A DNA stretch of 64,000 nt, taken from positions 71,736,001 to 71,800,000 of the forward strand of contig CM059432.1 in NCBI GenBank assembly GCA_030390025.1, in the 5' to 3' direction. This document shows, one piece after another, positions 1 to 64,000 of the stretch; the stretch's first letter is position 1, and the number at the start of each line of letters is the position of its first letter. This stretch comes from Squalus acanthias (lineage: Eukaryota). The notes beneath the pieces are model-generated. The model made no database searches and was not told where the DNA came from. It was given only the letters and a program-made list of their open reading frames with translations. The translations under genes and the position numbers were made by a program.

Positions 1-931
1 ACATAAGGTCAGAAATGGGGATGTTCGCTGATGATTGCACAGTGTTCAGCGCCATTCACAACCCCTCAGATAATGAAGTAGTCCATGCCCGCATGCAACA
101 AGGCCTGGACGACGTTAAGGCTTGGGCTGATAAGTGGCAGGTAACATTCGCGCCACAGAAATGCCAGGCAATAACTATCTCCAACAAGCGAAATTCTAAC
201 CACTTCCCCTTGACATTCAACGGCATTACCATCGCCGAATCCCCCACCATCAACATCCTGGGGGGGGGTCACCATTGACCAGAAACTTAACTGGACCAGC
301 CACATAAATACTGTGGCAACAAGCAGGTCAGAGGCTAGGTATTCTGCGGCAAGTGTCTCACCTCCTTACTCCCCGAAGCCTTTCCACCATCTACAAGGCA
401 CAAGTAAGGAGTATGATGGAATACTCTTCACTTGCCTGGATGAGTGCAGCTCCAACAACACTCAAGAAGCTCGACACCATCCAGGACAAAGCAGCCCGCT
501 TGATTGGCACCCCATCCACCACCTTAAACATTCACTCCCTCCACCACCGGCGTACCGTGGCTGCAGTGTGTACCATCTACAAGATGCACTGCAGCAACTT
601 GCCAAGGCTTCTTCGGCAGCACCTCCCAAACCCGCGACCTCTTCCACCTAGAAGGACAAGGGCAGCAGGCGCATGGGAACACCACCACCTGCAAGTTCCC
701 CTCCAAGTCACACACCATCCTGACTTAGAAGTATATCGCCGATCCTTCATCGTCGATGGGTCAAAATCCTTGAACTCCCTACCTAACAGCACTGTGGGAG
801 TACCTTCACCACACGGACGGCAGCGGTTCAAGAAGGCAGTTCACCACCACCTTCTCAAGGGCAACTAGGGATGGGCAATAAATGCTGGCCTTGCCAGCGA
901 CACCCAGATCCCATAAGTGAATAAAAAAAAA
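1..931 (+). mobile_element. CR1-type LINE 3' fragment (family X; RT C-terminus and A-rich tail)
   Basis: ORFs 15-278 (FADD, WADKWQVTF) and 353-868 (IYKAQVRSMMEYS) with frameshifts; 3' end GGGATGGGCAATAAATGCTGGCC...AATAAAAAAA shared with other copies in the window. Confidence 0.85.
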
Positions 932-1440
932 CACCCAACTCTCTCTGAACATCTGAAAGTTTCTCACCATTTAAAAAATATTCTGTTTTTCTATTCTTTC
1001 TACCAAAGTGAATAACCTCACATTTCCCTACATTATACTCCATCTGCCACCTTACTGCCCACTCACTTAGTCTATCTATATCCCTTTGCAGATTGTGTGT
1101 GTTCTCCTCACATCTTACTGTCCCACCTAGCTTTGTATCATCAGCAAACTTGGATACATTACACTCGGTCCCTTCATCTGGGTCATTAATATGGATTGTA
1201 AATAGCTGAGGCCCCAACACTGATCCTTGCGGCACCCCACTAGTTACAGCCTGCCAACCTGAAAAAGATCCGTTTATCCCTACTCTGTTTTCTGTCCATT
1301 AACCAATCCTCGATCCATGCTACTATATTACCCCCAACCCCATGAGCTCTAATCTTGTGTAATAACCTTTTATGTGGCACCTTATCGAATGCCTTTTGGA
1401 AATCCAAATATACTACATCCACTGGTTCCCCTTTATCTAG
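932..1440 (-). mobile_element. CR1 LINE internal fragment (family Y)
   Basis: [19 protein letters not shown] and FADD motifs in ORFs 1240-1422 and 855-1235. Confidence 0.85.
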
Positions 1441-1476
1441 GTAAACAAAGTTCCGCTATGGCTGAATGGGTAAATT

Positions 1477-2712
1477 ATTATTTTTTTGATATTCGTTCCT
1501 AGGATGTGTGCATCACTGACAAGGCCAGCATTTACTGCCCATCCCTAATTGCCCTCGAGAAGGTGGTGGTGAGCCGCCTTCTTGAACCGCTGCAGTCCGT
1601 GTGGTGAAGGTACACCCACAGTGCTATTAGGTAGGGAGTTCCAGGATTTTGACCCAGCGACGATGAAGGATCGGCGATATACTTCCAAGTCAGCATGGTG
1701 TGTAACTTGGAGGTGATGGTGTTCCCATGCACCTGCTGCCCTTGTCCTTCTAGGTGGCAGAGGCCGTGGGTTTAGGAGGTGCTGTCGAAGAAGCCATGGC
1801 GAGTTGCTGCAGTGCGTCTTGTAGATGGTACACACTGCAGCCACAGTGTGCCAGTGGCGGAGGGAGTGAATGATTTTTTAAGGTGGTGGATGGGGTGTCA
1901 ATCAAGCGGGCTGCTTTGTCCTGGATGGTGTCGAGCTTCTTGAGCGTTGTTGGAGCTGAACTCATCCAGGCAAGTGGAGAGTATTCCAACACACTCCTGA
2001 CTTGCGCATTTTAGATGGTGGAAAGGCTTTGGGGAGTCAGGAGGTGAGACACTCGCCGCAGAATACCCCAGCCTCTAACCTGCTCTTGTTGCCACAGTAT
2101 TTATGTAACTGGTCCAGTTAAGTTTCTGGTCAATGGTGATACCCCAGGATGTTGATGGTGGGGGATTCGGCGATGGTAATGCCGTTGAATTTCAAAGGAG
2201 GGTGGTTAGACTCTCGCTTGTTGGAGATAGTCATTGCCTGTCTCTTGTGTGGCGTGAATGTTACCTGCCACTTATCAGCCCAAGTCTGAATGTCATCCAG
2301 GTCTTGCTGCACGCGGGCATGGAGTGCTTCATTATCTGAGGAGTTGCGAATGGAACTGAACACTGTGAATCATCAGCGAAGAACCCCACTTCTGACCTTA
2401 TGGTGGAGGGAAGGTCATTGATGAAGCAGCTGATGATGGTTGGACCTAGGACACTGCCCCGAGGAAGTCCTGCAGCGATGTCATGGGGCTGAGATGATTG
2501 ACCTCCAACAACCACATCCATCTTCCTTTGTGCTAGGTCTGAATCCAGCCTTTGGAGAGTGTTACCCCCCGCCCCCTCCGATTCCCACTGACTTCAATTT
2601 TACTAGGGCTCCTTGATGCCACACTCGGTCAAATGCTGCCATGATGTCAAGGGCAGTCATTTTCACCTCACCTCTGGAATTCAGCTCTTTTGTATATGTT
2701 TGAACCAAGGCT
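1477..2712 (-). mobile_element. CR1-type LINE 3' fragment (family X)
   Basis: Homologous to 1-931 in reverse orientation; frameshifted RT ORFs 1545-2521. Confidence 0.85.
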
Positions 2713-2714
2713 GT

Positions 2715-2915
2715 ACTGAGCCGATGCTGAGCTACACAGGATGATCGCGATTTAATCTCTCGTCTGTGCTGAGTGAGCTTATCTCACTCAGTGTAGTAAT
2801 GAAGAGCACTACAATTAGTCTCAGTACTTCTGGGCTAGGTTGGGGTGGGCTAGAGAAATCAGCCAGACTTGCCTCTCCTGATCACTATCCAGTGATCCCT
2901 GCTGGAAGTATGCAA
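2715..2915 (+). mobile_element. Ancient SINE remnant, AmnSINE2-like
   Basis: GTCTGTGCTGAGTGAGCTTATCTC...CACTACAATTAGTCTCAG...CTCCTGATCACTATCCAGTGATCCCTGCTGGAAG resembles the AmnSINE2 core as I recall it; not database-checked. Confidence 0.5.
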
Positions 2916-3179
2916 TCTTGAACTAGGAGATGCTCCTGGAGTGAGGGGCCAAAAGAATTTGGGCTTTAGCCTCAGCAGGAGTTTAGCATTAAGGTGTAGT
3001 TGGACATGATTCTTTTTCTATAATTGACTGAAATGGAACTGAATATCAGACGCTGCGTATAACAGGCGGCCGATCCAATACTGCCCGTTTTGCACAACCT
3101 CCCAAGACAAATTTCTACCCCACAGTATTGGGCTGGTGTGAGACAGACAGTGACAGAAACTCACAGGGTTGTGGCCCTG

Positions 3180-4190
3180 AGCAACATAATAGCACAGTGG
3201 AAACTAACCAGGGGGTGAGAAGCAAGTAGACTACCAGAATAGGAGAGTAGTAATAGTGATAGATTCTGTAGTCAAGGGAATAAAATTATTTTTTTGCAGT
3301 CATGACTCAAAAAACATGCTGCCTCCTTGGTGCCAAGGTGAAGGACATCATGGAATGGGTGAAAATGTTCTGGAAAGGGCATGAGAGCAGCCAAAAATGG
3401 TGGTGCACATTGGAACCAATGACATACATAGAAATATATTTGAGGTCTTGCAGAGGGAGTTTATGGAGTTAGGCACTAGATTGTTAAAAACAAGATCTCA
3501 AGGATGGTAATCTCTACATTGCTTCGTGTCCCACATAGTGGCTGGGTTAAGCAGTTTAAGAAGGTCAATGTGTAGTTCAGAGCTGTTGCAGGAGTGAAGG
3601 GTTCACATTCTTGGGGCATTGGAATGAGTTCCAGTACAACCAGAAACAACATGACACCAATGTCTTTATGGAGAGAGTAAATAGAGCAGTGGGGAAGCAT
3701 TGGAACTAATACAGCAGAGGGTTAGCAAGGGCAAGCAGGATTAATAAAGCTATTGGAATAGAAGTAGAAGGCTTAGCTGAAGTAGTGAGAAAATACTATG
3801 AGATATGACAGGGAAAGAAAGAGGCTATGAAATAGCGAGAGATAATAACACTGCTGTAGAATAGGCAAGAGATATCAAAAATATAAATGAGAAAACCAGG
3901 ACAAAGAATGGGTTAATGTTTCAAAAGTTTGCAGTCAGTATTGAGTGGTATGCCCAAAGTATCAAAACAAAATTGGAAAGTTAGAATTACTGATAATTAT
4001 AGAGAGATGTGATAAAGTAGTTATAACGAAGATGTGGATTAAGTTTGGACAGGATTGGGATTTTAATATTCCTGGTTATAACACTTCCAGGAAACATAGC
4101 AAGGGGGAAAGAGGAGGTTTGGGGGGTGGGGCGGTGGCAGTATTAGTAAATATTCTATCACAACACCAGAACATAAGGATGTCCTAAAGG
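3180..4190 (+). mobile_element. Highly decayed CR1 ORF1 (esterase) and ORF2 start
   Basis: Nucleotide similarity to 39225-40100 (VVHIGTND-like; GQDWDFNIPGY in ORF 3945-4187). Confidence 0.65.
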
Positions 4191-4207
4191 GTTGTGTTAG
4201 TTGTAGA

Positions 4208-4445
4208 GGAGGTACGGTAGTGCAGTGGTTATGTTACTGGACTAGTAATCCAGAGATTCCACCATGGCAGTTTGAGAATTTGAATTCAGTTTTAAAAATC
4301 TGGAAATAAACAGCTAGTATCGGTAAAAGTTATCATAAAGCTGTTCGATTTCTGTAAAAACCCAACTAACGCCCTTTAGGCAAGAAAACCTTCCTTCCTT
4401 ACCTGGTCATATGTGACTCCAGTCCCACACCAATGTGGTTGACTG
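4208..4445 (+). mobile_element. tRNA-derived SINE, degraded
   Basis: A-box-like head GGTAGTGCAGTGGTTATGTTACTGGACTAGTAATCCAGAG followed by a SINE-like body; family not assigned. Confidence 0.55.
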
Positions 4446-4451
4446 AAGTTT

Positions 4452-4668
4452 TTTTTATTCGTTTATGGGATGTGGCCGTCGCTGGCAAGGCCGGCATTTA
4501 TTGCCCATCCCTAATTGCCCTTGATTAGGTGGTGGTGAGCCACCTTCTTGATCTGCTGCACTCCGTGTGGTGAAGGTACTCCCAGTGCTGTTAGGTAGGG
4601 AGTTCCAGGAATTTGACCCAGCGACGATGAAGGATCGACAATATACTTCTAAGTCAGGATGGTGTGTG
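4452..4668 (-). mobile_element. CR1-type family X 3' terminus
   Basis: Same tail sequence as 1477-1700. Confidence 0.8.
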
Positions 4669-4850
4669 ACAGAGGGTTGCTGAAGCATGTAATGTTTTAC
4701 CACAGGGAATGGTTGAGGCAGAAACCACTGCATATATTTAAAGAGAAATTAGATAAATATTTCAGCAGAGAAAAATACAGGGCAATGGGGAGAAAGCCTG
4801 GCAATACGATTAGTATTGGAAGGCTCTAGGAAAGAGCCAGCAGACACAAT

Positions 4851-5100
4851 GGGCTGAATCTTAACCCCCAAAAATGGGTGGGTTTGGATCAGGTGAGATG
4901 TTAAAACTTTAAAAATCTCAAGCCCGACCCCAACCCGCCTACTTCCAGGTATAACGGAGGCAGGACTAGCGTCAACAGCCAACCCACTCCCAGGAGACGG
5001 GTTGGCAATTTAAATATTTTAATGAGGCTGGCAGCCTCAGAGTTAACCTGCTTTGCAGGTTTAACCCAAGCCGGCTGGGTTTCCCAGGCCTCAGAACCAA
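4851..5100. mobile_element. Partial Harbinger-like MITE (one end)
   Basis: Begins GGGCTGAATCTTAACCCCCAAAAATGGG; a related copy starts near 35788. Confidence 0.45.
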
Positions 5101-5182
5101 CAGAAAAAAATTACACCCCAACCCCCCACAACTCCAATCCCCACCCCCTCCCCCTGAACTCCAACCCCCACCCCCCAACCCT

Positions 5183-7180
5183 ATCAATATCTCTGTAATT
5201 TTATGCTTTCATCTACACTGCCTGCAATGCCACCTATCTTTGTGTCATCAGCAAATTTGGAAACGTGGCTTTCTATGCCATCATCAAAGTCGTTAATAAA
5301 TACTGTGAATAGTTGAGGCCCCAACACTGATCCCTGCGAGATACCACTAGTCACATCCTGCCAATTTGAGTATCTGTCCATTATCCCTACTCTCTGTCTC
5401 TTGCCGCTCAGCCAATTTCCTAACCAGGTCAATAATTTGCCTTCGATTCCATGGGCTTCAACCTTAGTTAACAGTCTCTTAAGGGGGAATTTTTCAAATG
5501 CCTTCGGGAAGTCCGTATAAATAACATCCATAGACATTCCCCTGTCCACTACTTTAGTCACCTCTTCAAAAAATTCAATCAGGTTCGTCAGGCATGACCT
5601 AACTTTTACAAATCCATGCTGGCAGTTGAACATTTTCAAGGTGTTCAGTCACCCTGTCCTTAATTATAGACTCTAGTAATTTTCTGACAACAGATGTTAG
5701 GCTACCTAGTCTATAATTCCCTGGTTTCCCTCTCTCACCATTCTTAAATAGTGGAATGACGTACGCAATTTTCCAATCTAAAGGAACAGTTCCTGACTCG
5801 AGGGAACTTTGAAAGATTATAGTTGGGGCATGTGCAATGTGCTCACCTACATCCTTTAAAACCCTGGGATGGAAACCATCTGGTCCTGGGAATTTTAGTG
5901 CCATTATTTTCTTTATTACTGTTATTTTGCTTACGATAATTTTGTTGAACCCCTGTCCCCGATTCAATATTAGTTTCCTTTGAATTTCCGGCATGCTATC
6001 CACTTCCTCTACTGTAAATACTGACGCAAAGTAATTATCCAACATGTCCACCATTTCCTTATCATTGACACTATCACCGTTATCAGTTTTCAAAAGGCCA
6101 ACATTGCTCCTGACCACCCTCTTTTTCCTAATATAATTGAAAAAAAATTTGTATTGATTTTGATATCCTTTGCAAGTTTCTCTTCATACTCCCTTTTTGT
6201 AGCTCTTACAATCTGTTTTGTCACCCTTTGCTGTTTGCATCTTTCCCATTCGCCAGGATCTGTGCTAATTTTTGCATTTTTTGTATGCTTTTTATTTTAG
6301 TTTTATGTTGTCTCTTACCTCTTCAGTTGTCCATGGTTGTTTTTTTGGCAAGTAGAACTCTTGCCCCTTAGGGGTATAAACTGGTTCTGTATCACGTTAA
6401 ATTGTTTTTTGAACACCTCCTGATCTTCTGTCCTTTTACCGATTAACAGATTTGCCCAGTTTACTGTGGACAGTGTCCGTCTCATCGCACTGAAGTCAGC
6501 CTCACCTAAATCTAGAATCTTAGTAGCTGTTTTGCGTTTCTCCCTTTCAAACTATATGTTGAACTCGATCATGTTATGATCGCTATTAGATAAATGTTCA
6601 CGCACCGTTAAGCTGGTAACTAAATCTGGCTAATTACTCATTACTGAATCTAATATGGCATGCCCCCTTGTTGGTTCTAGGACATATTGTTGCAGAAAAC
6701 TATCCCGTACACACTCAAGAAATTCACTACCTTTCTGACATGTGCTAGTCTGCTTCTCCCAACCTATATGAAAGTTAACATTTCCCATTAAATCCACTCT
6801 GCCTTTGCTACATGCTTGTCTAATCTCTATATTTATACAATCTAGCACTTCACAGATGCTACCAGGAGGCCTATACACAACTCCCACTACAGCCTTAAAT
6901 CCTTTCCTATTTTTTAATTCTACCCATAAAGTCTCCACTGCCTGCTTACCTCTCGTTATATCCTCTCTCATCATTGAATTGATTTCATCCTTAATCACTA
7001 AGGCTACTCTTCCCCCTTTACCATTTCTCTATCTTTCCTGTAGACCTTATAACCTGGTATATTTAGTTCCCAGTCCTGACCGTCTTGCAGCCATGTCTCA
7101 GTAATGGCTATCATGTCATACATTGCAAGTTGAATTTGCACCTGCAGTTCATTCAATTTATTCCTTGTACTCCGTGCATT
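5183..7180 (-). mobile_element. CR1 LINE ORF2 (APE plus RT N-half), disrupted
   Basis: NARS/ITETW, VYRPP, PGPDGFHPRVLK, QHGFVK and FADD motifs in ORFs 5184-7414. Confidence 0.9.
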
Positions 7181-7184
7181 GTTA

Positions 7185-7415
7185 ACGGTTTCAGTGGCAG
7201 AGGGACTCAGATGAGCAATATTGTAGAGTTGGAAAAATGCACTGGAGAGAATATGGGAATTGAAGCTCCACTCTGGGTCAATCAAGATGCCAAAGTTGTA
7301 CACACATGTTGAGTGAGAGACCAGGGAGGCGAATGGAGTCAGTGGTGCACCAAAAACCATGGCTTTGGTCTTCTCAATGTTAGAACAGCTCACACACCAT
7401 TCCGATTTGGACATA
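7185..7415 (-). mobile_element. L2-like LINE fragment
   Basis: NIEKTKAMVFG...NFGILID...FNSHI...AFFQLYNIAHL resembles the L2 RT C-terminal region. Confidence 0.55.
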
Positions 7416-8539
7416 TATCATTCTTTCATCACTGCTGGGTCAAAATATTTGGAATTAAGAAAGCAATTGGAAGTAAATAGTAAGCAAACATGATCAAATG
7501 TGGTGGGGCAGAGAGAGAAAACAAGACGAATGAAGAGCAGGGTTCAAAGTGCTCATAACTAGAGTTAAGGTTTAAAAATGTATTTCTTTGTGGCCATAAG
7601 ACAATACTGATAGGGAAGGAAAATGTGAAACTTTTCGAAGTCTGCCAACAATCAGCAGATTAAGAGAAAAAAAGATGTTTTATCCAGGAATGATTGTGAA
7701 ATTTGGCAAGGAGATCCTTTAATATGGAGAAGACTCCACATGAGTGAATGGAGGTGAAACAGTGAAATGTAAGTGATCATTGATGATCGTCTGTTAACTT
7801 TAAACTTGAAAATAATTTCTAAAATGAAAACATTTCCCCATTGCAAAAGTTTCAAGTTGGACAGTTAGTAATTTTCCAAAACATCAATTGTGCTGCAGTT
7901 TAGGAAAAGTGCACAAGATGACTCATCATATATCAACTATATATCAACTCAGCATACCTTTCAGCTTTGAGTTCTGACATAGAAGGTATCCAGCAGATTT
8001 ACAATGAATGAGTGAAAACAAAAAGATTTGTTTTACCATTAAGATAACTAGTAACCATTTTTCCCAAATAACACCTTACCTTAAAAGTATTTTCCTGTAA
8101 CTTTTAACCTTCCTGCGATGGAAGGGAAGAGGAGGAAGGGCAGGACAGTAGGATGGAGTGAACCTGCCGGAAGGGGCTCACACATTCTGTGCTTTTCCAG
8201 CTCTAGCCCATATAGATCGAACAGGTTTTTAGCCTATGCTTGTAGTGGAAGGCAATTTGGATTGCACCATAGTTGGAGCATTCATCTTGCTGCAAGTTGC
8301 ACCAAACTTAAAATTATACACGTCTTCCAAATGTTTTTGCCTTCATGCAAATGCTATTTTTCACATTCCGAAGGTAGCTCTGGGGGCAGATTAATCTTAG
8401 AACTATTGTTTCACATAACATAGAATATTCATTTCAAATATAAATTAATGAGTCAATTTATGTTTGGTAACTACAGTACCTTGCAATCAGCACTAAGGGC
8501 ACAGGACACTTTTGTCAACATACAGTAGACACAAGTAGA

Positions 8540-9070
8540 ATCATAGAATCGCTACAGCACAGCAGGAGGCCATTCGGCCCTTCAAGCCCATGCAGGTTCT
8601 CTGCAACAGCACTTCAAGTAGTCCCACTCCCCCGCCCTTTCCCCGTAGCCTTGCAATTTTTTTCCCCCTTCAGGTACTTATCCAATTCCCTTTTGAAAGC
8701 CACGATTGACTCTGCCTTCATTACCCTTTCAGGCAGTGCATTCCAGATCATAACCACACACTGCGTAAAAATGTTTTTCCTCACGTTGCCTTTGGATCTT
8801 CTACCAATCACCTTAAATCTGTGTCCTCTGGTTCGCGACATTTCCGCCAATGGGAACAGTTTATCTCTATCTACAATGTCTAGACCCCTCATGATTTTGA
8901 ATGCCTCTATCAAATTTCCTCTAAATCTTCTCTGCTCTAAAGAGAACAACCCCAGCTTCTCCAGTCTATCCACGTAACTTAAGTCCCTCATCCCTGGAAC
9001 TATTCTTGTAAATCTTTTCTGCACCCTCTCTAAAGCCTTCACATCCTTCCTAAAGTGCGGTGCCCAGAAT
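8540..9070 (-). mobile_element. CR1 family Y 3' end
   Basis: ORF 8614-9042 (LERVQKRFTR, RTRGH); ATTCTATG-type tail. Confidence 0.85.
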
Positions 9071-9723
9071 TACATATAAACATAAGAAATAGGAGCTGGA
9101 GTCGGCCATTTGGCCCTTTGAGCCTGCTCCGCCATTCTATCAGATAATGGCTGATCTTCTACCTCATCTCCACTTTCCTGAACTATCCCCATATCCCTTG
9201 ATTCTTTTCATATTCAAAATTCTATCGATCTCTGTCTTGAATATACTCAACTACTGAGCTTCCACAGCCCTCTGGGGTAGAGAATTCCAAAGACTCACCA
9301 CTCTGAGTGAAGAAATTTTTCCTCATCTCAGTCCTAAATGGCCGACCCCTTATTCTGAGACTGTGACCCCTGGTTCTAGACTCCCCAGCCAGGGGAAACA
9401 TCCTCCCTGCATCTACCCTGTCAAGCCCTGTAAGAATTTTGTATGTTCCAATGAGATCACCTCTCATTCTTCTAAACTCTAGAGAATATAGGCCTAGTCT
9501 ACTCAATCTGTCCTCATAGGACAATCCCCCCATCCCAGGAATCAGTCTGGTGAACCTTCATTGCACTCCCTCTATGGCAAGTATATCCTTCCTTAGGTAA
9601 GGAGACCAAAACTGTACACGATACTCCAGGTGTGGTCTCACCAGGGCCCTGTATAATTGCAGTAAGACTTCTTTACTCTTATACTCAAATACCATTTGCT
9701 TTCCTAATTGCTTGCTGTACCTG

Positions 9724-12103
9724 TGTAATGGAATAAGCCATATTCCAAGAAATACATCATCCTATGAAAAGATTTTGATATTATTAATACAAGACATACT
9801 GGGGGAAAAATTCAGTTGGTTGCGCCTCCCGTTAGCGCCTTAAGAGGGCGCTAATGGGGCGCAAAGCATCTAGCGCCCAGGCGCGGCGAAGTTTGCGCCG
9901 CTCGCGAAATTAACTAGACATTTTGCGGCGGCGCTAAACACTACCGCCTTGATCTCCTGCACTGGCAGTTCATGACGTCACTCGAGTGCGCAACGCCCCG
10001 GTATCGCCCCGGAGCGGATATTGAGTGGCGCCCCCTGCCTTACCGCCTGACGCTGGCAACGACAGGTTGAGGGGAGCGCTCTGCAGTCATGAAGGGAAAG
10101 GGGGAGCGCTATTTAAAGGTGACCGCGTCCTGCCTTTTATTGTTGGTGCCATTTTTGAACTACGCATTCTGAGAGAGAGAGAGGGAGAGACTTCTGGAGA
10201 GATTCAACGTTGTGTGAAGGAGTTTTGGGTACTGAGCAGCACTTTGCAGGTTTATTTTGATTTGCCATTCCTTGCATCGATTTAGCAGAGATTGTGGGGG
10301 CTGCACTCTGAGCTCTTTGCCTGGTACTCTCCATTGTTCTTTCCAGCACATTTGATGTGCAGGTCTCTCCAGGCCGAGATTCAAGGCTGCAATGAGCAGG
10401 ATGTGGATGGAAAGCAAGATTAACCATCCCCTTTAAGAACTGGCCCGTGCCATTGTGTGCGTGTTCCATTGCTGACTGACATTACATGAGCTTCGCCAGC
10501 GCTCTGAGGTAGCGCCTCGCTCCTCGGCCTTTGCGCCTTAAGACAGGTGTGAAGCGCCTGATATAGCGCTGCAATCACCTCCAGGGGCGATAAAAGTCAA
10601 GTTTGCAGTCGGTGGCTATAATTAGCGCCAGGCGCTAATCTTTGCGCCCGGCCGATAATTGCGCCCCAAATGGGGCAATACTGAATTTCTCCCCCACTGA
10701 GTTTAAAAGTCTGGAAAGCCTCGGCGACACAGGCTGCAAACACAATACAGGCTTCTGAGATAAGGTGAAGTGTTAACAAAAGCTGTAAAACACTACAAGC
10801 TTTGAAATGGGAGATGGTTGTAAACACAAAAACAATGCCCCTATTGAAGCAAACCATTGGCGCTTCCAGAAGGTCTGGAGTTTGGGAGAAACACAATGGA
10901 ATGACCCAAGTAAAGTGTCAAAATCTAACACGTCAAACAGGTGCACAGAACATTAAAAAAAACAAGTGCCTTTGAAAAAATGACATCAAGTAAAAGAAAT
11001 ACCTGCCGTAAAATAGTTTTATGTTAAACTTAGAAACAGGAAACACGATTAAATATGCAACCAATTGAGATAGCAAGAAAACAAGTAAACACTCTAAGAG
11101 AAGTGTTTTTGATTTACATATTGTAAAAGATACCTACAGAGAGGCTTTGATGATGTAATATCAATAGATGACACCAAGCAATTACATTGTGTTTGTATTG
11201 AACTTGGAACACCACGGAGTCACGACGTCTGGCTTACAAGCAGTTAAGTGATATTAAGAATTCAATAGAAAGACTTCCTAAGAATAGCATCATAAGATAA
11301 ATCTGTAATAACCATTTTATGATAGTTTTTGAAACACCTAAAAGGTAGAGACAGAATTCTAAAAGTTGGCAGCTGAAATGACAGTAAGAATAGAAAAGAA
11401 TTCAATAAAGAATCACTAGAGATAATTAGCTTACATCAGCAGGAAACCTCAAAGAAAATACCACTAAAAAAAGGTATAAAAATAGAGCTTTTCAGATAGC
11501 GAGTCAGAAGTCGCTGGAAGGGCAAGCGTTTCTCAACTTCACAGGCACGCTCTGTAAGTTTTCAACTCTGAGTCTCGGGTAATCAAGGTATTTGATTTTG
11601 GTGGATATTCTGGATTAAGAAATAAGTAGAAGTGTGGAAATGTAACGAAGTTAAGATTTGAGAATAAGGATCTCTGATAAGAAATGTAAGCTATTTGTAT
11701 TTTGAACGGTTAAAGTTGCGATTGCCATACCAGCTGTTAACTAAATGTTGGTTCTTTAATAAATCTACATATTTTTATAATTGTCTGAGTATTTCTGTAT
11801 CAATCTCGCAAACTCAATTTCTGTAAACTCTTCAGTGAGGAGTTGTAGAATTCTGGGGGGTTTTCCAGACCCTCATAATATCTGGAAGGTTACAGTCTAG
11901 TTAAACTTATTAAAAGTGCTATCCGGAGGACGGTAACATCTTCAGGCCGTTCCATTCCTTTATGGAGAGATAGTCTGACCTTTAGACCCAATTAAGCATC
12001 TCTAGGATTCGGCTACCACTAACTTTAGTTGAAGGTGAACATCTGGGGAATACGCCTGATCTGGGGTAGTCCGAAAGGGCTAGGACTTGTAATTATCCCT
12101 TCA
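9724..12103 (+). mobile_element. Solo LTR (about 1.5 kb net) with a nested MITE
   Basis: TG...CA termini (TGTAATGGAATAA...TTATCCCTTCA), 4-bp TSD CCTG at 9720-9723 and 12104-12107, TATAAAA near 11475, AATAAA near 11758, no coding capacity. Confidence 0.75.
9801..10695 (+). mobile_element. PIF/Harbinger MITE family 1a
   Basis: TIR GGGGGA(A/G)AAATTCAGT; 3-bp TSD ACT; close copies at 23663 and 62727; left end homologous to the transposase-bearing element end at 59981. Confidence 0.85.
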
Positions 12104-12484
12104 CCTGCATGTTAACTTTCAGTCATTCGTGTACAAGGACACCCAGGTCCCGCTGAACACCAACATTTCCCAATCTCTCACCATTTAAAAAATATTCTGC
12201 TTTTCTATTTTTCCTACCAAAGTGGATAACTTCACATTTCTCCACATTATATTCCATTTACCATGCTCTTGCCCACTCACTTAGCCTGTCTATATCCCCT
12301 TGAAGCCTCCTTGCATCCTCCTCACAACTTACATTCCCACCCAGCTTTGTATCATCAGCAAACTTGGATATATTACATTTGGTCCCCTCATCCAAATCAT
12401 GGACACAATACCACAATACTCTAGTTGTGGCCGAACCAGTGTTTTATAAAGGTTCATCATAACTTCCTTGCTTTTGTACTCGAT

Positions 12485-12971
12485 GGGCTGGATTTTGTCT
12501 TGGGGTCGGGTTGAGAGAGCGAGAGAGAGAGAGAGAGAGAAAGATAATTTTTTTTTCCATCCAGGTCCTCCAAAGGCCCCGGCAGTCTCTGAAGACATTC
12601 AGTGCAGCAGCATCAGAGGCGACTTTCAGACCTAATACTACTACTACCTTCATCACATCTCCGCTGTAATAGTGGACCTGCAGCTGATAGTTAGCTATCC
12701 ACTTGTGCTCCCACCAGGTTTCACTGGCGTGTTTCACATCAGGCGTGCTTCACGTCAGAAAAGGGTTAAACTAGCTAAAACGTTTCAAAATGGCATTACA
12801 GAGCCAATTTAGGGCTTGTTAAGGGCTTTAATGGCCTCTCGCGCCTCTTGGAGGCGGGAACACCGCACACGATTTTATCAAAATTGCATGGAGGCGGGAC
12901 CCCCGAATCTGCAACTTTAACCCCCCACACGCCTCCAAACCCGACTCCACGGGTCATTGAAAATCCAGCCC
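12485..12971 (+). mobile_element. Harbinger-like MITE family 2, internally deleted
   Basis: TIR GGGCTGGATTTT/AAAATCCAGCCC; homologous to 61586-62282 but lacks about 200 bp. Confidence 0.8.
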
Positions 12972-13015
12972 CATGTCTCTATTTATAAAGGTCATGATGC
13001 CTCTATTTATAAAGG

Positions 13016-13053
13016 TCACCTGAGGAAGGAGCGATAGTTCCGAAAGCTTGTGA
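13016..13053 (+). ncRNA. Minimal type I hammerhead ribozyme
   Basis: TCAC-CTGAGGA-A-GGAGC(GATA)GTTCC-GAAA-GC-TT-GTGA: intact CUGANGA/GAAA core, stems I and II pair, palindromic AAGCTT in place of stem III. Confidence 0.8.
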
Positions 13054-13143
13054 TTTCAAATAAAACTGTTGGACTATAACCTGGTGTTGTGCGACCTCTC
13101 AATTTTGTCCACCCCAGTCCAACACCGGCATCTCCGCATCACT

Positions 13144-13181
13144 TCACCTGAGGAAGGAGCGATAGTTCCGAAAGCTTGTGA
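13144..13181 (+). ncRNA. Minimal type I hammerhead ribozyme (second tandem copy)
   Basis: Identical to 13016-13053. Confidence 0.8.
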
Positions 13182-14089
13182 TTTCAAATAAAACTGTTGG
13201 ACTATAACCTGGTGTTGTGCGACCTCTCTATTTATAAAGCCCAGGATCCCGTATGCTTTTTTAACTGCTTTCGCAACCTGCCCTGCCACCTTCAATGATT
13301 TGTGCACATATACCCCCCAGGGTCTCCCTGTTCCTGCACCCCTTTAGAATTGTACCCTTTAGTTTATATTGCCTCTTGACGTTCTTCCTACCAAATGTAT
13401 CACTTCGCACTTTTCTGCGTTAAATTTCATCTGCCATGTGCCTACCCATTCCACCAGCCTGTCTATGTCCTCTTGAAGTCTATCCCTATCATAGAAAGTT
13501 ACAGCAGGAAAGGAGGCCATTTCTGCCCATCGTGTCCGCGCCGGCCAACGAAGAGCTATCCAGCCTAATCCCACTTCCCAGCTCTTGGTCCGTAGCCCTG
13601 CAGGTTAGAGCATCCCAAGTGCACATCCAAGTACTTTTTAAATGTGGTTAGGGTTCTTGCCTCTACCACCCTTTCAGGCAGTGCGTTCCAGACCCCCACA
13701 ACCCTCTGGGTGAAGAAATTTCCCCTCAAATCCCCTCTAAACCTTCCCCCAATTACTTTAAATCTGTGCCCCCTGGTTTTTGACCCCTCTGCTAAGGGAA
13801 ATAGGTCCTTTCTATCCACTTTATCCATGCCCCTCATAATTTTATACACCTCAAGGTCTCCCATCAGCCTCCTCTGTTCCAAGGAAAACAGACCCAGCCT
13901 ATCCAGTCTTTCCTCATAGCTAAGATTCTCTACTCCTGGCAACATCCTTGTAAATCTCCTCTGTACCCTCTCTAGTGCAATCACATCTTTCCTGTGATGT
14001 GGTGACCAGAACTGCACGCAGTACTCTAGCTGAGGCCTAATTAGTGTTTTATACAGCTGAAGCATAACCCCCCTGCTCTTGTATTCTAT

Positions 14090-14759
14090 TGAGAGGTCGC
14101 ACAACACCAGGTTATAGTCCAACAGTTTTATTTGAAATCACAAGCTTTCGGAGTTACTACTCCTTCGTCGGTTGAAGTAAAGAGATACAGAATCGCCAAA
14201 GCATATATAGATAGAGAACAATGCATGTGTACCTTACAATTGCAGACAACTAAATTAAATCATCCTGACTGTTTATCTGCCGAGGTGTGATAAAGTTAAT
14301 CAGGTCAGCCAGGAAGGTACCACATCAAAGACATAGCAAGATACAACTGAGACAATGAGGTGGAGTCACAGGGGGTCTAACGTGTCAAAAGCTGCCGTCT
14401 GTATGTAAAACGATTAACTTTAAAATTTTTACTTTTTTACTGGGAATCACATCTGTGAACAAGCCAACGACGACTCGAGTCCGGATCACGTCATGTATCG
14501 TGACATAAACCCAAGATCCCGGTTGAGACCGTCTTCATGAGTGCGGAACTTGGCTATCAGTTTCTGCTCGATGATTTTGCGTTGTCGTGTTTTCCTAAGG
14601 CCGCCTTGGAGAACGCTTACCCGCAGATCCGAGGCTGAATGTCCTTGACTGCTGAAGTGTTCCCCGACTGGGAGGTAACAATCCTGCCTGGTGATTGTTG
14701 CGCGGTGCTCGTTCATACGTTGTCTCAGTGTCTGCATGGTCTCGCCGATGTACCATGCC
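14090..14759 (-). mobile_element. Penelope-like element family B, 5'-truncated (GIY-YIG C-terminus and 3' end)
   Basis: ORF 14486-14737 TLRQRMNEHR...VGEHF...EQKLIAKF...GLN; 9-bp TSD GTATTCTAT at 14081-14089 and 14760-14768. Confidence 0.85.
14138..14175 (-). ncRNA. Minimal hammerhead ribozyme variant
   Basis: CCGACGA-A-GGAGT(AGTA)ACTCC-GAAA-GCTT-GTGA; core U-to-C change and one stem I mismatch. Confidence 0.6.
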
Positions 14760-15644
14760 GTATTCTATGCCATGGCTAATAAAGGCAAGCATTCCGTATG
14801 CCTTCTTAACCACCTGATCTACTTGGCCTGCTACCTTCAGGGATCTGTGGATATGCACTCCAAGGTCCCTTTGTTCCTCTACACTACTCAGTATCCTACC
14901 ATTTAATGTGTATTCCCTTTCCTTGTTAGCCCTCCCCAAATGCATTACCTCACACTTCTCCGGATTGAATTTCATTTGCCACTGTTCTGCCCACCTGACC
15001 AATTTATTGATATCTTCCTGCAGTCTACAGCTTCCTTCTTCAGTATCAACCACACAGCCGATTTTAGTATCATCTGCAAACTTCTTAATCATACCCCCTA
15101 TATTCAAGTCAAGATCGTTGATATATACCACAAAAAGCAAGGGACCTAGTACTGAGCCCTGCGGAACCCCAGTGGAAACAGCTTTCCAGTCACAAAAACA
15201 CCCATCAACCATTACCCTCTGCTTCCTGTCTCCGAGCCAGTTTTGAATCCAACTTGACACTTTGCCCTGGATCCCATGGGCTTTTAACTTCATGACCAGT
15301 CTGCCATGTGGAACCTTATCAAATGCCTTGCTAAAGTCCATATACACTACATCAAACGCACTACCCTCATCTACCCTCCTTGTTACCTCCTCAAAAAATT
15401 CAATCAAGTTTGTCAGACACGACCTTCCCTTAACAAATCCGTGCTGAATATCCTTGATTAAGCCGTGTCTTTCTAAATGAAGATTTATCCTGTCCTTCAG
15501 AATTCTTTCCAATAATTTTCCCACCACCGAGGTTAGGCTGACTGGCCTGTAATTACTCGGTCTATCCTTTTCTCCCTTTTTAAACAAGGGTACCACATTA
15601 GCAGTCCTCCGGCACCACACCTGAAGCCAGAGAGGATTGAAAAA

Positions 15645-16700
15645 TGATCCTCCTCACTGTTCACTATACTTCCAAGTTTTGTGTCATCTGCAAATTTTGA
15701 AATAGTGCCCTGTACACCCAAGGCCAAGTCATTAATATATATCTCAAGAAAAGCAGTGGTCCTAGAACTGACCCCTGGGGAACACCACTCCAGTCCAAAA
15801 AACAACCGTTCACCACTACTCTCTGTTTCCTGTCACTTAGCCAATTTTGTATCCATGCTGCCACTGTCCCTTTTATTCCATGGGCTTCAACTTTGCTGGC
15901 AAGCCTATTATGTGGCACTTTTATCAAACGCCTTTTGTACACCACATTGCCCTCATCAACCCTCTCTGTTGATTGAATCTTTTGATAAAGTAAGTTAGTT
16001 AAACATGATTTGCCTTTAACAAATCCGTGTGGGCTTCCCTTAATTAATCCACACTTGTCCAAATGACTTTTAATTTTGTCCCAGATTATCATTTCTAAAA
16101 GTTTCCCCACCACCGAGGTTAAGCTGACTGGCCTGTAGTTGCTGGGTTTATCCTTAAGCCCATTTTTGAACAAGGGTGTAACATTTGCAATTCTCCAGTC
16201 CTCTGGCACCACCCCCGTATCCAAGGAGGATTGGAAGATTATGGCCAGTACCTCCGCAATTTCCACCTTTACTTCACTCAGCATCCTAGGATGCATCCCA
16301 TCCGGTCCTGGTGACTAATCTACTTTTAGTACAGCCAGCCTTTCTAGTATCTTCTCTATCAATTTTTTCACCCATCCAGTATCTCAACTAACTGCTCTTT
16401 CACTATGACTTTGGCAGCATCTTCTTCCTCGGTAAAGACAGATACAAAGTACTCATTTAGTACCTCAGCTATGCCCTCTGCCTCCATGCGTAGGTCTCCT
16501 TTTTAGTCCCTAATCGGCCCCACCCCTCCTCTTACTACCTGTTTATTATTTATATGCCTATAGAAGACTTTTGGATTCCCTTTTATGTTAGCTACCAGTC
16601 TATTTTCATACTCTCTCTTTGCCCCTCTTATTTCCTTTTTCATTTCCCCTCTGAACTTTCTATATTCAGCCTGGCTCTCGCTTGTATTCTCAATTAATAT
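15645..16700 (-). mobile_element. CR1 family Y ORF2 fragment
   Basis: ORFs 15664-16296 (NYRPVSLTS, GVPQGS) and 16503-16709. Confidence 0.85.
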
Positions 16701-17555
16701 AAAATCCAAAACTAACTTGGTTTCAAAAGTCAGGGTATAAGAAAAGGGCTGATTCCTTTTGACCTAGAATTAATTCACGTAAAGGTGCTTGGATCTAAGC
16801 ATGAATTGAATTTATACAATAGGAGTTATAGGAGGTGTTGGGTATTTAGATCCTAGACAGTATTTTATTAACTTCTCATTAGCTTTCTGTGGGAGTGTAT
16901 ACATGTTACTATGATTTGATGCTGCAGATTCTAAGTGATTGTTCCTTTGATTATGACTGATTGACAACACAACCTTTAAGGGACTTACAGTATAGACATA
17001 AAAAAATTTCAGTGGTCTGCAGTTCTGGCACAGAGGCCAAACAGATGCTTAGAACTCCATGGGTGTTTAAGACTCAGCCCCCAAAAAATAAACCTCAAGA
17101 CTATCTACCAAGGAACAAGAGAAGGTTCATCTGATTCATATAAAATACTGTTTCATTCCAAGAAACTCAGATGCATTCATTTGTTTTCAGTCATGGAAAA
17201 CCCAACATTTGAAAATGGGGCTGATAGACTACATTTGGACATTTTCACTTCTCTTATACAAGTTTTGTGCTACGTAATATTTTGTGCACTCTTTGGTGTT
17301 GTGAATTAATTATAAATTAATTTTGATTAGTAGTTCAGCCTGCACAAAATAGTCTAATGTTGTTTTATAATTTCCATCTTCCAAATTGACAGGAGACACC
17401 CTATTATGATTATTGGCTTCTTTCTTTCTGACATGTTAGGGGTTATGACCATGTGTTAACTGAAGTGTCCTGGGCCATAAACAACCAGTTAAAGACCCAG
17501 CTTGTTTTGATACATAATAGCACAATATAAATGTAGGGGTAGATTTTCCTCTTTT

Positions 17556-17737
17556 GTGCTTGGGCATAAACCATTGCCTGGGCAGAGTATAAAAAGGAAA
17601 AATCAGTTGGGGAGCACCCGCCCATTTAAATGAATGGCAGGTTGTATTACACGCGTGATCCTCCCACCTGATTTTCCTCTTAGCACTCTACCCAGGCAAT
17701 GCTTTCCGTCCAAACTCTAGAGAGGAAAATGTGTCCT
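17556..17737. mobile_element. Short old MITE-like element
   Basis: Degenerate inverted ends GGGGTAGATTTTCCTCT / AGAGGAAAATGTGTCCT. Confidence 0.35.
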
Positions 17738-17904
17738 GATATGTCTAGCCACATACTGGAGGACAAAGCCATTCAACTTCAAATAACAGCATCCTATAGG
17801 TTTTGTTGGTATACATGTTTGATTTGCAACTATATTTGAGATTAAGAGACATATATTTAAATTTCCTGTGTCCCTGTCAAAAGTATTTCTTGATCTACCT
17901 TGAT

Positions 17905-19148
17905 TAGGCAGAGTCAACATGGTTTTTTGAGGTTGTAACTAGCAGGGTAAATAAAGGGGAAGCAGTGGATGTAGTATATTTGGATTTCCAAAAGGCATTC
18001 GATAAGATGCCACATAAAAGGTTGCTACGCAAGATAAGGGCTGGTGGGGTTGGGGTTAATATATTAGCATGGATAGAGGATTGGTTAACGGACAGAAAAG
18101 AGATGGGATAAAAGGGTCATTTTCTGGTTGGCAGGTGTAACTAGTGGGGTGCCACAAGGATCAGTGCTTGGGCCTCAGCTATTAATCTATAGCAATGACT
18201 TAAAAGAAGGGATCGAGTGTAATGCTGACAATATAAAGCTAGGTGGGAAAGTAAGCTGTGAGGAGGACACAAAGAGCCTGCAAAGGAATATAGACAGGTT
18301 AAGTGAGTCGGCAAGAAGGTGGCAGATGGAATATGTTGTGGGGAAATGTGAGGTTATTCACTTTGGTAGGAAGAATGGAAAAACAGAATATTTTTTAAAT
18401 GGTGAGAAACTATTAAATATTGGTGCTCAGAGAAATTTAGGTGTCCTCGTACAGGAAACACAGAGAGTTAGCATGCAGGTACAGCAAGCAATTAGGAAGG
18501 CAAATGGCATGTTGGCCTTTATTGCAAAGAGGTTGGAGTACAAGAGTAAGTAGACCTTCCTACAATTGTACCGGGCTTTGGTGAGACCACACCTGGAGTA
18601 CTGTGCACAGTTTTGGTCTCCTTATCTGAGGAAGGATATACTTGCCTTATCGGCGGTGCAACAAAGGTTCACTAGATTGATTCCTGGGATGAGAGGGCTG
18701 TCCTATGAGGAGAGATTGAGTAGACTGGGCCTATACTCTCTGGAGTTTAGAAGAATGAGAGGTGATCTCATTGAAACATATAAGATTCTGAGAGGGATTG
18801 ACAGAGTAGATGCTGAGAGGTTGTTTCCCCTGGCTGGAGTGTCTAGAACTAGGGGGCATAGTCTCAGGATAAGGGGTCGACCATTTAGGTCTGAGATGAG
18901 GAGAAATTTCTTCACTCAGAGGGTTGTGAATCTTTGGAATTCTCTACCCCAGAGAACGTTGAATGCTGAATCGTTGAGTATATTCAAGGCTGGGATAGAT
19001 AGATTTTTGGACTCTAGGGGAATCATGGGATATGGAGATCGGGCGGGAAAGTGCAGTTGAGGTCGAAGATCAGCCATGATCTTATTGAATGGCGGAGCAA
19101 GCTCGAGGTGCCATATGGCCTACTCCTGCTCCTAATTCTTATCTTATG
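17905..19148 (+). mobile_element. CR1 family Y 3' half
   Basis: ORFs 18128-18553 and 18566-19060; TCTTATG-type tail. Confidence 0.9.
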
Positions 19149-20047
19149 TACCTTGTTCAAAATGGATACTCCATCTACATCTACAGCGATCAGAGAAAGT
19201 TAATAGATGGCACAAAGACTGGACAGATTACAATGAGCCACCAGACAAAAGTTAATATTCATGAACTTGATCCTGGTCCAGTTCACATTGCAGTTTAGTG
19301 CAATGAGGAGGGATAGCTACTGTAAATCTACCGTGTGCGATTACTTCTGTTCAATTGTCCATTTACTGTTTTCAGTTTATAGCCTAAGCTACAGGCAGTG
19401 TGCAGTGTTTATGCTACTGCCCTCTGAGGACACATGATATACCTAATAAACCAAAATACAGTAACAAGGATTTTCTGTTTGATGCCTGAGCTTGTTACAG
19501 ACTACCAATTTAGCAGGTAAAGGCACGCTTTGAGCCATATGGAACGAAGAAACGTTTAGAAGAGTAGGGTGAGATGATGAATCCAAGAAAAGTATTTACA
19601 GTAAATAAAAAAGCACCAATCTGCAATTTGATATTAATCATGATCAATGTTAATTCTTACACCTGGACAACTGGAACTCAGTGCGGCAGAAAGTAATAGC
19701 CTCCCCGTTTCTGTTCAGAAACTGTTGTTAAGCTGTTTAAATGACAAAAGAGTACTGGAAAAGCCCTAACAAATCACGGAGAACTTTTAAAACTGGAAAT
19801 ATAATAAACAGCCCCTATATGTCATTAGTGGTTTCGAAAATGAATCCTTTTTTTTTAAACTGAAAGAACTCAGCATTGACTCAGTGGTAGCACTCTCACC
19901 ACCGACTCAGAAGGTTGTAGGTTCAGATATTAAGCACATAATCCAGACTGACACTTCAGTGCAGTACTGAGGGAGCGCTGCACTGTCAGAGGTGCCGTCT
20001 TTCAGATGAGACGTTAAACCGAGGTCCTGTCTACCTTCTCAGATGGA

Positions 20048-23028
20048 CATAGAAACATAGAAAATAGGTACAGGAGTAGACCATTCGGTCCTTCGAGCCT
20101 GCACCGCCATTCAATGCGTTCATGGCTGAACATGCTACCTCAGTACCCCATTCCTGCTTTCTCGCCATACCCCTTGATCCCCTTAGTTGTGAGTGTTATA
20201 TCTAACTCCCTTTTGAATATATTTAGCGAACTGGCCTCAACAACCTTCTGTGGAAGAGAATTCCATAGATTCACCACTCTCTGGGTGAAGAAGTTCCTCC
20301 TCAGCTCAGTCCTAAATGGCTTCCCCTTAATCCTTAGACTGTGACCCCTGGTTCTAGTTTTCCCTACCATTGGGAACATTCTGCCCGCATCTAATTTGTC
20401 TAAACCAGTCAGGATTTTAAATGTCTCTATAAGATCCCCCCTCATTCTTCTGAACTCCAGAGGATACAAGTTCAGTTGACCCAATCTTTCTTGATATGTC
20501 AGTCCGGCCATCCCAGGAATCAATCTAGTGAACCTTCGCTGCACTCCCTCAATAGCAAGAATGTCCTTCCTTAAGTTAGGAGACCAAAACTGCGCACAAT
20601 ACTCCAGGTGTGGCCTCACCAAGGCCCTGTACAACTGTAGCATCACCTCCCTACTCCTGTACTCAAATCCCCTTGCTATGAAGGCCATCATTCCGTTTGC
20701 TTTCTCGACTGCCTGCTGCACTTGCATTCCCACCTTCAGTGACTGATGTACCATGACGCCCAGGTCTCGTTGCACGTCCCCTTTCCCTAATCTGCCACCA
20801 TTCAGGTAATAGTCCGCCTCTCTATTTTTACCACCAAAGTGGATAACCTCACATTTATCCACATTGTACTTCATCTGCCATACATTTGCCCATTCACCCA
20901 ACCTGTCCAAGTCACTCTGTAGCCTCCTAGCATCCTCCTCATTGTTCACACTGCCTCCCAATTTAGTGTCATCCGCAAATTTGGAGATATTACATTTAAT
21001 CCCTTCGTCCAAATCATTAATATATAATGTAAACAGCTGGGGTCCCAGCACCGAACCCTGCGGTACCCCGCTGGTCACTGCCTGCCATTCTGAAAAGTAC
21101 CCATTTACTCCTACTCTTTGTTTCCTGTGTGCCAACCAGTTCTCAATCCACGTCAACACATTACCCCCAATCCCATGTGCTTTAACTTTGCTCACCAATC
21201 TCTTGTGTGGGACCTTGTCGAAGGCCTTCTGAAAGTCCAAATACACCACATCTACTGGTTCCCCCCTGTCTACCCTATTGGAAACATCCTCAAAAAATTC
21301 CAGAAGATTTGTCAAGCATGATTTCCCTTTCACAAATCCATGCTGACTTGGACCTATCATGTCGCCACTTTCCAAATGGTCTGTTATGACATCTTTAATA
21401 ATTGCTTCCATCATTTTACCCACGACCGATGTCAGGCTGACCGGTCTATAATTCCCTGCTTTCTCCCTCCCTCCTTTTTTAAAAAGAGGGGTTACATTGG
21501 CCACCCTCCACTCCATCGGAACTGATCCAGAGTCTAAGGAATGTTGGAAAATGATCGTCAATGCATCCACTATTTCCAAGGCCACCTCCTTAAGTACTCT
21601 GGGATGCAGACCATCAGGCCCCGGGGATTTTTCAGCCTTCAGTCCCATCAATTTCCCCAATACCTTTTCCCGACTAATAAGGATTTCCCTCAGCTCCTCC
21701 CTCTTACCAGATCCTCTGACCCCTTTTATTTCCGGCAGGTTGTGTGTGTCCTCCACAGTAAACACCGAACCAAAGTACTTGTTCAATTGATCTGCCATTT
21801 CCTTGTTCCCCATTACGACTTCCCCTGTTTCCGACTGCAGGGGACCTACGTTTGTTTTTACTAACCTCTTTCTTTTTACATATTTATAGAAGCTTTTGCA
21901 GTCCATTTTAATGTTCTCTGCAAGCTTCCTTTCATATTTTATTTTCCCTGCCCTAATCAAACCCTTCGTCCTCCTCTGCTGAGTTTTGAAGTTCTCCCAG
22001 TCCCCGGGTTTGCTGCTACTTCTGGCCAATTTGTATGCAACTTCCTTGGTTTTAATACTATCCCTGATTTCCCTTTTTAGCCATGGTTGAGCCACCTTCC
22101 CTTTTTTATTTTTATGCCAGACCGGGATGTACAATTGTTGTAGTTCATCCATGCGATCTCTAAATGTCTGCCACTGCCCTTCCACTGATAGCCCCTTAAA
22201 TATCGCTTGCCAATTTAACCTCGCCAATTCTCGCCTCATACCCTCAAAGTTGCCCTTATTTAAGTTCTGGACCATGGTCTCTGACTTAACTGTTTCCTTC
22301 TCCATCCTAATGTAGAACTCCACCATACTATGGTCACTCTTCCCCAGGGGGCCTCGTACCACAAGATTGCTGATTAGTCCCTCCTCATTACACAACACCC
22401 AGTCCAGGATGGCCTCCCCTCGAGTTGGTTCCTCAACATATTGGTTTAGGAAACCATCCCTTAAACACTCCAGGAAATCCTCCTCCACCGTATTGCTTCC
22501 AGTTTGAGTAGCCCAATCTATATGCATATTAAAGTCACCCATGATAACTGCCGTGCCTTTTTTGCACGCACCTCTGATTTCCTGTTTCATACCCTCCCCC
22601 ACCTCACTACTGCTGTTTGGAGGTCTGTACACAACTCCCACTAACGTTTTCTGCCCTTTGGTGTTCTGCAGCTCAACCCATATTGATTCCACATCCTCCA
22701 AGCTGATGTCCTTCCTAGCTATTGCATTAATCTCCTCTTTAACCAGCAATGTTACCCCACCCCCTTTTCCTTTTATTCTATCCTTTCTGAATGTTGAATA
22801 CCCCTGGATGTTCAGTTCCCAGCCTTGATTGTTCTGGAGCCACGTCTCTGTAATCCCAATCACATCGTATCCGTTAACATCTATTTGCACAGTCAATTCA
22901 TCCACCTTATTACGGATACTCCTTGCATTAAGACACAGAGCCTTTAGGCTTGTTTTATTAACATCCTTTGTCCTTTTAGACTTATGATTTAGTATGGCCC
23001 TTTGTGTTTCTTGCCTTTGTTTACTCGG
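20048..23028 (-). mobile_element. Young CR1 LINE, 5'-truncated just upstream of ORF2
   Basis: (TTTCTATG)n tail at 20048; CATA duplicated at both junctions (20048-20051, 23029-23032); clean insertion into the DeuSINE. Confidence 0.95.
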
Positions 23029-23031
23029 CAT
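20140..23031 (-). CDS. CR1 ORF2: apurinic endonuclease plus reverse transcriptase, uninterrupted
   Basis: 967-codon open frame with NARS, ITETW, GDFN, SDH (APE) and YRPVSL, DFQKAFD, GVPQGS, FADD (RT). Confidence 0.92.
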   Translation of the reverse strand: MPSKQRQETQRAILNHKSKRTKDVNKTSLKALCLNARSIRNKVDELTVQIDVNGYDVIGITETWLQNNQGWELNIQGYSTFRKDRIKGKGGGVTLLVKEEINAIARKDISLEDVESIWVELQNTKGQKTLVGVVYRPPNSSSEVGEGMKQEIRGACKKGTAVIMGDFNMHIDWATQTGSNTVEEDFLECLRDGFLNQYVEEPTRGEAILDWVLCNEEGLISNLVVRGPLGKSDHSMVEFYIRMEKETVKSETMVQNLNKGNFEGMRRELARLNWQAIFKGLSVEGQWQTFRDRMDELQQLYIPVWHKNKKGKVAQPWLKREIRDSIKTKEVAYKLARSSSKPGDWENFKTQQRRTKGLIRAGKIKYERKLAENIKMDCKSFYKYVKRKRLVKTNVGPLQSETGEVVMGNKEMADQLNKYFGSVFTVEDTHNLPEIKGVRGSGKREELREILISREKVLGKLMGLKAEKSPGPDGLHPRVLKEVALEIVDALTIIFQHSLDSGSVPMEWRVANVTPLFKKGGREKAGNYRPVSLTSVVGKMMEAIIKDVITDHLESGDMIGPSQHGFVKGKSCLTNLLEFFEDVSNRVDRGEPVDVVYLDFQKAFDKVPHKRLVSKVKAHGIGGNVLTWIENWLAHRKQRVGVNGYFSEWQAVTSGVPQGSVLGPQLFTLYINDLDEGIKCNISKFADDTKLGGSVNNEEDARRLQSDLDRLGEWANVWQMKYNVDKCEVIHFGGKNREADYYLNGGRLGKGDVQRDLGVMVHQSLKVGMQVQQAVEKANGMMAFIARGFEYRSREVMLQLYRALVRPHLEYCAQFWSPNLRKDILAIEGVQRRFTRLIPGMAGLTYQERLGQLNLYPLEFRRMRGDLIETFKILTGLDKLDAGRMFPMVGKTRTRGHSLRIKGKPFRTELRRNFFTQRVVNLWNSLPQKVVEASSLNIFKRELDITLTTKGIKGYGEKAGMGY

Positions 23032-24012
23032 AAAAGATCCCATGGCACTATTCGAAGAGGAGCAGGTGAGTTATCCTGGTGTTCTGGCCAATATTTATCC
23101 CTCAATCAACATCCCTAAAACAGACAATCTGGTCATGATTTCATTGCTGTTTAAGGTACCTATGTGAAAATTGGCTACCGCTTTTTCCTACATTACAACA
23201 GTGACTACACTTCAAAAGTATTTAATTGGCTGTAAAGCACTTTGAGACACACTGAAGTCGTAAAAGGTGCTATATAAAATGCACGCTCTTTCTAACGCTA
23301 CTGTTTTTAAATTTAGAAGTTAAATATTGAATAAAATATAGTTTTCATTTCTGCTTTCGAAACCTTGATAAAAGATCCCCAAATGGTAAAGGATTAGAAT
23401 CCAGTCTAATAGTTAATAAAAACTGAAGGAATTTTGTGCATGTGAATTAAGATTTATTTTGCACTAACCTGGTAATGTAATGATACATTCATGCTCAACG
23501 TTGGCAGGAGCAATTACCAGGGGAAAAAAATCTACACCTCTTCGCTCTGTAATCAGTTTGGGCCCCAACTTTGATTTACAGTAGCAAACTTTACCATCTG
23601 TGTGAAGAGACCCATTTACACCTTTAATGAAAAGGAGAACTTGCATCCTAATAGCACCTTAAGGGGGAAAAATTCAGTTGGTTGCACCTCCCGTTAGTGC
23701 CTTAAGAGGGCGCTAATGAGGCGCAAAGCAACTAGCGCCCGGGCGCGGCGATGTTTGCGCCGCTCGCGAAATTAACTGGACATTTTGCGGCGGCGCTAAA
23801 CACTACCGCCACGATCTCCTGCGCCGGCAGATCGTGACGTCAGTCGAGTGCGCAACGCCCTGGTGCGGATATTGAGTGGCGCCCCCTGCCTTATCGCCTG
23901 CCACGACAGGTTGAGGGGAGCGTTTTGCAGTCAGGAAGGGACTGGGGGAGCGCTATTTAAAGGCGACCGCTTCCTGCCTTTTTTTGTTGGTGACATTTTT
24001 GAACCACGCATT

Positions 24013-24053
<41 letters not shown>

Positions 24054-24304
24054 GCTGACTTCTGGAGAGATTCAACGCTGTGTGAAGGAGTTTTGGGTAC
24101 TGAGCAGCACTTTGCAGGTTCATTTTGAGTTGCCCTTCCTTGTATCGATTTAGAAGAGACTGTTGGGGTTGCACTCTGAGCTCTTTCCCTGGTGCTCTCC
24201 ATTGTTCTTTCCAGCAGATTTGATGTACAGGTCTCAAAGGCCAAGATTCAAGGCTGCAATGAGCAGGATGTGGATGGAAAGCAAGATCAACCCTCCCCTT
24301 TAAC

Positions 24305-24722
24305 GACGATAGCAAAATACTGCGGATGCTGGAAATCTGATAACAACAGAAAACGCTGGAAAAACTCAGCAGGCCAGGCAGCATCCGTGGAGAGAGAAAG
24401 AGAGTTAACGTTTCAGGTCGATGACCTTTCATCAGAACTGTGAAGAGCCGGAAATCAAATAGATTTAAGGCCAGAGTAAAGCTGGGAAAAGGGGGAGGGG
24501 ATAAAAGAACAAAGGGGGAGATGAAGAGACATTAAGAGACATTAAGAGATATGCAAGGCTAGAGGTGGTGTTAATGTGACAGATTAAGGCTGCAAGAAGT
24601 GTGAAATCCACTGGCAGAATGAAGGACAGCTGCCAGCTTCTAGGAGGAAAAGAAAGGTGGGGGGGGCAAATAAAAGGGTGGAAAAAATAAAATATAAATG
24701 TGATTGGAGCTGAGGTTATGAT
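24305..24722 (-). mobile_element. Penelope family A 3' non-coding fragment
   Basis: Homologous to 41450-41825; 13-bp TSD CCTCCCCTTTAAC at 24292-24304 and 24723-24735. Confidence 0.85.
24403..24439 (-). ncRNA. Minimal type I hammerhead ribozyme (family A)
   Basis: AGTT-CTGATGA-A-AGGTC(ATC)GACCT-GAAA-CG-TT-AACT. Confidence 0.8.
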
Positions 24723-25765
24723 CCTCCCCTTTAACAACTGGCCGGTGCCATTGTGTCTGTGTTCCATTGCTGACTGACATCACATGAGCTTCGCCAACGC
24801 TCTGAGTTAGCGCCTCACTCCTCGGCCTTTGCGCCTTAAGACAGATGTGTAGCGCATGATTTAGCACTCCAATCACCTCCAGGGGCGATAAAAGTCAAGT
24901 TTGCAGTCGGAGGCGATAATTAGCGCCAGGCGCTAATCTTTGCGCCCGGCCGATAATTGCGGCCCAAATGGGGCGATACTGAATTTCTCCCCCCATGTCT
25001 TTTGGATCTCTCCAAGCACTTTATACTTCAAAAAGTAATTCATTGATCGTAGTCACTGTGATATAAGCAAACTCAGCAGACAATTTGCACACAGAAAATT
25101 CTCAAATTTAGTAAATGAGATGAATGACCAGTTACTCTGTTTTTAAGTGGCACCGAGTGAGAAATGAATGTTGACCAGGACACCAAGAAAACTCCCTTCT
25201 CTTCGAATTGTGCCATGGCACCAATTACGTTCATTTGAACAGGCATTATTTTGGTTTAGCATCTTATCCAAAACACTGCACCTCTGACAATGAAGTGGGA
25301 GATACAGGGACATGACCAGTGAGGTATGTAATCTGGGATGTACTGTACACAAGCCAAAAATCAAACTATGGAGCACCAAATAAAAATGGCCAACAGCAAA
25401 TATCTTCACTGTTAATTTTAGAGCACTCCTGAGAGAACAAACCACCTCTTCAGAACTATTCAACTTGTTCAGGGCGACGCCCATTTTAAACCAGAAAGCT
25501 ACGTTGTTTAAAATCACTGGGTTATAAAACTTTTTTAAAAAACCTTTTGAAAACACATCCGTGATTAGTTGTTACCGTTATTAGTGGCAGCACCTTAAAT
25601 CTCAAGGAAGTAGGATGCTCTCACTGCTAACATCAAAACAGAGGAAAGCCTCAATACACCGCAAGATCTCAAAAAGGAACCCATACATCCAAATGAAACG
25701 CTGATTCGACCCCCCCCCCCATTTCGTTGTTTCTGCTGCATTGTTGTTCATGCTACTGAGCTCAC

Positions 25766-26113
25766 CTGTATGGTTGGGTATGTATTTTTAATTAAATAAT
25801 ACATCTTCTGATGTGACAGCAAGTCTCCAGTGGTGAGCATCTCATCTTTTCCTTCCTTAGTTTTCCCTTTGCTTTTCCCGTTGAGCTCTCCCCCTTCCAT
25901 CACTCGCTTCACCTCCTCCCCTCCCCGTACGGCGGCTTCAACCGATAACGCCAGCAGTTCTCTGAGGTCGATCCTGTCCGACCCGGGCAGTTTTCTGAAG
26001 ATGGCGATCCTGCCGGCCAGAAAGCCCGAATAGAAATGGTAGAGGACTCCAACAGCAAGCAAGGCAAACACGGCTACGCCGAGCGGGGACAGTCGTATGC
26101 CCATTGGAGCCAT
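25766..26113 (-). CDS. BPNT2: Golgi-resident PAP 3'-phosphatase (gPAPP/IMPAD1), coding exon 1
   Basis: [16 protein letters not shown]...[12 protein letters not shown]...[20 protein letters not shown]...KSKGKTKEG...TGDLLSH..MYYLIK...IQ matches the vertebrate BPNT2/IMPAD1 N-terminus; Kozak GCGGCCATGG; donor CAG|GTGAG; 348 nt, phase 0. Confidence 0.95.
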
Positions 26114-26480
26114 GGCCGCCTCGCAGCTGCTGCCGTGCAAACCGAGCGGCCCGCGCGCTGGTGGCTGCTCACAGCTGCTGCTGAGTGACGTGGCTCGCGG
26201 CAGCGATTGGATCCGGTCCCGGGCGGGCGGGATTGTGGTCCCGGAGCGCGAGGCCCTGCGGGTTCCGGCTCCGATTGTTCACCGTGTTCGCACGTTCCGC
26301 GAGTGGTTACATCCCAAGTGTCAATCATCAACTCTGCTGCTGCGGCACCTTGCAGCCGCGGTTCGCGTCCACGTCCTCGGTAGGTCACAGGGTAAAGGTA
26401 ACCTAACTGTTTCTGGGTTAGTCGAAAACTCGCTTTACTTGGGAATGCGAGATGTAGTTCACAACTGTGGAAAATAATCC
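25900..26480. promoter_or_regulatory. CpG island / BPNT2 promoter and 5' UTR
   Basis: CpG-dense non-repeat DNA; CRE-like TGACGT near 26186, CCAAT (ATTGG) near 26206, GC box near 26221, ACTACAnnTC(G)C ZNF143/THAP11-like motif at 26441-26460. Confidence 0.8.
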
Positions 26481-27270
26481 GCCCGCTAAGGTGTTTAAAT
26501 GGGATTTGGTCTGAATTTTTAGTTTGTAGTTGGTTAGGCCTATGTTTGTTGTGTACGGAGCTGGTTACTTACGGGCAATGCGGTAGGTGGTATTTTCTGC
26601 AATAAATAAATGGAGCGAATTTATTTTTAAATAAGAGGCATTTTTGTGCTAAAGTATAAATATTTTTTTACGGTAATGAAAGGCGTTTGGGTTTACATAC
26701 ATACTTTTGCCCGCATTATTCCAACTGGGGTTTGGAAGTATTTATCCGAGATATAAATTTTTAACTACTGGATCTTGTATAGGGTAGCACAAGGGAAGGC
26801 GAGAACTGCACTAGTTTAAAGCCTCTCTATATATACACTGTTTAAAATAAAGGCGTCATTCTTTAAATCAACAGAGAATTAAAGTTCCATCTGTTACGAC
26901 AGCGAGTAAACAGTATGAAAATAAAATGTATAACTTTTATTACAGCAAGTCATGTTAATGTTTTTGTTTAGCAACATATAACCTCAGCAGAAACACAAAC
27001 AGACAAACCAACAAGTGCCAGATGTGGTACCAGCCATTTCCCCCATTAAAAACACACGTGCCACAGTGATGTACTATTCAATCACTTTCACATCTCCATT
27101 CATCCTGTAAATCAGAAACTCACTTTTATTTAAATCATCAGCATTTATTTAAAATCAAACATGTCAGATTAAATGTAAAAGAAAATATTCAAACTAAAAA
27201 GGAATTAAAATTGACAAAGATAAATGCAGTGATTTGTATATGTGGAAAATTGAAAATGTCAAATCTCATT

Positions 27271-29437
27271 GGCCCAGATTTTACGGTCAGCGGCCAACAA
27301 ACGGCACTAGTCATTCATTACACTTACACTTGCTCGTGCTACATGGAATAGATTCAGAACAGATCTAGCAGCTCAAAACTGGTCATCCATGAGGTGCTGT
27401 GGGCCATCAACAGCAGCAGAACTGTATTCCACCACAATCTGTAACCTCATGGCCTGGCATCTCCCTCACTTGAATGAAATAACTACATTTGAACTGATGT
27501 ACATAGTTTTAAGATGTTTTTTACACGTTTTAATTTTCACAATGACTAGGTAGCAGTTTTTAATCATTCCTCACCAGTCTTCCTGATTTTATTACAGCCT
27601 TGGTCCGAAGATGGACAAAAGAGCTGAATTCCAGAGGTGAGGTGAGAGTGACTGCCCTTGACATCAAGGCAGCATTTGACTCAGTGTGGTATCAAGGAGC
27701 CCTAGTAAAATTGAAGTCAGTGGGAATCAGGGAAAACTCTCCACTGGCTGGAGTTATACCTAGAACGAAAGAAGATGGTTGTGGTTGTTGGAGGCCAATC
27801 ATCTCAGCCTCGGGACACTGCTGCAGGAGTTCCTCAGGACAGTGTCCTAGGCCCAACCTTCTTCAGCTGCTTCATCAATGACCTTCCCTCCACCAGAAGG
27901 TCAGAAGTGGGGATGTTCGCTAATGATTGCACAGTGTTCAGTTCCATCTGCAATTCCTCAGATAATGAAGCAGTCCGTGCCCCAATGTAACAAGACCGGG
28001 ACCACATCCAGGCTTGGGCTAATAAATGGCAAGTAACATTTGCACCACACAAATACCAGGCAATGACCATCTCCAAGTAACCACCGTCCCTTGAATGTCA
28101 TCACCATCAACATCCTGGGCTCACCATTGACCAGAAACATAACTGGACCAGCCACATAAATAGTGTGGCTACAAGGGGCAGGTCAGAGACTGAGTATTCT
28201 GTGACGAGTGTCTCGCCTCCTGACTCCCTGAAGCCTTTTCACCACCAACAAGGCACAAGTAAGGAGTCTGATGGAATACTCTCCACTTGCCTGGATGAGT
28301 GCAGCTCCAATAACACTCAAGAAGCTCGACACCATCCAGGACAAAGCAGCCCGCTTGTTCAACACCCTATCCACCACCTTAAACATTCACTCCCTCCACC
28401 ACCAGCGCAACACGGCTGCAGTGTGTACCATCTACATGATGCACTGCAGCAACTCGCCAATGCTTCATCAACAGCATCTCCCAAACCTGCGATCTCTACC
28501 ACCTGGAAAGACAACACATAGGTGCATGGGAACACTACCACCTCCAAGTTCCCCTCCGAGGCTCAGACCATCCTGACTAGGAAATATATCGCCGTTCCTT
28601 CACTGTTGCTGGGTCAAAATCCTGGAACTTCCTACCTAACAGCACTGTGGGAATTCCTTACCCACACAGATTTCAGCGGTTCAAGAAGGTGGCTCACACC
28701 ATCTTCTCAAATGCAGTTAGGGTTAGGCAATAACATCCCATGAATAAATAAATAAAGAAAGGACTTTCTATGGGCTTTTGCACTGGAACTTATGATTAGA
28801 AATCCATTTCAGTGCAGCGTCCTCTACAGATGATCTGTGTCAAGCAACTGTGTATTTCCTTAACCAATCAGATTGAAGAATCCTTTGCAGATTCTGAAAC
28901 AAAGTATAAGTTAGAATAGTTAATTCAATGCCAAATCATGTACAGAAAGCAAAATAAAGAGAGGGAAAGAAAGATGGGATTAAGAGAGAGAGAGATAAAA
29001 GACAGAAAAAGTTAAAAATTATTTAAATTTTTTTAAATCTCTGACAATAATTAAAATCTGAAGGAATGAGACTCCACACTTGTAAAAGTTAATTTTCAGT
29101 GGCAGAAAAGTTGTTTGGCAGTAATTAAGACTTATCACGCCAGTAAAAATTCACTTACTCTTGAATGGACAAGCCCTAACTTTTTCTTGCATGTTTAGTG
29201 GGTATCTATCACATAAGTACCCCAACTTCAGGCCCTTCCGTGTATTTGAATACTGAGGCTCCCGGCGAGATACTGTTATAGCGAAGCTTCTGGAGCAGCA
29301 GGGCAACCTGGACAGTAACTTCCTGATTTCCGTGTTTAACTGCACGTGTGGTTGTCAGAAGTTGCTGTCTGATTTACTCTTTAATAATGGTGAGTGTTGA
29401 TAGCCTTGTCATTATTTTTACTGCAAAATCCGGGCCC
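27271..29437. mobile_element. Old Harbinger-like non-autonomous element interrupted by CR1-type inserts
   Basis: Inverted ends GGCCCAGATTTT / AAAATCCGGGCC; TSD unclear. Confidence 0.45.
27590..28755 (+). mobile_element. CR1-type family X 3' half
   Basis: ALDIKAAFD, GVPQDSVLGP, MEYSPLAW; (AATA)n tail. Confidence 0.85.
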
Positions 29438-29459
29438 ATATATTGAAGCCTTGTTCTAG

Positions 29460-29560
29460 TTGGTAACAGCAAAGCTTACTTAAACTATTTAATCTCCCAT
29501 GGCGTCGCTTACAGTGTGTTGGAAGATAAGATTATCAACAAAGTGACAGGTACACAGGAG
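29460..29560 (+). pseudogene. Candidate exon A of a degraded unknown gene
   Basis: TTCTAG| ... GAG|GTGAGG; open frame GNSKAYLNYLISHGVAYSVLEDKIINKVTGTQE; phase 1 to 0. Confidence 0.45.
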
Positions 29561-29909
29561 GTGAGGCATCTGAGACCAGGGAAGCTGCAGGCAGGGCTTA
29601 GGCTAGTGCAGACAAAAATATTTCTTTTAATATATTTGTGTCTATAGTGCAATCCGAACAACCATTCCTCTCCTCTCTCTCTCTTGCACACCTGTGCCCT
29701 TTAATAAAAACACTGACTTTTACCTCTAATACTTCTGAAATTTGTCCTCCAGCTTTTCATTCAAATAATTTAAAAATAACTTTTGAGCTGAAACTGCTAG
29801 AAGCTAAAGAAAAATGTAATCTTTAGAGCTGACTGAATGGTACTGATGCATCCTAGGAAATTCATCACAGTGCACATCCTCAGACTGCGCAATCCAAGTT
29901 CAACTCATA

Positions 29910-30585
29910 GAGCCGTATTTTCCGATCGGAGGCTTCCTGTGTGCGGAGGCCTCCGATCTGGAAAAAATCTACGGACTTACCTGAGGGCTACCGAGGTGCG
30001 TACACTTCCGCTCCTGGGCCTCTCCAAACTCGAAGTGCGCAGGGCCCACGTATCCCAGAGATGCATGCAGTTCACGAGCATCCCTGGGATCACGTGGGCC
30101 ATGGGGAGTCAATAGGAGAAGGGAATCGCCCTTCATACACTTGACAGATAGACCTGTCAAATATATGAATGGAGATCACCCCAAAAACATAGTAAAACAT
30201 TCAATACATTTTTTTTAAATCACATTTTTAAAATGAGTTGAAATTACAATAAATTAAATATTTTAAACAAAAATGTAATTTTTTGAAAAAATAATTAAAG
30301 TTTTTTACGGGGCTAAAAATAAACGTACCTTTTTTAAACGTATTTTTAAATTATAAATCAGTGGAAAAAAAATGTAAAAACGTTTTTTCAACTCTTATGC
30401 TGGTAAAAGCTGGCCTTACGCCTGCTTTTACCAGGCATAGGATTTCTAAGTGTTTTCTGCAGGCGGAGGTTCTCCAGAAAGCGGAACTATCCGCCCGCAG
30501 AGGCCCTTCTCCAGGGCAGGCATCTGATCTGTCAAGAGCATTCTTGACAGATCGGAAATACCGGTTTTCAGCACATGCGCTACAT
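29910..30585. mobile_element. Partial non-autonomous DNA transposon
   Basis: CpG-rich ends flanking an AT-rich core; begins AGCCGTATTTT, similar to the Harbinger-type ends in this window; no second TIR found. Confidence 0.4.
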
Positions 30586-30677
30586 GTCCCTACATTTAAT
30601 CATGTTTTTGTGAAATATGTCATTCTTAAAATGTTTCTTTTGGTTAATCTTTTATTTATAATGGAACAAGTTGACAG

Positions 30678-30769
30678 GAAGTACATGCGAACATAGGGTT
30701 TTTATTATCTTACTAGTCAATCTTCTGTGGCGTCGCATACGTGGATTCAAAAACAAATGTAGTCTTCAG
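30678..30769 (+). pseudogene. Candidate exon B (one in-frame TAG)
   Basis: GACAG| ... CAG|GTAAAG; EVHANIGFLLSY*SIFCGVAYVDSKTNVVF; phase 0 to 2, compatible with exons A and C. Confidence 0.4.
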
Positions 30770-30789
30770 GTAAAGCTAGGTTAAAGGGT

Positions 30790-31000
30790 GGGGGAAAACT
30801 GGTCCAGAGCTGAGAGAGAACTGCAAGAAGGTGGGAGGGGCAGGAGCAGTGAGGGGGCAGGGGAGGAAGAAGGAGGGAGGGAGCGAGGTGGGAAGAGTAG
30901 GAGTGAGAGAAGAAGCGGTGTAAAGGAAGAAGAAGGGAAAGGAAAAGCAGAGACGAAGGATGGAATAGAGAGGGGAAGAGGGAGGACGGATGCAGGAAAG
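30790..31000 (+). repeat. Purine-rich (GA-rich) low-complexity tract
   Basis: Strong A/G bias. Confidence 0.7.
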
Positions 31001-32147
31001 CAAGCCCTGAACACCATATGAACACAAATGTGTTGCCCCACACAAAAATAAATCCATTCCTCCTCTTAAAAATCCACCATCTCTGAATATTTTTCTTATA
31101 TATATAAAAGCGAGCAGGGCTGGGCCAATGTAAACAGGTAGGGGGCTGTCAAATATTGACCACAAAAGCTGCATCGGGAGCCAGGGCCATTGTGTGTTAG
31201 GCAGGAGCAATCAGCAATTACGCCGCATCAGGTGCTGATGGCCTCAGTCTTACGTATTTTTAAAATGCTGATCTCATGGATGCTCAGGTTGCTGCTGCTA
31301 TAGAGGCATTGGGCTCCAATCTACTACAGGTTATTGTGTCCAGCTTAAAACTGTTGGGGAAATCAGATGAAGAGAACTTTGCAGCATAGATTTGCAAAAC
31401 ATGCTGTAGGAGTGTCTGGCCTATCCACTACCCCTGCGTAAGTGACGGTAAATGTGGCAGAAAGCAGGCAGGACCAGCCAGTCACAGCAGCAGCAGATGT
31501 GACTGAATCAGTTGCAGAGCCATCTCAAGGAAGTTCCAGGGCACCTGAATCCCAACTGGCTGCCATTGAAACCAGGAGCTAACATCATCACGGCAGTCCC
31601 ACCTCTTTCAATAACCTCAGTACAGAGCCTACCCCTCCAGCTGGCATTTTAGATTGCGGGCAGAATAGGGCAGAGACCTGATGGAATTGGGTGTCTCCCT
31701 GGACTCCCCTATTCAGTATATGCCCTGGTAAGCCCTCCCACATCCAGGAATTTTGGAGTGCTTATCCTTTACTTCTGTTCTAGTCCGAGACAAATAGCTT
31801 GCTTACATCTATTTCATCTGGCCCTTCAGGTTTTTTTTCAGTAAAAAATAAATACCTCTGTATCTCTAACTTCATAACTTAGAGTCTTGAGTCCTAAAAT
31901 TATCCTTGTCACTCTTCTTTAAACCCTTCCCATCACAGTAGTGTGTCAAATTGCACCAATGATTTGTGCAAGGTTAGAATAACTAAATGGATTAATAATC
32001 AAATGCCTCTTTCCACTCTTGTTAATGAAAAGAAAAGAATCAGTACTTTTGAGTTTCTAAAGATTAATTACTAACCTTTTGAATGTTTTTTAACTGGAAT
32101 TTTACTAACCATTTTTTTTATTAAATAATTTTTTCTTGCTGCAATAG

Positions 32148-32204
32148 AAGGTACAAACATATATACAATAAAAGTAGTGCAATAGATCAAGTTTTTTTTG
32201 AGTG
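32148..32204 (+). pseudogene. Candidate exon C
   Basis: Branch point TACTAAC (32103-32109), T-rich tract, TAG| ... GTG|GTGAGT; RYKHIYNKSSAIDQVF; starts in phase 2. Confidence 0.5.
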
Positions 32205-32356
32205 GTGAGTCTGAGACAGCTGAATTTTGTTGGGAATTACTGAAGAAATCCAGGGTCTGAGATTCACATTCATGGAAGAAAAAACAAAGGGTAAATTCAC
32301 CGATCCTGCACTCTCAGCTGAGCTTATTTCTGTTTTGCTATTATTTCTATTCTCAG

Positions 32357-32458
32357 CTCGTGTCTATTTGCAACACCAAATTTCTGATTGGTCCCCTTGG
32401 AGGACAAGACACACCCAACAGTTTGCTTTCAGAAAACAGACAGGGCTCCCCATCCCGG
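32357..32458 (+). pseudogene. Candidate exon D
   Basis: Strong acceptor TTTCTATTCTCAG|, donor G|GTTAAG; ARVYLQHQISDWSPWRTRHTQQFAFRKQTGLPIPG; phase 1 to 1. Confidence 0.45.
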
Positions 32459-32479
32459 GTTAAGAGCACTCACAGCTCT

Positions 32480-32825
32480 CACACTGCCAAGTTCAGATAG
32501 GAAGGGGTGAGGCCATGGAGGGATTTTAACATGAGGATGAGAATTTTAAAATCAAGGTGTTGGCGGACAATGTACCCCCTAATTTCTATTTGGGTGTGCG
32601 CTCCCTTTAATGGGCTGCGCGGTCCATTCAAAATTTTGTGCATGATGCCATTCAAAAGCCGGTAAGCAGCCTGCGCTGGACCTCCAAACAGCTGCACAGG
32701 TGCGTAGCTTAGCGGGAACGTTGTTGGTGGACCAAGAGCCAATGTAGGTCAACGAGCACAGGGGTGATGGGTGAATGGGACTTGCTGCATGTTAGGATAT
32801 GTGCAGCAGAGTTTTGGATGAGCTC
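32480..32825 (-). mobile_element. L2 LINE fragment
   Basis: QHLDFKILILMLKSLHGLTPSYL is typical of the L2 ORF2 C-terminus. Confidence 0.7.
32568..32723. mobile_element. hAT-type MITE (156 bp)
   Basis: TIR CAATGTACCCCCTAA / TTAGCGGGAACGTTG; 8-bp TSD TTGG(C/T)GGA at 32560-32567 and 32724-32731. Confidence 0.8.
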
Positions 32826-32929
32826 GGAATAGTCGAGTTTGGCAAATAACACATAAATGTAATGTCATGTATATTGTAGAACCAACACAGACTCAATGTT
32901 CACCCTAATTTTGTTTTTGCCCTGCGCGG

Positions 32930-34230
32930 CCCTTCTCCTCGCCCCCTTCGATCCCCTCTCCTCGCCCCCTTCGATCCCCTCTCCTCGCCCCCTTCGGTCC
33001 CCCCTCCTCGCCCCCCTTCGGTCCCCCCTCCCCGCCCCCCTTTGGTCCCCCCTCCTCGCCCCCCTTCGGTCACCCCTCCTCGCCCTCTTTCGGTCCCCCC
33101 CCCCCCTTCGGCCCCTCGCCCCCCTTCTGTCTCCCCCCTCGCCCCCCTTCTGTCTCCCCCCTCGCCCCCCTTCGGTCCCCCCTCGCCCCCCTTCGGTCCC
33201 CCCTCCTCGCCCCCTTCGGTCCCCCCTCCTCGCCCCCCTTCGGTCCCCCCTCCTCGCCCCCCTTCGGTCCCCCCTCCTCGCCCCCCTTCGGCCCCTCGCC
33301 CCCCTTCTGTCTCCCCCCTCGCCCCCCTTCGGTCCCCCCTCCTCGCCCCCTTCGGTCCCCCCTCCTCGCCCCCCTTCGGTCCCCCTCCTCGCCCCCCCTT
33401 CGGTCCCCCCTCCTCGCCCCCCTTCTGTCTCCCCCCTCGCCCCCCTTCTGTCTCCCCCCTCGCCCCCCTTCGGTCTCCCCCCTCGCCCCCCTTCTGTCTC
33501 CCCCCTCGCCCCCCTTCGGTCTCCCCCCTCGCCCCCCTTCTGTCTCCCCCCTCGCCCCCCTTCGGTCCCCCCTCCTCGCCCCCCTTCGGTCTCACCCCCC
33601 TCGCCCCCCTTCGGTCCCCCCTCCTCGCCCCCTCCTTCGGTCCCTCGCCCCCCTTCGGTCCCCCCCCTCGCCCCCCTTCGGTCCCCCCTCCTCGCCCCCC
33701 TTCGGTCCCCCCCTCCTCGCCCCCCTTCGGTCCCCCCCTCCTCGCCCCCCCTTCGGTCCCCCCTCCTCGCCCCCTTCGGTCCCCCCTCCTCGCCCCCTCC
33801 TTCGGTCCCTCGCCCCCCTTCGGTCCCCCCCTCGCCCCCCTTCGGTCCCCCCTCCTCGCCCCCCCCTTCGGTCCCCCTCCTCGCCCCCCTTCGGTCCCCC
33901 CTCCTCGCCCCCCCTTCGGTCCCCCCTCCTCGCCCCCCTTCGGTCCCCCCTCCTCGCCCCCTCCTTCGGTCCCTCGCCCCCCTTCGGTCCCCCCCTCGCC
34001 CCCTTCGGTCCCCCCTCCTCGCCCCCCTTCGGTCCCCCCTCCTCGCCCCCCTTCGGTCCCCCCTCCTCGCCCCCCTTCGGTCCCCCCTCCTCGCCCCCCT
34101 TCGGTCCCCTCTCCTCGCCCCCTTCGGTCCCCCCTCCTCGTCCCCCTTCGGTCCCCTCTCCTCGCCCCCTTCGGTCCCCTCTCCTCGCCCCCTTCGGTCC
34201 GCCCCTTCGATTCGCTCTCCTCCCCCACCC
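32930..34230. repeat. C-rich minisatellite, unit about 18-24 bp (CCCCTTCGGTCCCCCCTCCTCG)
   Basis: Dozens of variant units; follows a hAT-like left end CAATGTTCACCCTAATTTT at 32894. Confidence 0.95.
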
Positions 34231-34729
34231 CAAACATCTGGTCTCCTGACCTTCTCCACATGGAGCCGAGGAAAGTGTGGTGGTGCAGGCCTCAGCTGCC
34301 GCACTGTTTGGTACTGTGTATGCGCAAGCGGATTGAGTGCGCATGCACAGTACCAAACGGGCGCGCATGCGCAGAAGGAGTCAAAAAACGGTGTGCAAAT
34401 AATCACTCCACTCAGCTGGGCGCTATTCACAAAGGGAGCATGGATTAGAAACTGGGCTACAATACTCTAGCGCTGATCCTCTAACCAGCTCTCCCTTTGA
34501 TCATGGTTCCTCATAAGGAAAGTGTGACCAGTGAATACACCCACAATTCTGGTGCCAAAGAGAATCCCCAAAGAAGTAGTAAACAGTGACTGAGATCGGG
34601 GAAAAACACTTGACAGTTAAAGCTTGCATCCTCACTTCCACTTTAAACACACAGTACAGTCAAACGGAGATCATAGAGTCTATTGCTAGGGAACTACTAC
34701 CACTTGCCTGTTAATAAGTTAATACCTTC

Positions 34730-35206
34730 AGCATCGAAGCTTTGACCACGCTCGATCAGCTACGATGGACAGGCCACATCGTCCACATGCCCGATACGAG
34801 ACTTCCAAAACAAGCGCTCTACTCTGAGCTCCGACACGGCAAGAGAGCCCCAAGTGGGCAGAGGAAACGCTTCAAGGACACCCTCAAAGCCTCCTTGAAA
34901 AAGTGCAATATCCCCACCGATACCTGGGAATCCCTGGCCCAAGACCGCACAAAGTGGAGGAGAATCACCTGGGAAGGCGCCGAACACCTCGAGTCTCTTC
35001 GCCGGGAGCAAGCGGAAGCCAAGCGCAAACAGCGGAAGGAGCACATGTCAACCCAAACACCCCACTCACCCGCCCCTTCAACCACCGTCTGCCCCACCTG
35101 TGACAGAGACTGTAGGCCCCGCATTGACTCATCAGTCACCTGCTAACTCATTTTTAGGGTGGAAGCAAGTCATCCTCGGTTCAGAGGGACTGCCTAAGAA
35201 GAAGAA
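34730..35206 (+). mobile_element. RTE-clade LINE 3' fragment
   Basis: QLRWTGHIVHMPDTRLPKQALYSEL..GKR..GQRKRFKDTLK; (AAG)n tail. Confidence 0.85.
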
Positions 35207-35257
35207 TTGGACCCCCTGGGACACATCTCATTGTCTTGGCTGTGCTCTTTGTTGTAG

Positions 35258-35530
35258 GGAATAATGTGAATAGATTTTGTCTGGGTTTAAATTGTGAATT
35301 CTGGGAGATTCTCTCATTGCTAACTTACCTGACGAAGGAGCGAACTGCTTCGAAAGCTTGTAAAATTAAATAAATCTGTTGGACTATAACCTGGTGTTGT
35401 GCGACTTCTCATTTTTAAGAAGAAGAAGACCTTCATTAAAATAGCAGAAGGATTTCATACCATATGCTATTATCCCGCAGTTTAATTTTAAGGCCAGAAA
35501 AGAAAAAGTGCAAAACTGCATGTTAAATGG
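35258..35530 (+). pseudogene. Candidate exon E, interrupted by a mini-Penelope insert (3' boundary uncertain)
   Basis: TTTGTTGTAG| phase 1; removing the insert and one TSD gives NNVNRFCLGLNCEFWEILSFLRRRRPSLK*QKDFIPYAIIPQFNFKARKEKVQNC. Confidence 0.45.
35319..35406 (+). mobile_element. Penelope family B solo 3' terminus with a hammerhead ribozyme (35325-35363)
   Basis: TTAC-CTGACGA-A-GGAGC(GAACT)GCTTC-GAAA-GCTT-GTAA; TCTCATT duplicated at 35312-35318 and 35407-35413. Confidence 0.75.
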
Positions 35531-36559
35531 AATTTGTATATGTATTGTAAAATAAAGTAAATCAATAGTGAGTAATTTTACTGCAACCAGCTTCCAACAT
35601 TCCAAGCCATAAAAATGATGGTAAACATTTCTGAGATGCGATGAAACTGGAGAGGTTTGTGTGTAGATCAGACTGCAAAACTGCATGTTTTTAACTCTAA
35701 TTTGAAAGAACAGAAAATAAATTTTTTATTTCAATGATGAGGGAACATTAGCAAAACAAATTTTAAAAGCAATTTTAACAGATAGGCGGGGTAATTTTAA
35801 CCACCAAAAACAGATGGGTTTGGGTGGGGCAGGATGTTAAACTTTAAAAAATCTCAAACCCGAACTCAGACTCGCCTGCTTCTGAAAAAAAATCCAGGAT
35901 AGCTGGTAACTGGTTGGTTGGTAAAGGTCACATTGGTTGTTTTGCTCTTCAAGTTCGGGGCTGGGGTTAATAGCTGGCTAGGAATTAAGCAGAAACTTGC
36001 CGATTAGTAACTGTTGATACTATATTAAATTAATAACTGTATATTAATAACTTGATTCAGATACATCTTAGTCTTAAGTTTCTGTAAGTTAGTTAATAGC
36101 CTAATAAATAGAGGCATGGCAGGGCAGCTCACTCCCACGGAATGCACAGCATGTGCCATGTGGGAAATCCAGGACGCTTCCTGTGTCCTAGACAACCACA
36201 TGTGCAGGAAGTGTCGTCAGCTGGAGGAGTTCGAGTTCCGGGTTTCGGAGCTTGAGCAGCAGCTGGCGTCACTGCGGTGCATCCTGAGGCTGAGAGCTTC
36301 CTGGATAGCACGTTTCAGGAGATGGTTGCCCCACAGATAAGGAGTGCGCAGGCAGACAGGGAATGGGTGATCGTCAGACAGAAAAGGAGGACCAGGCAGG
36401 TAATGCAGGAGTCCCCTGAGTGCATCTCGCTCTACAATCAGTATTCAGTTCTGAGTACCGGTGAGGGTGATGGTTCCTCTGGGAAGTACAGCCAGAGCCA
36501 AGTCCGCGGCACCATGGGTGGCTCAGCTGTACGGGGGGTGGGGGGGGAGGAAGAAGAGT

Positions 36560-39222
36560 TTTTTTCATTTGTTCACGGGATGTGGGCGTTGCTGGCAAGG
36601 CCAGCCTTTATTGCCCATCCCTAGTTGTCCTTGAGAAGGTGGTGGTGAGCTGCCTCAGCCTTAAATATACTCAAAGACTTAGGGGGAAAAATTCAGCTGC
36701 TTGCGCCTCCCGTTAGCGCCTTAAGAGGGCGCTAATGGGGCGTAAAGCAGCTAACGCCCGGGCGCAGCGCCGCCCACGCCTCCCGAAAAATTTAGTGGGA
36801 GGTTAGCGGCGGCGGCAGCCGGTAGCGCCCTGTGGCGCTGCGCCGCCGGCGATGACGTCATCGCCGTGCGCAGCACCCCGCTCGCGCCCCGGCCGTGATC
36901 TTCAGTCGCGCCCCCTGATTTACCGCCAGACGCTATGTCCGACGGGTTCAGGGAGGCGTACGTGCGGCCGGGGCGGCGATATTTAAAGCGGAGGTGGCAG
37001 GCGGCCATTTTTGTTGCTGGCCGCCTGCCAGCACCTGCCCCCGGCCCCCGTGAAGCCCCCCCACCGTGAAGTGCCGGCTGCGCTCCAAGAGCCCGGCACT
37101 TCTCTTGAGTGCCGGGCTCTTTTGCCGGCACTCCCGATCCCTGGGGGCCCAGCTGGGCCCCGGTTCGCGCTGCGCAGGGTCCCTCCCCTTTAAGAAGGGG
37201 AGGAAGGCCTGCAATACCGCGGCGCGACGTGCCGCCCAGGATATTCACTCGCAGCGCCCCAAGAGGGATGCGGGCTGCTTCCAGTTGCGCCCCGCTTCCC
37301 TCTTGGGGCGCAACCACTGAAGTTCCGGCGCGGGGCCGCTAATTTTTTCGGGGCGCTAAAAGTCGCGCCCCGGCGAGGTTAGCGCCCCAAATGGGGCGCG
37401 ACTCAATTTTTACCCCTTAGCATTCACAGCCCTCTGGGGCAGAGAATTCCAAAGATTCACAACCCTCTGAGTGAAGATATTCCTCCTCATCTCGGTCTTA
37501 AATGGCCGCCCCTTATACTGAGACTATGCCCCCTAGTTCCAGACACTCCAGCCAGGGGAAACAACCTCTCAGCATCTACCCTGTCAATCCCCTTCAGAAT
37601 CTTGTATGTTTCAATGAGATCACCTCTCATTCTTCTAAACTCCATAGAGTATAGGCCCATTCTGCACAATCTCTCATCCTAGGACAGCGCTCTCATCCCA
37701 GGAATCAATCTAGCGAACCTTTGTTGCACCGCCTCCAAGGCAAGTATATCCTTCCTTAGATAAGGAGACCAAAACTGTGCACGGTACTCCAGGTGTGCTC
37801 TCACCAAGGCCCTGTATAATTGTAGCAAGACTTCCTTACTCTTATACTCCAACACCCTTGCAATGAAGGCCAACATTCCATTTGCCTTTCTTATTGCTTG
37901 CTGTACCTCCATGCTAGCTTTCTGTGTTTCTTGCACGAGGACACCCAAATCTCTCTGAACACCAACATTTAAAAGTTTCTCACCATTTAAAAAAATATTC
38001 TGTTTTTCTATTCTTCCTACCAAAGTGAATAGCCTCACATTTCCCGATATTATGGTACACACTTCAGCCACGGTGGAGGGAGTGAATGTTTAAGGTGGTG
38101 GATGGGGCGCCAATCAAGTGGGCTGCTTTGTTTTGGATGGTGTCGAGCTTCTTGAGTATTGTTAGAGCTGCACTCATCCAGGCAAGTGGAGAGTATTCCA
38201 TCACACTCCTGGCCTGTGCCTTGTAGATGGTGGAAAGGCTTTGGGGAGTCAGGAGGTGAGAGACTCGCTGCAGAATACCCAGCCTCTGACCTGCTCTTGT
38301 TGCCACAGTATTTATGTGGCTGGTCCAGTTAAGTTTCTGGTCAATGGTGATTGATGATGTGGTATTCGGCGATGGTAATGCCGTTGAATGTCAAGGGGTG
38401 GTGGTTAGACGCTCGCTTGTTAGAGATATTCATTGTCTGGCACTTATGTGGCGTGAATGTTACCTGCCACTTATCAGCCCAAGCCTGAATGTCGTCCAGG
38501 TCTCGCTGCATGCGGGCATGGACTGTGTCATTATCTGAGGAGTTGCGAATGGCACTGAATACTGTGCAGTCATCAGAGAACATCCCCACTTCTGACCTTA
38601 TGATGGAGGGAAGGTCATTGATGAAGCAGCTGAAGATGGTTGGGCCTAGGACAATGCCCTGAGGAACTCCTGCAGCGATGTCCTGGGGCTGTGATGATTG
38701 ACCTCCAACCACCACAACCATCTTCCTTTGTGCTAGGTATGACTCCAGCCAATGGAGAGTTTTCCCCCCAATTAGCATTGACTTTAGTTGTACTAGGACT
38801 CCTTTATGCCACACTCGGTCAAATGCTGTCTTGATGTCAAGGGCAGTCACTCTCACCTCACCTCTGGAATTCAGCTCTTTTATACATGTTTGGACCAAGG
38901 CTGTAATGAGGTCTGGAGCTGAGTGGTCCTGGCGGAACCCAAACAGGGCATCAGTGAGCAGGTTATTGGTGAGTAAGTGCTGCTTGATAGCACTGTCGAT
39001 GACGCCTTCCATCACTTTGCTGATGATTGAGAGTAGACTGATGGGACGGTAATTGGCCGGATTGGATTTGTCCTGCTTTTTGTGGACAGGACATACCTGG
39101 GCAGTTTTCCACATTGTCGGATAGATGCCAGTGTTATAGCTGTACTGGAACAGCTTGGCTAGAGGCGCGGCTAGTTCTGGTGCACAAGTCTTCAGCTCGA
39201 CAGCCGGGATGTTGTTGGGGCC
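36560..39222 (-). mobile_element. CR1-type family X insert (36560-36655, 38053-39222) containing a family Y fragment (36656-38050)
   Basis: The RT part of ORF 38341-39693 (NYRPISLLS, GVPQG, FSDD); ORFs 37487-38071. Confidence 0.8.
36682..37416 (+). mobile_element. PIF/Harbinger MITE family 1b (GC/CpG-rich, young)
   Basis: TIR GGGGGAAAAATT / AATTTTTACCCC; canonical TTA TSD at 36679-36681 and 37417-37419. Confidence 0.9.
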
Positions 39223-40527
39223 TAAGAGTGGGAGAGCAATAGTGGTAGGGGATTCGATAGTTAGGGGAACAGAGAGGCGTTGCTGCGGCCGCAGACGTGA
39301 CTCCAGGATGGTATGTTGCCTCGCTGGTGGCAAGGTTAAGGATGCAACTGAGCGGCTGCAGAGCATTCTGAGGGGGGAGGGTGAACAGCCAGAGGTCGTG
39401 GTCCATATTGGTCCCAACGACATAGGTAGAAAGAGGGATGAGGTCCTGCAGGCAGATTTTAGGGAGCTAGGAAAGAGATTAAAAAGCAGAACCTCAAAGG
39501 TAGTAATCTCCAGATTACTCCCGGTGCCACGCGCAAGTGAGTATAGAAATAGGAGGATCGAGCAGATGCATGCGTGGCTGGAGAGATGATGCAGGAGGAA
39601 GGGCTTTAGATTCCTGGGGCATTGGGACCGGTTCTGGGGGAGGTGGGACCTGTACAGGCCGGACGGGTTGCACCTCAACAGGGCCGGAGCCAATATCCTC
39701 GCGGGGAGGTTTGCTAGTGCTGTTGGGGAGGGTTTAAACTAATTTGGCAGAGGGATGGGCACCAGGATGTAACATTAGAAAGGGGAAATAAAGTGCTCAA
39801 AGGATTGGGAGAGGCAGAGAGCACTAAAGTAAGAAATAGTAAGGTATTAGGTGGGGTCCAACTAAGAGAGAATACAGGATGGTCTAAGATGGATTTACAG
39901 TGTATGTATGTGAACGCACAAAGCGTAGTAAACAAGGTAAGTGAGCTGCAGGCACAAATAGCCACATGGGAATATGACGTTGTGGAAATAACTGAGACCT
40001 GGCTCAAAAAAGGGCAGGATTGGGTATTAAATATTTCTGGTTGTAAGGTGTTTAGGAAAGAAAAGATAGGAGGTGGTGTGGCAGTATTGGTTCAGGAGAA
40101 TGTTATAGTGCTGGAGAGGGAGGATGTCCTGGAGGGGTCAAGGACAGAATCTATATGGCTAGAGTTAAGAAACAATAGAGGTGCCATTACACTACTAGGT
40201 GTATTCTATAGGCCACCAAATAGTGGGAAAGATATGGAGGAACAAATTTGCAGAGAAATTACAAAGAGGTGCAAGAGCGATAGAGTAGTAATAATGGGGG
40301 ACTTCAACTATCCTAATATAGACTGGGATTGTAATAGTGTCAAGGGCAGAGAAGGGAAAGAATTTCTGAAGTGTGTTCAGGAGAACGTTCTTGATCAGTA
40401 TGTTTCTGGCCTGACGAGGGAGGAGGCATTGCTGGATCTGGGGAATGAGGTAGGTCAAGTTTAGCAAGTGTCAGTAGGTGAACATTTAGGGTACAGTGGT
40501 CGTAGTATCATAAGGTTTAGATTAGCT

Positions 40528-41170
40528 ATTGGCCTTTATTGCAAAGGGAATGGAGTATAAAAGTAGGGAAGTCGTGTTACAACTGTACAGGGCATTGGTG
40601 AGACCACACCTGGAGTACTGCGTACAGTTTTGGTCTCCTTATTTAAGGAAGGATATACTTGCATTGGAGGCAGTTCAGAGATAGTTCACGAGGCTGATTC
40701 CGGAGATGAAGGGGTTGTTTTATGAAGAAAGGTTGAGCAGGTTGGGCCTATACTCATTGGAGTTTAGAAGAATGAGAGGGGATCTTATCGAAACATATAA
40801 GATTCTGAAGGGGCTTGACAGGGTAGACGCAGAGATAATGTTTCACCTCGTGGGGGAATTTAGAACTAGGGGGCATAATTTCAGAATAAGGGGGCACCCT
40901 TTTAAATCGGAAATGAGGAGGAATTTCTTCTCTCTGAGGGTCATGAATCTTTGGAATTCTCTTCCCCAGAGAGCTGTGGAGGCTGGGTCATTGAATATAT
41001 TTAAGGTGGAGATAGACAGATTTTTGAACGATAAGGGAGTCAAGGGTTATGGGCAGCGGGCAGGAAAGCAGAGTTGAGGCCAAGATCAAATCAGCCATGA
41101 TCTTATTGAATGGCGGAGCAGGCTCGAGGGGCCAAATGACCTACTCCTGCTCCTACGTCTTATGTTCTTA
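40528..41170 (+). mobile_element. CR1 family Y 3' end, nested insertion
   Basis: ORF 40706-41077; (TTCTTATG) tail. Confidence 0.85.
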
Positions 41171-41510
41171 TGGAAAAGGACAGGAAGCAATCTAGAGTAA
41201 GAATGTTTAACTGGGGGAAGGCCAATTTCAGTGGGATGAGAACAGATCTGGCCCGGGTAAACTGGAATCAAAGATTGGCAGGCAAAACTGTAGTGGAACA
41301 ATGGGCTGCCTTTAAAGAGGAAACAGTTCGGGTACAGTCGAAGTACATTTCCACGAGGGGAAAAGGTAGGGCAACTAAAGTCAGAGCTCCCTGGATGATG
41401 AAACAGATAGCCAATATAATGAAGCAGAAAAAGAACACGTATGACAGATAACAACAGAAAACGCTGGAAAAACTCAGCAGGCGAGGCAGCATCCGTGGAG
41501 AGAGAAACAG

Positions 41511-41547
41511 AGTTAACGTTTCAGGTCGAAGACCTTTCATCAGAACT
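41511..41547 (-). ncRNA. Minimal type I hammerhead ribozyme (family A)
   Basis: AGTT-CTGATGA-A-AGGTC(TTC)GACCT-GAAA-CG-TT-AACT. Confidence 0.8.
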
Positions 41548-41816
41548 GGAGACAGCAGGAAATCAAATAGATTAAAAGCAAGGATAAAGCTGGGAAAAGG
41601 GGGAGGGGATGAAAGAACAAAAGGAGAGATTAAGAGACATTAAGAGACATCAAGAGACATTAAGAGATATTCAAGGCAAGAGGTGGTGTTAATGTGACAG
41701 GTTAAGGCTGAAAGAAGTGTGAAATGCACTGGCAGAATGAAGGACAGCTGCCAGCTTCTAGGAGGAAAAAAAAAGGGTGGATGAGAAAATAAAATATAAA
41801 TGTGATGGGGCTAAGG

Positions 41817-43482
41817 TTATGATCTAAAATTGTTGAACTCGATATTGAGTCCAGAGGGCTGTAGCGTGCCTAAACGAAAGATGAGGTGCTGTTCCTCGAG
41901 CTTACGCTGCGCTTCCGTGGAACAGTGTAATAGGCCGAGGACGGTGAGGTCTGAGTGGGAGTGAAGCGGTGAATTAAAGTGACAGGCGACCGGGAGCTCG
42001 GGGTCCCCCTTACGGACTGAACGGAGGTGTTCCGCAAAGCGGTCACCCAATCTGCGTTCGGTCTCCCCAATGTAGAGGAGACCGCATCGTGAGCAGCGAA
42101 TACAGTATACTAAATTGCAGGAAGTACAAGTAAATCGCTGTTTCACCTGGAAGGGGTGTTTGGGGCCCTGGACAGTGGGAAGAGGGGAGGTATAAGGGCA
42201 TGTGTTGCATCTCCTGCGCTTGCACGGGAAGGTGCCGGGCGAAGGGGAAGGGATGCTGGGGGTGGTAGAGGAGTGGACTAGGGTGTCGCGGAGGGAGCGG
42301 TCCCTGCGGAATGCTGAAAGGGGAGGTGAGGGGAAGATGCGTTTGGTGGTGGGATCACGCTGGAGGTGGCGGAAATGGCGGAGGATGATCCGTTGAATGT
42401 GGAGGCTGGTGGGGTGAAAGGTGAGGACAAGGGGAACTCTATCGTGGTTCCGGGAGGGAGGGGCAGGGGTGAGGGCAGAAGTGCGGGAGATAGAACGGAC
42501 ACGGTCGAGGGCCATGTCGATCACGGTAGAGGGGAATCCTCGGTTGAGGAAAAAGGAAGACATGTCGGAAGCACTGGTATGGAAGGTGGCATCATCAGAG
42601 CAGATGCGGCGGAGAAACTGGGAGAATGGAATAGAGTCCTTACAGGAGGCGGGGTGGGAGGAAGTGTAGTCCAGGTAGCTGTGGGAGTCAGTGGGCTTGT
42701 AGTGAATGTTAGTCAATAACCTATCCCCAGAGATGGAGACGGAGAAGTCGAGGAAGGGAAGGGAAGAGTCGGAGATGGACCATGTGAAGGTGAGGGAAGG
42801 GTGGAAATTGGAAGCATAGTGAATGAAATGTTCTAGTTCGGGGCGAGAGCAGGAGACGGCACCGATACAGTCATCAATGTACCGGAAAAAGAGGTGAGGG
42901 AGGGGACCCGAGTAGGACTGGAACAAAGAGTGTTCCACATATCCCACGAAAAGGCAGGCATAGCTAGGACCCATGCGGGTACCCATAGCAACACCTTTAA
43001 TTTGGAGGAAATGGGTGGAGTCAAAGGAGAAGTTGTTCAATGTGAGAACAAGTTCAGCCAGGCGGAGGAGGGTGGTGGTGGATGGGGACTGGTTGGGCCT
43101 CTGTTCAAGGAAGAAGCGGAGCGCCCTCAGGCCATCCTGGTGGGGGATGGAGGTGTAGAGGGATTGTACGTCCATAGTGAAGAGGAGGCGGTTGGGGCCA
43201 GGAAACTGGAAACTGTTAAAATGGCGGAGGGCGTTGGAAGAGTTGCGGATGTAGGTGGGAAGAGACTGGACAAGGGGAGAAAAAATAGAGTCGAGATAGG
43301 AAGAGATAAGTTCTGTGGGGCAAGAACAGGCTGAAACGATGGGTCTACCGGGGCAGTCCTGTTTGTGGATCTTGGGAAGGAGGTAGAAGCGGGCTGTGCG
43401 GGGTTGGGGAACTATGAGGTTGGCGGCCATGGGGGGAAGATCTCCAGAGGAGATGAGGTCAGTGACGGTCTTGGAAATGGTG
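41817..43482 (-). CDS. Penelope RT plus GIY-YIG endonuclease (N-terminally truncated, open frame)
   Basis: LPKIHK, GRPIVS, DVQSLYTSIP, GVAMG, RYIDD, LVYCIRC..C..LYIGET. Confidence 0.9.
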
Positions 43483-45462
43483 GTATGACAGATGTCAGGT
43501 TGCAAATACATCTGAGAATCAGGCTCTACATAGAAAGGTCAGAGGAGGAGTGAAAAAGAAAATAAGAGGGGCAAAGAGAGGGTATGAGAATAGAATGGCA
43601 GCCAACATAAAAGGTAATCCAAAAGTCTTCTATAAGCATATAAATACTAAAAGGGTAGCAAAAGGAGGGGTGGGGCTGATTATGGACCAAAAAGAAGGCC
43701 TATGCATAGAGGCAGAGGGTATGGCTGAGGTACTAAATGAGTCCTTTGCATCTGTCTTCACCAAGGAAGAGGATGCTGCCATAGACATAGTGAAGGAGGA
43801 GATAGTGGAGACACTTGATAGTATAAAAATTGATAAAAGAAGTTATTAGAAAGGCTGGCTGTACTTAAAGTAGATAAATCACCAGGAGCGGATGAGATGC
43901 CTCCTAGGATGCTGAGGGAATTGAGAGCAGAAATCGCGGAAGTACTGGCCATCATATTCCAATCCTCCATAGATATGGGGGTGGTGCCAGAGGACTGGAG
44001 AATTGCAAATGTTACACCATTGTTCAAAAAAGGGTGTAAAGATAAACCCAGCAACTATAGGCCAATCAGTTTAACCTCGGTAGTGGGGAAGCTGTTAGAA
44101 ACAGTAATCAGGGACAAAATTAACAGTCGCTTGGATAGGTGTGGATTAATTAAGGGAAGCCAGCACAGATTTTTTTTGATGAGGTAACAGAGAGGGTTGA
44201 TGAGGGCAATGTGGTTGACGTGGGTTACATGGACTTCCAAAAGGTTCTAAGACCACTGCTTTTCTTGATATATATTAATGACTTGGACGTGTGTGTACAG
44301 GGCACAATTTCAAAATTTGCAGATGACACAAAACTTGGAAGTATAGTGAACAGTGAGGAGGAGGAGAGTGATAGACTTCAAGAAGGCACAGACAGGCTGG
44401 TGAAATGGGCGTACACGTGGCAGATGAAATTTAACGCAGTAAAGTGTGAAGTGATACATTTTGGTAGAAAGAATGAGGAGAGGCAACATAAACTAAATGG
44501 TACAATCCTAAAGGGGGTGCACGAACAGAGAGACCTGGGGTTATATGTGCAGAAATCGTTGAAGGTGGCAGGACAGGTTGAGAAAGCAGTTAAAAAGGCT
44601 TACGGGATCCTGGGCTTCATAAATAGAGGTATAGAATACAAAAGTGTGGAAATTATGATGAACCTGTATAAAACACTGGTTCGGCCCCAACTGGAGTACT
44701 GTGTCCAATTCTGGGCACCACACTTTAGGAAGGATGTGAAGGCCTTAGAGAGGGTGCAGAAAGGATTTCTGAGAATGATTCTAGGAATGAGGGACTTCAG
44801 TTACGTTGATAGACTGGAGAAGCTGGGGTTGTTCTCCTTGGAGCAGAGGAGATTTGATAGAGGTGTTCAAAATCATGAGGGGTCTGGACAGAGTAGATAG
44901 AGAGAAACTGTTCCCATTGGCAGAAGGGCCGAGAACCAGAAGACACAGATTTAAGGTGATTGGCGAAATAACCAAAGGCGGCATAAGAAAAAACTTCTTA
45001 ATGCAGCGAGTGGTTAAAATCTGGAATGGTGGTGGAGGCAGACTCAATCTTATCTTTCAAAAGGGAGTTGGATAAGTAGCTGAAGGAAAACAATTTGCAG
45101 GGTTACGGGGGAAGGGCAGGGAGTAGGACTAGCTGAGAGTCTGCATGGGCTCGACGGGCCAAATGACCGCCTTCCGTGCTGTAACCATTCTATGATTCTG
45201 TTCTGCTGCCTCTTCCGGAGCATTCCCCACCCGACAGGGAGCCAAGCCTGTCGAACAGGTTGGCTTCTGGGCGGGGAGTCTGCTTTAAAAAAAAACACAC
45301 GCCATGGAGTTAAAATTCCACGCCGTTCGGGGAAACCCAACCCCAACTATAACTCCTCCGCCGCCACCCCCTGCTTGGAAATCTCACCCCAGTAACTATA
45401 GGGGTCATAATTACTAACTTTTTTGTCTCATATTTTTGTTAATTAAAAAAGTTTAATGCAGC

Positions 45463-45593
45463 AAAAGCAAAATACTGCGGATGCTGGAAATCTGAAATAA
45501 AAACAGACAATGCTGGAAATACTCAGCAGGTCAGGCAGCCTCTGTGGAGAGAGAAAGAGTTAATGTTTCAGGTCAATGACCTTTTGTCAGAAC
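45463..45593 (-). mobile_element. Penelope family A terminal remnant with a decayed hammerhead
   Basis: Homologous to 24310-24440; core reads CTGACAA...GAAACATT. Confidence 0.7.
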
Positions 45594-46059
45594 AAATGTT
45601 TAATGTTCATTTTTTGGTCTTTTCTGCCCTTTCGACACTTTGGCTTCTATGTTTTGAATTAACTTCATAAAGAGTCTTAACTCCTTACAGCCTTGAGAGT
45701 ATGTTCACTGGCTCTGATATCTAGGTACGTTTTTGATAATGAGTCCAGGATAATGAACAGAAAACTTTTCTTTCAGTTCCTTTAGCTACTGGACCTATCC
45801 TGTGCCTCCACAGGACATTTCTCACTCCTTCGAAAAGCAGTAGAGCATCACACCAGACCTCATTTCAACCTTTAATTAAACAAGCAATTTTATTAAACAA
45901 TAGACAAATAAGCACATATATAATAATATAATAAATATTTATAGTAGATATTATTCTAACCAGCTCCTCAAATGGACAAGAATAAATGGTTGAAATCTGA
46001 GTAAATAATGAAATGTATTGATAAAGGAAATGCAATGGGTTTTGTGTATATCTGCGCTC

Positions 46060-46362
46060 CTCTAATTCTGCCCTCTTGAGCATCCTTGATTATAATCGCT
46101 CAACCATTGGTGGCCGTGCCTTCTGTTGCCTCGGCCCTAAGCTCTGGAATTCCCTGCTTAAACCTCTCCGCCTCTCTACCTCTCTTTCCTCCTTTAAGAT
46201 GCTCCTTAAAACCTACCTCTTTGACCAAGTTTTTGGTCTTCTGCCCTAATTTTCTCCTTATGTAGCTTGGTGTCAAATTTTTTGTCTTATAATACTCCTG
46301 TGAAGCACCTTGGGATGTTTTACTACGTTAAAGGCGCTATATAAATACAAGTTGTTGTTGTT
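46060..46362 (+). mobile_element. L2 LINE 3' end
   Basis: IGGRAF..GPKLWNSL coding remnant; tail AAAGGCGCTATATAAATACAAG(TTG)n. Confidence 0.8.
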
Positions 46363-46505
46363 ATATGCATTTTCAAGTGGCATTTGATAACTTGCCACAT
46401 AGAAGGCTTGTTGGTAAAAGTCAAGGCACGTGGTATTGAAGGAAGTGCAGGAAATTGCTTACAGAATGGAAAATGGAGAATAATGATTAATGGCTGTTTT
46501 CTAGA

Positions 46506-47100
46506 CTTTTTTTATTCGTTCCTGGGATGTGGACATTGCTGGCAAGGCCAGCATTTATTGCCCATCTCTAATTACCCTTGAAAAGGTGGTGGTGAGCTGT
46601 CTTCTTGAACTGCTGCAGTCCCTGTGTTGAAGGTTCTCCCATAGAAACATAGAAACATAGAAAATAGGTACAGGAGTAGACCATTCGGTCCTTCGAGCCT
46701 GCACCGCCATTCAATGCGTTCATGGCTGAACATGCTACCTCATGTTCAGCCATGAACGCATTGAATGGCGGTGCAGGCTCGAAGGACCGAATGGTCTACT
46801 CCTGTACCTATTTTCTATGTTTCTATGTTTCTATGGGAGAACCTTCAACACAGGGACTGCAGCAGTTCAAGAAGACAGCTCACCACCACCTTTTCAAGGG
46901 TAATTAGAGATGGGCAATAAATGCTGGCCTTGCTGATAGGGAGGGAGTTCCAGGATTTTGACCCAGCAACGATGAAGGAACAGCGATATATTTCCATGTC
47001 AGGATGTCCTTGTCCTTCTAGGTGGTAGAGGTCGTGGGTTTGGGAGGTGCTGTCGAAGAAGCCTTGGCGAGTTGCTTCAGTGCATCTTGTAGATGGTGCA
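46506..47100 (-). mobile_element. CR1-type family X 3' end, host of the fold-back insertion
   Basis: Homologous to 1480-1830. Confidence 0.8.
46542..46933. repeat. Perfect inverted repeat: 193-bp arms, 6-nt spacer
   Basis: 46542-46734 is the reverse complement of 46741-46933; spacer CTACCT. Confidence 0.95.
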
Positions 47101-47470
47101 CTGGAAACAGTCTCTCCTTATTTACTCTATGAAAACCATTCATGATTTTGAACCCCTCTATCAAATCTCTCTTAAACTTTTCTACTCTAAGGAGAACAAC
47201 CCAAGCTTCTCCATTCTCTCCACATAACTGAAGTCCCTCATCCCTGGTAACATGCTAGTAAATCTCTTCTGCACCCTCTCCAAGGCCTTGACATCCTTCC
47301 TAAATTGGGGTGCCCAGAATACTCCAGCTGAGGCCTAACCAGTGTTTAATAAAGGTTTAGCATAACTTCCTTGCTTTTGTACTCTGTTCCTCTATTAATA
47401 AAGCCAAGGATCCCGTATGTTTTTTTCTAAACAGCCTGCTCAACTTGTCCTGCTACCTTCAAAGATTTAT
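47100..47470 (-). mobile_element. CR1 family Y fragment
   Basis: Similar to 8850-9070 and 13230-13310. Confidence 0.75.
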
Positions 47471-47558
47471 GCTATAAGAATATTGGACATAGCAGCAGAA
47501 TGAACATCTTTTGCTTGGCCATATTAACCATCCTGCATTGCAAATCATTTAAAGTGAT

Positions 47559-48207
47559 GGGCCTAAAAATTTGGTTGCTTTGCGCCTCCCGTTAGCACCC
47601 TAAGAGGGTGCTAACGGGGCGAAAAACAACTAGCACCCGGGCGCGGCGTCACCAACGCCTCCCGCGAAATTCAGCGGGCGGTTAGCGGCGGCGGTAACAG
47701 CGCCCTGCGGTGCTGTGCCACCGGCAATGACATCATCGCAGCGCCACGCTCGCGCCCTGGCCACGATCTTCGGTAGCGCCCCCTGACTTACTGCCGGATG
47801 CTATATCCGACGGGATCAGGGGGGCCTAGCTGCGGCCGGGGCGGCACTAATTAAAGGCGAGGTACCGGGCGGCCATTTTTGTTGCTGGCCGCCTGCCAGC
47901 ATCTGCCCCTGTTGCCGTCCCCGGCCTCCTGACCAGCCCCCCCCCCCCCCCCCCCCCCCCCCCGGGCGGAGTGCCACCTGCACTCCGTGAGCCCGGCACT
48001 TCTCTTGAGTGCCGGCACTCTGATCCCTGGTGGCCCAGCTGGGCCCCGGATCACGCTGCGCAAGGCACCTCCCCTTTAAGAAGGGGAGGAAGGCCTGCAG
48101 TACCGCGGCGCGACGTGCCGCAGTGCGTGATGCTGCAGCATGTAGCGCCGCGACATTCCCTTGTAGCGCCCCGCTTCCCTCTTGAGGCGCTACCGATGAA
48201 TTTCGGC
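47559..48207 (+). mobile_element. PIF/Harbinger MITE family 1b, right end lost
   Basis: Colinear with 36682-37330; poly-C expansion at 47937-47963. Confidence 0.8.
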
Positions 48208-48213
48208 TGCATC

Positions 48214-49130
48214 TGCATCTGTGGAGAGAGAAACAAAGTTAACATTTCAGGTCGATGACCTTTTATCAGAACTGGAAAAAGTTAGAGATGTAAAGGTTTT
48301 AAGCAAGTACAGGGGCAGGGAAAGGGGAGGAAAGAACAAAAGAGAAGGTTTGTGATAAGGTGGAAGGCAGGAGAGATTAAATGACAAAAGGGATGATGGT
48401 GCAAAGCAAAAGGGGGTGGTAATGGGACAAGTTATGGGTCTAGAGGAGGTGCAAATGGGAATAGCGGAATCATTACCAACAGCTGCCATCTGAAAAAATG
48501 GGGCAGTGGTTATGATCTGAAATTGTTGATCTCATTGTTGAGTCTGGAAGGCTGTAAACTGCCTAATCGAAAGATGAGGTGCTGTTCCTCAAGCTTACGT
48601 TAAGCTTCATTGGAACGGTGTAGGAGGCTGAGGACAGAGAGGTCAGGGTAGGAGTGAGATGGAGAATTAAAATGGCAAGTGACCGGAAGCTCAGAGTCAC
48701 ACTTGCGGACTGAATGGAGGTGTTCCGCAAAGCGATCACCCAATCCTCCCCAATGCAGAGGAGACAGCATCGTGAGCAGCGAATACAGTATACTAAATTG
48801 AAAGAAGTACATGTAAATAGCTTTTTCACCTGGAAGAAGTGTTTGGGGCCCTGGACAGTGGGAATGGAGGAGGTAAAAGGGCAGAAACTGCATCTCCTGC
48901 GCTTGCACGGGAAGGTGCCATGGGAAGGGGAGCAGGTGTTGGGGGTGATTGAGGAGTGGACCAGGGTGTCGCAGAAGGAACCGTCACTTCGGAATGCGAA
49001 AACGGGAGTGGAGGGGAAGGTGTGTTTGGTGGTGGCAGGGCAGTCCTGTTTGTGGATTTTGGGAAGGAGGTAGAAGCGGGTTTTGCAGGGTTGGGGGTCT
49101 ATGAAGTTGGAGGCCGTGGAGGGAATATCA
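48214..49130 (-). mobile_element. Older Penelope family A-related copy with a large internal deletion
   Basis: Frameshifted GIY-YIG remnant (LVYCIRCSRC); decayed hammerhead at 48237-48273. Confidence 0.85.
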
Positions 49131-49655
49131 CATTAACCATCTGGGATGGTCTTAATTTCATCTCATGTTCCTTTGAAATGTCAGGCAGGAAACTACAGTT
49201 TAAGTTGATCAGTAGTCAAACAAACAGGATGGCCATTATCTGTTGAACAGCGATGCTAACTCCGATGGTAGAGGAGATGGAATAGATGTGTTGCTCGAAT
49301 GATTGACTCTCCAGGAGGCAAGAAAGCAGTCTACAGCTTCCTTGTTCTCTGGGTTTTAAAGCAGAGCCAAGTTTGCAGTTTAAGTTGTAGAGTCAACACC
49401 AGGAGTCCCGCTGGGGGAGTATAGAGTCAAGGCAAGGGAGGAAGGTGCAACTTGATAGGGCAATTGATAAACGGGACACTGGAGTCTACCCAGAGTAGAG
49501 CGGGTAATATCACTTCTTGCTTTGTTCGATTAACTATTGCTTAAATACTTGCATGTATTAATCTTTTACTTGTTGACAATAAAATAGCTACTATAAACCG
49601 TATTGGTGTCAGTCTCCAATCATTCGGCCTTTCCTCCGCAAATTAAGGAACTACA
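49131..49655 (+). mobile_element. Probable LTR fragment (3' part)
   Basis: Non-coding; TATA-like TTTTAAAG, AATAAA near 49578, ends in ...GGAACTACA; no 5' end or TSD found. Confidence 0.4.
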
Positions 49656-49789
49656 GTATACACACACTCTCAGGTCTCTCTGTTATGCATCCACTTTAAA
49701 ATTGCCCCATTTAGTTCATATTGCTTCTCCTCATTCTTCCTACCAAAATGTATCACTTCACACTTCTCTGCGTTAAATTTCATCTGTCA

Positions 49790-52700
49790 TAGACTACATC
49801 TTCAAGGGAGAACCAGACCAAATACAGTAAGTTGAGAGGGGATGTGAAGATGAAAATAAGATTGGCAAAGAGAGAATATGAGAGTAGAATGGCAGTTAAC
49901 ATAAAAGGGAACCCAAAAATCTTCTACCAGCATGTAAACAGTAAGCGGGTAGTAAGAGGCGGGGTGGGGCCTATTGGAGACAAAGAAGGTGATATATGCT
50001 TAGAGGCGCAGGGAAAGACTAGAATACTCAATGAGTACTTTGTATCAGTGTTTACTAAGGAGGTGGATGCTGACAAAATATCGGTAGAAGTGGAAAAGGT
50101 AGAAGCAATGGAAGGGGTGAAAATTGACAGACAGGATATAGTAGAAAGGCTGGGTATGCTTAGAGTGGACAAGTCACCTGGTCCAGATGGCTTGCATCCC
50201 AGGTTGCTAAGGGAATTGGGGGAGGAGATAGTGGAAGGGCTTGCCATAATTTTCCAATCTTCCCTAGATGCGGGGGAGGTGCCTGAGGATTGGAAAGTGG
50301 CAAATGTGACACCATTGTTCAAGAAAGGGTATAAGGAAAATCCTAGTAACTACAGGCTGGTCAGTTTAACATCAGTGGTGGGTAAAGTTTTAGAAACAAT
50401 AATCAAGAAAAAAATTAACGGGCACTTGGAGAGATTTAAGCTAATTAAGAAGAGCCAGCACGGATTTGTAAAAGGCAGACTAATCTAATTGAATTTTTTG
50501 ATGACGTAACAGAGAGCATTGATGAAGGGAATGCAATGGATGTTGTCTACATGGATTTTCGGAAGGTGTTTGACAAAGTACCACATAGAAGGCTGGTTAA
50601 CAAAATTGAGGCTCATGGAATAGGTGGGTCAGTGGCAGCTTGGATAAGGAATTGGCTTAAGGACAGAAAACAGTGAGTTGTGGTAAATGGCTGTTTTTCA
50701 GACTGGAGGATGGTAGACAATGGTGTTCCCCAAGGGTCAGTGCTGGGGCCACTGCTTTTTTTGATATATATAAATGACCTGGATATTGGAATACAGAGTA
50801 GAATTTCTAAATTTGCCGATGACACCAAACTAGGGGGTGTGGCAAACAGTGATGATGATACTAATCGACTGCAACAGGACATAGAAAGGCTGGCAGAATG
50901 GGCAGACAAGTGGCAGATGGGCTTTATAAATAGAGGTATTGAATACAAAAGTAGAGAAGTTATGCTGAACCTTTATAAAGCGCTGGTTAGGCCACAACTG
51001 GAGTATTGCTTCCAGTTCTGGTCACCACACTTTAGGAAGGATGTGAAGGCCCTTGAAAGGGTGCAGTGGAGATTTACCAGAATGGTTCCGGGGATGGGGG
51101 ATCTTAACTACAAGGACAGGTTGGAGAAGCTGGATTTGTTTTCATTAGAGCAAAGGAGGTTGAGGGGTGATTTGATAGAGGTATACAAGATTATGATGGA
51201 AATAACAACAGAAAACGCTGGAAAAACTCAGCAGGCCAGGCAACATCCGTGGAGAGAGAAACAGAGTTAACGTTTCAGGTCGAAACCCTTCGTCGGAACT
51301 GAGAGAAGAGCAGGAAATTAAACAGATAAAAATGCAAGGGGGAGGCTGGGGGGAGGAATAAAAGAACAAAAGGGGTGGTCTATGGTAAGTAGAGACATTA
51401 AGAGATGCTCAAGGCAAGACAAGATGGTAATGGGACAGGTTAAGAAACAAAAGGTGAGGTGTGAAATGCTGGCAGAATGAGAGACAGCTGCCGTAGGGGG
51501 AGAGAGAGAAAAAAAAGGGGAAAAAGGCACAGACCAAAAGGGTGGATAAAATGTATATATATGTGGTTGTGATCTGAAATTGTTGAACTCGATATTGAGT
51601 CCGGAAGGCTGTAAAGTGCCTAAACGAAAGATGAGGTGCTGTTCCTCGAGCTTACGCTGAGCTTCCGTGGAACAATGCAAGAGGCCAAGGACGGTGAGGT
51701 CTGAGTGGGCATGAAGGGGTGAATTAAAATGACAAGCGACCGGAAGCTCGGGGTCACCCTTACGGACTGAACGGAGGTGTACCGCAAAGCGGTCACCCAA
51801 TCTGCGTTCGGTCTCCCCAATGTAGAGGAGACCACACTGTGAGCAGCGAATACAGTATACTAGATTGCAAGAAGTACAAGTAAATCGCTGTTTCACCTGG
51901 AAGGGGTGTTTGGGGCCCTGGAGAGTGGGAAGGGGGGATGTATAAGGGCAGGTGTTGCATCTCCTGCGCTTGCACGGGAAGGTGCCGGGTGAAGGGGAAG
52001 GGGTGCTGGGGGTGATAGAGGAGTGGACTAGGGTGTCTCGGAGGGAGCGGTCCCTACGGAATGCTGAAAGGGGAGGTGAGGGGAAGATACGTTTGGTGGT
52101 GGGATCACGTTGGACATGGCGGAAATGGCAGAGGATGATCCGTTGAATGTGGAGGCTGGTGGGGTGAAAGGTGAGGACAAGGGGAACTCTATCGTGGTTC
52201 CGGGAGGGAGGGGCCGGGGTGAGGGCAGAAGTGCGGGAGATAGAACGGACACGGTCGAGGGCCGTGTCGACCACGGTAAAGGGGAATCCTCGGTTGAGGA
52301 AAAAGGAAGACATGTTGAAAGCACTGGTATGGAAGGTGGCATCGTCGGAGCAGATGCGGCGGAGACGGAGAAACTGGGAGAAGGGAATAGAGCCCTTACA
52401 GGAGGCGGGGTGGGAGGAAGTGTAGTCCAGGTAGCTGTGGGAGTCAGTGGGCTTGTAGTGAATGTTGGTCAATAACCTATCCCCAGAGATGGAGACGGAG
52501 AAGTCGAGGAAGGGAAGGGAAGAGTCGGAGATGGACCATGTGAAGGTGAGGGAAGGGTGGAAATTGGAGGCAAAGTGAATGAAATTGTCTAGTTCGGGGC
52601 GAGAGCAGGAAACGGCACCGATACAGTCGTCAATGTACCGGAAAAAGAGGTGAGGGAGGGGACCCGAGTAGGACTGGAACAAAGAGTGTTCCACATATCC

Positions 52701-53515
52701 CACGAAAAGGCAGGCATAGCTAGGACCCATGCGGGTACCCATAGCAACACCTTTGATTTGGAGGAAATGAGTGGAGTCAAAGGAGAAGTTGTTCAATGTG
52801 AGAACAAGTTCAGCCAGGCGGAGGAGGGTGGCGGTGGATGGGGACTGGTTGGGCCTCTGTTCAAGGAAGAAGCGGAGCACCCTCAGGCCATCCTGGTGGG
52901 GGATGGAGGTGTAGAGGGATTGTACGTCCATGGTGAAAAGGAGGCGGTTGGGGCCAGGAAACTGGAAACTGTTAAAGTGGCAGAGGGCGTCAGAGGAATC
53001 GCGGATGTAGGTCGGAAGGGACTGGACAAGGGGAGAAAAAATAGAGTTGAGATAGGAAGAGATAAGTTCCGTGGGGCAAGAGCAGGCTGAAACGATGGGT
53101 CTACCAGGGCAGTCCTGTTTGTGGATCTTGGGAAGGAGGTAGAAGCGGGCTGTGCGGGGTTGGGGAACTATGAGGTTGGCGGCCGTGGGTGATTATGATG
53201 GGTTTGGATAGGCTAGACGGGGAAAGGCTGTTCCCACTAGTTGATGGTACAAGGACTAGGGTCACAGATTTAAGGTTTTGGGCAAGAGATACAGGGGGGA
53301 TGTGAGGGGAAACTTTTTTACGCAGTGAGTGGTGAGGACCTGGAACTCGCTGCCGACGGAAGTGATGGAAGCGGAGACACTCAATGTTTTCAAGGGGAGA
53401 CGGGATAGGCACCTGAGGGAAATAAACTTGCTGGGCTACGAGGATAGAGCGGGGGAATGGGACTGACTGGATTGCTCTACAGAGAGCCGGCGCGGACTCA
53501 TTATGTTATGACTCT
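49790..53515 (+). mobile_element. CR1 family Y ORF2 and 3' end, split by Penelope (segments 49790-51199 and 53191-53515)
   Basis: ORFs 49832-50488 and 50680-51200; EVYKIMM|GLDRL continues across the insert. Confidence 0.9.
51200..53190 (-). mobile_element. Penelope-like element family A, 5'-truncated; hammerhead variant at 51265-51300
   Basis: 11-bp TSD GATTATGATGG at 51189-51199 and 53191-53201; ORF 51318-52931 with RYIDD and GIY-YIG; CCGACGA-A-GGGT(TTCG)ACCT-GAAACGTT. Confidence 0.95.
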
Positions 53516-54065
53516 ATGTCTGCCCACTTTACCAGTTTGTCTACGTCATCCTGAAGTCTGTTACTATCCTCCTCATTGTTTACAACATTTCCGAGTTTCA
53601 TATCATCTGAAAACTTTTAAATTATACCCTGTATACTCCAATCCAGGTCATTAATATATATCAAAAAGAGCAGTGGTCCTAATACCAACCCCTGGGGAAC
53701 ACCACTGTATACCTCCCTCCAGACTGAAAAAGAACCATTCACGACTACTCTCTGCTTTTTGTCCCTTAGCCAATTTTGTATCCATGCTGCCACTGTCCCT
53801 TTAATCCCATGGGTTTTAAATTTGCTACCAAGTCTATTATGTGGCACTTTGTCAAACACCTTTTGAAAGTCCATAAGCACAACATCAATCGCACTACCCT
53901 CATCAGCCCTCTCCATTACTTCATAAAAGAACTCAAACAAGTTAGTCAAACACAAATTGCCTTTAACGAATCCTTGCTCATTTATTAGCTTATACTTTTC
54001 CAAATGCCAATTAATTTTGTCCCGGATTATTGTCTCTAAAAGTTTCCCTACCACTGACGTTAGGC
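53515..54065 (-). mobile_element. CR1 family Y RT fragment
   Basis: LTSVVGK...[11 protein letters not shown]...GVPQG in ORF 53617-54204. Confidence 0.85.
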
Positions 54066-54130
54066 AAAAGGTCTTTATTTTTTTGTTTTTTGAATAAAAA
54101 ATGGTTTTACTGTTTCTGTACGTATTGCAG

Positions 54131-55133
54131 AATGCTGTTAGTCCTTTACACTTAGTGATGGAGGCTGTGTTAAGTGCTGCGCCGCCTTCCTTTTTCCTTA
54201 ACATGCCATTGTCAACCTGGAGATCAGCTTGTCACCCTCGGTCCATCTTACCAACATTTGGAAGCAAGCAGAGTGCACAGCGGGATCCCATCCTAAACAG
54301 ACAGCAAGTTGTGCTCGGCACCATTAACATCATTCAAAATGTATTGCTGTATGTAAATGAAGTTCAATCATATTTTGTGCAAGAGTGTTTTAGGCCAAGC
54401 TAAAAAGACCACTGGAAGATTGCATTCTGTCCTAATGGAGCAGTTATCCAGCAAATGAGATCCCCACCCAATTTCTCAGTCCTCACACAGACATCCTGCG
54501 CAGATTGGACAGATCCCACCAAGTGGAAAATATGTGCTTATATTTTAAAAACTGAACCTGGATAGGGAAGGCTTTATGTATCACAATTTCTTCAACACAT
54601 TTCAACTATAGTCCTGTGACCTCATTTGTACCTAATTTTAAAAATGTCTTACAGTAGAACAGAGCTTGAGTTTCGAGCCACAGCAAAACCCTTTACTGAT
54701 AATTATTATTGCTGCTTTATATGTGAATGCCTCATCCAACCACTCAGCTTATTTTAACTCATCCACCCAAAAATAAAAAGCTTACATATTCTCTCAACAC
54801 ATCATGTAACTGAATCCTGAAGGCATCTAAAGCTTTTTCCTCCACTACCTAGAAAACATTTAAGATAATTGGCAAAAGAACTAGAGGAGAATCGAGGGCA
54901 ATTTTTTTATGCAGCGAGGGCTATTTCTCTCGGGTTTACCTGCCAGATAAATGATTTCAAACGTATAAGCAGTTTTAAAAACCTGAGAGAAATAGCCAGT
55001 GAGAATCAGCAGAGGATGAAAACAGAACTTTGCCAAGCTCATGCGCCTCCTTTCAAAATAAGGAGAGAACACAAATACACAGCACGATTACTTGCAATGA
55101 AACACAGACATCAATTCCAGCTGTTAGTACAAG
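54131..55133 (+). pseudogene. Candidate large degraded exon(s) F
   Basis: TTGCAG| acceptor; the same frame is open 54131-54562 with one stop and again 54869-55133 (LAKELEENRGQFFYAARAISLGF...HRHQFQLLVQG); donor AAG|GTGATG, phase 1; middle part has several stops. Confidence 0.5.
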
Positions 55134-55471
55134 GTGATGACATCAAATACAAGACTGCTTTGAGTGCATTGGAATGCATTGCCTGAAAGGGCGGTGGTCG
55201 CAGATTCAGTAGTAACTTTCAAAAAAGAATTGGAATATATACTTGCAAAGGAAAAAAAATGCAGGGGAGTGGAACTAATTGGATAGCTCTTACAAAGAGT
55301 CAGTACAGGCGCCATGGGCTGAATGGCCGCCTTCCATGCTGTAAGATTCTGATTCTACACCTTACCCAGAAGACCATTTAAAATGTTAATCACTTTGGTT
55401 AAATTTCTTCCTGATATCTGTCCTAAGTTCTTTCACCAGTATTAGCTTATGCCCCTCTTTCTAATGTCCAG

Positions 55472-55753
55472 GGTTCTGTTAAAAAAGAATCCTGCCATCC
55501 TTTGTAAACTTTGCATCCGTGAAAAATTATTTAAAAATACTGCGCAGATACTTCAACTGGGCTTTTTCAGCTCGGGTAGAAAAGTTTAGAATTTTCACCC
55601 AAGTTGTAGTAAACATTCCTGTTTTGCAGAATAGTTCCTTAAGCTTACACATAGACAAGAAAAAAGAGCATGAAATTTGTTGTTTTTGTGGCAGTTCATT
55701 AAGATCCAAATATGTGCCACTGATGAATCTCTGCAAAGAAGAAAAATTGGAAG
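55472..55753 (+). pseudogene. Candidate exon G (3' boundary uncertain)
   Basis: CTAATGTCCAG| phase 1, matching exon F; FC*KRILPSFVNFASVKNYLKILRRYFNWAFSARVEKF..., open about 90 codons in AT-rich DNA. Confidence 0.5.
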
Positions 55754-56199
55754 GTTGTAAAAAAATATATACTTTTTAACAAATTCTAATAGTGATAATA
55801 TTGTTGATCTGACCAGTGATTCTGATTTTTCTTTTAATATACTACTAATTAAACCTATATTGCATACTGGAGAAACCTTTTTCCATAGTCAAGCATAATA
55901 GTCAAGTATAATTTTTAAAAGTGCAATATTTTCATTAAAATGTATTTGGTGAACTTTTTTATTTGCGAAAAGAGAAGAACCAGAGGAAAAGTATGTTACT
56001 TTTGACAGTTATGTCACCGGCAAGTGATGACACTTTTCAGCATAATACACATATTTATGCGCATGAACAGTTGAGAAAATGATTTGCCAAACACTTTCCT
56101 GTTAAGAGTTGTGCGGAATTCAATTTTCCTGCCACCCATATAAACAGACCACGTAGCCACAAGGGCCACAAAATGTAGCAGCTGCTGAACTGAAATGTC

Positions 56200-57368
56200 A
56201 ATGACCAAAACAGTATACAGTACTCCAAGTGTGGTCTCACCAAAGCCCTATATAATTGCAGCAAGAGTTCCTTACTGTTATACTGCAACACCCGTGCAAT
56301 AAAGGCTAGCATACCATTTGGCTTTCTAATTGCTTGCTGTACCTGCATATTAACTTCCTGTGATTCAGGTGCAAGGACCCCCCAAATCCTTCTGAATATC
56401 AATATTTACTAGTCTCTCAACTTTTTAAAAAATATTCTGATTTTCCATTCTTTCTACCAAATTGGATAATTTCACACTTCCCCACATTATACTCCATCTG
56501 CCACCTTCTTGCTCAATCACTTATCTGGTCGATAACCCTTTGCGTCCTCCTCACAGCTTACTTTCCCACCTAGCTTTGTATCATCAGCCAACTTGGATAC
56601 ATTAGATTGTAAATAGCTGAGGCCCAAGCACTGATCCTTGCGGCACTCCACTAGTTACACCCTGCCATCCTGAAAATGACCCATTTATCCCTACTCTCTG
56701 TTTTCTGTCTGATAACCAATCCTCAAGCCATGCTAATATATTACCCCTGATCCCATGAGCCCTAATCTAGTGTAACAACCTCTTGTGTGGCACCTTATCA
56801 AATGCCTGCTGAAAATCCAAATATACTACATCCACTGGTTCCCCCTTATGTACTCTGCTAGTTACACCCTCTAAAAACTCTAATAGATTTGTTAAACATG
56901 ATTTCCCTTTCACAAAACCGTGTTGATTCTGCCTAATCATATTGTGATTTTCCAAGTGCCCTGTTGCCACGTCCTTAATAGATTCTAGCTTTTTCCCTAC
57001 TACTGATATCAGGCTAACTGGCCTGTAGTTCCCTGTTTTCTCTCTCCCACGTTTCTTGAATAGCAGGGTTACATTTGCTACCTTCCAATCTGCGGGGACC
57101 GTTCTGGAATCTAGGGAATTCTGGAAGATCAAAACCAATGCAATCACTATCTCTACCACCACCTCCTTTAAAACCCTAGGCTGTAGGCTATCGGGTCATG
57201 GGGATTTGTTGGCTTTTAGTCCTATTAATATCTCCAGTACTTTTTCTTTACTAATATTAATTACTTTAAGATTCTCACTAGACCCTTAGTTCTCCATTAT
57301 TTCAGGTGTGTTCTTACTGTCTTCTACTGTGAAGACAGACACAAGATATTTGTTTAACATCTCTGCCA
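56200..57368 (-). mobile_element. CR1 family Y ORF2 fragment
   Basis: ORFs 56767-57162 and 56055-56402. Confidence 0.85.
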
Positions 57369-57467
57369 GAAGCCTTTCCAGCTAATCATGCTATATGTAT
57401 GCCATTCTCACTTCCTGCCACCCTCCCCTTACCTTAACCTGACTCTTGTGCCTTTATGCTTTCAGAT

Positions 57468-58106
57468 AATCAGCAAGCATCTGAGCAGCCTGTCCCTGAG
57501 GACACCGTGGGGACCCAGACCTCATGCCCCGTGTCATGGGTGAGATGGCAGCAGCTATTGCAGCACAGGCTGAAGCAACGCAACAGCTTAATGCTGTGAT
57601 GGAGTCAGTGGTTGGTGCCATCCAATGTCAGACTGCTTTCATGCAGTTTCAGATTGATGTCACGCAAGCACTGACTGCTGCCATCTTCGCTGGGTCGCCC
57701 ACAGTCAACCGGGGATCTCACAGTGCTGCAGATTGCTCCGGATGCTGAGGTTCTGCCCCGGGGGAATGGCAGTGTGTCAGTCGAGCAGGAAGGTGCTGTC
57801 CTCTCTCAGGATGACAGCATTCCTGCTCCCACCACTGCCATCCTGCCATTGCACTTGTCGCAGCCTGTAACCCAGCCATCCCAGACTGCTGCCGCCCATG
57901 CTGAGGTGGTGCAGTCTGCAGCCAGGCCTTCCAGGCCCAGAGCTGATCGAAGGCGTCCTGCAAGGCCATCTGCAGTCTCTGGCTCCCAGACTCAGCAGCC
58001 TTTCACCAGCCTTGCTGCAGCCACTGGGGCCACATTATGGAGGAGCAGTAGGGTTGGGAGGGGGGATCTCCAAAGGGGAGGGAAATCATTGAAGAAGGGG
58101 GAGTAA
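57468..58106 (+). pseudogene. Probable last exon of the Harbinger accessory (Myb/SANT-type) protein
   Basis: TTTCAG| acceptor; Ala/Gln-rich helical then low-complexity sequence; convergent with the transposase. The Myb domain itself is not visible. Confidence 0.45.
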
Positions 58107-58214
58107 AGAATACTTTATTAGCAAATGGGGGTAGTGTGTATTAATAAATTGATGTGTTTGTAAATATATTGTGTTTCTTTATAAATAGCTGTGTTTCATA
58201 AGAGAGAGTTGTGT

Positions 58215-59496
58215 TCAAGAATAAATTGTTAATTTGGCGTTGCACATTTTGTGATGTTTCTCATTTGACCTTTGCCCGGTGATGGGGGCTGCGAGCTGGA
58301 TGTAATGATGTGGTTGTGCTGCGCAAACGCCATGTGCTATCTCATTTATTGAAAGCGTGTCTAATGAGGCACCCACGCACGACCCTTGCAGAAGCAAGAT
58401 TGAGCGGCTCCCTCCTCCGTTGCTGCTGCTGCTCCTCCTCTTCATCCTCCTCCTCTGCCTCATCCTCCTCCTCTGCCTCATCTCCTCTCCCTCTTCCTCC
58501 TCCTGAGGTGGACTTGCAATCCCTGGTGGCAATGGCTGGGCCCTCAGAATGACTAGGTTGTGGAGCATGTAGCACACAACGATGAAAAGGGAGACTCGAT
58601 CAGGGGAGTACTGCAGGGTTCCTCCAGAGCGGTCAAGGCAGCAGAACCGTTGCTTCAGCACGCCGATAGTCTGTTCGATCAGGTTCCTGATGGCGCTATG
58701 GCTGTCATTGTATGCGTGCTGAGCAGGAGTGTTGGGGTTGCGGAGGGCTGTCATCAGCCAGGTGGTGAGTGGATAACCCTTGTCTCCGAGCAGCCAGCCG
58801 CGAGTTACATGTGGTGGGTGGAACAGGATAGATGCATTGTGGCTGCTGCCAGGATACTGGACATTGACGGCGAGGATGCGCTGTCTGTAGTCGCACACCA
58901 ACTGAATGTTCAGAGAATGGTAGCCTTTGCGGTTACAGAACATCTCTGTATTGTGATGAGGTGCCCGCAATGCCACGTGGGTGCAGTCAATGGCGCCCTG
59001 AACCATGGGGAAGCCCACTATCCTTGAAAAGCCACATGAGCGTTCATCCTGTTTCTCTCTGGTTATGGGGAATGAGATGTACTCCCTTCTCCTTCTGTTA
59101 CCTCCCGGATGCAGCAATGGACGGCGAACTGCAAAATGTTTGCAATATCCCCTGTTGAAGCCTGGAAGGAGCCGCTGGTGTAGAAATTGAGAGCAACTGT
59201 GACCTTAACTGCCAGTGAGAGAGACGTCCTGGTCCTAAGCTGAGGCTGGCGCTCTGGCTGCAGGAGGTGGCAAACCTCTGTGACCACCTCCTTGCTGAAG
59301 CGGAGCCTTGTAAGGCACTGCTTCTCTGACAGATGAATGCAGGAGAAGTGCTCCCAGAAAGCCCTGGGAGGGTAAGGCCTCCTGTTGATAGCCCTGTTGG
59401 CCCTCCTCCCTCTGGCCACATTTTGCAATCTTTCTGCCTTCGCTGCCTCCGACGGTGACGCCGGAGGGCGAGGTCCAGTGCCAGTACAGCTCCCAT
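58215..59496 (-). pseudogene. Harbinger (HARBI1-like DDE) transposase, frameshifted
   Basis: AVKVTVALNFYTSGSFQ, GFPMVQGAIDCTHV, NRKGYHSLNIQLVCD, YPGSSHN, WLLGDKGYPL, RNLIEQTIGVLKQRF, MLHNL. Confidence 0.92.
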
Positions 59497-59981
59497 TAAA
59501 TGATGGAAAAGTTGCTTCATCAAATGTAACCCAAATGAAAGTGATAAATGTTTCTCAGCCAGAATACTCCTTCAAGTTGAAAACGGTCAAATGGGTCAAA
59601 ACGCCTGTCTGCTTGCGTCAAACTGACAAGGTAGCATTGTTTGCCAACAAAAAAAACCCCGGAAGTTGATCCCTTTATATAGCGCTCTTCCAGCGCTCAT
59701 CCGACTGCAAACCGCCTCCCTGTACCTGTCATTGCTAACGGCAGGCGCTCAGGCAGGGGGCGAGAGTGAATTTCTGAGCCGGGGCGCTTCGCACCTTGAT
59801 GACGTCATGATCTCCGGGCATAGGAGATCGTGGCACTAGTGGTTACCGCCACCACAAACCTCCAGCTCAATCTCGTGGCCGTCGGTACTAGCGCCGCACC
59901 CAGTCGCAAAGCCGGTAGCGCAACGTTGGCGCCTCCACGGAGGCACTAACGGGAGGTGCAAAGGCACCCAATTTCTCCCCC

Positions 59982-60210
59982 TGAACACCTTGACTGCTAC
60001 TGGTAGTGGCATACCTATGGTAGAGATTGGCTGCAGGTCTTCTTGAAATAGCTCAGTTATTGCCTCCCAGCTGAATGTGAGCCTGCAAAGACAGTGCTTC
60101 TCATTAATTGCTAGGTAGCTGTGTCTTTCAGATGGCACATTGGCAGATGCTAATAGTCCACCTCTGGTGTTATCTGACATCTCTGGCAACCTTTCTTTGT
60201 TCCTCTTCAT
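59982..60210 (-). pseudogene. Older Harbinger transposase N-terminal remnant
   Basis: SYLAINEKHCLCRLTFSWEAITEL...LQP...LPVAVKV aligns with HLSEKQCLTRLRFSKEVVTEV...RQP...LSLAVKV. Confidence 0.7.
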
Positions 60211-60829
60211 CCTCCTCCATTTAGTCAGGTGACAGGGAAGAAATGAAACATAGAAGTGTCTTCCAGCAACAACAAAATTAACATTGCTGCTGTAAGGTTT
60301 TACTTCCTGATACGTTAGAACTTGGCTGGTCTCTAACACCCCTTTGAAAAGGATGAGATTAGCGCACTGTGCAAAGTGTGGAGAAAGCAATATAAGTAGC
60401 ATTCATGAGCATATTTGCATTGATAATCAGCTGAATGCACAGTTTGTGCCAGAAAGCATACCACTCACTTACAAGCCCTGTGATTTAACAATAGTAGGCA
60501 GAACTGTGTTCAGTAAATGAAAAGTGCACAAATTTAGCAACATTGCCAAATTGATGCTCCTAACTGCATTATTGCCACTGCATAAGTCATTACAGCATTT
60601 TTTACACTATGGTACTGCAGACTTGGTTAAGTGTGGCAAGTGACTGAAATCAATGCAGATACAACAACCTACATTTATATAATTCCTTTAATATAATAAA
60701 ACATTCCAAGTTGCTTCACAATGGATCAAGTGGTAATTACAGAATTAGGAGAGTTGACTGAATGCATGGTCAAAATAATGAAAGAATTATCGACTAAAAG
60801 GACGCAACTCCTCCAGTCACATTTGTGTA

Positions 60830-61090
60830 TAACCAATAAATCGACAGGAAAGAAACCTGAACTACTGAAATTCTGGGACAAACAAGAAGTTGCTTATTTA
60901 AGGGAGCTTTTATTTGAAAGAGCTCTGCCTACTACTGTTAAATCACAGATGAGACCATTTTAAGGTTGAGACCCAGATGACCTCCAAGCTCTCTTCTCAG
61001 ATCTGCAGTCCTGTTACGTGAAACTTCACACTGGAAGTGGAGTCTCCAAAACACTACCTCTTAGTGTACTGGTTTCTAGCAGACTCCATG
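60830..61090 (+). pseudogene. Candidate exon H (boundaries uncertain)
   Basis: One frame: KPELLKFWDKQEVAYLRELLFERALPTTVKSQMRPF*G*DPDDLQALFSDLQSCYVKLHTGSGVSKTLPLSVLV. Confidence 0.5.
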
Positions 61091-61398
61091 TAATTTGCCT
61101 ATGAATTTTTTTTTCTGTATCAGTCCTTTGATGTCAATTATTTTTGTGCTTTCTATTATGTTATGACAATACCTAACGAGGAGTCTGGGTTGAGTATTTT
61201 CTATTTGTAGTCTGTTCCAATCTGAAATGTAAAAAAATATAGTTATTAAGATATAAAAAACACAAGTGGTAGAGTTTCCACTTTGGGCGCAATTGGGAAA
61301 TTGCACCCAAATTGCGCTTGAAATTGCACTGGTTAGGTTACAGTTCACGTTTCCACTAAAATTTATTTGCATAATCACAAATGTAAAATCTTCCATGA

Positions 61399-62570
61399 GC
61401 CAGAGCCACTCCAGTGATGTCACTGATGAAGAGCTGCTGTCTGTGTACTAGTCTCTCTATTCATATTAATGGTGGCTGCAACTTTGGACCGGCATGGAAG
61501 TCACCCAATCCCAAGAAATGAAACTGTGACTGTGCACTGCAATTTTTAATGCATATATTGAGAGATTGTCTTGAACTGAAAGTAGGGGCTGGATTTTGTC
61601 TTGGAGTCGTGTCATCCACATTTCGTGTTCCCCCCCCACCCCGACTCCAGATTAATGTGGATGAATGATGCAATTTTCACTTAATTGGGCAATTGAGTTC
61701 CAGCATGTGGAAACCCATGAACCAATTAGTGGTTTCAGTCTGAAAGTCGCCTCTGATGATGTCATCATTGCTGCTGCATTGCAGGTCAGAGACTGATTGC
61801 CTGGCTTTTGCTGTGAGTGGACCTGGAAAAAAGAGAGAGAGAGAGAAAATTAATTTTTTCCATCCAGGTCCTCTCACAGCAAGCCCAGGCAGTCTCTGAA
61901 AACATTCAGCATCAACTTTCAGACCTAATACTACTACCTTCATCACATCTCCGTTGTAATAGTGCACCTGCAGCCGATAGTCAGCTATCCACTTGTGCTC
62001 CCGCCAGGTTTCACTGGAGTGTTTCACATCAGGCGTACTTCACGTGGGAAAAGGGTTAAACTAGCTAAAACATTTCAAAATGGCATTACAGAGCCAATTT
62101 AGGGCTTGTTAAGGGCTTTAATGGCCTCTCCCGCCTTTTGGAGACGGGACGGAGTCGGGAACCCCGCGACTGATTTTGTCAAAATTGCGTGGAGGCGGGT
62201 GGGGTCGGGACCCCCAACCCCGCAACTTTAACCCCCCACACGCCTCCAAACCCGACTCCACGGGTCATTCAAAATCCAGCCCTAGGTCTCCAAATGCCCC
62301 TTTTCTGTGTTTTTAAAAAAATTCTTAATACTGCTACATTTGAGCATTGCAAGGTTCAGGAGTATAGCCTCATATGCTAGCTTGTTAAATTCTTACTTTG
62401 ACACAATAAAGGAAGCGCGATGATGACTGCAACACAATCCCTGGACAGGATCTTTTTATTTATAAGCTATTTGGCTTACATTATGGCACAAGACTAAGTC
62501 CACCATTATATTGGTGTACAATTGATAAGAGATTGGTTGATTAGGTCTAGTATTGGCAGAGCATGAGGAA
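61399..62570 (+). pseudogene. Candidate exon I, interrupted by a MITE (boundaries uncertain)
   Basis: Removing the MITE and one TSD gives one frame: ...GPAWKSPNPKK*NCDCALQFLMHILRDCLELKV|GLQMPLFCVFKKIL...SLDRIFLFISYLAYIMAQD*VHHYIGVQLIRDWL. Confidence 0.5.
61586..62282 (+). mobile_element. Harbinger-like MITE family 2, full length (697 bp)
   Basis: Perfect TIR GGGCTGGATTTTG; 3-bp TSD TAG at 61583-61585 and 62283-62285. Confidence 0.9.
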
Positions 62571-62634
62571 TGAACTGTTCCTCTTAAAATGGAAAAGGAG
62601 ATAATGGACTAGAAAGAAAGTTACAGATATAAAA

Positions 62635-63790
62635 GAAAGAACTATAATATATATGTATGTAGGGAAACACAGCAGCCAATTTGTTCTCAACAAGGTCTTA
62701 CCAACAGTGAAGAGATAAATGACCAGGGGGGGGGAAAATTTGGTTGATTAGCGCCTCCCGTTAGCACCCTAAGAGGGCGCTAACGGGGCGCAAAGCAACT
62801 AGAGCCTGGGCGCGGCGATCTTTGCGCTGCTCGCGAAATTGACCAGACATTTTGCGACGGCGCTAAACACTACCGCCACGGTCTCCTGCGCCCGCAGATC
62901 GTGACGTCAGTTGAACGTGCAACACCCCGGTAGCGCCCCGGACCGGATATTGAGTGGCGCCCCCTGCCTTTCCACCTGCCGCTAGCAACGACAGGTTGAG
63001 GGGAACGTTTTGCAGTCGGGAAGGGACTGGGGGAGCGCTATTTAAAGGCGGCCGCTTCCTGCCTTTTTTTTATCGGCGACATTTTTGCACCACGCATTCT
63101 GAGAGAGAGAGAGAGAGAGAGAGACTTCTGGAGAGATTCAACGCTGTGGGAAGGAGTTTTGGGTACTGAGCAGCACTTTGCAGGTTCATTTTGATTTGAC
63201 CTTCCTTGCATCGATTTAGAAGAGACTGTGGGGGCTGCACTCTGAGCTCTTTCCCTGGGCCTCTCCATTGTTCTTTCCAGCAGAATTGATGTACAGGTCT
63301 CTCCAGGCCGAGATTCAAGGCTGCAATGAGCAGGGTGTGGCTGGAGAGCAAGATCGACCCTCCCCTTTAAGAACTGGCCGGTGCCATTGTGTGTGTGTTC
63401 AATTGCTGACTGACATCACATGAGCTTCGCCAGCGCTCTGAGGTAGCGCCTCGCTCCTCGGCGTTAGCGCCTTAAGAGAGGTGTGTAGTGCCTGATTTAG
63501 CGCTCAAATCACCTCCAGGCGCGATAGAAGCCAAGTTTGCAGTCAGAGGCAATAATTAGCGCCATGCGCTAAACTTTGCGCCTGGCCAATAATTGCGCCC
63601 CAAACGGGGCGATACCGAATTTCTCCCCCCAGATGTTTTACTGGTGTTGGCTGAGGGGTAAATGTTGGTCAGGATACCAGGAGAAGAACGCCCCTTCTCT
63701 TCAGATATTGTCATGGGATCTTTTATATCCATCTGAGAGGGCAGATTGGGTTTCAGTTTAACATCTCATCCAAATAATGGCACCTTTAAA
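62635..63790 (-). mobile_element. Old DeuSINE copy split by a MITE (segments 62635-62726 and 63630-63790)
   Basis: CATGGGATCTTTTATATCCATCTGAGAGGG is the reverse complement of the Deu domain. Confidence 0.65.
62727..63629 (+). mobile_element. PIF/Harbinger MITE family 1a
   Basis: Colinear with 9801-10695; TSD CAG (or CCA, ambiguous because of the G/C runs). Confidence 0.85.
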
Positions 63791-64000
63791 TCATTTTGTC
63801 TTTTCAATATTCACAGTAAAAAGATTGCAGTAGTATCCATAGTCCAGTAGCCAAACTAACCGGTGATTCATCAAAGTATTTTATTCTAAAAGGAGAAATT
63901 TAGAATAGGCAGGGCAATGGTAAGCTGCAATGGTCAGTGTAGCTTTATGAAAGGAAGACTGTAAGTAATGCATTCTGGCCTCTTGCGCATTCCTGATTTT

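What the first reader, a model, noticed from the sequence alone, without database searches (positions are those of the whole stretch)
13001..13239. Tandem 128-bp hammerhead repeat: candidate minimal retrozyme
Seen: a non-coding insert with a 14-bp TSD, made of a 128-bp unit plus a partial second unit, each starting with an identical intact hammerhead. Its terminal part matches the 3' end of the GIY-YIG-bearing Penelope at 14090. Established: Penelope-like elements carry minimal type I hammerheads that lack stem III and are thought to cleave as dimers through a palindrome (here AAGCTT); retrozymes are hammerhead-flanked non-autonomous repeats that give small linear or circular RNAs. Inference: two cleavages would release a 128-nt monomer, and the more-than-one-unit structure fits copying of a circular template by Penelope RT in trans. 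It could instead be a solo pseudo-LTR tandem.
Basis: partly seen in the sequence, partly recalled or inferred. Interest (0 to 1): 0.75.

Follow-up and report, generated by a model that had tools for sequence, protein, structure and literature searches.

The report
Double stub of Penelope retroelement end
The two hammerhead ribozyme motifs are real, but they are most likely two short end-pieces of a common shark jumping gene (a Penelope-like element) stitched together during one insertion, not a copy of a circular RNA; the stitch points hint at how such tandem ribozyme repeats first arise.

Summary
Observation confirmed: two identical minimal hammerheads 128 nt apart, inside a real target-site duplication in a CR1 LINE; 90% identical to the end of the Penelope-like (PLE) copy at 14090-14759. 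The circle-template reading is not supported. Contigs from four shark-type runs show the family ends at two sites 40 nt apart (the known PLE 'tail'); unit 2 ends at the first, unit 1 at the second, where family contigs carry on differently from this locus. Unit 2 begins at a TATA/Inr-spaced base. Best model: one insertion in which the RT started repeatedly at the tail sites of the ordinary PLE RNA, ran off its 5' end and jumped. No genome was available, so junction copy number and expression remain open. The scan noted a similar hammerhead pair as a truncated PLE in another shark-like genome (e1-7858566). Known kind of element; the run-off-and-jump route is a testable addition.

The parts
12973..12990 (+). 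Extra (third) copy of the CR1 target sequence at the 5' junction
   Evidence: 24-bp repeat 12973-13018; target is single-copy in 3 paralogous CR1s
12991..13000 (-). Inverted 10-nt piece of the family's long-tail end (last 6 nt of unit 1 plus the next 4 family letters); read as an abortive top-strand-primed cDNA
   Evidence: Exact reverse complement, terminal register, using the loose-end consensus; absent from the 128-nt circle on both strands; last 4 nt also match the host
13001..13014 (+). Left target-site duplication (11-14 bp)
13015..13018 (.). Junction: the first 4 nt of the inverted piece again, overlapping helix I of hammerhead 1 by 3 nt (microhomology)
   Evidence: sequence; interpretation inferred
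13016..13141 (+). Unit 1: PLE pLTR stub from the hammerhead to the long-tail end (probable ORF start codon follows in the family)
   Evidence: loose ends behind 13141 in 4 of 4 runs begin TGA; that this ATG is the ORF start is inferred, not shown
13016..13053 (+). Minimal type I hammerhead 1; predicted cut after 13049 (CUU triplet)
   Evidence: cleavage untested
13081..13128 (+). Predicted stem-loop with an AC-rich 3' arm; the short-tail end site lies in its loop
   Evidence: -13.2 kcal/mol, z -1.7: weak; compare the AC-rich stem-loop RT start of PAc, PMC11167929
13141..13228 (+). Unit 2: PLE pLTR stub from the predicted transcription start (A at 13141) to the short-tail end
   Evidence: equivalent base 14178(-) has an Inr consensus with a TATA box 31 nt upstream; same end as the copies at 14090 and 35415
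13144..13181 (+). Minimal type I hammerhead 2; predicted cut after 13177
   Evidence: cleavage untested
13226..13239 (+). Right target-site duplication; first 3 nt shared with the element end
14090..14759 (-). Same family: 5'-truncated PLE with the end of the endonuclease domain, 3'UTR, one hammerhead (C at core position 4), short-tail end, 9-bp TSD
35207..35415 (+). Same family, more diverged: 3'UTR, one hammerhead, short-tail end, 12-bp TSD
12103..13480 (-). Host: fragment of a CR1-type LINE, also interrupted at 12485-12971 by a MITE-like DNA element (ends approximate)
   Evidence: CR1 label from similarity to the EN+RT LINE frames in the window and recall

Best explanation
A pLTR-only insertion made in one event by the RT/GIY-YIG protein of an abundant shark PLE (Neptune-type by its linker motif), using the element's ordinary RNA. 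Shown: the anatomy, the TSD, and the match of both unit ends to family end sites. Inferred: (1) The PLE transcript starts at a TATA/Inr site 7 nt upstream of the hammerhead core. (2) The protein nicked an AT-rich CR1 site. The bottom-strand nick primed RT internally at the short-tail site of the upstream pLTR, so RT copied only 88 nt before running off the RNA 5' end (unit 2). (3) RT jumped or re-started at the long-tail site (1-nt microhomology) and copied 126-130 nt to the same 5' end (unit 1). (4) The top-strand nick also primed at the long-tail site, made 10 nt, slipped back onto the target by 3-4 nt of microhomology (giving the extra target copy), started again for 4 nt and annealed to the first cDNA through 3 nt, closing the insertion. 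The hammerheads were copied uncut and are passengers. The locus lacks the upstream TATA box and is probably a dead stub, though a read-through transcript could in principle fold as a double hammerhead and release 128 nt.
For: (4 of 20 listed runs, contigs only): contigs leave the reference behind 13141 in every run (145 of 919 partly fitting contigs in X2, 20 of 149 in X9, 25 of 101 in X6, 21 of 112 in X14). Their consensus begins TGAC in 3 runs and TGAT in 1, then decays (agreement 0.38-0.45), as expected for insertion ends. A second cluster of ends lies at 13101-13111 (43 and 18 in X2, 11 in X9, 2+2 in X6). The 40-nt gap matches the 30-40-bp PLE tail bounded by two internal RT start sites (PMC11167929; PMC8557442). 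Loose ends before 13016 end in the 3'UTR letters seen at 14178 (20, 4 and 3 contigs in X2, X6, X14), so the first letters of unit 2 are family sequence. The inverted 10-mer sits at the terminal register; 21 of 4942 random window 21-mers reach a 10-nt match anywhere in the 130-nt family sequence. PAc nicks and extends both strands and prefers AT-rich DNA; inverted truncated copies at the 5' end are standard. TATA-plus-Inr spacing occurs at 7 of 128,000 window positions and one is the base equivalent to 13141. Two single X2 contigs join other short-tail ends (13101, 13108) to the same start (13141, 13142). In a second PLE family in the window, 1 of 5 copies (45593) is a TSD-flanked stub starting 3 nt before its hammerhead core.
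Against: One locus. No genome was held, so 5'-end pile-ups and junction counts could not be made. The two supporting joints are single contigs of depth 2.8 and 9.0 with 21-22 nt on the short side, laid at 85% likeness, 'between: not known'. The TATA/Inr pattern was chosen after seeing the sequence and is only mildly enriched window-wide (7 vs 3.15 expected; 5 of 100 shuffles reach 7); D. virilis Penelope has a TATA-less internal promoter (PMC2377424). Of the inverted 10-mer, 4 nt match the host and 3 match helix I, so a slippage duplication leaves only 3 letters plus a register to chance (p about 0.014 for the letters). The other 2 family copies and 4 of 5 copies of the second family extend well upstream of the hammerhead. 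The middle junction has only 1 nt of microhomology. In X2 the depth beyond the junction cannot be read (73 contigs fit two places), so a subfamily that carries this junction is not excluded.
Confidence: 0.68

Rival explanations
1. Minimal non-LTR retrozyme: a 128-nt RNA is cut out by a double hammerhead, circularised, and copied 1.65 times round by PLE RT; or a non-autonomous master copy with this fixed tandem is spreading.
For: More-than-one-unit structure with identical hammerheads (85 of 85 nt). A nested double-hammerhead fold can be built. Retrozymes are pLTR-related and occur in a chondrichthyan genome (10.64898/2026.07.22.740005). Circular templates were proposed for PLEs (PMC4209133) and retrozymes (PMC7229834). 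A circle copied from the short-tail site would also end as unit 2 does.
Against: The inverted 10-mer needs family letters the circle lacks. The junction sits on the family's long-tail end site, and other tandem junctions give 89- and 95-nt units. The predicted circle is no more structured than shuffles (-23.3 kcal/mol, z -0.53, 136 of 500 as stable). The double-hammerhead fold is 6.9-14.1 kcal/mol above the minimum. Characterised retrozymes are about 170-400 nt with canonical hammerheads. Min-HHR dimers cleave weakly, and 1 of 9 Xenopus dimers cleaved.
Confidence: 0.12
2. Serial insertions at one hot spot: a short-tail stub landed first, and later events added a long-tail stub and the 10-nt inverted piece at its 5' edge.
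For: Three target copies are present. An X2 contig joins this CR1 target to 13074 of the unit, and another places a long-tail end 38 nt upstream in the CR1 (table 5c), so this CR1 stretch is hit repeatedly. PAc can cut its own pLTR junction.
Against: No duplicated target lies between unit 1 and unit 2. The units are identical while the other window copies differ by 10-15%.
Confidence: 0.11
3. Internal deletion of a pLTR-ORF-pLTR element that removed the whole ORF and 3'UTR.
For: Microhomology-mediated deletions disable PLE copies (PMC3846280). The result would be two identical pLTR pieces in one TSD.
Against: Both breakpoints would have to fall by chance on the long-tail end site and on the TATA/Inr base; only 1 nt of microhomology.
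Confidence: 0.06

Closest known systems
EN+ Penelope-like element insertions with pLTR, 30-40-bp tail and inverted 5' copy (PMC8557442 passages; PMC3846280 passages and Discussion); Neptune/Nematis-type linker in shark relatives
   Same: Min-HHR in the pLTR, two alternative 3' ends 40 nt apart, partial tandem, inverted piece at the 5' end, AT-rich target, variable TSD (9, 11-14 and 12 bp here). Shark relatives carry the CX2-5CxxC linker motif (4 of 4 proteins checked).
   Different: No ORF at all. Both tandem units are under 130 nt, the inverted copy is only 10 nt, and the target is present three times.
PAc, Poseidon PLE of Anolis carolinensis (Frangieh 2024, PMC11167929, main text read)
   Same: Internal RT initiation at two adjacent sites bounding the tail, AC-rich stem-loop, both strands nicked and extended, hammerhead not needed for insertion in vitro.
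   Different: In PAc the start sites lie more than 100 nt inside the ORF and the hammerhead overlaps the start codon; here the sites lie about 40 nt before and at the probable start codon. The text read does not describe run-off at the RNA 5' end or jumps that make stub tandems.
Animal non-LTR retrozymes (Cervera and de la Pena 2020, PMC7229834, parts 2-4 of 6; Li et al. 2026, 10.64898/2026.07.22.740005, parts 1-3 of 5)
   Same: Non-coding tandem with a type I hammerhead per unit, large TSD, derived from PLE pLTR; would be called retrozyme-like on layout.
   Different: Only 1.65 units, 128 nt, minimal rather than canonical hammerhead, no predicted stable circle, no sign of a fixed family junction, RNA not shown.

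Membership tests
EN+ Penelope-like element (non-coding terminal fragment) | Sequence is the terminal repeat of an element with RT and C-terminal GIY-YIG endonuclease | tested here: met
   90% to the end of 14090-14759, whose frame is 89% identical to the C-terminus of a shark RT protein; Pfam itself did not call GIY-YIG on that piece
EN+ Penelope-like element (non-coding terminal fragment) | Minimal type I hammerhead in the pLTR | tested here: met
   All core bases and min-HHR traits by inspection; no Rfam model matched
EN+ Penelope-like element (non-coding terminal fragment) | Two alternative 3' ends separated by a 30-40-bp tail | tested here: met
   Loose-end clusters at 13101-13111 and 13138-13146; the two units end at these two clusters
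EN+ Penelope-like element (non-coding terminal fragment) | Variable TSD at an AT-rich target | tested here: met
Neptune clade | CX2-5CxxC linker motif and RT phylogeny | tested here: inconclusive
   Motif present in 4 of 4 relatives checked, shared by Neptune and Nematis; no tree was built and the window copy lacks this region
Non-LTR retrozyme | [quoted passage not shown] | tested here: inconclusive
   Two complete motifs, but unit 2 is partial and Tandem Repeats Finder did not report the 128-bp repeat (parameters differ from Li et al.)
Non-LTR retrozyme | A fixed unit repeated as a family, with multimers | tested here: inconclusive
   family contigs leave at 13141 and other junctions exist; no listed piece bridges this junction (32 of 18,740 pieces shown), but contigs show presence only and no genome was held
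Non-LTR retrozyme | Small (about 170-400 nt), highly self-paired monomer | tested here: not met
   128 nt; circular fold z -0.53, 55% paired, same as shuffles
Non-LTR retrozyme | Self-cleavage of the dimer | not testable with these tools
   Only a folding estimate
Non-LTR retrozyme | Linear and circular monomer RNA in cells | not testable with these tools
   Only assembled contigs were offered; no run on record as RNA

The most novel reading that the evidence does not exclude
The locus records how retrozyme precursors are born. PLE RT that starts at a tail site in the upstream pLTR runs off the transcript's 5' end just above the hammerhead (a 'strong-stop'-like cDNA) and re-starts at a tail site. 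This writes a head-to-tail pLTR multimer with intact hammerheads in a single insertion, while the second nick primes a short inverted cDNA that closes the junction. That would give a one-step route from PLE to non-LTR retrozyme, with unit lengths set by (start site) minus (transcription start), here about 89, 95 and 128 nt. I did not find this route in the papers read or in four searches; Li et al. 2026 propose local amplification and unequal crossover. Most subscription papers are not in the library.
Probability: 0.4. Interest if true: 0.6.

Novelty: new member of a known kind. Interest (0 to 1): 0.33.

Why it matters
As an element it is ordinary: shark genomes hold very many such hammerhead-bearing PLE ends, and pLTR-derived hammerhead tandems are already described in vertebrates, including a cartilaginous fish. 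Its value is as a record of mechanism. How PLEs build their partial tandems and inverted 5' copies, and how retrozymes arise from them, is still open. The junctions here give a prediction that one genome-wide count can test: stub 5' ends should pile up at one base, and tandem unit lengths should be discrete.

Tried and rejected
No whole genome was held, so the genome-wide count could not be run. Rfam: no hammerhead model matched at E<=1. A 25-nt family pattern found 0 matches in metagenome contigs and 0 in viral contigs. A protein-based scan of metagenome contigs gave 3 distant loci of about 30% identity that were not used. Sequencing runs: no RNA holder listed; the RNA label of X9 and X14 is a guess, so nothing is concluded about expression. 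Summed contig depth falls sharply past the junction in X6 (169,383 at 13132-39; 4.7 and 0 at 13148-63), X14 (301,803; 57 and 13) and X9 (142,492; 476 and 420). It stays at about 243,000 in X2, where 73 contigs fit both hammerhead copies. Contig depth is no copy number and missing cover shows no absence, so this is not counted as evidence. No joint going back from 13143 to 13016 was listed, with the same caveat. Attempts to show that the ATG after 13140 starts the ORF failed: no shark N-terminus was recovered. Splicing as the cause of the middle junction was rejected: no GT/AG at the ends. Hammerhead cleavage as the cause of the 5' boundaries was rejected: the cut lies 30 nt downstream of the core start, while the boundaries lie 4-7 nt upstream. 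No host-gene Pfam domain in 53 of the window's 107 frames of 100 aa or more (only RT hits), so read-through transcription is unknown. Earlier-findings look-ups by sequence, relatives and 'retrozyme' returned nothing. The supplements of the 2026 bioRxiv preprint were not seen; its chondrichthyan retrozyme list may include this family.

Full report
Setting. The window is LINE-rich vertebrate DNA. The best protein relatives of its Penelope-like frame are annotated in sharks. No whole genome was held, so evidence from outside the window comes from one laying of assembled contigs from 4 of 20 listed public runs on 12940-13178.

Observation. Two hammerhead cores start at 13020 and 13148, and the units are identical over their shared 85 nt. 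Each has a 4-bp helix I, a 5-bp helix II with the extra base after A9, no helix III, and a palindrome across positions 14-17. This fits the minimal PLE hammerhead of Cervera and de la Pena 2014 (PMC4209133, parts 1-2 of 4 read). Rfam has no matching model. Predicted cuts after 13049 and 13177 would give 128 nt. The flanking 14-mer is a true TSD because three other CR1 copies in the window carry it once; 3 nt of it overlap the element's end. Two more family copies lie at 14090-14759 (minus; end of the endonuclease domain, 89% to a shark PLE protein) and 35207-35415. Each has one hammerhead preceded by 3'UTR, its own TSD, and ends within a few nt of where unit 2 ends.

What the unit ends are. 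In all four runs many contigs leave the reference behind 13141: 145 of 919, 20 of 149, 25 of 101 and 21 of 112 partly fitting contigs. Their consensus begins TGA(C/T) and then decays (24 loose-end rows shown, 271 hidden). So the family reads on into an ATG, probably the ORF start (not shown), and many insertions end there. A second cluster of ends lies at 13101-13111. Two ends 40 nt apart are the PLE 'tail' (PMC8557442 passages). Frangieh et al. showed for an anole PLE that these are two internal RT start sites, that both target strands are nicked and extended, and that hammerhead cleavage is not needed in vitro (PMC11167929, parts 1-2 of 4). Unit 2 is thus a short-tail stub and unit 1 a long-tail stub.

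The left junction. A third target copy lies at 12973-12990, followed by a 10-nt spacer. That spacer is the exact reverse complement of the last 6 nt of unit 1 plus the next 4 family letters, and it is absent from the 128-nt circle on either strand. Of 4942 random window 21-mers, 21 reach a 10-nt match anywhere in the family sequence, and this match is at the terminal register. The case is weaker than that number suggests: 4 of the 10 letters match the host and 3 match helix I, so a slippage duplication needs only 3 chance letters (p about 0.014) plus the right spacing. I read it as a short cDNA primed from the top-strand nick at the long-tail site, which slipped back onto the target, re-copied it, restarted for 4 nt and annealed to the first cDNA. 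It is a miniature of the inverted 5' copy typical of PLEs, and it implies that ordinary PLE RNA was the template at this site.

The 5' boundaries. Both units begin 4-7 nt upstream of the core, which hammerhead cleavage cannot explain. In the copy at 14090 the base equivalent to 13141 sits in an Inr consensus 31 nt below a TATA box. That spacing occurs at 7 of 128,000 window positions. The pattern was chosen after seeing the sequence and is only mildly enriched (7 vs 3.15 expected). PLE transcripts start within the upstream pLTR, though the D. virilis promoter is TATA-less (PMC2377424 passages); TATA and Inr-like motifs were noted in rotifer pLTRs (PMC3846280 passages). If 13141 is the RNA's first base, RT starting in the upstream pLTR would run off there. 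Two single X2 contigs join other short-tail ends (13101, 13108) to 13141 and 13142; they are of low depth with 21-22 nt on the short side. One of five copies of a second PLE family in the window is a TSD-flanked stub starting 3 nt above its core; the other four extend upstream.

Mechanism (0.68). One insertion by the PLE protein on its ordinary RNA: start at the short-tail site, run off the 5' end, re-start at the long-tail site, run off again, and close with a short top-strand cDNA. The anatomy and end-site coincidences are shown; the transcription start, the jump and the order of steps are inferred. The hammerheads were copied uncut.

Retrozyme reading (0.12). Not excluded, because contigs cannot show absence and the X2 depth beyond the junction is ambiguous. 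Against it: the inverted 10-mer, the junction falling on a normal end site, and other junction lengths. The predicted circle is no more structured than shuffles (z -0.53), and the double-hammerhead fold is 6.9-14.1 kcal/mol above the minimum. Characterised retrozymes are about 170-400 nt with canonical hammerheads and demonstrated circular RNA (PMC7229834, parts 2-4 of 6). Li et al. 2026 (bioRxiv 10.64898/2026.07.22.740005, parts 1-3 of 5; supplements not seen) already report pLTR-derived hammerhead tandems across vertebrates, including one chondrichthyan, with 1 of 9 tested dimers cleaving. So even if true, this reading would be a small member of a known kind. Serial insertion (0.11) and internal deletion (0.06) are weighed under rivals.

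Novelty. The element is a new member of a known kind. The possibly new point is the run-off-and-restart route to pLTR multimers, which I did not find in the texts read or in searches; a search for Penelope, shark and hammerhead ribozyme returned one review, seen as a listing only. Earlier AI notes of this scan describe similar shark PLE stubs, tandems and fold-back insertions; these are unchecked leads, not support. Interest 0.33; 0.6 if the route is confirmed by a genome-wide count.

Noticed in passing
window 41440-43538(-), 51200-53190(-), 24310-24800(-), 45460-45593(-), 48215-48700(-): A second PLE family with a different minimal hammerhead: five copies, two with long RT-GIY-YIG frames (573 and 624 aa). 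It also shows two 3' ends about 30 nt apart, and 45593 is a TSD-flanked stub starting just above the core.
   Followed up: partly
window 12485-12971 and about 61830-62290: Two copies (84% identical) of a MITE-like DNA element with 12-bp inverted ends (Harbinger-like, label recalled); the first abuts the PLE target site. A DDE_Tnp_4 transposase frame lies at 58215-59204.
   Followed up: partly
window 20140-23070(-): Uninterrupted 976-aa endonuclease plus RT frame of a CR1-type LINE, apparently young.
   Followed up: no
window 13001-13014 (table 5c): One X2 contig (depth 20.9) joins the same CR1 target directly to position 13074 of the unit, and another puts a long-tail end 38 nt upstream in the CR1: either a hot spot in this LINE or a different allele.
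   Followed up: no
window 32863-34470: GC-rich, strand-biased minisatellite of about 1.5 kb with several overlapping open frames.
   Followed up: no
window 13027-13041: Helix II is the most variable part of the family: three different stem-loops in the window and others among the contigs' loose ends, with pairing kept in the window copies.
   Followed up: partly
window 61794-61894(-), 46697-46776(-): Weak Rfam miRNA-precursor matches far below their gathering scores; probably repeat hairpins.
   Followed up: no

Follow-up and report, generated by a model that had tools for sequence, protein, structure and literature searches.

How the 5′ end of a LINE insertion becomes joined to its target is an open question, and a perfect palindrome at positions 46542-46933 of the window (the whole 64-kb stretch of DNA that was analysed) poses it in a particular form: by what route did a short, 5′-truncated insertion come to stand beside a mirror image of itself and of its own flank? 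As judged from the junctions in the sequence, the locus was probably produced by one TPRT event, in which a cDNA of ~100 nt primed on itself, copied itself together with the flank and was rejoined to the target by microhomology. If this is real, an RT-extended end can stay free, fold back and copy over its 3′ junction into ~100 nt of flank, and can then be rejoined without loss, in a natural vertebrate genome and in a clade other than L1 or R2; such events would also be one birth route of short perfect palindromes. The weight of the case is small, as it rests on one locus to which neither a gene nor a function is attached.

Anatomy of the palindrome

The palindrome comprises two 193-nt arms (46542-46734 and 46741-46933), which are 100% complementary and are connected by a 6-nt loop, CTACCT. 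The perfect fold-back structure with two identical arms that was described in a sequence-only reading of the locus is thus present. It is the only long palindrome among the 11 perfect inverted repeats of the 64-kb window (arms of at least 11 nt, spacer of at most 40), the arms of the runner-up extending over 15 nt, and the 193-nt inverted repeat lies far outside the window background. The sequence proceeds from the left target through the tail and 3′ UTR to the loop, and continues with the mirrored 3′ UTR, tail and flank until the right target is reached. From 46743 onwards, the stretch 46542-46732 is read again as its reverse complement, and the tail, an extra 8-mer and the 3′ junction are all mirrored letter for letter between the arms. 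At the locus 286 bp were added (46645-46930); this insertion is a dead product and displays no sign of function. The structural elements are listed below.

46507-46644, minus strand: left target part, the 3′ end of an older LINE family, with a minus-strand A-tail near 46507; TPRT primer side
46537-46553, no strand: target hairpin with a 7-bp stem and a 3-nt loop, inside which the fold-back copy ends
46542-46734, plus strand: left arm, 98 nt of target followed by 95 nt of CR1 tail and 3′ UTR, with 5 nt common to both
46640-46644, plus strand: CATAG overlap between the target and the 8-nt tail repeat, the likely TPRT priming site; the 8-mer periodicity reaches left to 46640
46645-46742, minus strand: 5′-truncated CR1-type insertion, the remaining 8-mer tail and the entire 3′ UTR, reaching the ORF2 stop codon
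46735-46740, no strand: turn loop, 6 nt of element sequence, closed by a 2-bp stem when element bases alone are considered
46741-46933, plus strand: right arm, in which cDNA, tail and ~100 nt of the left flank are copied by fold-back
46931-46933, plus strand: TGC rejoin overlap, 3 nt, at which the right target end meets the fold-back copy
46931-47101, minus strand: right target part, a LINE fragment that resumes at the base after 46644

Sequence comparison agrees with the earlier division of each arm into ~98 bp of old target and ~95 bp of CR1 3′ UTR, the flank portion of the right arm corresponding to 46831-46933.

The inserted element and its reference copy

The element sequence at 46647-46742 is identical over its full length (96/96 nt) to 20047-20142, confirming the identity to a young copy that had been noticed at 20048-20142. 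This copy serves as the reference and is not necessarily the donor.

20047-23030, minus strand: young CR1-type reference copy of 2,984 bp, with an open EN and RT frame, 5′ truncated and sitting in a SINE-like repeat

The open frame (20143-23070) matches Pfam RVT_1 (E = 2e-34) and Exo_endo_phos (E = 1e-12), and the family is called young because the frame is open with both EN and RT. The C-terminal motif of the element presumably resembles that of CR1. Features by which CR1 elements have been recognised are EN and RT in one ORF, an 8-nt microsatellite end and a 3′ UTR hairpin upstream of it (PMC8665684). In the young copy, endonuclease and RT lie in one ORF, and the 3′ end is formed by an 8-nt microsatellite with no poly(A). 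The tail unit on the sense strand, TTTCTATG, is present in two units at 20047 and in three at 46640 (counting the overlap), and is similar, but not identical, to the avian CR1 unit ATTCTRTG (PMC8665684). Small 5-bp stems were predicted in the 3′ UTR, with folding no better than that of shuffles (z of 0.40 for RNA and of -0.42 for cDNA). The protein matches of the young copy (103) include no named CR1 reference, the best named being uncharacterised ray/shark proteins. Taken on these sequence features, the inserted family is probably CR1.

The reference copy is truncated at its 5′ end near the start of the endonuclease domain, the SINE-like repeat resumes at 23031 and CATA is found at both ends; its junction displays a 5-nt overlap of tail and target, with 0-4 bp duplicated. 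In both young insertions, target and tail repeat agree over 5 nt at the insertion site (46640-46644 and 20047-20051), hinting, with n = 2 insertions, at tail-guided priming in the young CR1-type family. Searches for the family in other data gave no relatives: a 25-nt stretch of the 3′ UTR had no exact match in metagenome contigs, and the 3′ UTR motif had none in viral contigs. A looser 21-nt motif retrieved three metagenome loci, which are chance matches because none of the three resembled the window any further or matched itself in inverted orientation.

The target site

The flanks of the insertion belong to the 3′ part of another, older LINE family. The left target part is 85-87% identical to paralogs at 1482, 4450 and 929, and across the duplicated 103 nt the identity is 86-88% (89/103, 88/103 and 91/103, respectively). 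This target family is linked to the RT frame at 38344-39738 (minus strand), which is 35% identical to the frame of the young element. Two inverted older-LINE copies (2-931 and 1482-2402), 550 nt apart and 88% identical, look as if they had arisen independently and not by fold-back.

Five target paralogs (1482+, 28644-, 4450+, 929- and 36555) were aligned across the cut. Positions 46644 and 46931 fall on adjacent bases in paralogs 1482+ and 28644-, and are one base apart in 4450+ due to a 2-nt deletion of its own. By inspection, paralog 929- has the same continuous sequence across the cut as the others, and 36555 stops short of it. Contigs of the family in all four compared sequencing runs have the same consensus sequence before 46931. 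Most likely, no target bases were lost at insertion, because the paralogs show the target resuming at the base after the cut; on this alignment, the insertion is also without a target-site duplication. The loss of a few bases that had been proposed from the locus itself is not supported, the paralogs giving 0 bp, or at most 3 bp, since they read CACAG where the locus reads CATAG, and a T at 46642 derived from the tail would mean that up to 3 bp were replaced.

The turn and the rejoin

Short overlaps are present at each junction, comprising CATAG (5 nt) at the 3′ end, 2 bp at the turn and exactly 3 nt, the TGC already recognised as a microhomology, at the rejoin. Positions 46740-46742, with which the cDNA ends, are complementary to the ORF2 stop codon, and CATG is found on each side of the loop. 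The sequence-only reading had placed the turn at the ORF2 stop beside a CATG palindrome; the position stands, but CATG as element sequence does not, as only two of its four bases are accounted for. The element supplies only CA, pairing with TG, and its copies continue GTAC (four contigs, run X5). A role for the stop codon in the turn is not supported either, given one case and a competing 3-4-nt overlap of element and target nearby. At the truncation point the element shares AGT with the cut site (CAGT with the paralog sequence), an overlap that was noted post hoc and has little weight, and that competes with the stop codon as the reason for the stop. Other 3′-anchored matches to the young element in the window number five, namely three older copies of 600-1,250 nt and the two arms of the palindrome, which are too few for a test of a stop-codon hotspot.

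Stems of 2 bp are common, occurring at 37% of positions in the element, and 4-bp stems with such a loop occur at 2.6-3.7% of positions. As TG forms the start of the right target end, a plain join yields a 4-bp stem over the same loop; the copy ends inside the 7-bp target hairpin, and hairpins of this kind cover 2.5% of the window. Both of these are post hoc observations of little weight. At 9 nt before the rejoin, the fold-back copy had passed over 5 nt that match the right end. In the predicted fold of the cDNA end the last 11 nt are unpaired. A structural pause at the turn was also considered and was ruled against, with folding no better than that of shuffles.

Proposed route of formation

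A CR1-type ORF2 protein would have cut the old LINE remnant, with priming where the target CATAG matches the 8-nt tail repeat. The cDNA would have halted after ~100 nt, at the ORF2 stop codon, a point that can be read directly from the locus. Its free 3′ end may then have folded over the 6-nt loop, held by 2 bp or, alternatively, by 4 bp if the cDNA had first copied two bases off the right target end; self-priming perhaps followed an aborted first join. Synthesis would have retraced the cDNA and tail and continued for ~100 nt into the left flank, stopping in the target hairpin and leaving the product that is seen in the right arm. Such back-copying would require the left flank to be single-stranded (resected) or displaced. 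The new end may finally have annealed via TGC to the right end of the same break, with the second strand filled in. As for the polymerase responsible for flank copying and rejoining, we lean slightly towards one of host repair that worked on a resected end, and the element's own RT is a serious but less favoured candidate.

A single event is favoured because both switch points coincide with the 5′ junction of the insertion: the turn lies exactly where the element fragment stops on its 5′ side, and the target is re-entered at the base after the cut. Copying of DNA that had already been joined is required because the tail, the extra 8-mer and the 3′ junction are mirrored exactly. Counting against a snap-back are the 2-bp stem, which is weak and common, the unpaired last 11 nt in the predicted fold of the cDNA end, the 5-nt match that was passed over, the restriction to a single locus, and the 4-bp CATG-loop-CATG of the plain junction, which would also suit a later template switch. 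The core proposal of truncated TPRT, snap-back, copying of cDNA and flank, and rejoining by microhomology fits every junction and is retained as the best explanation. An extension of it, in which the CR1 family of cartilaginous fish undergoes recurrent snap-back, focused at the ORF2 stop by an RNA cut or RT pause and seeding near-perfect 3′-UTR palindromes, is considered very doubtful; if it were true, the palindromes would be fragile sites and, if transcribed, would give hairpin RNAs against the active family.

Alternative explanations

The locus might instead have arisen in two steps, with a plain 5′-truncated CR1 insertion followed by a later template switch during replication or repair, which folded back at the 5′ junction of the insertion, copied ~190 nt and returned at TGC. 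The plain junction makes a 4-bp inverted match round the same loop, as the right target end begins with TG, and yeast provides an established case of fold-back priming, at short inverted repeats close to breaks (PMC10622511). A later switch would, however, have both of its switch points at the old junction by coincidence, which the 4-bp stem lessens but does not remove, and the TG match is in any case a 1-in-16 coincidence, one that would suit an aborted first join in a single event too. Two steps are therefore held to be unlikely, the single event remaining preferred.

An artefact, in which the mirror derives from a fold-back chimeric read or a consensus error, is less probable still. Fold-back chimeras happen in long-read and amplified libraries, the arms are perfect, and no spanning read or contig is present among the matches listed from four runs. 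A chimera of this kind tends to reproduce the remainder of the molecule in mirror form, or to lose sequence. The case against an artefact is anatomical: the sequence at this locus rejoins the target at its pre-insertion base through 3 nt of overlap, and it turns at the point where the element is truncated. Twenty sequencing runs were matched, all as contigs, with a best word share of 0.59, and four of the 20 were compared over 46700-47900. Among the matches listed (15 joints, with 271 more; 24 loose ends and 32 pieces, with 1,876 and 170,299 more), none bridges the turn or the rejoin, and none represents an empty allele of this locus. The comparison says nothing either way because repeat copies swamped it (27,763 to 49,172 records per run), and the lack of spanning contigs is evidence neither for nor against the palindrome. 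A 99-nt contig from run X3 equals 47442-47540 without difference, so the neighbourhood is present in the organism sequenced there, although X3 could itself be the source sample.

Copying from the right end would give the same final sequence with the same TGC and CA/TG overlaps. The 3′ strand of that end would invade the left flank at GCA, copy flank, tail and 3′ UTR, and anneal by 2 bp to the cDNA end, and L1 templated insertions, with a source within 15 bp of the site and less than 250 bp in length, lend this some plausibility (10.1101/2024.08.27.596794). It requires a continuous bottom-strand template over the new 3′ junction, or a second priming with the same tail length, and involves more steps than self-priming; its probability is judged marginally lower than that of an artefact. 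Classical twin priming, which gives inverted 5′ element sequence and sometimes short internal duplications (median 22 bp; 10.1101/2024.08.27.596794), can practically be set aside, as had been argued before: the inverted part is without upstream element sequence (nothing beyond 20142 is present), the whole tail is repeated, and the inverted arm includes ~100 nt of genomic flank (46831-46933), which a second primer on RNA cannot copy, a flank-carrying RNA being unsupported by the site-specific target sequence.

Relation to described systems

At R2 snap-back junctions the cDNA end primes on cDNA or on nearby target DNA before joining (PMC11371274, PMC11331408). By the two sequence criteria of that class the present locus works in the same way, as the cDNA 3′ end is directly followed by reverse-complemented cDNA and target, and this antisense stretch in turn meets the opposite target end at 46931, where 3 nt overlap. 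Unlike the R2 system (PRINT: engineered, site-specific rDNA, human cells), it represents a CR1-type insertion of natural origin, in which copying carried on across the 3′ junction of the element and into the flank, resulting in a near-perfect palindrome.

In L1 inverted duplications, a small hairpin with 2-bp homology primes synthesis at the reciprocal end (10.1101/2024.12.14.628481). A TPRT break, 2-bp-primed synthesis, an inverted flank and subsequent joining are common to these and to the present locus. The two L1 inverted duplications involve the reciprocal end and genomic DNA only, with target-site overlap (10.1101/2024.12.14.628481). Here, in contrast, the RT-extended end folds, element and flank are both doubled, there is no target-site duplication, and the duplicated flank is the tail-side (primer) flank. 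Foldbacks of the L1 RT end are described as chromosome-scale and without local rejoining (10.1101/2024.12.14.628481), in contrast with the local rejoin observed here. L1 templated insertions, of which 22 cases were reported (10.1101/2024.08.27.596794), similarly incorporate copies of neighbouring genomic DNA, of less than 250 bp; their main-text description includes neither self-copying of cDNA nor a palindrome. The locus shares with twin priming (10.1101/2024.08.27.596794, PMC10760644) inverted element sequence at a truncated 5′ end, but twin priming inverts upstream element sequence from RNA and leaves tail and flank unmirrored.

Beyond these elements, the L2 element ZfL2-2 has blunt and microhomology junctions (PMC2666801). 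In yeast break fold-back a resected 3′ end likewise folds, using a short inverted repeat, and a host polymerase then extends it (PMC10622511). No retrotransposon is involved in the yeast process, and its long duplications are resolved via repeats, in contrast to the 190-nt copy and local rejoin described here. The self-priming described in PMC3995500 and PMC10760644 belongs to other processes. No CR1 snap-back, and no copy through an element's own tail into the flank, was found in the running text of the open-licence literature that was searched. Novelty is lower than was implied, the R2 snap-back class and 2-bp-primed L1 inverted duplications being already described. The locus is a tidy natural example; related accidents are known from other retrotransposons, so it represents no new system.

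Age of the event

The event is young relative to the target LINE, and long, tightly spaced palindromes tend to vanish quickly, which would favour youth. With no difference over 193 bp, the divergence between the arms is at most 1.55% (95% upper bound), or ~1.1e7 generations at 7e-10 per site per generation, a rate determined for the epaulette shark (PMC10587355) and borrowed for this locus. Conversion between the arms would loosen this bound further. The sequence-only reading had taken identical arms to imply a very recent event, which goes too far, as they allow an age of up to ~1.1e7 generations.

The surrounding window

The window is repeat-rich, containing several RT frames and a DDE transposase frame (58218-59204, minus strand; DDE_Tnp_4, E = 1e-30). 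Two related long frames, at 41820-43538 and 51321-53192 (both minus strand), display weak RT matches below curated cut-offs, and one of them also has a weak GIY-YIG match below the curated cut-off; both frames are presumably Penelope-like. Short perfect inverted repeats with 11-15-nt arms are found at 36995-37403 and 47588-47618, within a GC-rich repeat family. A C-rich minisatellite of ~54 copies of a 23-24-nt unit extends from 32935 to 34206, and a run of 27 C occupies 47937-47963.
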